Of a stretch of 64,000 nucleotides of DNA, positions 1 through 64,000 are shown piece after piece (positions within the stretch are counted from its first letter, which is position 1; each line of letters begins with the position of its first letter). The notes under the pieces were generated by a model. It saw only the letters and a list, made by a program, of their open reading frames with translations. It had not been told where the DNA came from and searched no databases. The position numbers were made by a program, and so were the translations under genes. The stretch covers positions 1,323,197 to 1,387,196 of the forward strand of contig NC_090600.1 of NCBI RefSeq assembly GCF_000497125.1, given 5' to 3'. Source of the DNA: Spironucleus salmonicida (taxonomy: Eukaryota).

Positions 1-3000
1 TATAGAACTGATCCGTGTCGGAAATAGATTTAAAAAGGTTCCCAAATTGAATTGATAAAGTGTTGTATTGTTCCTTAGTTTTCTCAATTGAGCTATTAAT
101 AGTATCCAATTCTTGCATTTTAGTCTCTATTTTCTGTTTTGTTTCGATGCAATCTTTCAGCTCATTGATGATTGTTAATCCCGCGCTATTTAAATCTTTT
201 TAGAAATCAAATGAAACTAGTTATTGAATTAGTTATTAGCTTATACTTTATAATTACACTGAGTATTACGCTTGTTCTTTTATTATTTATAATCGTTACT
301 ACTCTATACTAGGGTTAATAGCTTCTATTATCGTGTTTTATATTTATTGATGCAAAGATTAACTGTCTTTAATGTAAGAAATAACTTAATAATTTACAAA
401 TATTTCAGCGCAAAGATCTGATAAACTTGTGGTTGTATTATCTAAAAATAAAATCTAAAACTAATTATTGATCTCAAAAACTTTACTATCAAAATAATGC
501 TTAGTAGTTTATTATGATGTTGAATATTAAAAAATATTTACTAAATTAAAAGAGCAAATACTAATTAATTATTTCATAAAATAAGGTAAGAACCAGTTCT
601 ATACATTTTCTATTTATATAACTACCGTTTTTGGTTAGTCTAACAAATCCAATAGCTATTCCAGCATTGAATCATCATTTAATTTGATAAATGTTAATTA
701 TAATGATAACGCAGCCTTATTGAATACTAAATCTGGATCAATAATATAAGGACAATGAGTGATACAAGATAAAGATAGCATTGCACTGAATGTAACTTAA
801 TCCCCAAACAAACCATTTAACTTCCACTATGCCTGTTGCTCTTAATCTGCAATAAAAGAATAAACCTTAAGGTTATTTATATTAGCGACATTTTTAAATT
901 CAAGCTCATTTAAAATAAACTTTGTCATAACCTGTTCTAAAATCACATATTCTTAGCTGAATTATATCATTGTATAAACAGAACCTATCAAAGCCAATAC
1001 ACTTAATTGCTCAATATCTTATTTACAACTTGTAAAATCAGCTTTCCATTAAGAGTCTTATTTCTAAAGTAAAACATTAAGTTACTCTATAATACTTAAT
1101 TTTTGGATTAACTCTTACATTTAATGTTCTAATCTTAATTTTTAACCATTTGCTACATCAAGAGACTTTTTTACTTTTTCCATTTTGTCCGTTAAATTGA
1201 CAATTTCTTCTTTCTTTCTAATAAGTGATTCCTAATTTTCCTTAAAGCTTACTTTGGCTTGATCTAATCTGTTTATTCTTGGTTAAATATGTTCAAAAGC
1301 AGTAGTATAGTTTATAACAGCTATACACCATTATGCTAAAGTAGCAGCGGCTTAACTTATAGGGGTTATTTTATCTAATCTAAAATCACTACCACTGACT
1401 ATTTACTTAAATTACTTAAATTATCTAGGAGGTACTTATAATGGCTTTAAATTCATAAGCTGAGATATTAATGATCCTGAGCTTAATAATAACTTAGCAC
1501 TTTACCAAGTTGGAGTCTCATTAAGAATAACACACAATGCATTCATAACTAAAATAATATGTGCTTTTGGATTTGTAAAAGATGAAATTTCTGCTATTTC
1601 TGATCTAGATATATGCTTTAACGCATTTTCAGCTTTTTAAAGTATAGGCATTACTTCATCTAAATCTGATTACGATTATTTTAGCTCAATATCTATAGAT
1701 TATCCTTAAACTTGCAATGATCTCTCCTCTGATTAAACTAATGCCTACGAGGTTGTAATTTCAAGCTACTGCTATTATAAAGTGATTAACAACATATCGG
1801 TATTCGATTATAATAATAAAACTTATGGTTATATTATTTCTAACTCTTTTTAAATAATAAGAGTCTGTTTTTATCCATCGTCAAATAGTTCAATACCTTT
1901 TTATAGTATATTAGACTTATCGCCTAACTAATTACGCTTCATAAAATATATTTTATGATAAATTTGTAAAAACCTAGTGAAACATCCAGGCGATAATATA
2001 ATATTCTAAAACTACTTATCTGGGGAGATAACTTTTACCATCATTTAAAATGATAAAATGAAGGTATTTAATATTTTAATATTAGAACATAATTTTTTCA
2101 TCTAAATATACTTTGGTTATAAATTATTTATAGCAGAAACGGCAATAGATGAAACTGGCCAAATTTTAGCTTTTTCAATAACACATATTTTTTTGAGAGT
2201 AAGTTATCTATAAGTATCATGCTCAGGTGCTAATACAAAAATAAACATATTTATAATAATGTTTGAAATAATACTTTTTAATTAAATATCAGTAAGTTTT
2301 CCATTAATATCATAAATTAGGCGAAGATGATAAAGAACATCTGATGCTAGCTGAGGTTCTAAAGTAAATAACTAATAAAATAATCCGTGCATCATAATTT
2401 AATTTAGAGCATGCAATATTTACTCATTTTATAAAAATTCATCCGAAATAAATATAACTGCCTTCTACTTATCTTATTAAGTAACCAATCTTAGTAATTA
2501 CTGTAGTATACATGTTACTAGTTTGTTATAAAGGAAAACCTAATCCTGTTATTATTCACCAACGGAAGCAAATTTAAAAGATAGACGTTAAGCAGCTTAA
2601 CTATATATAAACTTAGTTTAATAGCCGGGTCTGTCTAATACTACAATTTTCTTATAATTAGATAAAAGAAATCCCACATAGAAAAAGCGTTATCGATTTT
2701 CTATCATCGGGGTCTCAAATAAAACACTAATTTCTGATCTATTATAAACATCCGGATAAGGCTATAATTCCTTTGGTATTATAGATGTTGAAATTATTTA
2801 ATCTTAAAATTTCTTTGAAAAATCTGCTTCAATAAACTTAAAGTATCTATCATTTATGACACCATAAAAATTATTAGCCTTTGCTATATCTATAGATAAC
2901 TTAGTAGTTAAAAATGAATTAAGTAAGTATGAGCTAGAAAGCAATAGTAACTCGCTATGGTATTTAATAGGTAACTTAAAAGTAGGTCCTTATTTAAGTT

Positions 3001-6000
3001 CTACTATTTATTAGCTTAAAATTGATTTCTAAGCAGCATCACTAATAAGTTAGTTTTGTTCTAATAAAGATATCTACATTGGACTGAAAACTAATATTTT
3101 AATTAAACTTATAAGACTTTAATATATTTGTCTCTTAAAAATTTGGTCAAATAAATTCTCGTTGTAATCTTTCAAATCATCTGCAAATGTATATTCATCA
3201 ATTTTAAATATTTATGTTAACAAATCTATAAAATACTCAAACTTAAAGTTCGATTTATTCTGAATAGATTTAATAATCAAATTAATAAAATGTGATAGCA
3301 ACGAAAACACAGGATAAATTGATTAATTGGCATGTTAAAATTTGGAGGACCCCGACCAAGTTAGTATAATCTACTAAACAAGGGTTTCATACTCATTTAA
3401 CTGATATTCTATGAAATTAACATTGTATTAGTTTTCAAATATTGAGGTTTATGACTGCATAGAAATTATAAACTTAAATTTAATAAAATTAAACTATTAG
3501 TAAGTAAAATTGTCAAAAACAATTTATTATCCTGATGATTAGATTGAATGGACAAATTGTTGAATATCTATATTCGCCAGTTAAAAATCATATAGATGTA
3601 TAACTAATGGTAATTCTTGTACTGGAATCATTACCTCTATAGATTTATTAAATAATGATAAGAAAAATTCTTTAAATAATTCAAGTGTAACATTACGATT
3701 AAATGAAAACTGAACTTTTTAATAATCCTCCTCTTATTACTAATATAACAATTAGTTGTAGTATTTAGCGTTATATCCTGTAATTAATAGAACTGACCGT
3801 TCTCCTAAATAACTATGAGCCATTAATAATTAAGTAAAAAGTCTTCTATGCTATATATTTTGAACAATTAACATATCGGTTTGCTAATCATAAAATATTG
3901 TTGCAATATTTTGCTCTGCATTGGAATTAAAGTTTGTAAGATATAATAATCTCCCCCATTTAGTATTACTATCAATTAACATATTAGTATCCTCGTGTAT
4001 TTTAAAAGGAATAAGCGACCTAAAATTGATAAATAAATCTTATGGTGATGTCAAGTTAAACTACTATAATTATAATATATCAACTAACTATTTTGTAAGA
4101 ATATCATAAATTTCTTTAAATTTATTAGACAACTAATTCATATCAATATATGCTTCAATAGTATGGAATAATGCAAAAAATACAATTTATTAGTTTTATA
4201 CAATAAGCTCATAGGATGAAAATTAGCTTTAATTACAGTTTAAATATATTTGTAATCTTACTATAGTTTACTATATAATTTAAAGCATATTAACAATTGG
4301 ATGTTTAACAACAATATCAATAATTTAGGTTAAAACCTGTGAAAATGTATCACACACACAATAGAATACGTTATTAATTGGATATATATCAAAATAAACA
4401 GATGTAACATTATCTTTCTTTTGATAACGCTTTGGTTAGTTTGATTTAACTTGTCTTTTAACCACTATATTAAGTTCTTAATCATAGTCAAACTCAATAA
4501 TAAACTATTCATAACTTTCCTTGTAAATTAATTTTAGTTATGAATGCAAATATTACCTCCAATAATCTCCATCTATACTAACTGTGATACATCGCTATAC
4601 AAATTAATCTGGAATAATATCATCAATACCAACTTCGAATATTATCCTTATATAATTTGGTATTCTTAAATTTTCAGAATTTTAAAGTTGCAAGTATCTC
4701 GAATCATCAATTGCTGACAAAAGTCTATATAGTTTATCTGAGTATCCATTAAAAATAATAAAATTAATGTTAAGTGTACTAACTTAGTTTTAGTTAGATG
4801 TATCTTTGACTTATGCATAAGCCTATCTTATAAATTATGGAATTATTCCATCAGAAAAATAACCATTTTCAATAAATCCAAATAGTTCTTTCTCAGACAA
4901 AGATTCTGGATTAATAATTATGTACTTATTAGTTTTATCAATAATACTTTGCCAAAGAACTGTTTTTCCTGATCCTTTTTTACCTCTTAAAATAACGCAG
5001 GTTCTATACCAAAGTGCACCTTCAAACTCTTAATAATGATTTAGTTATTCTTAAACTATCAATAAATTGTTTAGCAAAAGACAATGTATAAAATGATTAA
5101 TTTAACGTAATTTTTATTAAGTAATGTAAATATTAACTGCATTTTATACTTAAACAGTAAACATATCATCTTTTAGTTATCCACTTAACTATAAGAATTG
5201 ACCACTACCAGATAAAGAATCTTGTAACGAATCTTATTATTGATTAGCTTCAGATTATAATGATTTTTAAGTAATTGATTACTAAGTTTCTTAACCATCA
5301 AATAAATCATTAAGATTCATTTCATGTTCCGTAACCTTGAGATCTTCCTCTCCTAAAAAAATATTCTATTAACTGAATAGTTGGATATCAGTTTAATAGT
5401 TATGCTTTGTTAAAATAAGTTAGTTTAACAATAGTTATATGTCATATTTATATATTTCTTACTTACTAAATAATTACTACTAATTATAAGATCTCATTAA
5501 TGTAGATGCTCTTCCAGTCCTAGAAACTTTTGCTCTTAATGAAGTATTATATAATTATTTTCCACTATTTCTATTTTTAGATATTGTATTAACTATATCA
5601 TTATCAAAAATACTATTAATTAATATATTAAATTATGAATACTAAAGATTTGTATGAAACTATGGTAGTAAATATTAGAACAAACAAAACACAACACAGT
5701 ATTATTCTATATAAAAATTAAATAATTATTGTTCTTTAAGTTACTTTGCATTAGCATCTAATCTTTAGAAATATGATAATAATTTATCATTTTTAGAAAA
5801 TTTTATAAGCCACCTTTTCCAAGTAGATTATACTATGATTAAAAGCTATTTCACACATCTAAATGAATTAAATTGGTTAGATGAATCAATAAATTGATTT
5901 TTGATAGTTTTAAAGAAGAAATTAATTTTTTGAGTGAGAACTAAGAAATTTACAAATCCAAACTAAAGTAATGACTACTAAATAATAACTTACTAATCTG

Positions 6001-9000
6001 GTGCTAATAATGTAATTTACTTAAACTGATCTAAACATGAAATTAATTTTCCCCCATTTGATTTTATTGTTGCAAAGAATTAAGTTGATGGCATAAGTTT
6101 ATAAATAGTTTTATCAATACTAAATGAAAGCTAATAAGTCCTTAAAGATTGAGTAATTTACTATAAATAAATAGACAGTATACTTAAAATATCTGATTGC
6201 AACTCATTTATATCTTCAAAAAGTAAGATAGTACCTCCTAAACAAGTACCAACAATATTATTAATAAATTCTTGACTTTAAGTATTTTTAGCTATCTAGA
6301 TTGTACTCAAAAATTGTCCTTAATATGCTGCAAGATCTGATATAAAACTTGTTTTACCTTAACCAGAAGGAGACTAAATTAGAATTGGCAGTTACATAGC
6401 TAACTTTTGTTGATATATATAAATTTATTACTAAATATGACTATTGTATTAAATAGCTCTAGATTATAACCCTAAATATTCATATCCATATAATATACCT
6501 TGAGGATTGCTATAATTTAACTACTATACCAATCTAACAGATTAATTTTTATAATATATTTAATGCTATTCAAAATCAATAGTATATAGTTATTATGTAA
6601 TATGATTGTAATAATATGTTAAATAATTATGTAAATCTTTATTTTTAGAGTAAAATCCATCTAACATTTCTAATTAATTAATAATATAACAATCATTTTG
6701 CAAAAGTAATTAATACTTTTAAATGTCTAGTTTATTACCACTTAAAATAGCTTATTTTAATATCTACGCAATATATTTATAGAAAAATTAATAGAATGTT
6801 ATTAAATTTGTAATTACTATTTAAACCGTAGGTACTTTAACTTATTTTATTTTCTTAATTTCATTTTCTTACTCTTATTCTAACGTTAATATATCTTCCA
6901 CTTTAATTTCCTCTACTTTACTTTCCTAGTTGTTAAAGTTTAAATTAAAGATTTCTAATGAATAATATTTCTCAACATTATCAATAAAGAAAAGTATTAT
7001 AGCCTATCTTATAATATTAATCACCTAAATTGAATAATTTTTAGATAAGAACACTTAGATCTTTTTCTCATATTATTAAAGTTCTATTTTTTATTATTTT
7101 GCATTATATTAATCCAAACTTAATCCCATAAATTCTCTAGTTAAATACAAAAGCTCGCTAAAGCAATTATGAAATTAAACCTATAAACAAGTTTATATCT
7201 TCATTTGCAAGCTACTTAACCATATTTCTGATTAACCTCGAACACTGAAAGAAGCAATATTTAACTTTTCTCCTTCTTGTGACAGGATTCCAGTGACTAT
7301 ATATCTTTTTTAACCATCCGAATCTACATTAACCCCACCAATCAATGACTTAACATTTGAAAACATGAAGTCTAAAGCATTATTGAGTATAACCTATGAA
7401 TTCTCAAAACATTATTCATATTATTAAATTGATAATATCTACGAAAGCAATTTATTATTTAAAAAATAAAATCTGCATAGTGTTTCTCTTTTGTTTTATA
7501 AAAAACTTTCTAAAACTTTCTATATTTATTCAAACTCTGGAAATATTTTTACTTATACCACCTATGATACTTCTGCAGTACAATTTTTAACAGCGTAACA
7601 ACCACTTTCAAACATATTTTAAAGCAATTCTTAAAACTAAATAAAATATTTCTAAAATGTTCGCGTTTCCTCTGGTAAAGATTTATTTATAGGACTAGTA
7701 GTAGTACTAAAAATAGGAAATAACTAAATTACAACATTTTAACATAATATAAGAGTTTTAATTGTTTTTAATGTATCATTACTAGTTTATTAAAGCCGCA
7801 TAAGTTCATCCAATGCTAATTCAATATCAGAACTATTTAAATTTTTAAATTATGCTTAAAGTGTATGCAAATTTATTAACTAATCATTTAATTAACAATT
7901 AACAAAAGTAGCATCTGAAATAAAATTAAATTTAACTCCATCATTTTGCAGCATAGACATTTTAAACCGTAAATCATATATTACAGTTTTGATAACGGAT
8001 AACTTATCTAGTAAGGTATATTCTAATTCTGAAAGATTAGTAATTTTGGTGACTTAATCCAAATTATCAAACAAATTTCTAAATACTAATCTAGATAATG
8101 ACGTCGTAAATCTATCCATTTCTTAGAAAAGACCACCTTTTGATAAATTATAGCGAACGTATTTATAGTTTTTATAATTTTTATATTTTCGTCTTCTTAT
8201 AACTATTTCTGTTAATCGCTGTTAAAGACCCTAAATATGCATAGATAAAGTAACTATAATATTTTAATGAACTTATGCTTTATTCTATATAGCCTCAAAA
8301 TCTGTTAATTACTCTTAATCTGTATCATAGTATTTAATTTATATCATATCTTATTAATCTGCTTTTGAATCTTTTATTTGTTAATTGTCTATCAATATTT
8401 GCTCTAAGTAATCTGAAATACTTTTTCCATCATTAAAGAATTTAAGTTATTCTATTACATCTATATAAGTATCCCTTACTTCCCAACTAAAGATAGAAGT
8501 ATCCATTAATTTTAAATTTATTATTTATTTTTAAAATGTCTCTCTTCTAGGTTACAACGCAAGATAGCCATATAATAATTCTTAAATACCGTCACCATTT
8601 GCATCAAATATTGATCTATACGCGTTTGCTCTAAACTTATCTAGTAAATCAATTAGAGTTGAATTAATATTATTTTCTGGAATCGTTATCAATTATTAAA
8701 ATAAGTGCAATTCGTATGATATATCTGGAGTTGGCAAAATTTATCTAACTAAATGTTAATAATGTCTAGGCTAAAATGAAATACTTTACATTATTTCCAA
8801 GGATGTTATTGATTAAATCATTTTTTAGATTAAATTGATAACAACATCTACTTGCTAATAATTATCAAAATAATATTATAGCGCATCATTTGCCAATTCT
8901 ACAAACATTATGTTATCACAATTAATTGTAGTAAAAATTTAATCAAAATTAGTGTAGTCGTATTCTAAATTTATTTACTCTTTTTGATCAGCACGCTCAT

Positions 9001-12000
9001 TATCCAAAATTTGATTAAAAAATTTAGATACTTCATCAAAATGTTATTCTTAAAACACCATTTACGATTATTTAATATTTTATTTATAAATAAAAACAAT
9101 GAATTTTAAAGTTGAAAAGTTATAAATTTAATTTTCTAGTTGTGGAACTGTAGATATATTACCATTTTAATCAATAATTATGTCATCGATAAGTTTTAAA
9201 AATTCTTACTTACATTAAATAATTTATTCTTTAATTTATAGTATTACTTTTTCAAGAGTTACTAGATCTGTTTAAAATATTTTAGTATTAAGAAGAGAAA
9301 TAGGTAAGGCTCCATGTTACTTAATGATATTTTATAGTATTGATAACTGTTACCAATACTTTGAAAATATTGATTAAATATATTTTACAAATTTAATAAT
9401 AAAGAATATTTCTGTGTTTTGTATATTTTAGCTAATATAAAAATCGTTTGATTCAAAAAGCTGCAAACAGCGATTAAAATAAATTTCTTCATTTACTATT
9501 TCTTATAGTTGCTCCTCCATTTATTAATTTTATAAATTAGAAAAATAAATATAATTATTTTAACCAAACTCGTCAGTGTTTTGTAATAATAAATAAAGGT
9601 ACAATTGTTATTCTGATTAAATATATTTAACATTTTATAACTATACACTATCTCCTTAAATAATTAGTCGATGTTGTTTGTAAAATTGTTATTCATCAAC
9701 ATAAATATTAATATAAAAGCTTTTCTTAAGTATATCATTAAGTATTTCATATATTTGGCCTCCTAACTATGTATATAAAACAAGTAAATTGTATTTAAAA
9801 TAAGAATATAATTTAGGCTTCTTAATCGTAAAATTCATAATATGTCTTTCAAGAATCTAAAAATTGTTTTAAAAGTTTTTAAATTATTCTTTTATTGTAT
9901 TTTCTAGATTAAGATCAAATACATTCTTTAATATAGATATTGATAATTCATCTAGAATAATATTACCGGATTCATCCAGAACAGAAATTTCTTATCCAAT
10001 ATCAAACATTTTAAGTAATTTCCGTTCTGATTCTCTATATATTGCAATATCATTTCTAGATAATTCATAAATTTCAATAACTTCTTTAACACTATCTAGC
10101 ATTTTCTTATCTACTTCAATCTCTTTCACAAATGTAAATTACTATTATTATTAAGTTTTTAACTTATCAAAATTATAAACTTGACAATTAAATGGTGAAA
10201 ATTCCAAAATACGTTATATCATAACTTGTTCTTTTGTTAATACCTCTTCATCATCCTATTCTTATTCTACATTATCTTCAAATGCAACAGTAGTATCAAC
10301 ATCTTCTTTATCTTCCCCTTTTTTAGATTTTTTGTTTTTAAATTTCAATTTTTATTACATTAACTATTAAGCTTCCTGATATATTTTCTTTTAATTTTCA
10401 GCTTCTTATTTTTTAACTAAATTAACTTTTCTTATATGTTCTAATTCACTTTAAAATGAATCTTTGAGAGTTTATAATTGATCAACATCATCTGGTTTGT
10501 AGCAATATAATTTTGAAAAATCAAATAAGCAATCATCATAATCGTAGTATTATGGAACTTTTACTTCTTATGAAAATGACAATGGTACATCGGGAACCTT
10601 TTACAAGATTTCAACATAATAAACTGCTTTATCACTTAAAGTATTTGACATTTTTATGATACTTAATGGTAAAGAAAATTTAACAAAATAAGCATAGTAT
10701 ATCAATAATGGCATAATTTATTCAAATAACTAAACTGATGAAACTTAGAAGCACAAAATAGATCTTTCTACTTTTAAAAGATGAAAATTGACTAAATATT
10801 AGTTAATTTCTGCTACTCTATGTTTAAACTAATAAGGTTAAATTAATTAGATTTTATTAATATAATCTGAATCTTAAGTTTGCATTCTTTGGTGATAATC
10901 ATGATTCCATTGCGGGATTTAAAAATAATTTAAAGACTACTGCTCATTTTGAATATCTGGATCTTCAAGATTCTCATCAATAATTGTATAATTTTCAATA
11001 TTTAATAAACCAGGAAAAGTTATCTCATACAATATGTTTGTAAACCGTTAATCTTTTTATTGCCAGAAAAATATAAGTATTTCAAAAACACCATATATAT
11101 TTCCAATATCTAAGATACTATTCTATTTAACAATAACTTATGGTTTATTTTTAAACAAATGATAATTAAATTATGTAATAATCATTATAAACTATTTAAA
11201 AATACTATTAAAACCCATACTATATTCTTTAACTAAATCACATGCATGAAATATAGATTGTTTCAATCTACGAATAGATGTAATATAATCTTCAGAAACA
11301 GATAAACTATCTTTAATATTTAAACCCATAAATTCTGCTAAATTGCTTGTTCTTGTTGTTTCGGATAAAAATGCAGATAACTTCGGATATGAAAACGGTC
11401 TAATAGATCTATGAGCTATTGTTGCAATTTCTGATAAAGCATCACCTATAAAATCAATAAAATCTTACCTAGAAGGTACAGTGGTAAATTCTGCATTTGT
11501 AATTTATACTTCAATATGGAATAATGGATATGGTGGAAATTAATTATTCATTAATGCAAGTGGAATATTTAAAAATTTATATTTAAATTCAACGAGTTCT
11601 TGGTATTCATCATTAGTTAATATTTAATATAAGTATGTCATTAAGTTTTTAGAATTAATTTCCGCTGATATTGGATTTTATCCATAGTCACCTCTATCAC
11701 CTCCAAATTAATCTTTTTTGTTATGCCTATCAAATTTAAACTGATAAATTTCGCGGGGTTCATCTAGTTCTTGGGATGCAATTAATGCAAGATTAGGAAT
11801 ATTTCTTATAAAAATCTCAAGAAGTTAAAAATCAGTTTTATAATTATTATCAAACATTTAGCTGTATTCATGTTTACTAGTTGTATTCTTTCTATATTAT
11901 TCCATAATTATTCTATCTTCATCCGAAAGTTAAGTAAATTATTCTTAAACCTCATCTTTTACTGTTTTTTTAATAGGAAGTTATTATACACCAAAAAATA

Positions 12001-14146
12001 AGTAATATAAATAAGCATTTAAGTCAACTAATTTTTCTAAAAGAACCTCAGCAAGAATATAATCTGAACTTTTAATGAGAGACTTAATCTTAGTCATATT
12101 AAATGTTGTGGCATTGCTGATAGCTGATAATATAGCATTAGATGATTTCTCAACGTTTTTAGATTTCGTTTTATTGGAAGTAGCTAATTATCTAGCTTAA
12201 ATATTTTGTGCCACAGTCCTACAAACAGAAAGTAATATTTCTGATATTTGCTCTACCTTTAAGGATATAAAATCATTAACTTTTTATAAATTATTATTCC
12301 AATTATTAACAAATTAAACTAATGTTATTATAGATCTATCTGATGATGTATAATATTTAAATTTATATTTCTCATTGCCTTTAAACATTTAAGCTACATA
12401 TCCGTTTGATTATTCAAATGTATAGAGTTTATAATTACAAATATCCAAATCAAACAATATACCTCTAATAATATATGATACCTAACTCATTGGTTGCTAA
12501 AAAACTTTATTCGCTTGCAGGGATAGTCTATTTATTGCTGCAAATGCTCTTGTCTTTCTGATGTGCTTAATTTAATTATTCCACATAAAAATACATTTCC
12601 TAAGTCTGAATTCTCTAAAATAACGAAGTTTTCTTAATTATAAGAATAATTTTCTCTCTTACGCCCATTGATCTAAAGGAGTAACTATAGTCTACTGTTA
12701 ATTATCCTAAAATTCAGTTATTCCTTCTCCAGAAATAGTATAATAGGTATTAACATCAATTTAATTATATGCACATACAATAAGTTCATAACAATTTTAA
12801 TGAGGATCTGATTTTTTATAAGAAAATTTTTACTAATTCATACCATCAACTAATTATAATGTTTGACTAATTTGCTTGTTTTTACTTAAATACTCTTATG
12901 TTATATATCTTCTAATTTCTGGAGTATCAAATGTAAGATATACAAATTCTGATTGCAATAAAGTATTAGCTATAATATCTGGTGACGTTTTGAGAAGCTG
13001 ATGATATTATTCTTTTATATTTTCATAATATTTCTCTCCTTATAATTAAGCTTAGTACTGCAATGCATAAGAAAAATGTACATTTTTAGAAATAAATATG
13101 TCCTTCAGTTGTTATATTCTTTCTTCCTACGAAATTTGATCATTATCAATAATATTTTCTAAAGTAATTCGTTCTTTAATACAATTGAAAATTGGTAGAA
13201 CATCATCTACAGAGATAATTATACTTTCAATCAATTATTTATGTGTTAATTGTTCTTTAATTTTTTACTAATCTTCCTATGTGCTTTATTCAAAGTAAGA
13301 TTAATTCTATTGAACTGTGATAGAATTATCATCTTATAATAGATTCATATCTTCACTTTATTATATTGAAGATTTAGATCTAAGAGGCTTATTAGTTGCT
13401 GTTCCTGCTCTCGCTTTAACAATCCAATCATTTAATGCATATTTTTACTGTTTTCCATCATTAATCTCAACTCTTTAAGGTGTTTATTTTTACATAATTT
13501 TCTTAGTCATTATCTTTCTATCTAATTGTTTAGCATAACTCGAGAAACTTTATTGTTATTTTATATTTTATAATTAAATTTTTGAGTTTTCTTCCAATCG
13601 TTTTGTCATATCCATTGTATTTTCCTTTTTCTACAAATTTGATGCATATTTAAGAGTGTCTGATTTTTAAATATGTGATACTGGTCTTGGTAATTCTAAT
13701 GTTTAACCTTCAACAGATAGTTAGAAATTTTCAACTTGGTCAACTCTCCCTATTTAAGGTTTTAGGACTCTACGCTATTTAAGCATATTAACAAGCTCAC
13801 CACTTTATTAATTAAATTCTGACCTATCCACTAATGGCTTACGGTTCATATAAGCAGTTTCATTAGTTAATTCAATTGGAAGCATAAGCCCACCTGTATG
13901 ATATTATTTTAAATTAATTTTCATATTAGTTGCCTGTTTGGTTTCCATTTGTTATATTGCATATGCTGGAGGCGGCGATGAATATAATTTTTACTCTGGA
14001 GAAGGAGCAAATTATGGTTAGGTTGATTATGGTCTTTATGTAAATCTAGTCGATGTTGAAGCTTAAGTATTATAACTTGACAGACGTCCGGTATGGGATT
14101 AAGGCCTTATTAAAGATTTATCTATATTTTATTCTATAAAAGGCAT
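1..14146 (-). CDS. Axonemal inner-arm-type (DNAH6-like) dynein heavy chain, very large and divergent; 3' end lies outside the window
   Basis: Code-6 frame from ATG 14146 (MPFIEQNIDK...). The same frame was confirmed by spot checks, not codon by codon: DNAH6-like tail motif (TPLDQWAQERKLFLQLRKLRYFREFRLRK, ~12600-12690), AAA1 P-loop SPSGQGKT (~6350-6373), AAA2 GKKGSGKT plus INPESLSEKELFG (~4880-4990), stalk/MTBD LDEVMPILQKAENALKHISRSEIAEISSFTNP (~1570-1660), and the window edge. Confidence 0.9.
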
Positions 14147-15848
14147 TTAGAAGTGAGGGAAAAATTTAGTTTATATTAGTATATATAAATAATATTAATA
14201 TATCCCTTTAAACATTGAAGTCAATATTAACTTAAACAAACTAGCTGTTAAATATCAATAGTAGCTAAAGTATGAATAACTGTAATTACACATAAATAGT
14301 TTATTAGGTAAATTTAGTTAAAATAATATACATCTAATTTTTCTTGTTTTTAACGTATTTGCCGTTTTATGTAAAGCTTTAACTTACAGTATGATATTAA
14401 CTACTATTATTGTCTTAATTAACATATTCATAAACTTTACTTATTGATATTTTATGCAAATTAAAATATCTGAATTGATGCTGGTATTAAATGGCTATCA
14501 ACTAAGATAATATTTAAATAATAGTTATAACTTATTTAATAATTTATATAATATTACAAAATATTTGTTTCAAATCTCTTTAATTTCATTAAAACTAAAT
14601 ATATAATTTTAATAAATTAAGCTTAAACGATAAATACTTTGAGTTATATTATAATTAAGAGAATCATAGTGTCATTAATAACTGATAATATACGAATTTA
14701 TTTATAGTATGTATTTCTATATCATTAACTAAGCTATATATATTTATTTCATAAACAATGACATTAGCAATATTTACAAATTATATTATAAATTTAAATT
14801 TGTTCAAATAGTATTTATTACTTAGAGTCAGTTAGATAGTTTCTAATTTAAATAAAATTAATTATTTAACTATATTTGTGAGAATTATAGTCCTCAAGTA
14901 ATTTTTATATTATAAATTAGTTATCTTGATATTTTTATAAGGAGATAATATAAAATTCATGATATAATAAAGATTAAACTTGTTTTACTTTATATACTAT
15001 CATGTAATGTATATTATTTGTTTGCTTTTTACATTTTATCATAAATAGGTAAAGATTGATATTTATAATAATTAATTATTGTCTAATGATCAAATTAAGT
15101 ATTATTATTTAGTCATAATTTATCTTTGTAATTATAAGTTTTGATATAGCAATATACCTATTTTACTATACTGCCTATATATTAAAATAATAATTAAGTA
15201 TATACATAGTTATTATTAATACGATAAGCTATATTTGTAGAATTGACTATTATTAATACTAAAATGTAAAACATAATCATTAATTTTAATTTATATTTAA
15301 GGTATATTACATTCTAATTATTATTTATGAAATTTTTATTATGTATAGTTAATAAATTTGTATTCATATTATTTACATTCAATCTAATTCTGTTAATAAA
15401 TTTTATAAATGGAGAATTTATATTTTTTATTGATAAAATTGATTTCAAATACTAATATTTAAAAATATTAGATATAAAATTTAACTGATATGAATTTTTC
15501 ATTTGTGTTTACCTGCTGATAAGTATCTATTTTAATCAGATAATTTTATTTATATTTAGTTAAACTAATGTAAAATAAACCACTTAATAGATATTAACAA
15601 ATAGTCTTGTTATAAATTTTATAGTTATAATGATATTATTTATCAATAAAATATAGTATCGAGATTTACTAAAAATTATTTCAAATAGTTATGGTAATAC
15701 AGATTTTATGATTAAAAATAATTAATCATTTAAATTATAATGTTAATAGCAGTATTAATACTAATAAGTTATACATATCAAATCATAAGGTTGACATAAG
15801 ATAATAAAAAGATAAATTAATTTTTATTTTATTATATATATTTATAAT

Positions 15849-18800
15849 TCACTGTTTAACAAACACACCTTCTAGTGCATCTTAAATTTTAAACTATTTT
15901 ATGAGACGACTTAAGATATACCTATCTAGTATTAAGACGAATAAGCTGAATAATAATAGTCCATATATTGTGAATACTAATAAAGAATACTTTTGATTTT
16001 CTAGTTATATAGATTCAAAATCAAGTATTTATTACATTATTTACTATAACATAGTAAAATTTTCTATAATCATCATAGCACTTCTACTTTCATTTATTAA
16101 AACATGTTTATCTCCTAAATAATCAAATATTATTTATTAAATCATTGAAACCTATTAAAATATAAATGATTCTTTTTGGTATTTAGCAAATAATAAAATA
16201 ACTTCATTTGTTGTTAATTAGTTAAAAAATTGATCCATAGATTCTAGTAAAATATGAGATGAAAAAGGCTAAATAGAGTTTGTCATTTTGATGACTTCTA
16301 TCTAAAAAGGATAGAATAATTATTATATTTTACTTGCTTAATATGATATTGTCTCCAGATTTATGATATTCTAATACCTATCCAGTTATATAACGAAATA
16401 ACTAATTATATATCCTACTAAACATGTTAAAATCGATATTTTTAAAACTAAGCTAAAAAATAGTGGTATAAATGAAATCTTACTTTAGTTCATTGTTGTT
16501 TGATAATTTTATTATAAATTAGTACTATTAAATAATTTTTAAGAACAAGCAATACAAAAATTTTCTCCAGTAATAATAGACTTCCTTGCTTATATAATAT
16601 CAACGTTATGGTTTTCTATAATATTTATTGATACATAAGGTGGAGGAGTTTTTATTAAAATTGATGGATCAGTTTATAACATGTATAAGATTGTTTACAA
16701 AATTTGGTGTTGCAAATGTCTTAGAGTACTTTCTTAAAATTCCATAACCACTAATATACATTGTTATAAATTATTACTATATGGTAAAATAGTTTTATCA
16801 TCTTTAGTGAAATTAACAATAAACCAAGGGTCTACCTCCACATATTATTATTTCAACTTTATGCGTTGTATCTTTATTTTATAAAACAAATATTATATAT
16901 TTTTTAAACTCGAAATAACCATATAAATACAGTAGAAAACAAATAGTAAAAAGCTAGTTGAAGTAAATTATACTTGTTCGATAAACTCTTTATAATATTA
17001 GGATTTATACTACTGAAATAGCTAAATTAAACCATACGTATAAGAAAAATACACAGAGGTATTTTAAATAAATGACCCTATAGTAAGCATTTCGATTAAA
17101 TTTTAAGGATTTTCTAGTATTATCTAATCATAATCTTTTTTAGATACAAATATTGAATAATCAGTATTTGTTAATTATTCATAATAGATTTATTAGTATA
17201 ATAGTTATGGTTATTTCTAAATAATTAAATTACTGCTAAATATATTTTACTACTATATATTAAGCAACTTGTTGTATGATGATAGATTTGGTAATTAATT
17301 TTAGAAAAGTAGTTACAATTCATCATTATACTTATTTATTTGACATAGCTATATACTACAATCAATCTCTTTCATGCTATATATTATAATAATTTTAATT
17401 ACAATTACAATCAAAAGTAATAATGATGTTATAATATAGCTAGTAAAACTTATTAAATGAGATGGAAATAACTTTTTGCAATATGCATAATAAAAACTAG
17501 AAAGTACAAAAACTATAAAGCAACAGAATAATGAATGTGCAAATATTTACTTTTAAGTTTCTAAATCCAGATTGAAAAATTATTGTTATATATATAAAAA
17601 ATTGGTTATAATTTATTATGTGCTATTTTACATTTATAACTATTTCTTTATTTATAAGGTATTTATTAATAAACTTTAATTAGTAGTATATAGTAGATCC
17701 CAATTTACAATTTATAATGAAATATTAAACAACAGGTCATTTAAAACAGTCAATTACTAATTCTCATATTATGTATACAAATTACCAAAATTTAGTGACT
17801 CAAATGGAATCCTAATTTAAGGTTAAATATTTAGTTCTTTCTCAAGATAGATTTCATCTTGAAATAATTTTTTATAGATTGGCATATATTATATTTCTAT
17901 CCCAGTTTAAATATTTCTCCAATCAAGATATGGAGAAAAAACATCAGGTGTTGGGAATAAAAAAAGATATGTAATAAGATTTTCCTGAATTTATAATTCA
18001 AATTAATACTTAACTTATTAATATAATTTTTAACATGTTTATAGGTTAAAATAAACATTACAGTCAGTTTGTAAAAATATTATTAATTTTCCATAAAGTT
18101 ATTCATGATTTAAAAGAAAATTATTATTACCTGTTAGTTAATATAATAAGGCCTGTTATTATAATTCCATAATTTAAAAATTTACTGATTCTGAATTATT
18201 ATGGATTATCTTAAAGTTTTTCATATATTTATTAACATCCATTTACTAAGTACAAAATTATGGAAATAGTGATATTTAAATGAAAAATATACTGAAAATA
18301 AATAAAGTAAGCTTAAATTTTATAGATCGTTGCTTCTTTGTTCGACAATATTAACATGATGTATTCTTAATAATTTTATTATTGGATAAATTAACTTTAT
18401 TATTATTTATCTGATTCAAAAAATCACATTTTTACTTAAACAATTTAATATACTTTTTATTAAACGAAATAAACATACATATTCCTATGAAAAGAAAAAG
18501 GATAACTAACATTATTACAATTTTGATTATTATATTATTAAATTTATGAGCATTATTAGTCTTATTAAACTTACTAACTTCGTTAATGCTATTTAGACTA
18601 ATAGGATTTTAATTATAGTCTTATATAATATTATTTTTTGAAATTAAGTTAATAACTTATAATGGTAAAGTCTATGTAATATTGAATTATTAATTACTAG
18701 AAAGTTACATAATATTTAATTACTACGACTATATTACTTAAATACTTGTGTCATATATAAGATCTCTTTATAGTTTGTTAATGGAAATATCTTATAGTAT

Positions 18801-21800
18801 GCCTTCTAAATATGTTCCTTTATAATATAAAATATTTTAAAGTAAATATACAAATGACCCTTTAAATATTTAATGTGCAAATCCAAAAAATGGGATCAAA
18901 ATCTAAAATAAATTCACAAGAAATAATGATAATAAGCCAAATTGACCATCATAATAAAAATATTATTAACTAATTAAGACTTAAAAAAGCGCTGGAATAT
19001 AATGAGGCTATATTCTTTGGTTAATAATTTGTCTGGTTTCTCTTTAATAATTAAATATTTTAACTATTAATTATTTTTAAAATATTTTTGCAGTCAAAGA
19101 ATTAAATATTCCACTACTTGATATAATGTGCCAATATTATGAGAAAATTATATATTAAATTTAATTTATAAATATAAAGAATTAGTTAAATACTGTATTT
19201 GCCTAACTACTAAAATCTAATAAGGACTTCTCCAAAAATAATGAAAGGTTTTTACTAAATTAAAAGAACAATTTACTGGAGTAGTTAAAAATAATATCGG
19301 TGAAATATTCTAAATTATAAACACAATTTTATCTTGAACAAATTTCCGAAACTCTATATTTACTTATTAAGTTCACAATAACTTAAAAATTTTAAGAAAT
19401 TATTAATAATTCAAAAGAATTCAACAGAAAATTTGTGACTTCAAAAGATAGTATTTACAAGTAATGGAACAAAAATATAAATAATGCAGTGAAAAATATG
19501 AAGAGAATAAATTAAACACATTAGAAAGTTTCAATGTACTTAATAATACTTATAATTTTTAAATTATTAGAGTAATTGAATTTTTTAAAAGGTCTAAAAT
19601 CAGATGTATTAAAGATCTCTTCATTATTTAAATAGGTTAACTCTTTTGGTTAATGAAATAATTAAAATATTGCTAACGGATTATTAATAAAAGTTGATTT
19701 AATGAGATTGGAATCTTATTCATCCTTTAAATGAATTATACCTTAGTGTTAAATTTTTGACTTTATTTTAATTACAGATAACTAATTATCATTAACATCT
19801 TATTAATAAATTGATAGCTATTTTTAATGTAATCTTACAAATTCTAATTCTTATGTTATTCCTAAAATTAAAGATGTGTATGAATTTATTTAGTTCAATA
19901 TTATATATACATCTATTGATGACAGCTCATCATTAAAATATACTTTAAATTAAGTAATAAATTACAATATAGAATTGAAATTATAACGTTATTTAAATTT
20001 TTCCATAAGTAAAAATGATTCATATGAATAGTTTTCTATTCTACAGCATATAAATAATTATTTAAGCTAACTATTAATAGAATTTAATATTAATTTATCA
20101 TAGTATAATCGTAACTTAGTCAAATTATAACTATAAAAATGAAAATTTTCATATTATCTTTAAATTAGAACAGAAATAGATTTATGCGTTTCTATAGTAT
20201 TTTCTAAAGATGATTAATCTTGTATATATTAATTTTCTAGATAAGATTTAAATGTTCCTGTATTAGTAACTTATATACCTGTTGGTTGATTACGTTTAGA
20301 CTATTATTAACTATTTTATAAATATTCTACAAAATGAAAGTTGAAATATTTTTTTAATTATAACAAAGAATATTGATTTTCTTATAAATATCCATCTTAA
20401 TTTAAGAAATACTATATTTTTATATAAATGTTAGCCTAATCTGAAAGATGAGTTAATAGTTACTTAATAAATTTAATAAAAAAGTTAATCTAAACATCAT
20501 GTGTTAATATCTTTGAATACATGCTTAGTTAATAATTATTTAACATAACATCAAATGCTTGAATAATATTAATTTATTATTTTTATAATTCATAATAATC
20601 GTAATCTATAAATTCCTAATTTAAAACAAGTTATTATTACTAAATAAAATTCTATTTAATTTGTGAATCAATCTATTTCTATGTATTTATTATTATTTTA
20701 TATATTTTTTCAATAATCTAACTATTAAACATTGAATCTTTTGAAATTCTTATTTAGTTAAGCAAGGATTCATGTTCTTTAAGCTCATTAATTCTATTTT
20801 GCATATTTTTATTATCACTATGTTAGTATATCGCAAATTAATTAACATCATCTTTGTGATTCATAAGATTAAATAAGTAATAATAAGACAGCTTTAAGAC
20901 ATTATCAATTAGTTCTATAAAAATATTTCCTTCCGTTAAAAACATTGAGATTTTTGATAAATTTGTTCGTGTTTCGATAAGTTATTAGATATAATGTTTC
21001 TATAATAAAATTACTGTAAGTATATTATTATAAATTGTATTTGAACTATCAATCCCAGATACAAAATCATTATATAATGTGATAAATTGTCGTTGTAGTT
21101 AATTCTAATCAGATAAATTATAGTTAAATCCTATAACAGTATATTTTTATACAAATTCTGTTAAAAACCTCGTATTATTTGTAAGCTTATTGAAATCAGA
21201 TGATTTCATAATAATCATTTAATAGTTCTTTTATACTTAATTAAATTTATAAAACTTTAGTGAGAAATCATATTAACATCTTTTATTAACGGTAATAATA
21301 TTATTAAGCTCAATTAATTCTTATTTTCCAATTACTTTTTATTAATCTTATTTTTATTCATACTTATCATACATATTGGCACTAGCATACTAAACTATAC
21401 CAGATTTGTGATTAATATATGCATTTAAAGCTAAAACACTAATTGCAAATTATTTTAGTTGTTATCTTTATTATGTTCCTAAAATATTTTCATCATACTA
21501 ACATAACAATAACGTGTCAAATTAAATTAATTTCATAAATGGAAGCTTTTAACTTACTAATAAAAGATCCTTACAATCAGAATAATAACTTAGGATGTGC
21601 ATAATACTTTAATAAAATATAATAAGCTCCTTCCCTTTGATTTTCTATAAATTAATAAATTAGTTAATTTAGGTTGGTGTATAATATGCTATTTTTTATT
21701 CTTATACATCCATATTATAGACATATTATTTTGACTAAATTTAAGGATACTTGTCTTGGTTTAAATAAATATAGTGAGCCATTTATAAATAATATGATTC

Positions 21801-22778
21801 AGAAAGTTTATTTGATGTTGATTTTTTAAGCTAAAGATAAATTTAATCAATACTCAAATCTAAGGAAATTATATTTTACCATTATTGCCTGCTTAAAATA
21901 GACAAATGACATATTAATATAAAATGGGAAAGTTTTGAAATTTTTAGTAATGCTCTATTGTGATAATATATTCTACAAAGTACTGATAATGTTGCAAATA
22001 TAGTGGAACATGATATTGAAACTATTAAAAATTTGCTAAATGGTAGATTAATAAAAAAGTTGAGTAAACCAATTGCACTGAGGGACCAAAAAAATGAAAA
22101 TAGAGAAAAAATAATGTAGTCAACTACAAAATCTCCTATCAATATGAAATATTACATAAATAACACTAACATAAATGTAGTAATTACAAAAAGTATTAAT
22201 ATTGACATGAAAATATCTTACGAAGAAATACTCAGGAAAAAAGCAGAAAAATTAAATGAAAAATTATACCAAAATGCTATTGGAGTTTATAATGAGTGTA
22301 TACCATCATGTAAAAATAATTTAATATTATTAAATGAATAATAATCAAGCCAAATTATTAAGCATAAAATACTTGCTGCAAATAAGTACTGTTATCTCAC
22401 AAAAATATACAACCCACATAAAAAGTAAACGGTAGGACTAATAAAATTACTGAAAATTAGAGTAATCCAAATGTATATCTTAGACAAGTTACTGATGGAA
22501 ATAGTTAATTTAGAGTGTAAGCTAACCAAAGATGAGAATACTTAAATACAAAAATACAAAAATAACAAGCATAATATAACAATTTCGGCGATTCTGTAAC
22601 CATCTATGATTTTGTTAATAGAAATACTAAAAATATTTTACTATAATGTTAACAATGATAAAAATTCATTAAATAACTGCAATATAAAAAGACTAGGAAG
22701 AACTATAATAAGTCTATATACCCATAACTAAATTTTATTACTGTAAGCAACAAAATGTTTCTAAAATAAATCTATCAT
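15849..22778 (-). CDS. Large multipass membrane protein (~2309 aa); architecture resembles metamonad TmcB/PAS/adenylate-cyclase-type receptor proteins
   Basis: Code-6 frame checked at many points; includes track ORF 21882..22142. N-terminal cluster of hydrophobic helices, later TM pairs flanking ectodomains, and a PAS-like segment near the C-terminus. Ends CAG TGA (AGTGA). Family assignment is inference. Confidence 0.75.
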
Positions 22779-22827
22779 TACGTAAAACTACTTTAATAAT
22801 ATAATAATAATAATATAATAATATAAA

Positions 22828-24207
22828 ATGACATTAATATATGAGTACGAACTAGCATTCACGAAGATGAATATAAAGTTAAAAACATAATTCAATTAAT
22901 TTATTTTATAGTCCTCAATTTTATTAATTATAGAGTAAATTTTCTTTAATTTAGGATTTATTATCTAACTAAAAATTACAAGTAGTGGTCGAAAGTAATT
23001 TGATGTTTATGTCGTATACAGACTTTATTTTCTGATATATAGTTAAAAGATAGTTGTTTAATCTATTTTTGAAGCATTCACAATAAAGCTTAAATTGTTA
23101 ATTTAGATAAATTAACTATCTTATGCAAAGCATTAAGCAGGGCAGTTACTTATTGTAATTTTGTTCGCATCTCTAGTGGTAGTAGGATTTTTAACTGCTT
23201 ATTTCATGTATATAATCGTTGATTACTATCTTATACTATCAGTTATTATTGGGACCATTCCTTTGCTTCTATCATAAGGGATTGAAACCTGCATTAAGCA
23301 AGAAGGACATGTACATACTGCAGTCAATTTCATTCTTCTTAAGTATTCTATTCAGCTCTTTCTAATAATATTTACTAATTAATGCGTTCCACTATCAACC
23401 TTTACCTTAGAAAACCTAAATTTAATAATAATATTATATCAATTTGTGCCAGAATTTTTAGTAGGTGTTTTGATGTATTTTAACAAATCAAATATACAGT
23501 TTATTCTGTTTAGTTTTGATTTCAGAAATGTGAAACCCTTTAACACAACTGCTATTTCCAGATTCATGTAACTGGGACTCAGCATAACACTAAATCGTGG
23601 GTACCTATTTATTATTTTTAATATTTATCACCTAATCCTTACAAATGACGTCTTGCGTGAAATTTATCAAATTCAATTTTTACTCTATACTCTAGGTTTA
23701 AATCTGTTATTTTTAGTTTAGTTTTGCATAATTTAATCAATAAAATACGTTTATGAGTTCAATATTAATAATAATATGCTTCTATCGAAACTACATTTAA
23801 TGTTGAACTACGTTTTGCTCGTACCGTATGGAGTAGCCGTGATTGCATTTTAGTACTCGGAGGAAATCCTGTAATTCCTGTTCGAAGACTATAGAATAAA
23901 TGATGAAACCAAGATTTTTAAGATTCTAATTTTTGCACTATTAATAGTACAACCATATTTCGAGATGATCATTCTGCGTGCAATAAAGCTCAACAAGATT
24001 AAAGAACTGATTATGGTAGAAACAATGATGGTGGTTCTATTTATTATCGAGTGTGCCACACTAAAAGGACAACAGTAGATTATAAATCCAGTATTTCTGA
24101 CCCTCGTAAATGCGACCACCAAAGGCTTCATTTACCTAGTACTTTATATCATGTCATTTACAATTACGCACATGAAGAGGTAGAAATAATATATAGAAGT
24201 GACCTGA
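22828..24207 (+). CDS. MatE/MATE-like multipass transporter (~459 aa)
   Basis: AAAATG start, no in-frame TGA for 459 codons, many hydrophobic segments; size and motif (CIKQEGHVHTA) are MATE-like. AGTGA lies just before the stop. Confidence 0.6.
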
Positions 24208-24209
24208 TT

Positions 24210-25676
24210 TCATTCCATTCTTTCGAATCTATTGATGCCGGTTTTAGGCACCTGATACTTTTTACCTTCATTTATGGCAGACTATCTCTAGAGTACCTCC
24301 TTCTATTCCAGCATTTGGAGCTAAATTTTCCGTTCCGAACGTACTTTCATCTATTTTTACCTAACTGTTTTTGGTTTTTCTTTCCTGGTTTTCTTACTCA
24401 ATTAACCTGCAATTTGCTACACCAAAAGGTCATTTTTCTACTTCACAATCTCATCAATTGTTGGTTTATGAACTTACGTTAATGCTGCAGACTGACCAAT
24501 GAGGTCCCATGGGAGTTTATCCAGTTGATTTTTGATTAGCTGCTCGTTCCTGGTGTGTACAGTACTGAACATATTACTTTGAAACGTATTGAAGTCCTGA
24601 GAGCCGCTACCTGGCACCAAAATTTGCTCAATATTCAAATCTCCGCTTACCACTAGATTGTCAAAAAATGGCCTGAAATGACAATGTGAACCCACAGTTT
24701 GGTGGAAAAGTTCTAGCGAAGAGTTAAATGGTGTGTGCATTTCGCCTTTCGCGTCTTTTACAACTTTTGAGTCATGAAAATCTTGAATTAGGCTGTTAAT
24801 ATCTCTCACACCTACACCTTTTTAGGTCAGCAGAGCAAGCTTTCCAGTCTGTGATACGTCGAAATCTGAGCAAATTCCACTGTACTGCACCGAACAAATT
24901 TCGGTTTTGGTCTCTCGAACATCATATATTTTAACTTTTCCTGCGCCTTGAGCAAGTAGAAAGTTGCCGTTGTATGAATATTTCAGTTTGTCAGCCATAA
25001 AGCCAATATCGATAGCATACGCTGGGCTATCTAACTTTGGTGCGTAAGCTTTGACTATGTTGGAATTGTAAGATGCTGTTCCAATTAATGCGGTTCTAAA
25101 GTCTGTTGCGATGTTTTTAAAGGAATTCGCTTACTTGATTTGGGCTACTTACTTTCCGTTTGTTATATCTGTATAAGATAGTTAGTTTGATGATGCATCT
25201 ACCAAAAGCATGTGATTTGTCAGATAGTCCATCGAAACTACTCTTCCACCTCTAGGCAGTCTGTGGACTTCATTACCCTGTAAGTTAGTAATTCCAATAG
25301 AGCCTTGTCTCCCAAAAGCCTATAGCTCAGAATTAGTCAAAAACTAGCAGGAATAACACTTCATATCTAAATTTTTTTCATAAATTGGTGTGAAATCTTC
25401 TAATCTAATCAGAGACACATGTGAATTACTGCCAGCAATAAGTAGGTGTTAACCAGAAGGATCGTATGATGTCATATACGGTCCCTAGTTCAGCTGCAAA
25501 GAAAATATTTGTTTTTACAGCTATGGAGGAACAACTTTTTTAATTTCATCCTATGTATACAATTTTTCCGAATTAAATATCCCTCTTTATTCTTCAAGAT
25601 TCTTTGAACTTAACTATTTTTGAGAAATTGGCTGTATACTAGACTTTTTAACAGTTAAACTACCAAATTGATACAT
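24210..25676 (-). CDS. UTP7: U3 snoRNP/SSU processome WD40 protein UTP7/WDR46 (BING4)
   Basis: FSLQLNQGPY...GQHLLIAG N-terminal motif, WD repeats, and BING4CT-like FRPFFDNLVV...ILVPGSG...LDKLP (track ORF 24474..24809). C-rich motif upstream of the ATG. Confidence 0.88.
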
Positions 25677-25877
25677 GAAGGAGCGTGAAGGGGAAGGGAA
25701 TTATTATATAAAGATATTAATAAAGTTAAAAAATTTTTAAGTTTATATAAATAGTTTTAATGTAGATAAACACTACTTTATTCTTATGCATTCTGTATCT
25801 CAGCATTTAGTAAAAACTGAGCTGATTAATATTAATTAATTAAAAATATTTTACATATTATATATATTTAATAATTT

Positions 25878-25898
25878 CTACCTCCTTCCGCTCCACAT
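25878..25898 (+). promoter_or_regulatory. C-rich upstream (promoter-like) motif
   Basis: CTACCTCCTTCCGCTCCACAT ~10 nt before the zinc-finger ATG; similar C-rich tracts precede most starts in the window. Confidence 0.55.
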
Positions 25899-25907
25899 AA
25901 CGCTAAG

Positions 25908-26429
25908 ATGGATCTTCCTGACCCTTGTTTTGCTTGTACTACCTGTGGAGCTAACTTTACATCACATGAAGCATTTTAATAACATGTTTTATAGCACAAT
26001 GATGTAAATCAATAGGAAGTTAATTACCTTTGTAACAAATGTGGTTCAGTTTTTGACTCATAAACCTCATTATAGAACCACCACTGTGATACTATTCAAT
26101 TTGACTCCTTAAAATAAACAACTAGACCTAGAAAATATAAATCTAGTGGTGACAAGCAATTTACCTGTCCTATTTGCAATTAAGGATTCGCCAGAAAAGA
26201 TACGTTAGAAGTTCATAGAAAAATACACTTAGATACTAAAGAATTTGAATGCGAAGTATGTGGCTCATAGTTCAGATAGAAAGGTCATTTGACTAGGCAT
26301 ATGAATATACATTTAGAGAGAATTGATGTTAGATGTGAAGTATGTGGCAAAGAGTTCCACAGAATGGACTAATATAACTAACATATGAAGAGGTTTCATC
26401 TTTCTAGAGAATAGGAGTACTATGGGTGA
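25908..26429 (+). CDS. C2H2 zinc-finger protein (173 aa), copy 1
   Basis: CTTCGANF...HVLQH, CNKCGSVF, CPICNQGFARKDTLEVHRKIH, CEVCGSQFRQKGHLTRHMNIH, CEVCGKEFHRMDQYNQHMKRFH with TAR=Gln. Confidence 0.93.
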
Positions 26430-26578
26430 TCTTGTTTGGATATTTTTACTCTTTCATTTCAAGTGGAAGTATGGAATGGCTTCGCTTCACTTCATCTCCT
26501 TTCCAATTTTCCACTATTCATTAATATAATATTATTAGAAAGTTTACACTTCTGATTTTATTTCTATGACTTTAGCAA

Positions 26579-27721
26579 TCACTCGTTTAACCAACTTTCA
26601 GCTATACAGAGTACTCTCTCCTTGTAAAGTCCTTTTTTATCATCAGTACATTCAATCTCGATCCATGTATTGAAGAATCTTATAATTTCCTCGATAATAA
26701 TCATTTCATCTGATGGTAGCAAACGAACCATCTTATTAACACCATCAATATCTGAAATATTATATAACATATTAATCATCTTTGATATAGTCATTATCTT
26801 CTAACCATATTTACAAGCCAGTAAAAGTTAAGTTAGATCTTTTGGCGTAACTTGCCTTTGAATATTTTCAAAATATTTCTATAGTTAAACCGTATGAAAT
26901 TGATCCAAAAACTTCAATAAAATATTTGGTTCCTGAACAAAATCTCTGAACCTACTAAAAAAATCTAGAGCGGATGCTTTTTCATGTAAAATAACATCAT
27001 CCCTGTAAACTAATTTCCCATTAACACTTCCCAGTATTTCTTAATTAAGCAAAGAAGCATCAGTCACGGTCATAAGTTCTTGCTTTTTTAAATTAATATT
27101 TATCTTACGCGGAACATCTATATTTTTATTTATTTGGACGTCTACTTCATCGTCACTGCTTGTTGATCCTTCCAAAATTTAAACTTTTGTGGCTCCTAGT
27201 TTTTAACGACACAAAGCCATGTCTTCTTCATTTTTGGGATCATTTAATTCTACTAACTATTCATACGCTTCTTAATACATTTAGTTCTCCATTAATGATT
27301 TACTATATCTTTATCTTGCCTTAGCATATGTAGGGTCCAGTGAAAGAGCACTTTAGAAACATGCCAGTGACTCCATTGGTTTCCTATTTAATTTCTAAAA
27401 ACATAATCCTAAATTAAAATATGACTAAGACTTAATTATAGCATCATCTGAATTTAAAGCTACTTCGTAACATTCAGCCGCCTCTTTAAATTTTTTATCC
27501 TTAAAAAATTAATTTCCTCTAGATTTTTCAAATTTAGCATCTTAATTTATGTCGACTGTGCCTCTCGGTGCCGGAAGTATAATAGACTCTCCATTAAACT
27601 GCTTAACTTCTTCACTAGCTTTCTTATCAACTATTTCTTATTTTGATATGAACTAAGTTAGATCATTCATAATTTAATGTTACTTCTCAGCCTATTATTT
27701 AATCTTAATCTAAATGTCCAT
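26579..27721 (-). CDS. RPAP3/SPAG1-like TPR co-chaperone (380 aa), copy 1
   Basis: N-terminus MDIQIKIKQQAEKQHQIMNDL resembles RPAP3; carboxylate-clamp TPR (KSRGNQFFKDKKFKEAAECY...ALSLDPTYAKA); helical C-terminal domain. Stop GAG TGA. Confidence 0.8.
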
Positions 27722-28137
27722 TTAAAATTACTAGAAGAAAGTTTATATAAATTATTTTATGTTTAATAATACTAATTATTATCATTTATTATAAACAAAT
27801 TAGCGGAATTCCGTCTTCTATAATTTTTATAATACTTCAAAGCACTCTTATTTGGGTTATGCAATTGATGATTTCATAGCAACTTCAACTAAATTCAGCA
27901 TATAAAATAAATCACATAATTATACATACAATTAATATTAGTAATGTTAAATAATTAGATACTATAAATACTTATTTAATATTTACAGTCAGAGCAATAC
28001 TTTTATAGTAGAAGATTAAAATATGTGCAGAGAAACACCAAGCATACATATATTATAGCAAGTGATGATATTAGTCATTCGTTATCAATTAGATTTGGAT
28101 ATTATTCTAATCAAAAAATTGGACGCTTAATAAAAAT

Positions 28138-30531
28138 TCAGAAAAAATGAGTAAAGTCTTCTGTAATATTATTAAGCACACAAGTTCTCTTTACAAATTT
28201 CGTATTGTGGACATTTTAGATTATCCACAGTAACATAATAGAGACAAAAATACCAATAAAACATGAGCTAGTCCAGTAAGTAAATGTATAAATTGACGAA
28301 TTTAGGAAAAGAAAATCATAGAGCCAAATTTTGAAGCCGAACATAGTTTTAAATAATGGATCTCTCTTAAAAACCATATCAGGAGTATATGTGCGTTCGT
28401 AACTAATAGTCTATTGGCTACGCACACCTATAGTTTTGAAATCTGTAAACCGCTATAAATATCCAACAATTGTAATATTTGTTTTTGCTTCTACCTCATC
28501 TTTTATCATATAACACTACTGAACTATATCATTTTACAATGAATGTTAGATGTAGTCAATTTACTAGACACCGTAAACTTTCTTTTCTGTAATTTTATAT
28601 TAAGGTTTCTTCATAATAAATTTATTTATAGACAAAATATTGTTAATATAATCTAGCACACTCTCAAATAGCACATCTTCTTATCCAAAAAATATACGTA
28701 CAGCTAAGGATTGTGATGAAAATTTCTCTTATTTTATTTTTAATGTATGAAGATATTACGAAAACGTGGCTAGATCTTAAATGCTTGGGGTAAGTGTGTC
28801 TTAATGAAGTGGTTATCCTTTTATTATCATCATTGAGCGTGGCATATCAAAAACAAATAAGTTGCAACCGAAAACTGATAGCATCTGACCAAACTATTAA
28901 AATTATGAGAAAAACACCCAATTGTAAACAGTCATTATTACAAAATTTGCAATAAAACATACTGAAAAAATCATAGATATGACTATAGGCATAAACTCTA
29001 TATCAATACTATATAAGTATGATCCATAATTTCGTGACGATGAACTTAAATAAAACATATCGAATCCAAAAAGTAATGTCAACGAAAAGAATAAAATAAA
29101 TCCTAATGAATAAGGTCTAATTTTTTGCAGTTTTTATACTCTATTTACTAAGTATGATATTCTCCAGGCATTTGCGCCAGTCATGTCTGCCTAGACGGCA
29201 TCTTGAAATATTATAGATTTATTAGATTCTAAATGGTATCTAAGGAGAATGAATATAAAGCTGAAACAGAATCCAGATAATTAAATGAACCCCATATTTT
29301 ATGGAATAAACTGATTAATATAAACAAAATTTCTTTATACAACCGTTAATGTTTAAATAATTAATGAAAATCCAGTTAGTCCGAATCCAATATATCCTAA
29401 AACATAAACTATTAGTATTAATGTCGGTTTTATATCAAAACCATTAATATCTTATTAAATACGCTGAGCTTCATCATCATATAAAAACTTAAAATATTTC
29501 TTTTGCTGTAGAATATTGCCTCCATTTCCAGTATACTTTCCAACCTACATTAATCCATACAGCAAGCCTAAAATTAACGCAATTGCAAATGTTATCCATG
29601 ATAATATTGGCATAAGTATATCTATATTAGTACTAAACCAAGAAACTTTGAAAATTTAAACAGGATAATCATTTGAAGATTTGCCATTAATCTTATAAAA
29701 ATATGCTGTAATAGGAGATGTATCCTCAATATAATCCAATGTAAACTTTGGAACATTAAAATTTTAGTAAATAACTCTTAAGATTGGCACTTTTGACACG
29801 CCACCAACTAAATCTAGTTAATAATCCAAATAAATTTACTGTGCGATAGTATAAGTATCATCAGTTAATTAATGTCCTAGAACAAACTTAGTATCAGTTA
29901 CGAGATTATTAAATTAAATTCGATTATCATTATAATGTAGTCTTTGTGTCTCATTCACTATGATAGGTACAGGGACTGATAAGTTATTTGTGGTCAGCCC
30001 ATACAAACTAGCAAAAATAGGACTTTGTAGAAAGTCAAATAATTATCTTCCGGGAAGTTTGCATGATTATTAATATTATGTGCCAACTTCATTGAATAAT
30101 GAAAATACGACAGGATTAATAATGTTTTTGAAAATAGTTGAGTTATCAATATTTGTTTGCTCATTATCAATTACATTAACATTTCTATTGCCATAAAAAC
30201 TGCTTTCAGTGTTTTCTTAAGCTTTTATGAGATTGCACAAGGATAAAGCCCCCTCAAATAATGGACCATTGTAGAAAGTTTCTCCTAGCGAGTTTTACAA
30301 ATTTACAAATGTCTTACCTATCCATTATTACTATTAAGGAATTTTGTTTATATAACCGTTATAAAAAGGAAGTGGAGCCAGACTGCTCGTGAACGAAAGG
30401 CTTTTATAAGCATTTAGATCAACTTACCTTGCAAGATAGACGTCATCTTCTATTCTAAGATGCATACGTGCAGCATCATACTCCACGCAATTTCTACTCA
30501 GCAAGCACTCGCTATGCCCCAGGTTGCATCC
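28138..30531 (-). pseudogene. 5'-truncated meckelin/TMEM67 copy; lacks the first ~151 codons and may be a chimeric ORF starting in the spacer
   Basis: Matches the 3' 2.4 kb of the full gene 33170..36016 but is cut at the duplication junction; the frame stays open into the spacer. Confidence 0.75.
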
Positions 30532-30835
30532 ATTATAGATAGGTCTGCTTATATTAATAATAAAAGACTTTATTAACTATTAAATCAAAAAGCAATCAAT
30601 TTTAATGTGCAGATATTAATGAATATATATTGCTAAATATATAGAAAATTTAATATCTAGTAAGTATTAATTTACATTTCGGATAAAAGTTAAAGCATTC
30701 ATTTTAAAATTAAATTGTTCTATGATTAAGATTCTCCAAATAATATTTTAAAACATTTAACAAAATATTACTGTAAATTTGATGTGACATGCCTATATTG
30801 TACGATATTATTGCATACAGATAAGACGGTCACCA
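30532..30835. other. 304-bp unique spacer/insertion at the duplication junction
   Basis: Lies between the two repeat copies; no match noticed elsewhere in the window. Confidence 0.85.
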
Positions 30836-30939
30836 CATTTAGTAAAAACTGAGCTGATTAATATTAATTAATTAAAAATATTTTACATATTATATATATT
30901 TAATAATTTCTACCTCCTTCCGCTCCACATAACGCTAAG

Positions 30940-31461
30940 ATGGATCTTCCTGACCCTTGTTTTGCTTGTACTACCTGTGGAGCTAACTTTACATCACATG
31001 AAGCATTTTAATAACATGTTTTATAGCACAATGATGTAAATCAATAGGAAGTTAATTACCTTTGTAACAAATGTGGTTCAGTTTTTGACTCATAAACCTC
31101 ATTATAGAACCACCACTGTGATACTATTCAATTTGACTCCTTAAAATAAACAACTAGACCTAGAAAATATAAATCTAGTGGTGACAAGCAATTTACCTGT
31201 CCTATTTGCAATTAAGGATTCGCCAGAAAAGATACGTTAGAAGTTCATAGAAAAATACACTTAGATACTAAAGAATTTGAATGCGAAGTATGTGGCTCAT
31301 AGTTCAGATAGAAAGGTCATTTGACTAGGCATATGAATATACATTTAGAGAGAATTGATGTTAGATGTGAAGTATGTGGCAAAGAGTTCCACAGAATGGA
31401 CTAATATAACTAACATATGAAGAGGTTTCATCTTTCTAGAGAATAGGAGTACTATGGGTGA
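30940..31461 (+). CDS. C2H2 zinc-finger protein, copy 2
   Basis: Duplicate of 25908..26429. Confidence 0.93.
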
Positions 31462-31610
31462 TCTTGTTTGGATATTTTTACTCTTTCATTTCAAGTGGAA
31501 GTATGGAATGGCTTCGCTTCACTTCATCTCCTTTCCAATTTTCCACTATTCATTAATATAATATTATTAGAAAGTTTACACTTCTGATTTTATTTCTATG
31601 ACTTTAGCAA

Positions 31611-32753
31611 TCACTCGTTTAACCAACTTTCAGCTATACAGAGTACTCTCTCCTTGTAAAGTCCTTTTTTATCATCAGTACATTCAATCTCGATCCATGT
31701 ATTGAAGAATCTTATAATTTCCTCGATAATAATCATTTCATCTGATGGTAGCAAACGAACCATCTTATTAACACCATCAATATCTGAAATATTATATAAC
31801 ATATTAATCATCTTTGATATAGTCATTATCTTCTAACCATATTTACAAGCCAGTAAAAGTTAAGTTAGATCTTTTGGCGTAACTTGCCTTTGAATATTTT
31901 CAAAATATTTCTATAGTTAAACCGTATGAAATTGATCCAAAAACTTCAATAAAATATTTGGTTCCTGAACAAAATCTCTGAACCTACTAAAAAAATCTAG
32001 AGCGGATGCTTTTTCATGTAAAATAACATCATCCCTGTAAACTAATTTCCCATTAACACTTCCCAGTATTTCTTAATTAAGCAAAGAAGCATCAGTCACG
32101 GTCATAAGTTCTTGCTTTTTTAAATTAATATTTATCTTACGCGGAACATCTATATTTTTATTTATTTGGACGTCTACTTCATCGTCACTGCTTGTTGATC
32201 CTTCCAAAATTTAAACTTTTGTGGCTCCTAGTTTTTAACGACACAAAGCCATGTCTTCTTCATTTTTGGGATCATTTAATTCTACTAACTATTCATACGC
32301 TTCTTAATACATTTAGTTCTCCATTAATGATTTACTATATCTTTATCTTGCCTTAGCATATGTAGGGTCCAGTGAAAGAGCACTTTAGAAACATGCCAGT
32401 GACTCCATTGGTTTCCTATTTAATTTCTAAAAACATAATCCTAAATTAAAATATGACTAAGACTTAATTATAGCATCATCTGAATTTAAAGCTACTTCGT
32501 AACATTCAGCCGCCTCTTTAAATTTTTTATCCTTAAAAAATTAATTTCCTCTAGATTTTTCAAATTTAGCATCTTAATTTATGTCGACTGTGCCTCTCGG
32601 TGCCGGAAGTATAATAGACTCTCCATTAAACTGCTTAACTTCTTCACTAGCTTTCTTATCAACTATTTCTTATTTTGATATGAACTAAGTTAGATCATTC
32701 ATAATTTAATGTTACTTCTCAGCCTATTATTTAATCTTAATCTAAATGTCCAT
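31611..32753 (-). CDS. RPAP3/SPAG1-like TPR co-chaperone, copy 2
   Basis: Duplicate of 26579..27721. Confidence 0.8.
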
Positions 32754-33169
32754 TTAAAATTACTAGAAGAAAGTTTATATAAATTATTTTATGTTTAATA
32801 ATACTAATTATTATCATTTATTATAAACAAATTAGCGGAATTCCGTCTTCTATAATTTTTATAATACTTCAAAGCACTCTTATTTGGGTTATGCAATTGA
32901 TGATTTCATAGCAACTTCAACTAAATTCAGCATATAAAATAAATCACATAATTATACATACAATTAATATTAGTAATGTTAAATAATTAGATACTATAAA
33001 TACTTATTTAATATTTACAGTCAGAGCAATACTTTTATAGTAGAAGATTAAAATATGTGCAGAGAAACACCAAGCATACATATATTATAGCAAGTGATGA
33101 TATTAGTCATTCGTTATCAATTAGATTTGGATATTATTCTAATCAAAAAATTGGACGCTTAATAAAAAT

Positions 33170-36016
33170 TCAGAAAAAATGAGTAAAGTCTTCTGTAATA
33201 TTATTAAGCACACAAGTTCTCTTTACAAATTTCGTATTGTGGACATTTTAGATTATCCACAGTAACATAATAGAGACAAAAATACCAATAAAACATGAGC
33301 TAGTCCAGTAAGTAAATGTATAAATTGACGAATTTAGGAAAAGAAAATCATAGAGCCAAATTTTGAAGCCGAACATAGTTTTAAATAATGGATCTCTCTT
33401 AAAAACCATATCAGGAGTATATGTGCGTTCGTAACTAATAGTCTATTGGCTACGCACACCTATAGTTTTGAAATCTGTAAACCGCTATAAATATCCAACA
33501 ATTGTAATATTTGTTTTTGCTTCTACCTCATCTTTTATCATATAACACTACTGAACTATATCATTTTACAATGAATGTTAGATGTAGTCAATTTACTAGA
33601 CACCGTAAACTTTCTTTTCTGTAATTTTATATTAAGGTTTCTTCATAATAAATTTATTTATAGACAAAATATTGTTAATATAATCTAGCACACTCTCAAA
33701 TAGCACATCTTCTTATCCAAAAAATATACGTACAGCTAAGGATTGTGATGAAAATTTCTCTTATTTTATTTTTAATGTATGAAGATATTACGAAAACGTG
33801 GCTAGATCTTAAATGCTTGGGGTAAGTGTGTCTTAATGAAGTGGTTATCCTTTTATTATCATCATTGAGCGTGGCATATCAAAAACAAATAAGTTGCAAC
33901 CGAAAACTGATAGCATCTGACCAAACTATTAAAATTATGAGAAAAACACCCAATTGTAAACAGTCATTATTACAAAATTTGCAATAAAACATACTGAAAA
34001 AATCATAGATATGACTATAGGCATAAACTCTATATCAATACTATATAAGTATGATCCATAATTTCGTGACGATGAACTTAAATAAAACATATCGAATCCA
34101 AAAAGTAATGTCAACGAAAAGAATAAAATAAATCCTAATGAATAAGGTCTAATTTTTTGCAGTTTTTATACTCTATTTACTAAGTATGATATTCTCCAGG
34201 CATTTGCGCCAGTCATGTCTGCCTAGACGGCATCTTGAAATATTATAGATTTATTAGATTCTAAATGGTATCTAAGGAGAATGAATATAAAGCTGAAACA
34301 GAATCCAGATAATTAAATGAACCCCATATTTTATGGAATAAACTGATTAATATAAACAAAATTTCTTTATACAACCGTTAATGTTTAAATAATTAATGAA
34401 AATCCAGTTAGTCCGAATCCAATATATCCTAAAACATAAACTATTAGTATTAATGTCGGTTTTATATCAAAACCATTAATATCTTATTAAATACGCTGAG
34501 CTTCATCATCATATAAAAACTTAAAATATTTCTTTTGCTGTAGAATATTGCCTCCATTTCCAGTATACTTTCCAACCTACATTAATCCATACAGCAAGCC
34601 TAAAATTAACGCAATTGCAAATGTTATCCATGATAATATTGGCATAAGTATATCTATATTAGTACTAAACCAAGAAACTTTGAAAATTTAAACAGGATAA
34701 TCATTTGAAGATTTGCCATTAATCTTATAAAAATATGCTGTAATAGGAGATGTATCCTCAATATAATCCAATGTAAACTTTGGAACATTAAAATTTTAGT
34801 AAATAACTCTTAAGATTGGCACTTTTGACACGCCACCAACTAAATCTAGTTAATAATCCAAATAAATTTACTGTGCGATAGTATAAGTATCATCAGTTAA
34901 TTAATGTCCTAGAACAAACTTAGTATCAGTTACGAGATTATTAAATTAAATTCGATTATCATTATAATGTAGTCTTTGTGTCTCATTCACTATGATAGGT
35001 ACAGGGACTGATAAGTTATTTGTGGTCAGCACATACAAACTAGCAAAAATAGGACTTTGTAGAAAGTCAAATAATTATCTTCCGGGAAGTTTGCATGATT
35101 ATTAATATTATGTGCCAACTTCATTGAATAATGAAAATACGACAGGATTAATAATGTTTTTGAAAATAGTTGAGTTATCAATATTTGTTTGCTCATTATC
35201 AATTACATTAACATTTCTATTGCCATAAAAACTGCTTTCAGTGTTTTCTTAAGCTTTTATGAGATTGCACAAGGATAAAGCCCCCTCAAATAATGGACCA
35301 TTGTAGAAAGTTTCTCCTAGCGAGTTTTACAAATTTACAAATGTCTTACCTATCCATTATTACTATTAAGGAATTTTGTTTATATAACCGTTATAAAAAG
35401 GAAGTGGAGCCAGACTGCTCGTGAACGAAAGGCTTTTATAAGCATTTAGATCAACTTACCTTGCAAGATAGACGTCATCTTCTATTCTAAGATGCATACG
35501 TGCAGCATCATACTCCACGCAATTTCTACTCAGCAAGCACTCGCTATGCCCCAGGTTGCATCCTTGTGGGTTCTTCATCGCACATAATGCTAAAGTATCT
35601 GAATTAAACTCTATCTTTAATGCATCAGACACACATAGATTTAGTGTTATATTTAATGTGTATTGTGGTTTACAAGTTAAAATCTATTTCTTAATATTAT
35701 TAATAGCGTATGAGCCACAAACATACGCTGTTGCTGTTTATACCATGTAAGTATCAACTGGGCACAGATTGTTAATACAAGTAACACAAGGTAGACATAT
35801 ATTATTAAATCCAGAAATTTGTCCAGCAGGACAATCAGTAGGTGTAACAGTAGTTATATCTTTTAATACGAATGCACACGTTCCATTGAAATACTATCGT
35901 GGAGGCATACACTCAAAACATGAACCTGTATGTTATGAGAAGAAAGTTCCTGGCTATTAACATGGTACCGCAGTAGTAAGCAACGCATACATACTGATCA
36001 TTTTATTACTTTTCAT
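33170..36016 (-). CDS. TMEM67: Meckelin (TMEM67/MKS3), ciliary transition-zone protein (~948 aa)
   Basis: Signal-like and Cys-rich N-terminus; ANAWRISYLVNRVQKLQKIR (cf. SIWRTYFVANEWNEIQTVR); LSVFGCNLFVFD...IIKGQPLH (cf. CSMSNISVF...IHGRSVH); C-terminal TMs; length fits. Confidence 0.82.
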
Positions 36017-36067
36017 AAATTATAAGTTATACTATATAATATTGATACTTACCCCTTTCTTAAAATT

Positions 36068-36688
36068 ATGCTCTATCTTTACTCCCCAGATGAATTTGAT
36101 CATCAACCGGCATGCTACATAACGGACTATATAAACAGCATATAGTAATTTATACTTTTTATTCATTACAAGAGCCTCTCAGAAAGTGTAAATCAATCTC
36201 TAGTTAATAACTTGTAGCTTTACAGTGCGATTGCTTCATTTATGGGTGCAGTAACTCACCATTTCTTTAATAACGTAAAACATAGTAAATTCTTTACTAT
36301 TTTTTGGTAAATTTCGGTATACTTTTAAATTCTCACTTCTAGTTCATTTTTACTCATTCTAGCAATACAAAATAATTTTAGCACTTCCTTTTATGTTCCG
36401 TTAACTGTCTTGTTATTCGTACTTTGTATGACGAACTAAAAGTTTTCATTTGAGATTTAAATGTTAATTTCAGCATCTTTTTTGCTTATTTTCACATTTT
36501 TCACATTTTTGCAAAAACCCCTATTCCACGAACTCATTCTCAAGGGATGTGCTATAATTATTGCTAGCTTTTTGATAATTGTATTCAAAATTTAATTGCC
36601 TTATTTTAATCATAATTCTATTTTCCACTCTTTACTGTTTATAGCTTATTTTTACTTAGCTAAGGGCGTATTTTTATCGGTAAAATGA
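36068..36688 (+). CDS. Multipass membrane protein, DUF6962/CREST-superfamily-like putative hydrolase (206 aa)
   Basis: QPACYITDY, ASFMGAVTHHFF and FNHNSIFH motifs in a hydrophobic ORF; C-rich motif upstream. Confidence 0.65.
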
Positions 36689-36697
36689 GGAATTTTT

Positions 36698-37063
36698 TCA
36701 CTTCTTTAATTTTACTTAAAAGATAGATTCTTACTCCAATTTGATGATTGGCATAGCCTTGATTTAATGGTTATTTATCTCCGCTAAATTGTATTTTGCA
36801 CAAAATTTCATAACCTCAGACTTATCTTTTAAGAAAGCTAAGAAGACTGTATCGTCAACTTTCTAATAGGTAGCATCAAAATCCTTAAAAATCTAGTTTT
36901 TGAGATCTTTGTAGTTAAGCTGGGATGGAAGGGAGGTGATAAGCGCAGCAAACTTTTTCTTTTCTTCTGGTCCTGTTTATGTCTTAGATAGTGTAATTTT
37001 AGGAGTAGATGCACTGGATGCAGGATATCTATTGTCATTTTTACTAATGATAGTGATAACCAT
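36698..37063 (-). CDS. Small RRM-like protein (121 aa)
   Basis: ALITSLPSQLNYKDLKNQIF...FCAKYNLAEINNHQIKA. Upstream TTCCACTTCAAAAAATG; stop AAG TGA. Confidence 0.55.
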
Positions 37064-37146
37064 TTTTTGAAGTGGAAAAATTTATTTTATAGTTTATCTA
37101 TTAAATTTATAAATTTACTGTAATAATTATTTGCAATCAGATTAAA

Positions 37147-37722
37147 ATGATTAGGTAAACTTCCAATAAAGTATTATTAACTTCTAAAGCGTTGAATTTT
37201 TATCGAAATATACCATGCCAGCATATTAAGACGGCTAATATAACTAGTTCAATTAATGGAAAATTTTATCACCATAGTTATTTTCCGATAGCTATTATGG
37301 CATGTAGCATATTCAATTATTAATAACAAGTTTAATTGACATTACCGAGTAATGAAATTAAATTAGAAATATTAAGTAGTTAAAATTAGCATTATGTTAT
37401 TAATGCCATTGATAAAATAGTTTAAATTTTTGGGGTACTGAAAACAAGTAACTAACCTTCCTAATTGCTACTTAATTTCGAGAAAAATATAAGAAATACT
37501 ACTTTGGAAAGAATTAAGGATAATAATATGTTTTGGGATAAGCACTTCAGGGATAAAAGATAAAACCAATATAACATTAATGAAAAAAGAAAAGATAGTA
37601 GAGAGAAGAATTAAATTAATTCATAGCTGAAATTAAAGTAATAGTCGATTTAATCAACACCTGTAACATCAGTAGAATAAAAAGTTGAAGTTATAATAAG
37701 TAATTATGAAGAAACAATATGA
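37147..37722 (+). CDS. Hypothetical protein (191 aa)
   Basis: AAAATG start; TGA-free frame that fills the gap and ends 3 bp from the branching-enzyme stop. Confidence 0.5.
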
Positions 37723-37725
37723 GAC

Positions 37726-39879
37726 TCATTCAATTTTTTCCAATACATAACCGCATTGCTTCTTTATCCAAACTTTAATAAATTAACCACATCCATTCAA
37801 CTTATCTCTACAGGTATTATCACATTGCGATTCTGGAATAGTTCTGAATAAGTTATCCTTTTAAGTACCTTATCCATCACCACCATATTATTTGCCATTA
37901 CTAGTTAAGACTACTTTATAGGCGCCTGGTTGTCTGATAGGAATAATAGCTTCATAGTCTCCATTAAATGGATGCATACTAATAATAAATACTAAATTAG
38001 CTCTATCCCATACTAATGTTTTTGCTTCATTATCTGTTACATTAACAAATTCTCTTGATAATTACCATGGGAACTATTTATTAAGATTCATTAAATCTTT
38101 ATCAAATAAGCTCAACCAATGAAATTTAGTATGACTTGAATCCTCGAGAGACCATTATCTTCTACAGTGTTTAAATGATTCTCCATTACCTGTTCTTGGG
38201 AAATCAATCCACTCTGGATGACCAAATTCATTACCCATAAAGGCTAAGTATCCTTCGCCACCCATGCCAATAGTTAATAGCCTAATAACTTTATGTAAAC
38301 GGATACCACGATCAGTTCTATCTTCAGGACCTTATATAGCAGACATATCTGAGTAAATCTTTTCATTTAAAAGCCACATCAGCAATACTTTATCACCAAC
38401 CAGAGCCTAGTCATGGCATTCTGCATAAACGATGTGTTTTTCTTACCATCTTCTATTACATAATGCATGACGTATCTTACCCATATCAAGATTGCTTTCA
38501 TCATTTAAACCTAAATCAAAGCCAGATTTCATGAATTTTACCCATAAATCTGGAACAGCCATTTAGAATCTATAATCAAACCCAATACCACCTTGTTATA
38601 AAGGGGTAGCTAAAGTTGGATAACCTGAAACATCTTCTGCTATTGAAATAGTTTTCTAGTTATTCTTTTGATCTTTAACTAAGAATAAATAATGAGCCAG
38701 TCTGAGATAAGTTAAAGCGCCAATATCAACACGAGAGTTATCATCAAAATATTCACCATAACGACCAGTGTAACCCTCACCTGCAGATCTATGCCAATAC
38801 ATCATAGACATACAGCCATCAAAACGGAAACCATCAATGTTAAATTCTGTTAACCAAAAGTTTAAATTTTAAAGTAAAAACCTTAGGGTTTCAGGATGAG
38901 TGTAGTCGAAAACTTTAGAATCCCAAAGAGGATGATCCTCTTCATGGAATAAAAATTTAGTACCATCCCAATTAGCAATACCATCAGTAACATTTTTAGA
39001 AGCATGAGAATGCACTAAATCTAAATAAACTTAAATTTTAAGAGAGTGTGCCTTCTCAACCAAATAACGGAAATCTTCTGGAGGGCCAAATCTAGAAGAA
39101 GGGGCAAAGAAAGAAGTAACCTAATAACCAAAAGATCCATAATAAGCATGTTCTTATAAAGCCATTATTTATACAGCATTATAACCTTTATTGGCAATTC
39201 TAGGTAAAATATTATCTGCAAAATCTCTATAAGTATTAATCTTTTCCTCCTCAGAGCTCATACCGATATGTGTTTCATATATTCTTAACACATCGTGTTA
39301 TGGTTTAGGCTATTTAAATTAAAACTTTTCCATAATATGCCATTAAGGTTCGAGTTAAGAAATTTCTTTGTTTAAAATAGCATATAAACAATGCTAAGGA
39401 TGTCTATACAAATCTTGTCCATCGTGTGTGTTTATGAAAATTTTATATTTTTAATTCTCTTTTATAGGGCATTCCCATCTTCCCTTAGTTCCTGTAAAAG
39501 GAATTGAAATAGTGTGTACCCCCATGTCTTAATGATTAGAATAATGTTTAGTATTATCCCAGTTATTAAAATCTCCGACAATTGCTACGTATTTACCGTT
39601 ACCAATCCACTCTCTATAAACGAGATTTGGTGGTGAAGATGCACTTTATACTTAATTCCAATCCATGGAACTTATATTTTAAATCGTGTTCCCTGCCTCT
39701 ATATAGAAACCATAATTAGTATAATCAGAAAATTATTCTATACCCTAGGAGTTGGTATTAATTTCATATAATACACGCAAAAACTCGCTCCACCTATGTT
39801 TAATTACTTCTGCATAATCATTCAGTTAAGAATCGATTTCAAGAACTTCAAGACCGTTTAACTTAAAAGGGTCAAACAT
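37726..39879 (-). CDS. GBE1: 1,4-alpha-glucan (glycogen) branching enzyme, GH13 (717 aa)
   Basis: [93 protein letters not shown]. Confidence 0.97.
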
Positions 39880-40193
39880 CTTTTGATTTGAAGGAGAGGT
39901 AAGTAAGATTTTACACTGTATGTGTATAATAATACAATATTGAAGATGTAAGTTACAAAGTATTATTTAATCTCGGTAGATTATATATAACTACCAATTC
40001 TAATAACTACCAACAATAACTTAACAGTTCTAAAAAATAATTAAGTATCAGTGTATACTCGATTTAGTTTTGAAAAAATTTGTATATAACTTTCTATCAT
40101 ATTTTCTTTATTAAATTTATTCAGCTAATAAATATATTATTATAAATAAAATTATATAATAATTTAATATACATTTATCTTTTTAAAATTCAA

Positions 40194-40913
40194 ATGATAC
40201 CTTTACACGTGAGTCATAATTATCTTCGTTAACGCTTTTTTGAAATAAGATTTTCTCTAACAGCAACAGTTGGTGAGATTAAATAAAAAATATACCAGAT
40301 AACAGGAACGCAGCCTGACTATTAAGAAATCTATCTTATTAAATCCTCAACAGATAGAGTTATGATGAAACCTGACAACATTTATCTCCGTGATTTTGAT
40401 CCAGAAGCTGGAATGGAAATTTCAGTCACAGATAGAAATCCCAACTCTTTGCTTCGTGATGTTAATGATACATCTAAAGTTGAAAAATTTGTACTTACTG
40501 ATGCTGAGTATGACAAAAAAGAAAACTCGGTGCGAGCATTTTTACGCGAAAAGTATGAAAATGATCCTACTTATAGACTAGAAGTTGATGCAGCTAAAGC
40601 TAAAAGAGCGAATGCAATCAAGAAAGAATTAGATGCTGCTGTACTAATGAAAATTACTGACAGATGCTAGATTGTAGGAAATAGAAGAGGCGAAGTTATG
40701 TATATTGGTACAGCTGATGAACTTGGAAATGGACTATTTGTGGGTATAAAACTTGATGAGCCTTTAGGCGACAACGATGGAAAACTTGATTCTAGGATTA
40801 TATTTGACTGTAGGCCAAAATTTGGAATTTTTGTAAGACCTTCCCAGGTGGAAATTGGCGATTTCCCTGAAATTGATGAATTGGCTTTAGATACTAGCGA
40901 TAGTGAACTCTGA
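40194..40913 (+). CDS. TBCB: Tubulin-folding cofactor B (Ubl + CAP-Gly, 239 aa)
   Basis: KVEKFVLTDAEYDKKENSVRAF and CAP-Gly GIKLDEPLGDNDG...CRPKFGIFVRPSQVEIGDFPE; TAR readthrough joins two track ORFs. Confidence 0.93.
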
Positions 40914-41696
40914 TATTTAAAATATATTTAACACCAAATATATAGTAGTTAAATAGAGTAACAAAATTAATAATATACATAATTTTAAGAGAGGATTGCC
41001 AAAGTGATTATTTAATGTAGATATAATAATTTGTTAACGTTACTGAGTAATATAATTTATCTGTATAATTTGTATATGAAACTTATTATCCTGAAATAGG
41101 ATAAATTACAACAAATTATTCTCTTCACATACCTTATTAAATGTATTAACCTTGTAACAATAAATATTATTTCAGTACAAATGTTATACTTAATATGCTC
41201 CTCTAACAATATAATTAGTGCAAGTAGATTAGCTGATTTAGTAAGGTTAGATAACTTGATGATAAAAATTAAAATTAAAAAAATCTATGTACTTTAAGCG
41301 TTGAATAAGTTAGTTGGTTTAATAATGAAATTATATTTGAAGCTATAGCTTGGTTAAGTTTTTTTAATATATATTACACTCAATAATTATCAATCTTTAA
41401 AAAAATTTAATCATCTTTATAAATTAAAATTATAGAACAAAATATGCATTTTTAACCCAATAAATTAAATAAATAAACTATCTATAATATTACTGATCAT
41501 AATTCACAGTACTATGAAGATATTCTTGAATATTAATATTATTAAAAATAAAATATAGATGCACATTAATTGAATTTTTAAAGACGTAACTTTAACTTAT
41601 TGTATACACCTGCATCAATTAAACTGAGTTATTATATCACATCATTTAGTTCTATTAGTATATGTGATATAACTTAATAAATACAAAATATTTATA

Positions 41697-44600
41697 TCAT
41701 CTCCCTGTTAAATGAACATATACACCAGAAATGTTTAGTTCATCTAAATCTGCTTCAACGCCAATTAAATCGGTTACAGGTAAACGAATTTCACGTTATT
41801 TATCAACATATACTGGAATACCAGCCTTACATTTACCTTCTTAAATACTGATTCCATTCATAAATCCTTCCTTCTAACTCAAATTAATTCCTTAACCGAC
41901 CAAGGTTCCACCCTAAATACTTAATGATCCATTTTTGAGAAATACACCAGAATTTCCTCCAATAACTGCTTTGAGCGAAATTTTATCAAGTTCCTATCCT
42001 GTTTCGACCCCAAAATGTCTACGGATCGCTTCCATTATAGCAGTTGGGCGTGGAAGAAGATTGAGCTCAATTTCAATTTTTTGAGGTAAACTTGCTAGAG
42101 ATGCCTGAATTGATAGTCCAGATTGTTCTAAAAAGGTTATAAAATCTTGAGGACCACCAGTGGAGATTGTAACTAAATTTGCTTAATCAAGAGGAGCTAC
42201 GGGTGTAGGAGGTGCCAAAATACCATTTGCCCAGTGTTCTGGTGTGATTCCAGAATTCAAAAATAATGCTATTTAGCGTGATTTCGAGGAAGCTAATAAA
42301 GGATTTTGACTGCTAAAAATTAACCCTTCTAAATCAGTTTTTATAATTTTCATCTAAAATAACAAGTTTTCAAATTGTTGATTCAACTCTTCAGAGATTG
42401 GAGATTTTGAAGCAGTAACTTTCAGTTAATTCAGTTTCTAAAAAACCATTAAAAATTAGGTATTAATCTTTTATGAAGTTTAATAAAATGATGTATTTTC
42501 TCCTTCTTTTCCAACATTCCCAGCTCTCTAAAGAATCGATTTCACTAACAAAGAATCTTTCTCTCCTTTTGTTAAAAGAGCATTTGAAGGCAAAGCAAGA
42601 GAATCTGGAGATGGGTTTTATGGGAAATTGACAGAGACATATTTAATAATTTCGGCCTACACTGACTTAGCCCTATATATGATTCCAACGGGTGGTAAAA
42701 TATATTTCAAAAATGAATATTTACTAATTAATTTAGCGACTTGAGGTACTGTTTTATAACTTTCTTCCACCCCTTTAATATCCTGTATAGACTCAGCATC
42801 TTTTTCGTTTATGGAAGCTATTATATTATGATCAAATATAATTTTGACCATCGATTTTATTAAATTCAGATCAGCTTCATCTTTCGTGGATGCACCATAC
42901 ACTGCATCTATAATCAGTCCCTATGCTCGTTCAATTACAATATCAATTTTGTTATCAAATTAAACAGACTTGATTAAAATTTCAGCCAAACTCAGTAAAT
43001 CTTAAGAATTCCAGCCAGGATCACTTCCTACACCTCTTGGTGCATATTGTATTCTTCCCTCCAAAATAGCATGAAATGATGTCAAAACGTACAAAATACT
43101 ATAAAATTACATACCCAATTTATTATTAATATTAATAATAGGCCATTAATATATTAAAGATAAGAATGTATCTTTCGGGCTTGATTAGGCTTGCAAATGA
43201 ATTCTCCATGAAATTCTAGAGAGATTCTTTGGGAATCCTTATTTAGGTTCTAAAAGAAGTATTATCTTAACAAATTATGGATATTTTGGGTCGTATTTTG
43301 CTGAAAATGTAGTTGCATATTGTACTAGCTTCGATGATAGTGAATTTAACCAATTAAGACACAAATGTGCTCCTTTGACTACAATTAAAGTCTAAATATT
43401 TTTTTCTAGACTTTTACCAGCACCATCCAAAATATTAAAAAGCTAGTCCTCACATTCTTTCTCCTTTCCAGGTGAAATTGCAACTGTCTTCGCTTTTAAT
43501 TAGTTGGTTGGGTCTTAACCTGAAGCTGTATAAATAATAATAGGTTAGTAAATTCCATTAACAAGTCGTATAGCTTATTATACTGGATCTTAAATTTGAG
43601 AATTTTTGACCGTAAACACTAGTTCACAAGCCAAGTTAAGAGATTATGATAACAAATCTGGACGGAAAAATGTTATTATTGCGAGTTTCTCTATGATATT
43701 TAAACTTATAGCAGTTTATGGCAACTTAGATATATTAATATCTTTCCAGTTTTATATATCCTACGCAAATTATGTCCAAATTTCATTTTCAAAATTTAGA
43801 GACATTGGGTTAGTTAATGATAAGCATAGTTATGAATAAATATGAGAGTTTTTCTTTGCCCAACTTGGTATATTTTACTACAATTAACCATCGCAACGTC
43901 CAGTGAAGAAATTATACAAATTTTGTGTAAAAGAAGTGGTAGTAAATTTAAGAAGTATTGAAATTGCCCCAATTCGATCATTGCTGAACACCATATTATT
44001 AAGTCTTAGGTATAACTAAAACAAATAGAGCTAATTAACTCTTTGAATTACTTTTTAGTCAAAATTTGGGCTCAAATTTTCACCCAAAATATCGTTCAAA
44101 ATCGGTACTACTGTCGAGTCATCAACAACATAAAGCTCATTAAGCTGGTTAATTTACTCTAATGCTTATATACTCTTAGAAACAACTTCAGCAATCAGCA
44201 TGGCCTTCTCTCTTTTTACTTTAAGCTCCAAATTGATTGCATATGCCTATTCTTATGTTTGCTTAACTTCTATGCTTTGTTTGGTGGCATTTTCGAGCAC
44301 TTTCATCAAGTTTTCATCTTCTAAAATGTTGACTTGGTCACTTTCCTATAACGCTTTTAGTAATGTACATTCAATATTAGCCAAGTTGAATCTAAGTTAT
44401 GCCTCTGTTTCATTTAATTTCGTCATTTGATTTAAACTCTCAGGGCTCCATTTTAATAATACCTAATCAACATAGTAGTCGCTTCTAGACTTTTCAGTTG
44501 GAGCGAAAGACACTTCTAAAAGTTTTCCTTAGAGGTCGCTTGGAAGTTAAATTTGGACTGAACTAACAGCAAAAATTTTGAAGTTTTAGTGTAATTCGCT

Positions 44601-47600
44601 CATTTTTGCACTAGTTGATGGTACAAGAAGTGTTGTCTATGGAATGAGGTTGCCGAAATTTAGCTATTCTTAATTAGGCTCACAATTCGAATTTTCACTT
44701 CTTTTATAGCATTCTGAACCATATCGCAAATACGCAATTAAAGCACTAGGGAGTACTCCGCTATCACAGTCAGTAACAATAATTTACTGTCCAAATCTAG
44801 CTGCGATAGCAAGTAAGTTTGACAAGTTTTCAGAAGTTGCCGAAATTTACTAACAGCTAATCTCTTTTTATAACCAAGTAAGCGCCCCAGTTGCATCAGT
44901 TACGTTTGATAACACAAATCCAAATAGACCATTTTATGCTTTCAACTCATGAATTAATTTAGCGTTCTCCATTGCTGAATTTGAGTCACGCAGGCCCTTA
45001 TTTTTAGCATTATCTTTGAAAATAACGTCAATTAGTAGCTTTTAGAAAAATTCACGATTCTCAACTCCACAAAACTCGCCCCTTATATCATCTGTTCTAT
45101 TTCCTGCCAAAACAAACATTGACGCGCACCTGATACAAGCACTATGGATACCCTCCAGCTGCTTTTGTGCCTCATTTTGATTTAACGCCCACCGAATACG
45201 CTCATCCTTCAGCTGGTTCAACATAGTATTTCCTCGTTCCTTTTTCACTTCGATTCCGGCTAACTCTGCTTAAAATCGAACCAAATCCTAGGTTTTTTGA
45301 TCGAAATTATCGCGCAAAATACGTGTTTCATCCTCTAATAGCTGAATCGAAGTTTGCGTTCTTTCTAAATTTGTTTTCAGGCTGCTAAGGGCTTCCGAGG
45401 CTTCCGATGCAGCCTTGATGAGCGGTTCGATTTTAACATAAACGGACGCATATTATAGTGATGCTGACACCCATTTTGCAAGCGGTGCGGCAGCACGGGA
45501 CACCTTTTGGATCTTCTCCTGCACGAACGCATCAGGTTACTTTTGGGTTAAAACAATGACCTTTTTGAGCTGTGCTGATGGCACTTTTTTAATATCTAGA
45601 GACGCAATTTGGCGCAAAACACCGCTCTGGCTCAGAAATGCACGCATACCCTGCCAACTCATATCAGCCTAGCCCATAAACGTCAGAACAGCCTCTAGAA
45701 CGATTGCAACGGCAGGTGGTGGGTTTTTGAATGATTTAACTTCTGAAATAGCATCATTTGGAATCCCACTGACAGCTTTTGTTGCCTCCTCTAAAATTGG
45801 CATGACTGTTGACAGTTCAGCCTCAGAGTCGATCTTTTGTTGCGTAATCACAACTTCTTTTGTCGATAACTCTGTCTGCATCTAGTCTGCTAGACGCTTG
45901 TTTTCCTACACAATGACCATTTTCTATGTGATGTCTGCTAGAGCTTAATTAGCTGAATTTTGAGCGTTTTCGACAGCTTTCTGACGATTCTAAGCTTCTT
46001 ATGAAAGCTTATCGACCTCTTGTTGAGCAAATTCGAGTTACTTCAATCCAGATTACAACTAGTCACGTCTTGTAGAAATTTAAGCGTTCCAAAGGCTATA
46101 AAATTTGTTATAAATAATAAATGCTCTGATATATTGATTGTTTGATAAAATAACATTTTGGGGAGTAAAGTTTTTAATAAATTTCTAGAATTCTTAATGG
46201 AATTCGCTTTGGATTTCAAGTTAATAGTTACTTTAAATTGACTAAAACTACGCTAAAATAAATGATGGTAGTGTTTAATTTTCAGAGATCTCGTATGAAA
46301 CTATATTATAAGACCTTCTTAATGGTGGAGAGCTTTCTAAAATAGTATTTGTTAGTTTTCGCTCTGGGTTTAGAACTAAAACCGGTATAATGGAGTTGAT
46401 AATGCAAGTAAGTAGCTTTATAATAAACTATTCTTCGGAAAGTTCGTCTGTAATATGGTGCTTTTCTTAAAAGATTGAAATTAATGATCTAAGATCTGCT
46501 AGATTGAGTTTATTTCTTAAAAATCCTATATCTTTAGCTGCTATAGCTGATACGAATTACGTCCATTAAGAATCTGTCTCAACAGCTGCTGAGTCTATTA
46601 TAACTGCCAATTTTGTGAATCCATTAGCTATTCTTTCAGATATAGACTTAATTGCTTAATTTGAAATATAGTCTGATCCAATGAAACGAATATCATGCCC
46701 AGTAGTGATTAAAGCAACATAAATGCTTTCTATAGACAAGTTATTAGGAAGTGTAAATACAATTGCACCCTTAGTTTAAATGAAAGCAAATTCTAATGCA
46801 GCAATATTAGAAAGTAGATCTTGAACACTCTACTAAGGTAATTTTTCTAAAATCTATTCATAATTTGACAAGCATGGATAATAATCTTAACAAACCTCAA
46901 CTAATTCCTTTATTTGTGATAATTTTTTAGAGGAACCGACAAAACTAAACTCATTTGTTGTTTTAATTGGCTCATCTAATGAAAAACTTTTAGAAACACT
47001 CTGGACTAGATTTTATTTATAATAAGTAAGATACTAGTCCTATTCTTTCTTGCCTAAGCATTATAAATCTTTGTTGGCCATTGTTCTACCAGATTTATAC
47101 GGAATTGGACAAGCCATTAAATATTCCATAACAGTTATTATCTGCTAAGAGTTCAGGTTCATATCTTTAATTTTAATTAATTATGAAAGCTAAGGTGATC
47201 TGAATTAAGGAAGCAATTTAGGTAGGGCGATGATATAATTTTAATTTTATTACTTAGCTCGAATAACTTAGGCTTCCGCTTCCTCTACCGCCTATCCCAA
47301 CCACAACTTTAAGTTCGTTTATGCTTGAATTGCTTTATATTACTCGTAAAACGATTATAAAATGATAGAATTATCAGTTTCTGTTAACTCTTAAAATTAA
47401 ACTAAGCCAATAAGTCTTTAAATTCTATCAGGAACTGAATTATAATTTGTTACTGATATGTTGACAATAATATCTTATAATATGCAATCTTGACCATTTT
47501 TCAAGTATACCTTATTATGAGCCACTATACTCCACAGTAATGAGTAGATCTCAGAATGACCATATTCATCACATTCGACAACATCAGCATCTCGAATCAA

Positions 47601-50600
47601 TACAACAAGTTTGTTGCCTCCCTTAGGTTTGATAACACGCTCGCCATTGCTCCTCTAAAATTCGACGCATGAATGCGTCAAACTGCGAATTATATCAGTT
47701 CTTCCAGTCAATTACGTACAAGCTATCTCTAAAAGATCATAATTAGAACCCAAAATCGCATTTTGAAGGCTATAATATTTACCGCTCTAATTTCCTCCAG
47801 AGAGAACAATTGACGTACCGTTGGCGAAATAGCTCTATATCACCTTCTAGGCCCAGACCTACTATTTTACTTAATTGTTATTTTACACACAAATAGGAGA
47901 CAGAACTACCCCAATATCTGCCTTACTTCCCCCCAAAACCTCGACAAACTTGACCAAATCCGCTTCGCTGAATGTTCCAAAACTGCTCAAAATACGCACT
48001 GCTCCATGTGAAAATTATCCTTTTAGCACTAGCTCCCCTGTTCCTGCTGCATTTAAATGCGTCGTTATTTTCGGTAATTAACACATCAAATTTTACGGTA
48101 AAATCTTTACAATATTGGGTATATCCTGATTAATACTTTTAATAGTCTCAATTTGCTCTGGAAAGTCTGGATCGCTAACTAGAATAATTGCCAGACGTGA
48201 AATTGTGGCAGGAGAGGCATGTGTCACAGAATCTGTCTCAAATAGGAAACTAACAGGTGTTGGAATCTAGTAATCCATGCGTAAGTTTGTACCTAATTCA
48301 GCACCGTTTGCTCTTTTAATACTAGCATTAGAAAAATATGCTTCCAAGGGGTTAAGAGACATTGGGAAGCGGATTCGTTCACCTGAAGACAGCGAAAGCA
48401 AGCGATTGTCATCCAATGATGAATTAAGTGCTTCAATCCATCCTGGATCAATTTCGCCATCGAAAACAATAAGAGGCCAAATATATGGCTTTTGTTTAGC
48501 ATTTAATAGTGAAACTGCCTGTCTAGCTGCTCTTGTAAGAGCTCCATCTACCCATTCTTTCGTACTAGAATCAACATATCCTAAGAGTTCGCTTCTACTC
48601 ATACTTTTCGGGCTGATAAGGAACTCACGGATTTCTATGAAACCGTTACTGACATCATAGATTGCATCACGCATTTTCTGACGAATTCTAGTTTTTCCGC
48701 TTGCTGATTTTCCAAGCAAACCGACACCGGTTTTAGCCGTCAGAGCTCTGAAAAGCTGGATAACAAGCTCACCCTCTCTGTCATTGCAAGAGAGCTTCTC
48801 GGCTATCCGTTCTTCAATCTCTGAACTAGCACCAAATTTGTTCATTTTTTAATTATTTTCTCCAAAAATATCTCTTAAAATCTCTCCAAAAATAGTTTTT
48901 GAAATGCCTTGAACCCGTGAAAAAGTAGCATCAGAAAGTGATTTTATAATAACTTGCTTTTCTTGTAGCAAAATATCATTTGACGGTTTCAAACTAGCCC
49001 TCTAAAGTGCGGCCTAACGAAGCACAGCTTATAGTGATCTAAGACCCCAGTCCAGATGTACTTACTTAGGTATTCTGCGAGATGCTAAAGAATATGTTAA
49101 ATCAACCTTAAGAGCCCAAATTTTAGCAAACTGAAAACCAGATGTTGAAAGAATGGTCTCCATAATTTGTGAAGTATCTGCTTTTCCCATAAAACAAGGG
49201 CGTAGAAGTTTAATAAGAGAAAATGGAAGCTCTGAACGCCCTCTGTACTCTCTAGACGCTGGGTTCATTGTTACAAATACTGCTGAAAATGGAGAAATTT
49301 TGCTAACTGGCACTGATATATCAGAAAGCTTGAATAAATCATCCAAATTCACATTCTGTGACCTGTTCAAGATTGTTTTTTGAACATCTTCAATATCCGC
49401 TGATACAGCTGATAAAACAGCCGGTGAGAGTCTGTTTACCTCATCAAAGCATCCGACCGAACCTGAAAGGACTATTCCGATCAAAATTCGGCTTAAATTT
49501 TCTCTATCAATAGCTGAATCGCAGTTAAAAACTATACATGGGCGTGCTAATTTAGCACAAAATGCTTTTACAGTTTCCGTCTTTCCAGTACCAGCAGGAC
49601 CCTGTGGATTTGAAGATTTTGAAATATTTAAAGCTGATGTTAAAGTTGAATAACAGCGATCTGTTAGCGGTGTATGGATTAGTCTAGGAGGAAGGCCTTA
49701 ATACTCGAATGTGTATGGTAAAAATGTATCTAAAGAAACTATGAACAAATCTCCAGTATTTTGATAAACTCTGTATTTAAGCTCTCTGTTCCAGACCCAG
49801 GCTCTAGAGGCTGAATCTTCTAATAGAGAATCTAAAACTGCTATAAAATGTGTTGTATCCGTTGCTAATTGTTTCAATTTAAGTGACAAAACGTAATCTT
49901 ACGATCCAAAAGTAGCCGAGCTTAGCTATGGTGAATAAAGTTTGTCTGTGAAAGCTTTAAGGAAAGTTTACATTCTAGTTTTTGTCTACTCTAAAAGTTT
50001 GTTTTCATCTTTTTGACCAAAAATTGCATAGTCTACTTGTGCAGTGAACATAACACTAAATGCTACACATAACATCTCTCCAGAAACATTTTGAATGTCC
50101 AAATTTGCTTTAATGGAATTCTGAATCTCACGAATACAGAAAAATACGTCATTTTTCATGACATACGGAGTTATTTTCTTAATTTCTGAATATTAATTAC
50201 AAATACCTTCTGGTGTTTTTACCAATTACTCAACTTGAAGACATTTTAAAAACTCTTGCTTCAATGTTTACTTAATCTCTGAATCCAAAAGTCCCAACCA
50301 ATTCTCCGGGTTATTATCAATCACTACCTATTTTCGTAACTAAACAGTCTCGCCTTCCGGACTCGTAAAACTCACGATTTTATCTTCGTTTATTTACAGT
50401 TTTTCAATCGCTGAAAACATTTTTTTGATATGCGAATTAATGATTTAGCTGTTAGAACCCGCACCCGACAAAATTTCTAAAACATCAGAATCAGCCAAAA
50501 AATAAAATCTTGGGAATATAAGCCGTTTTCCTTCCAAAAATACCCGCAAAGCTGTCTGAACTTGTGCCAGCTGCAAACTTGCAGATTCCAACTACTAAAT

Positions 50601-53600
50601 TACGAATTTGTAGCACCCAAGCTCTTCAAATGCATTAACAACCGGCAATGAAAAGTTCTCGCTGACCTATTAACGTATCAATTGTGCAACCAGAGCATTC
50701 TACTCCTGCTCTTAAAACACGAATCCGACGACCTTCAAAGCTGCGTAAAAACGCCGTGTTTCGTTCATGAGCACTTTTCGAGCGATAACTGGCTCTAAAA
50801 CTGTAATTTAGCGCCCAATCTGCCCCTGAAGAAGCGCAAATTGAGTTACTGCTTCAATGGCGCAGTTCGAGTCCTCAATTGAAGCCATTAAAAATTTCGA
50901 ATAAGGAGAGGAAGAAACGCTAGCTAAAACTGACTTTTTCTCCGTCAAAGCGGTCAAAATAGGCTTCCACTGTCCCGTACTCGGAAGCAACGAAATTTCT
51001 CCGATTTCTGAGAGTTCAGACTGCGAAAATGGAGATATTTTAATGAGCGTGAACTGCACTTTCGCCTCCGATTGCAACCAGAACTGGACTTCATCGACCG
51101 CGCCTCTGATCGATTGCTCGTTTTCTGCTCTAACAATGATTTCTCGTGTGTTTTTAACGAAAGTTTCGTATTTCTAGGAAGAACCAAATTGCTGGTTGGC
51201 CTAGTTGAGCGTTAAGGCAGCAAAAAAGTGACAAAATGCTGCGCCTATGATCGAATCTGGGAGCTGGGAGCTGAATTGGTTGTTCTGTGCGTAAAATTTG
51301 ATGAATGGAAGCATTTGAGAACTTTCAACAATTTCTAGCCAGTGTTGTTTTGTAAGAACCGGTGATTTTAACAATTTCAAATTTTGAATGATCGTTTGGC
51401 TGAAAGATTGGGTAAAAGTTAGATACTAACTTAAATGCGTGCAAAACTGATTAATTTCGTCAATATTAAGGCCTGTTGAGTCTAATTAGTTTTTAAATCC
51501 AGATAAATGCTCTTTTAGAAGTATCGAATCTGAAGAAATTTCTTCTAAAAGGTCTAATCTGGTTTTCAGAGTTGGCCAGTCAAATCTGAATAATTCTGTT
51601 TTTAATTAAATCAATTTATCTACATGTAATATTATTTAGTGCATTGTTGTTATTGGAATGTCTAGCTAAATTATCTGGTTGATAACTGTGATTTGTGCGG
51701 CAGATAGGTCTTTTTGATAAGATTAGTTAAATAGTAACTACATTTCTTGTTCCATTTATTAAGTTTGTGTAGTAACTGATGCTATTGTTTACTACATTTC
51801 TGTAAATACTGTTGTCAGTTGACTTACTTATGAATCTTCATGATAAAGCAAGAACAATTTGTTATCAACTTTAAAATCTGAACTAACTTTAGTTAAATCC
51901 ATAAAAATAGATGATAATTTATTTAAAGTATTAAATAATATGTCTTTTGTATTTTTACAATCATCCACAATTAATGAATTTTACTACTGCAAAGTTGACT
52001 TCATTTCTTCTTTTTTATCTTCTATCAGTGACTCTGTACCTTATATTTTCTCCTTTAAAATATTAAAAGAATATGAACTTAATTCTATTAGTTTTAGAAC
52101 TGAGTCTCTTTGTGTTGATTACATTTAGATTAATTAGTAAAACTCTAACATATCATCATTTTAATTCTTAAGCTCACCAAGCACACGAACCTTTACTTTT
52201 TAAAAATAATCTCTTAAGTCTGCCAATTAAGCTGAACTAGAAATTGATGTTAAAGATGATTACATTTTTAAAGTAAATTGAGATACCTCATCAATTAGCT
52301 TTTATGCAGTTTACTAACTGGTATAACTTGCTGATGAAACAGCAACTGTTTAATATGCCATTGGAAGATCATTTAGGTTGTTCATCAATATAGATAAATC
52401 TAATTCGAAATTATCAAATTTATAAATATGCGTATTTTCATTTACCGAAATAATAGTTGGAAATTAATCATAAAGATCATTTTGAGGCGAAATTAAGTTC
52501 CCAGATCCTAAATTAAATAATAGTTAACAAGATTCCGGGCTTTAACAATATTGAGCACATAATTAATCAGATTTTTAGGAATTTAAATATAAAACCCCAT
52601 AATACTTTTGTTTAAAGTAGTTAATAATAGAATAAACAGTTTCAGCTTTTACTTTGGCTAGTTCATGCATGGTGAGTAATATTTCAATGCTTAATTATTT
52701 AATTTATGTCAACATGTCATCAGGATATATGAAGTAATCAGGTGTTATAATATTAGCACATTTATCAAAATGATCAATAATAATTTATTTAATCTATTAT
52801 TCACTAAAATTAAATTCAAAATCATTGCTAGTTTTAAGTTTTAAAATAGGGATATTAGAAACTTACTTCTATAAATAGGATACATATTTAACACTTATTA
52901 CTTAAGCAACTGCAGCAATTGAAAAGTTTTAGGCATATGTTGCTTATTCAGGTGGTAGCGTCTCTATTAATTAATTCGAAATAGCTCTCAATGTAGAAAT
53001 GGAGTTAATCCATAGCTGTTATTAATCTATATTTAAACTGGATAAAATCTTAATTTCTCTAATGAATTTCTTTCTAAAATCTTCTAATTTATCTACCCTA
53101 GCCTAAAATTATTTCATAATTCCATCTATATAAGATGCGCCTTTTTTAATTTTTTCAATACTGGTATCTTCAAAATTAAATATACTAGCACCTGCAGCTT
53201 TTTTCATCTCATTTTCAAATGCCAATATAGAAGGTTTCAAAATTGTTAATTGGTATTCTTATAATTATGAATTAACTGTATTATAAAATCCGGCTATATT
53301 ACTATAAATTTAAACCGCACTAAGACTACTAAAAATATACTTAATTTAGTTTTCCTTACCCTGAAGATTCAACTTAACACCATTTTGCTAAAATGCAACT
53401 ACAATATCAAAAACTTTTTATATTTAAGCGCTAAATGTTGCAACAGCTTTACCAGTATGCTAGTCAAAGAAGAATATAGGAGTAGGTTTGAACTCGGATA
53501 AATATTTAAGTATTTCGGTTTCTGCTTCTTATGTTAATTTATTAATATGCTAATCTAATTCTTTTGAATTCTCTAGATTTCTTGTGATTTATTATGCTTC

Positions 53601-54491
53601 TTTAAACCATTCTTTATCAGAAAATAATATACCGATACTATTAAAAGTTTGCTTAAAATTACTCTTATAATCCTTAATTTCTTAGAAGATATCTCCATAC
53701 GTCTAGGATTTTTATTCATACTTGAGCCCCATGAATAAATTCTTAATAGTATTCTCTAAATCTGAAAATGCCTTTTTAACTCTGGGTCGTTTGAGTAATC
53801 CTTTTGACGTTGCTAAAACACCAAAAATAGCAAACAAATTATCCTTATTAAGATTAATTGTATTTTCAAGGAGCTTTTGAGCAGCTTTTTCTTCAAATTA
53901 AGACATTAAATGCCCTATTTACTTTATTGTTGTTTCAAAATTTTCATCAAATAAAATATCATGCTATATTATGAATATTTCATTAAATAATTTAAAAATA
54001 CCATTTGCTGCTTATGCAGCAACTTATAAAGCTCTGACTCGAGGTGTAAACGGATGCTACCTCAATAAAGCTTAAGAAAAAAGGTTAACAAATTCCTCTA
54101 AATCTACTTGATGCAATTTCGTTGGTAAAACCTTTAGAATTGGCGTTAATTATTAAATAATTTCTATAGCAAAAGCCTCTCTGATCTATGAAACTCTAGT
54201 ACACCCGGCTTTCTCCAATGCTGTCGTATCTAAGGATTAACGTAAAGGAGATAAAACAATTCCCTATAAAATGTTAATTTCGTGTATAATTTTTTATGCT
54301 CTACCTTCATTTTATTTCTCCAACAAAATACGCTGATATAGCTCTAACTCTGAAGCTAGTGATCCTATTGGATAGTATGATTCCTACACATTTAATTAGA
54401 GCTAAGAATCTAACTATTAAAGCAATTACGCGGATGGGATAGTATTTGCCTTCTAGCAGGCATCGTAATATTCCTTTATAAGTTCCGTCAT
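41697..54491 (-). CDS. DYNC2H1: Cytoplasmic dynein-2 (IFT) heavy chain (~4264 aa; alternative ATG at 54515)
   Basis: All dynein-like track fragments share one frame. AAA1 NPQGPAGTGKTETVK...VFNCD...GCFDEVNRL; FVTMNPASREYRGR carries the dynein-2-type insertion; HLDWGLRSL; AAA2 GKSASGKT; stalk MPILEEATKAVSGIPNDAISEVKS. Confidence 0.9.
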
Positions 54492-54551
54492 TTGTGTGAA
54501 GTGAACAAAATTCATTATTAGATTATATAATAACATATATAACTTAAAAGA

Positions 54552-55313
54552 TCAATTCTTTGAAGGACGCCCTAAAAAATCAATTCTGATACCACATTTT
54601 ACATTAGCATCGTTATCATCAAACCAATAGCAGTCTCCACCATCTTAATTGTAACTTATATTATCCTACGGTGCTCCAAAATTATCAATAATAAAATTTA
54701 AATAAATGTTTTTTTCACAAGAGATAAGTTTGTTATAAAATACGGTATGATGCGTGCTGGCTCCAACTAATTTTGAAAGTTACTCGCTAGATAACTATTA
54801 GTGAAAATTTGTTAGTTTTTAATTAATAGCATTTTCTGTAACCATAAATTATTAAAAATCTTTATATATCTTTGGTAATTCCTATTTTAATTCTGATATT
54901 AAAGTTTTATAGTGTGGTAAATATTTAAATATTTCAAATTTATCATCAAATTAACCTTCGTTTAGACTAATAAGAAGACTTTTTGCTCTTTCAGAAACTG
55001 ATAGTTAGCTGAGTTCTTTTTAGTGCTAATCATCAGTTATATATTCTTAAAATTATGGGTAATAACATTATAATGAATTCTATAGAATGTTTAAATTTTT
55101 AACATTAAAAAGTGAGTGTAAATTAGAAATATTTTAGTTATTAATAGTAATAGTTGTTGTGAAGGATTCTGCTTTAAAATGTTACGTAAAAATAAATCCA
55201 AGATTTTCTAATTACGCATCTAATCGCATTATTAAATTCTCAATCTGAGGGTAAATAATCTAGATATCTAGTAATTAATCATATGCAAGTGTAAATGACA
55301 AGCAGTTGCTCAT
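54552..55313 (-). CDS. Hypothetical protein (253 aa), in frame with the downstream dynein-2 gene
   Basis: Code-6 ORF MSNCLSFTLAYDQ...CGIRIDFLGRPSKN*. Confidence 0.6.
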
Positions 55314-55386
55314 TTCAAATAATATAATAACTTATTTATATACATATTAGTACATATTATTTCATTAATATCATTTTTCACATATA

Positions 55387-55830
55387 ATGGATTTATTTTT
55401 AAATAGTTTGGAAAATGCAATTAGCAGTTTAGAATATAATCATTCTAATGTACCCATTATTGAATATTAATAAAATCATACATAATAATACAATATTGGT
55501 AAAGTACTCGTTAAACTAGAAATAACATCTAATTCATTACGACTTAGTTTCAAGTATAAGAAATGTTATGGTTTAAACAATTTTTATTTTTAACAGGTTA
55601 TTAATATAATAGTTAGAACCAATAAGTTTGCCAGATAATTTCCAATTGATGGATATTAAATTTCATTTGTTGTTATTGAAACCTAATATAAACATAATAA
55701 AGATAAATTGCTACATTTTTTTAATAAAATGATTAATCTGTAGCAATCTTATGATATTAATCTCATTGATAAATAAATTATTTAAAGTTTAATTACTGAA
55801 GATAATTAAACATAAAGAATAGTATAATGA
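55387..55830 (+). CDS. Divergent Arp2/3 complex subunit ARPC4 (p20)-like protein (147 aa)
   Basis: LEITSNSLRLSFKYKK, ARQFPIDGYQISFVV and KDKLLHFF are colinear with ARPC4 IEGSINSVRVSIAVKQ, LRRKPVEGYDISFLI and KHKLVDFV. Confidence 0.65.
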
Positions 55831-56691
55831 GCAAGTTAGTTTGATTTTAACTATTATTTGATATTAAGGTTAAAAGATATATTAGTGTATAAGTTTTATT
55901 ATATATTTTCTATATTCTTTATCTATTTCTAAAGTTAACATTATATATAATAGTTTATCAGGAGGCAACTTACTCTTTATTAGATCTTAAATTGCATTAA
56001 CTGATGATAATTTTTAAATTATTTAAATATAATTTTATATCTAAAACATTAATATCTTATATTATTTTATCTAAACATAGAATGTAAAAGATATTTTAGT
56101 GTATTTAAAAATCATATATAATATATTGTAAAACCATGTTTATTAAAAAAATTAATTGATTTATGATGAAATTAAAAAGATTATTTAAATCAAATATTGA
56201 CCATTAATATAAAATTTAAATATAACTATAGGTTGCCAGAGATACTAGGTAAATTTATATTTCTATTAATCGATAATTTGTTAGTTCGATAATGGTATGA
56301 TCAAAAAATACATATAAATATTTTAAGATCTAAACACAATATTCCTTGTTTTAAAAACTTGATAACTATTATGTCTTTGTGTCAATATTGGATAAAGTGT
56401 TATGATTTTAATCTAAATGTTATGATCTATTATTTTAATAAAAAACAGATACATACAAATATTTGTTCAAAATTTAATTTTATAAAGATTAATTAATAAT
56501 AATAATAATAAATAATAAAGTTATATTAGATCCAAAAAGTAGTTAATTTTGTTATTAAGAGAATAAGTACATAAACCTGTGATCGGTAAGAACTATAATA
56601 TATGTTATACAATAAATTTAAAATAGTATAATAAGAACTTACTTAATATATATTTATATATTAATTATAATTAATTGATAGATCCTCTAAA

Positions 56692-57933
56692 ATGCCATAT
56701 ACGGTAACACTTCATATTTATGACTTATCATAAGGTATAGCAGCATAACTTTCTAAATAGCTACTTAATAAAGAATTTAAGGCGGTATACCATACTGGGG
56801 TATCTCTACATAATACAGAATATTTCTTTGGACAGGGTATTTAAACAGGAGTACCACTTTAAACACCTTTTGGAAAGCCTATTGAATAGCGTGTAATGGG
56901 TACTACATCAAAGACTGTTAAAGATATCTATGATTGGATTTTTTCTCAATCAACAGATTTTTCTGAATCTTCTTATAATGCAATGACACATAATTGTAAT
57001 CATTTTTCAAGTGTATTCCTAACATTTTTAGGTATTTAAGGGTTTCCTTAGGAAATATTAGAGTAACCTGAAGAGTTTTTATCAACTTCATTAGGTAGCA
57101 TGTTTGGAAATATGTTTGGTGGAAAATCCAATTCACAACCTACTATCACCAATACAGAAACACCAAATAAAGAATATGCATCTCTTTATATTACAGATCC
57201 AAAAGTATTTATTTGCGATGACGAAGATCTTATCAACTATATTTAAGTCGTTTCTGAAAATGATGAAACTAAAAAATCCCTAAATACAATCTTAGCAGCA
57301 TATAACGAGTCTTAAAACTATAAAACGACATTTTTATTAGGTTAATAGAATAAAATTGCATTATACGAAGTTTTGGCTTTAATTTCAACCACATCTTCAA
57401 TAGAGAACATTCCAGAAGATCTCACACCTTCAAATTTGATCCCTTCTAACGAAACTACATTGATTATACCATTTTTCCGTTATCTTAATAATTACTTCTG
57501 CAACACAAAAGGCATGATAGATGGTCGTAAAAATATATAGCTATTCGTTCCTTTAATGAAAGAAATTATTGTAAATTAAGATAAAAATATTAAGGTCGCT
57601 GTACTGCGTTCTGCTTTTGCAATGTCAAGATTTTTCACTCCATCTATGCAGAAAAATACTCAGTTTTTCGAATTTTTGCTCAAAGAAGCTGTAGCCTATT
57701 CCTAATAATAAGGCAAGGAAAGTTAAATATGCCTTAATTTATGCTGTGGTGCCATTGGCAGAATGTTGATTTCGTTCAGCTCAGACGCTGTTTTGGCTAA
57801 TGAGTTAAAGCTAAAAGTGTCAAATCAACTGAAAACAGAAGACTTGAAGGATAGCAAGGCACCATGTGTAAGAGATCTTTCAAAATATATAAGCTTGAAA
57901 ACTGGGAAAAAAGATGACGAAGAATTTTTCTGA
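56692..57933 (+). CDS. PPPDE/DeSI-1-like deSUMOylating/deubiquitinating peptidase with helical (possibly PUL-like) C-terminus (413 aa)
   Basis: VTLHIYDLSQG...AVYHTGV...EYFFGQGI...YNAMTHNCNHFS with the catalytic His/Cys dyad. Confidence 0.9.
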
Positions 57934-57969
57934 CAATATTGTTTTATATCATATAACACTTCTAATAAT

Positions 57970-58473
57970 TCACCACTCCTCAGTTTATTCAATTTTTATT
58001 TCTTCTAGAATGAATTTATCCAGTGCCTTACCATACCAAACACAACTATTGCTAAGAAGCGTTTCTTAAAGCTCGAAAACACTTGGCATTGCATAGATAA
58101 TTGATTCATCTATATCAAGTAAGAATACAGCTTTTGGGTGAGACTTACAGTGACTGCTTGTATCTACTTCGAAAAGTTTAAGCGTGTAGATCTTCCTTTG
58201 TAACTCTCCCAACTCATCTTCAGGCGAGATTTATGGAACAATATTATGCAACTTAACTTAGTAACGAGAATCTGGTTTTTAGACTTCTGTATATATCTTT
58301 GAATAAGGGAATTGCTCCGTCGACTTCACGAATTCGGTCTCGAATTCATTGTAAAAATTAGATTTTACAAAGAAGAGAATAGCGCGATCAAGTATTGATT
58401 TGAGATCTGGGTCCTGCAATATGGCTACTTATTGCGCTATTTCTGAAGATGCAAAGGTCTTGATAACTGACAT
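57970..58473 (-). CDS. Hypothetical protein (167 aa)
   Basis: C-rich motif CTACCTCCACTCTAA before the ATG; open code-6 frame to GAG TGG TGA. Confidence 0.65.
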
Positions 58474-58744
58474 TTAGAGTGGAGGTAGTATTTATTATTA
58501 TTACTATATAATTGCAGTAATATTAAAATAAAACTTTTGAAGCAAGAGTTTTAGACCGGTGAATAAGAATTATTTACTATCAGATAATAATTATAAGTAG
58601 GAGAATACGAATTTTGTATTTAATAATTTAAATCCATCAACTCAAGAGATTCAACTAAAATAGATAATAACCACTCAGCCGTATCCTATAATCCCTATAT
58701 TTTAGTCAAACCCTCTTCTTTGGCATGTCCCCAACCACCAAAAT

Positions 58745-60031
58745 TCACTCCAGCGACCCCTCAATTCCCCTTAAGAATACATATACAGCGTCATAAACTT
58801 AGCTCTCATCCAACTCGTAGAGCACTTTTAGGACAGTTTTCAGAGCCAATTTTAAGTTTTCGGATGTTAAATTGTGGAGAATCTGCGCCAAAAACACCAA
58901 TAAATAGCTGATTCTATCATCGGAATCTTCAATTAAGTAGATCCTGAGAACCAAAATGGCTGCATTGAATGTGAATAAATCAGATGAAGTAGGGTCGTCT
59001 AGATGGACGAAAAAGATTAGGAAACCTTCAATTAAAGGCGAGTACACCTTGATCAAATCTGATAAGATGCTAATGTTTTGAAAATTATTCCGTTAAATGA
59101 ATGAAGATAGAAGCCTGATTAGTGAGAATGTTAGCTGCGGTTCGTCGGGTAAATTTTCATAGTATATGTTTAAAATTGTTTTAATTTCAAAATTTAGAAT
59201 TTTACAATTTAGAATTTCACAACAAGGAATAAGAAAGAAGAGAGGATCTGCGATTAAAAGTAATTGTTATGGTGTATATGAAGAATTTATTATATTCTAT
59301 AGAATAGATTATAGTTTTCCAGATTGTAAAAACGCATATGGATAATTAATACTATAGTTCAATAGAGTGTTTAGCTATGTTTCAGCTTAAATAGCTTAAA
59401 TAAATAGTTCTTGTGGTGGATCTACTTTACCTGTTTGCTCTTAAATGCCAAAGTTTTCGGGTATTATAATTGGAATAGCTCCAATAACAACATTTCTGTA
59501 TAATTCGTTTCGCACTGGATCAGAATGAACACTAATATTTTCGTCTAAACGTTAAGGAATAGACATAGAGTTAAAACTAAAATGAGGAGTTTCTGTTAAT
59601 TCTAATTTTTATTCGTTTAAAGTGAACTTCTTGATTTGATTAATGATATTAAAAGATATTATACCATCTTTTTAATAATGTTCTAAAGCCAATAGATGCT
59701 TTACATATATATCTAATAATTATTAAATATTATTCGGCGTAATTTCAAACTTACTTGTAATCTCTTCTAAAATTATGCTTTACGTTTATTGATTAGAATT
59801 ATAAGCATCATTTAAAACACTAAATCCTCCTTTTTATTTTACATACTCAAACAAATTGTATAGATCAATTATTTTAGTATCAATTTTAGGGTAAATTTCA
59901 AATAAAAAGCCTACTACATCTCGTTGGATTTGAATCATATTTATATAGAATTCAAGTTATTTCGGATCTTCAGCTACCAGGTTTTCGATAACCGTCTAAA
60001 CATCTGCTGAGCAGTGAAGGAAATTCTGCAT
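58745..60031 (-). CDS. ARID/BRIGHT DNA-binding domain protein (428 aa)
   Basis: PKIDTKIIDLYNLFEYVKQKGGF...LLDIYVKHLLALEHY; helical C-terminus (track ORF 58799..59056); C-rich upstream motif; stop GAG TGA. Confidence 0.85.
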
Positions 60032-60108
60032 AGATGGAAGGTAAAGATAGTTTTAATATTATATAATAAATAGATTTATTTAATAAATAAAAGATAGCAT
60101 TAATTTTA

Positions 60109-60468
60109 TCACTGTGGACATACTTCTGGTCTACGTAATCTCTCTTACATACTAGGTTTACCTATAAATGTTAAAAATTCTTCTAAGTTTTCAGCGGCCG
60201 TAACTTTCTCCCAGATATTTTCATTATTAATTTTCTCAACAACTTCTGAGGCATTAAATCCGTTTTCACCAGCCATCTGCATAAGACAGGAGTATTATTT
60301 ACTAAATTTCTCATATGCAAGAGTTACTAACAGAGAAATTCTTGAAGCTGGCTCTGTTGTACTAGTTATTATAACTTCATCCGAGCTGCAATATAAGCAA
60401 TTCTAAGGAGTTCTAAGTATATCTATAATTTCTACCTGACAATTTTAACACTTGATAGATAAAACCAT
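60109..60468 (-). CDS. Small zinc-ribbon protein (119 aa)
   Basis: N-terminal CQNC...CLYC; stop CAG TGA. Confidence 0.6.
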
Positions 60469-60838
60469 TCCAATCAAATAAAAAATATTAATATTATCAT
60501 ATAATATCATATATTGATATTAATACAATTGATAATGATTATCAGATAAAATTAATAAACAAGATGATATCAAGGATTGTAAAATGTATATTTATTATAA
60601 ATCTAAAAATGAATTACATAACTTAGTATTATATACTTAATAAATAGTCATTATATTATTAGGTATAATGTTTTTAGTTTATTTTTCAATACACTTCATA
60701 TCATTCAGTGACTACTGTAATATTTTCACTTTCATGTTTAATTAATTTCCAGTAATTTTAACCATTAAATAAAGTTTTCAACTACATATTAATTTAATAT
60801 TATATTATTATATAATAAAAGATTTACAACCATTTGCC

Positions 60839-61744
60839 ATGTACATCCGTCCATCTACATTTGTAAACCGGCTCTACCCACCACCACCAGCAGTCGATTT
60901 CGAGATCTAAAAATATCAGTAAAATTCTAATATAAACAGAGTTGGCGGTACAAAAGTCATATTCCCACCATTTTCGAAACTAGAGTAAATTGGATAAATC
61001 CAAGCAGCATTGTATTAGGCTTTAGACCCTGCATAGTATAACAAAATTCTTATTTTTTGTTCACATTAAAGCGAGTATTTGATGCAGACTCCTTTTACAA
61101 AGTGGATGATTCCTACACGGGAATGTATGGTGGCGAAAATTTCACAAGTTTAGGACATACCTTTTTGCTCAGAATTTGACTGTATCAATAACTAGTAAGC
61201 TGAGATCCAACTTATTTGGCTGTCTCGTATTTTCAATCTTCAGAGGCTTGAGGTTTATATATTCTACTGTGGAAATTAGCTGTAATTAATGAATTTACCC
61301 TTATTGTATGATCAGAACACATTGGTCATCTGCCCATTGGAGTTAACCCAAATTGGTATTGCTTTTCAATTTGTGCCAAAGCGTGAATGTGGCCTCATGG
61401 AGCATGCTTAAATGTTAAATTAGAAGCTCGTGGTTGCCATGGGGTAAGGTATTAAGGCTATAATTGAGGTTCTAAAGGAGGTCAAGCTACCAGAGAAAAA
61501 TGGATTTTTGACAGTTTTAAGGTTTTTCAAATAACTAGAGATCCAATTTCAGTATGAACTGCTTTGCCAATCTGCTAGCAACGAAATATTCAGTGCTTTG
61601 GACAGCGCAAAGACGTTTGGTGCAATAGTGGGTTTTACGAGCGATTACCGGAGCTAGGATTTTTATAAGAAGCAGGCGAAAATTGTAAAAAATGACTCAT
61701 TTGATTGTATCACATATCATTTAACCAGAATCCTCTGGCACTGA
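60839..61744 (+). CDS. MEMO1-like protein (301 aa), divergent
   Basis: MYIRPSTFVNRLYP, AALYQALDPAQYNKILIFCSH, AEIQLIWL, TLVICPLELTQIGIAFQF and DSAKTFGAI are colinear with Memo-family motifs; length fits. Confidence 0.65.
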
Positions 61745-62360
61745 TTTCTATATCTCTCTCGTTAACGTTAAACTCGTCCCCAGAACCTTCCCCGAAAAGC
61801 TACAAAAATAGTTTTTCGCACATATCAGTCGCACTAAATATTGCTCTTTCTGGGACTTTCAGAATATCTTAAATTTCTCGCAAACTGCAATTAGGTCCAT
61901 GGAAACTTCGCAGAAGTTCAATCGCCTAAATTTCGCTAAATCCACCAGGTTGCAACGTAAGTGCCTCGCAAAGCTAGGATGCTATTTGGCGGACACTGAC
62001 AGCTGTAGTTATTTTGACCAAAAATGACTCAAAATCGGCCGAAAACAAGCAATTTAGGCGCCTTAGTGCTGCTTAGAATACACGTGGTGAGATGGCGCTT
62101 GTGGAGAGCATCTCGACAAGAATCCGGTTTACTACATCAGGTGTGGTCATATACTATGATTCTAGAGTTTTGAAAAGCCGAAAAACATAAAATTCAAGCA
62201 GCTTAAATTTGGTGATTTTGATTTGTGAGAGGAAAATAATTAATTGGCTGAGTGGGATTGTGGAGGAAATGAGGTTATTAAGCACTTAGATTATAAACGG
62301 GTATGGTTGAGAGAGGTCCAGGAGCTACACATGTTTCATGATAGTCGTGATCTCTTCCAT
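61710..62360 (-). CDS. Hypothetical protein (216 aa); 3' end overlaps the MEMO1-like gene
   Basis: Open code-6 frame MEEITTIMKHVQ...ARGFWLNDM*. Confidence 0.6.
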
Positions 62361-62430
62361 GAATATAGAATAATACATAATTAGTATTATATTCATATTA
62401 ACATAAATTAAGTTTGGAGTGAAAGTTAAA

Positions 62431-63303
62431 ATGCGAAAACTCTCAACTATCCTTTATTCGCTTACAATTTTCGGGTTGACTCTATCAGTGTACTCCATCT
62501 ATACCCTATCATTGACACCATACTCCTAAATTATCAAACTCCAAAATGATACATCTATTTTCATATCAGAGAAATACGCTCCGTTTACACTTAAATATCT
62601 TACTGACACAATCCGCATCTGTGAACTATCTCAGTAGCCTGTATTCTCATAAGTTCCTTCAATGCTCACCAATTTTACTGTATAATTAGATTTTGACCCA
62701 TTCACTCACTTTAAACAGCACATAAGTGATTTTCAAGCTTACTAAAAACTAAAATTTAAGTCACTTACATGTTAATGTGAACGTGGTGAGTGTTATGATT
62801 TCGAGTATCTTAAATTTCATGTATACCAAAAGCAATCATTTTTCGATGTTCAACAGACGATAGCTGAGAAAACATTTACAATAGCTCTCAACAGAAAGCG
62901 CGAAGGTGACCTATAGCCTATCGAGCTTACCACATCAATGTAGGATTTTGCTAGCTCATATATCTAGGTTGTAAACTAACCTAATGAAAACTTTAGAATG
63001 CGATGTCAACTAGAAATTGCTGTATAGTAACTATAATTTGACCTATAGAAGGATTAATCATGCCGGCAATTTACATAGAACGCTTTTAGCGGTATTATTT
63101 ACCCACCAGCTTGGGTATAGGCGTAAAACCAAATCTCGACTTCAGTTCTTACCGAGTTAGAAAGCAAAGATATTTTGTAGTATAAGCGCGATGGAAAAAA
63201 CTAATTAATGATAATTGTAGGGATGACATTCTTTAGTTTCGTTGTGAGTGCGATCTAGTATTTACGGAATAGTTAAAATGATATCGACTTGGATGACATG
63301 TGA
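62431..63303 (+). CDS. Hypothetical membrane protein with N- and C-terminal hydrophobic helices (290 aa)
   Basis: AAAATG start, TGA-free frame, hydrophobic segments LSTILYSLTIFGLTLSVYSIYTL and LMIIVGMTFFSFVVSAI. Confidence 0.65.
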
Positions 63304-63327
63304 AATTTTGAAATGAAATTTGAGTTT

Positions 63328-64000
63328 TCACTCCAAAAGTCGCTTATCTATTGCGATTTAAGCTGTAAATAGATCATGATTTATGGTTACTGCATTCATT
63401 TCTTTAAGGTAATTCAGTCTCTGATGATTCTGTGAAATTGATTGAAAACCCAAAAATGGCGTCAAGAATGATGTTTTTTGCACGAAATATCCCATAAACT
63501 TTTTCATTTCCTTTGTAAAAAACTCGGGCTTATGTTAACCCAAAATCAGAGTAACTCCCTCTAAAGTCAGTTTCCTACTATAGTTTATGCGGATCAGAAA
63601 GTCGAAATAGTCACGTAAATCCCCTGCCCTGTTCAAAATTTTCTATGCCCCTAGTTTCAAAACTGGAAGTGGAAAATGGTCTTTAGTCTTAAATCTGGCA
63701 ATTTCAACAAATTCATCTGCTTTATAATCATTGAAAATGATCTGTTTCAGATTATGGGCCCTAGATGACAGTCGTTGATCATTTTCAAAGAAGCTAAGTG
63801 AGTTTGCAATCAAAATAACATTAGATTTTAATTCAAGAATCTAATATAGTTTCTTGTTACTTAGAAAGTCAGCCTCATCAAAAACGAGCGTTTTCCCCGG
63901 AAGTAGTTTGTACGCAGCAATTTCAGACTTTGATGATTTACTCAGTTGCTTAAAAATAGTATTATTAGGTGTCTTGGCGCAGTTGACTAACAGTGCCTTT
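63328..64000 (-). CDS. Orc1/Cdc6-family AAA+ replication initiator, 3' part (5' end outside the window)
   Basis: LLVNCAK...TLVFDEADFL...LY...VILIANSL...QRLSSR...IIFNDYK...AGDLR (Walker B, sensor 1, Arg finger, sensor 2); stop GAG TGA. Confidence 0.85.

What the first reader, a model, noticed from the sequence alone, without database searches (positions are those of the whole stretch)
55387..55830. Hidden, divergent ARPC4-like gene: possible remnant or cryptic Arp2/3 system in a diplomonad
Seen: a 147-aa code-6 ORF absent from the standard-code track, with four colinear motifs matching ARPC4 at similar spacing (SNVPIIE ~ HNKPEVE; LEITSNSLRLSFKYKK ~ IEGSINSVRVSIAVKQ; RQFPIDGYQISFVV ~ RRKPVEGYDISFLI; KDKLLHFF ~ KHKLVDFV). 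Established: ARPC4 and ARPC2 form the Arp2/3 scaffold, and Giardia and Spironucleus are generally described as lacking Arp2/3. Inference: the lineage may keep a highly divergent or reduced Arp2/3-like complex, or an orphan ARPC4 with a new role.
Basis: partly seen in the sequence, partly recalled or inferred. Interest (0 to 1): 0.85.

Follow-up and report, generated by a model that had tools for sequence, protein, structure and literature searches.

The report
Divergent ARPC4 gene in a diplomonad
A small gene that is readable only when TAA and TAG encode glutamine gives a very diverged relative of ARPC4, a core scaffold protein of the actin-branching Arp2/3 complex, in a relative of Giardia, so Giardia's lack of this machinery may not hold for all diplomonads.

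Summary
The ORF is real: window 55387..55830 (+), 147 aa under code 6, with 14 in-frame TAA/TAG codons and no standard-code ORF at the locus.

ORF length alone means little, because 99 code-6 ORFs of at least 147 aa lie in the window. The similarity carries the case. Pfam ARPC4 (PF05856) scores 30 bits, E 4.6e-7, above its curated cut-off of 22.2. The three best PDB sequence matches are all ARPC4 chains.

As a control I scanned 149 other ORFs of similar size. Only four evident real genes reached a curated cut-off. Codon usage favours this frame only.

The host is a hexamitine diplomonad, most likely Spironucleus salmonicida.

Weak points:
- Only the middle of the protein (residues 39-115) aligns.
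- Two single-sequence AlphaFold models were poor, and Foldseek did not return ARPC4.
- An exhaustive search found no relative.
- The ORF's GC content is 0.20.
- No other Arp2/3 subunit lies in the window, and the rest of the genome could not be searched.

The protein already sits in public collections with a Pfam label.

Verdict: a genuine, very divergent ARPC4-family gene. Whether a cryptic Arp2/3 complex exists is open.

The parts
55387..55830 (+). Complete ORF (ATG to TGA) of 147 aa under genetic code 6: a divergent ARPC4 (p20-Arc) family protein, P0001
   Evidence: Searches give the ORF and its 14 in-frame TAA/TAG codons. One search gives PF05856 at 30 bits against a cut-off of 22.2. Codon-usage score is +0.095 per codon in this frame and negative in the other five. 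It is single copy in the window.
55507..55731 (+). Core that matches the ARPC4 profile (residues 41-115, Pfam positions 60-138 of 167)
   Evidence: One search aligns residues 39-115 with chains 9dlx_F and 1k8k_F at positions 57/58-141/142. By my count of the match line, 24 of the 77 query residues are identical. Four of the in-frame TAA codons (Q69, Q84, Q91, Q100) lie inside this block.
55516..55563 (+). Motif LEITSNSLRLSFKYKK (residues 44-59), two predicted beta strands
   Evidence: HMMER pairs it with IEGSINSVRVSIAVKQ of ARPC4. Strands E40-46 and E50-57 appear in both AF2 models.
55633..55674 (+). Motif RQFPIDGYQISFVV (residues 83-96), the best conserved block
   Evidence: HMMER pairs it with RRKPVEGYDISFLI of bovine/human ARPC4 and RRKPVQGYDISFLI of the S. 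pombe chain. Strand E89-96 appears in the models.
55687..55722 (+). Start of the predicted long C-terminal helix, YKHNKDKLLHFF (residues 101-112)
   Evidence: HMMER pairs it with YKHKLvDFVIHFM. Helix H105-122 or H102-123.
55387..55506 (+). N-terminal 40 residues with no detectable similarity, about 19 residues shorter than the equivalent part of canonical ARPC4
   Evidence: Outside the Pfam and PDB alignments. Residues 1-45 alone give 0 PDB hits at E<=10. Predicted helix 3-17, low pLDDT.
55732..55827 (+). C-terminal 32 residues, predicted helical, with no detectable similarity
   Evidence: Residues 100-147 alone give 0 PDB hits at E<=10. pLDDT is below 50 for residues 137-147.
55356..55386 (.). 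31-bp AT-rich spacer between the ARPC4 ATG and the ATG of the divergently oriented 267-aa ORF 54552..55355(-)
   Evidence: No promoter element was established.

Best explanation
The ORF is a genuine, intact, single-copy gene for a very diverged member of the ARPC4 (p20-Arc) family. It sits in a hexamitine diplomonad genome, most likely Spironucleus salmonicida, and is translated with TAA/TAG as glutamine.

The conserved part is the central sheet-helix-strand core and the start of the long C-terminal helix. In canonical ARPC4 this part packs against ARPC2 and forms the structural backbone of the Arp2/3 complex (established knowledge of the bovine complex, recalled).

The most likely working hypothesis is that it still does this job. 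It would pair through its C-terminal helix with a similarly diverged ARPC2-like partner and hold Arp2- and Arp3-like actin relatives in a reduced or atypical nucleator. That is the situation found in Plasmodium after the complex had been assumed lost.

Shown here: the homology of the core, the intact frame, and the coding-like codon usage. Inferred: expression, partners and nucleating activity.

My confidence is about 0.85 that this is a true ARPC4 homologue and about 0.45 that it works in an Arp2/3-type complex. The figure given below is for the full statement.
For: - Pfam PF05856: E 4.6e-7, 30 bits, curated cut-off 22.2.
- The three best PDB sequence hits are ARPC4 of three different sequences, all in one register.
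- Control. 150 of the window's 152 code-6 ORFs of 100-299 aa were scanned. Six had any family at E<=0.01 and five reached a curated cut-off. Those five are two identical zinc-finger copies, DUF6962, a TBCB-like protein and this ORF. The ORFs that overlap this one had none.
- Homology runs across four in-frame TAA codons.
- Codon-usage score is +0.095 per codon against -0.09 to -0.42 for its other five frames. It ranks 8th of 152. Only 1.5% of 1085 off-frame 147-codon windows reach it.
- Its length is 147 aa, against 167-168 aa for solved ARPC4 chains.
- Predicted element order is helix, three strands, helix, strand, long helix.
- In the ESM Atlas structure search the first row is an ARPC4 cluster, TM 0.48/0.43 over 104 residues. 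Three of the 10 rows carry PF05856.
- Lineage: a 641-aa stretch of the neighbouring dynein-2 heavy chain that includes the first AAA module (residues 1480-2120) is 65-66% identical to Hexamita inflata and S. salmonicida proteins and 52% to Giardia muris. The next hits are metazoan, at 35-39%.
- Precedent: Plasmodium was assumed to have lost Arp2/3 but has an atypical five-subunit complex that includes a divergent ARPC4 (PMC12222016, passages).
Against: - Only profile positions 60-138 of 167 align. The N-terminal 45 aa and C-terminal 48 aa find nothing on their own.
- Both AF2 models are of low confidence: pLDDT 57.9 and 57.0, with the four other models of each run at 34-44.
- Foldseek against the PDB gave 0 matches at E<=0.001 in both runs, with no ARPC4 among the listed rows.
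- Other rows of the Atlas structure table have similar TM values (0.41-0.51) and are unrelated families. The Atlas feature search gave only unnamed bacterial clusters below 0.9.
- An exhaustive phmmer run over 1.84 billion representatives found no relative. The 4 hits at E<=0.001 were the protein itself and 3 unrelated tandem-repeat proteins. Yet H. inflata and G. muris proteins are in the related 5.8-billion collection.
- ORF GC is 0.20, against 0.30-0.37 for the Pfam-supported genes. 14 of its 16 Gln codons are TAA/TAG.
- Its codon score lies in the lowest 12.4% of in-frame windows of trusted genes.
- No actin-family or other ARPC gene appears among the 177 ORFs of at least 100 aa that were scanned.
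- Nothing could be seen on transcription.
Confidence: 0.45

Rival explanations
1. Decaying relic. The ORF is a true descendant of ARPC4 but is no longer functional. In an AT-rich genome whose only stop codon is TGA, a dead gene can stay open for a long time while its sequence drifts.
For: - GC is 0.20, like the surrounding non-coding DNA and below all Pfam-supported genes at 0.30-0.37.
- 7.1% of shuffles stay open for 147 codons, so an intact frame is weak evidence of selection.
- Divergence is extreme: about 31% identity in the best block and none detectable at either end.
- No relative was found in the exhaustive search.
- No partner subunits lie in the window.
Against: - Homology stays in one frame for at least 77 residues without an indel-induced shift.
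- There is a proper ATG and a family-typical length.
- The codon-usage score is positive only in this frame and is exceeded by 1.5% of off-frame windows.
- Other clearly maintained ORFs have equally low GC. The 2494-aa ORF 15849..23333 is at 0.206.
Confidence: 0.25
2. Orphan ARPC4. The gene is functional but the rest of the Arp2/3 complex is gone. The small secretion-chaperone-like domain has been kept for another role, for example as a dimeric adaptor.
For: - The passages I read describe diplomonads, or Giardia, as lacking the complex (PMC2651865; PMC5461030).
- The termini, which in canonical ARPC4 include the end of the ARPC2-pairing helix (recalled), show no similarity.
- The nearest named Atlas clusters by language-model features carry DUF2299 (12% of members), CesT (22%) and YbjN (18%). 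All scores are below 0.9, so these are leads only.
Against: - No ARPC4 is known to me that functions outside an Arp2/3-type complex (recalled).
- In Plasmodium a supposedly orphan subunit turned out to belong to a cryptic complex (PMC12222016).
- Pfam at E<=10 lists ARPC4 and no chaperone-like family.
Confidence: 0.17
3. Chance. This is a spurious open frame in AT-rich DNA whose translation happens to resemble ARPC4.
For: - Open frames of this size are common: 99 of at least 147 aa in 64 kb.
- The sequence is compositionally biased.
- The structure searches did not confirm the fold.
Against: - E 4.6e-7 multiplied by the 343 ORFs of at least 50 aa in the window is still about 2e-4.
- None of the other 149 ORFs scanned reached a curated cut-off unless it was an evident real gene. 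The single weak stray hit was 17.7 bits, below its cut-off.
- The three top PDB hits are the same family in the same register.
- Coding-like codon usage appears in this frame only.
Confidence: 0.03

Closest known systems
Canonical ARPC4 / p20-Arc (Pfam PF05856; solved chains 1k8k_F, 9dlx_F, S. pombe 3dwl_F)
   Same: - Single small domain of similar size: 147 aa against 167-168 aa.
- Colinear match of the central strands, the middle helix, the R-x-x-P-[VI]-x-G-Y-x-I-S-F strand and the start of the C-terminal helix.
- Same predicted order of helices and strands. The comparison with the solved fold is from recall.
   Different: - About 31% identity in the best 77 residues, and nothing detectable in the first 40 or the last 32 residues.
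- About 19 residues shorter before the first aligned strand.
- No demonstrated partners.
Atypical Arp2/3 complex of Plasmodium, with its divergent ARPC4 (PBANKA_1229300)
   Same: The lineage was assumed to have lost Arp2/3. The subunits are so diverged that they were recognised only by pull-down and structure comparison, and a reduced set of five subunits is still functional (PMC12222016, passages).
   Different: - The Plasmodium ARPC4 domain sits at the C-terminus of a protein with a large disordered N-terminal part of about 40 kDa. Here the domain stands alone.
- In Plasmodium the partners and a phenotype are shown. Here nothing beyond this one gene is known.
Giardia, the diplomonad model without canonical actin-binding proteins
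   Same: Same order of protists. The neighbouring dynein-2 heavy chain is 52% identical to that of Giardia muris in the searched 641-aa stretch.
   Different: Giardia is reported to lack the Arp2/3 complex altogether (PMC5597967; PMC5461030). This genome has at least an ARPC4-family gene.
Secretion-chaperone-like small alpha/beta families (CesT, YbjN, DUF2299)
   Same: They are the nearest named clusters by language-model features, with scores of 0.85-0.87. One Atlas cluster mixes PF05856 (71% of members) with DUF2299 (21%). That ARPC4 and ARPC2 share this fold class is recalled.
   Different: All scores are below the 0.9 that the tool treats as more than a lead. Pfam lists none of these families for the protein, even at E<=10.

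Membership tests
ARPC4 / p20-Arc (PF05856) | Profile match above the family's curated gathering score | tested here: met
   30.0 bits against a cut-off of 22.2, E 4.6e-7. The public collection also carries PF05856.18 for this exact protein.
ARPC4 / p20-Arc (PF05856) | Match along the whole domain (167 profile positions) | tested here: inconclusive
   Only positions 60-138 align. The N-terminal 45 aa and C-terminal 48 aa alone give 0 PDB hits at E<=10.
ARPC4 / p20-Arc (PF05856) | Conserved core strand R-x-x-P-[VI]-x-G-Y-x-I-S-F and flanking blocks in colinear order | tested here: met
   RQFPIDGYQISF is aligned with RRKPVEGYDISF (bovine/human) and RRKPVQGYDISF (S. pombe). The LEITSNSLRLS and YKH..D..HF blocks are in order. 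That this strand is the family's hallmark across eukaryotes is recalled, not tested.
ARPC4 / p20-Arc (PF05856) | Small single-domain protein of about 150-170 aa | tested here: met
   147 aa, against 167-168 aa for the solved chains.
ARPC4 / p20-Arc (PF05856) | Three-dimensional fold superposes on solved ARPC4 | tested here: inconclusive
   The AF2 models have pLDDT 57.9 and 57.0. Foldseek against the PDB gave 0 matches at E<=0.001 and no ARPC4 in the listed rows in either run. In the Atlas's own model search the first row is an ARPC4 cluster at TM 0.48/0.43, but unrelated rows score 0.41-0.51. No alignment of relatives could be built.
ARPC4 / p20-Arc (PF05856) | Recognisable orthologues in sister species | tested here: not met
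   phmmer over 1.84 billion representatives found only the protein itself and 3 unrelated repeat proteins at E<=0.001. About 41 bits would have been needed, so a fast-evolving orthologue could escape.
Arp2/3 complex (seven-subunit actin nucleator) | Genes for Arp2, Arp3 and ARPC1, 2, 3 and 5 in the same genome | not testable with these tools
   Only the 64-kb window was available. None of the 177 ORFs of at least 100 aa scanned there matches an actin-family or ARPC profile. No reference subunit sequences could be obtained.
Arp2/3 complex (seven-subunit actin nucleator) | Physical assembly with ARPC2 and nucleation of branched actin | not testable with these tools
   Needs pull-down, localisation and biochemical assays.

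The most novel reading that the evidence does not exclude
Hexamitine diplomonads keep a cryptic, strongly diverged Arp2/3-type nucleator of which this ARPC4 is the most recognisable piece, much as in Plasmodium. The complete loss of canonical actin regulators would then be a Giardia-branch event rather than a diplomonad trait. The complex might serve uptake at the cytostome, or a nuclear or spindle role.
Probability: 0.4. Interest if true: 0.65.

Novelty: new member of a known kind. Interest (0 to 1): 0.42.

Why it matters
Giardia is the standard example of a eukaryote that runs an actin cytoskeleton without Arp2/3, formins, myosin or cofilin (PMC5597967; PMC5461030). A widely cited table lists all seven Arp2/3 subunits as absent from Diplomonadida (PMC2651865).

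An ARPC4-family gene in a code-6 diplomonad has two consequences. The diplomonad ancestor had the complex, so the loss was stepwise. It also gives a concrete handle for asking whether a reduced complex still works in Spironucleus: tag this one small gene and see what comes down with it.

The gain is limited for three reasons. Metamonad relatives such as Trichomonas are already known to have the machinery. Spironucleus is already said to have actin-binding proteins that Giardia lacks. The protein is already in public collections with an automatic Pfam label.

Tried and rejected
- **Word-index homologue search with the protein.** 1 of 6 candidates passed, and it was the protein itself.
- **Exhaustive phmmer.** No relative. 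The three other hits are tandem-repeat proteins whose scores sum over 3-9 stretches, so I discarded them.
- **ESM Atlas by features.** Best scores were 0.89 to unnamed bacterial clusters, which the tool treats as a lead only.
- **Structure prediction and fold search.**
  - AF2 on the whole protein and on residues 1-125 gave low confidence both times.
  - Foldseek against the PDB on both models listed no ARPC4. Best hits were NurA, acetyl-CoA carboxylase domains, the PscP SS domain (E 4.6e-3) and RavZ, which I took as noise from poor models.
  - I could not build an alignment for AF2, because no ARPC4 sequences could be obtained.
- **Termini alone against the PDB.** Nothing found.
- **Gene-boundary motifs.** Several real genes have a C/T-rich stretch before the ATG, and this ORF has no clear one. 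Inconclusive.
- **Rfam and tRNA scans of the window.** Nothing found.
- **Was the 267-aa ORF upstream the missing N-terminus of the dynein?** It is in frame with one TGA between them. I rejected the idea as unnecessary, because the 4279-aa ORF already matches full-length dynein-2 heavy chain.
- **Ciliate origin.** Considered because of code 6 and the AT-richness, and rejected.
- **Calibration with a TBCB-like protein.** The nearest non-self hit was 37% identical and no diplomonad-named hit appeared, so the word index is a poor guide to what relatives exist.
- **Literature.** I used all ten searches.
  - Searches used the phrase 'arp2 3', which probably cannot match 'Arp2/3', so their zero results say nothing.
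  - The rest found no paper in the held library that reports or denies Arp2/3 subunits in Spironucleus, Hexamita or Trepomonas.
  - The main texts of the S. salmonicida genome papers contain no 'actin', 'Arp2' or 'ARPC'. The H. inflata and Trepomonas genome papers contain no 'Arp' term.
  - The supplementary table on metamonad actin proteins in PMC6759080 could not be opened and may bear on novelty.
  - Two Paredez papers were not held.
- **Complex prediction.** Not used, because no candidate partner was available.

Full report
**The feature**

Window 55387..55830 (+) is an ATG-to-TGA frame of 147 codons under NCBI table 6. It holds 14 in-frame TAA/TAG codons. Under the standard code the only ATG ORF of at least 50 aa in 54500-57000 is 56918..57091(-), so none lies here.

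**Is it more than chance?**

Length is no argument in this DNA. With TGA as the only stop and 18-38% GC, the window holds 343 ORFs of at least 50 aa, 178 of at least 100 aa and 99 of at least 147 aa. 7.1% of 20,000 shuffles of the local sequence give 147 TGA-free codons.

The similarity is the argument.
- Pfam-A gives one family above threshold: ARPC4 (PF05856), E 4.6e-7, 30.0 bits against a curated cut-off of 22.2. Residues 41-115 align to profile positions 60-138 of 167.
- phmmer against all PDB sequences returns five sequences at E<=10. The top three are ARPC4 chains: 9dlx_F at E 0.0041, 1k8k_F at 0.0042 and S. pombe 3dwl_F at 0.15. All are in the same register. The other two are sodium-channel beta-4 at 0.34 and 0.42.

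As a control I scanned 150 of the window's 152 code-6 ORFs of 100-299 aa. The two left out are 62891-63229(-) and 63009-63395(-).
- Six had any family at E<=0.01.
- Five reached the curated cut-off: two identical C2H2 zinc-finger copies, DUF6962, a ubiquitin-like plus CAP-Gly protein, and this ORF.
- One stray hit (zf-DNA_Pol, 17.7 bits) stayed below its cut-off.
- The four ORFs that overlap or abut the ARPC4 frame had none.

Multiplying the E-value by all 343 ORFs still leaves about 2e-4.

- The first motif lies outside every alignment.
- Residues 1-45 and 100-147 alone find nothing in the PDB at E<=10.
- By my count of the match line, 24 of the 77 aligned query residues are identical.
- Four of the in-frame TAA codons (Q69, Q84, Q91, Q100) sit inside the aligned block. 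The homology itself therefore supports the code-6 reading.

**Is the frame coding?**

I trained a codon log-odds score on ten Pfam-supported genes of the window against their other five frames.
- The ORF scores +0.095 per codon. Its five other frames score -0.09 to -0.42.
- It ranks 8th of 152 ORFs of 100-299 aa.
- The overlapping ORFs score -0.047 to -0.07.
- Among 147-codon windows, 1.5% of 1085 off-frame windows reach the ORF's score, and 12.4% of 217 in-frame windows fall at or below it.
- The training was in-sample, so this is moderate support only.

Against it, the ORF's GC is 0.20, below the 0.30-0.37 of the trusted genes. The clearly maintained 2494-aa ORF at 15849..23333 is also at 0.206. 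The locus is single copy in the window and not part of a repeat.

**Structure**

No alignment of relatives could be built, so AlphaFold2 ran on the single sequence.
- The whole protein gave pLDDT 57.9 and pTM 0.51. Residues 1-125 gave 57.0 and 0.48. The other four models of each run scored 34-44.
- Both best models share the order helix 3-17, strands 31-37, 40-46 and 50-57, helix 65-83, strand 89-96, then a long helix from about residue 102-105. From memory, this is the order of elements in ARPC4.
- Foldseek against the PDB gave no match at E<=0.001 in either run, and no ARPC4 among the listed rows.
- The ESM Atlas holds the protein letter for letter. Its own model has pLDDT 0.49. In its structure search the first row is an ARPC4 cluster (TM 0.48/0.43, 104 residues aligned) and three of ten rows carry PF05856. 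Unrelated rows have TM 0.41-0.51.
- By language-model features the nearest clusters are unnamed or carry DUF2299, CesT or YbjN on a minority of members, at scores below 0.9.

**Relatives**

- The word-index search found only the protein itself. It is recorded on a contig of 1,732,135 bp and already labelled PF05856.18.
- The exhaustive phmmer run over 1.84 billion representatives gave four hits at E<=0.001: the protein itself and three tandem-repeat proteins that are unrelated.
- The protein is therefore an orphan in sequence space and is recognisable only through the family profile.

**Whose genome?**

- The window carries uninterrupted ORFs of 4738 aa (open-ended), 2494 aa and 4279 aa. That argues against an intron-rich code-6 organism.
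- The 4279-aa ORF is a cytoplasmic dynein-2 heavy chain. Its best PDB hit is human DYNC2H1 at 643 bits.
- Residues 1480-2120 of the dynein, a stretch that includes the first AAA module, find named hits in this order: two Hexamita inflata proteins (65%), a Spironucleus salmonicida dynein (66%), unnamed hits at 53-57%, Giardia muris (52%), then animals at 35-39% and Kipferlia at 35%.
- The S. salmonicida protein has a recorded contig length of 1,732,135 bp, equal to that of the window's own proteins.
- The window is therefore from a hexamitine diplomonad, most likely S. salmonicida. A ciliate origin is rejected.

**Context**

- The ARPC4 ATG lies 31 bp from the ATG of a divergent 267-aa ORF at 54552..55355(-). 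That ORF has coding-like codon usage (+0.147) and no family match.
- Downstream lies a PPPDE peptidase gene.
- None of the 177 ORFs of at least 100 aa that I scanned is an actin-family or other ARPC protein.
- The rest of the genome was not available, so whether the other subunits exist could not be tested.

**Literature**

I read passages returned by term look-ups, not whole papers.
- Yutin et al. 2009 list Arp2, Arp3 and ARPC1-5 as present in eukaryotes 'except for Diplomonadida' (PMC2651865).
- Fritz-Laylin et al. 2017 state that Arp2/3 is in all sequenced eukaryotes except Giardia (PMC5461030).
- Krtkova et al. [quoted passage not shown]
- Karnkowska et al. 2019 call the metamonad actin cytoskeleton reduced, most strongly in Giardia (PMC6759080). 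Their supplementary table could not be opened.
- The genome papers of S. salmonicida, H. inflata and Trepomonas do not mention Arp proteins in their main texts.
- My searches found no paper in the held library that reports or denies Arp2/3 subunits in hexamitines.
- The Plasmodium work shows a complex assumed lost that survives in atypical five-subunit form, including a divergent ARPC4 (PMC12222016).

**Interpretation**

I am fairly confident (about 0.85) that this is a true ARPC4-family homologue. What it does is inferred. My estimates for the four readings are:

| Reading | Confidence |
|---|---|
| Scaffold subunit of a diverged or reduced Arp2/3-type nucleator | about 0.45 |
| Drifting relic kept open by the one-stop code | about 0.25 |
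| Functional orphan with another role | about 0.17 |
| Chance | about 0.03 |

The scaffold reading comes first because ARPC4 together with ARPC2 is the structural core, and no role outside such a complex is known to me.

**Novelty**

This is a new, very divergent member of a known family in a lineage where its presence is not discussed in the papers I could read. The gene model and its Pfam label already exist in public collections, so this is not a hidden gene. Interest is moderate.

Noticed in passing
window 25804-30531 and 30836-35563: A direct tandem duplication of 4,728 bp at 99.98% identity, offset 5,032 bp. It duplicates a C2H2 zinc-finger gene, a TPR gene (identical 380-aa products) and most of a 930/998-aa multi-pass membrane protein with no Pfam family.
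   Followed up: partly
window 54552-55355 (-) and 41697-54536 (-): A 267-aa ORF with coding-like codon usage and no family match lies in the same frame as the dynein-2 heavy chain. One TGA and five codons separate them. The dynein ORF already looks full length, so this is probably a separate tightly packed gene, but a read-through or an assembly error was not excluded.
   Followed up: partly
window 2-14215 (-): An open-ended ORF of at least 4738 aa has only three weak dynein motor-domain matches (AAA_6 at E 6.5e-20, the MT stalk, AAA_5). It carries long glutamine- and asparagine-rich insertions. It is a very diverged dynein-like heavy chain.
   Followed up: no
window 15849-23333 (-): An uninterrupted 2494-aa ORF at only 0.206 GC, with many hydrophobic stretches and no Pfam family. 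A frame this long with a single stop codon type must be maintained, but its identity is unknown.
   Followed up: no
upstream of ATGs at window 25676, 39879, 25908/30940, 36068: Several Pfam-supported genes have a C/T-rich stretch (ccttcc-like) within about 25 bases before the start codon. Others, including the ARPC4 ORF, have plain A/T-rich sequence. This may be a promoter or initiator class.
   Followed up: no
window 41697-54536 (-): The dynein-2 heavy chain scores only 643 bits against human DYNC2H1 over 4279 aa. It lacks matches to several dynein Pfam domains that its animal homologues carry. A second S. salmonicida dynein, 66% identical in the searched 641-aa stretch, has the same recorded contig length, so a paralogous pair may sit on one chromosome.
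   Followed up: partly
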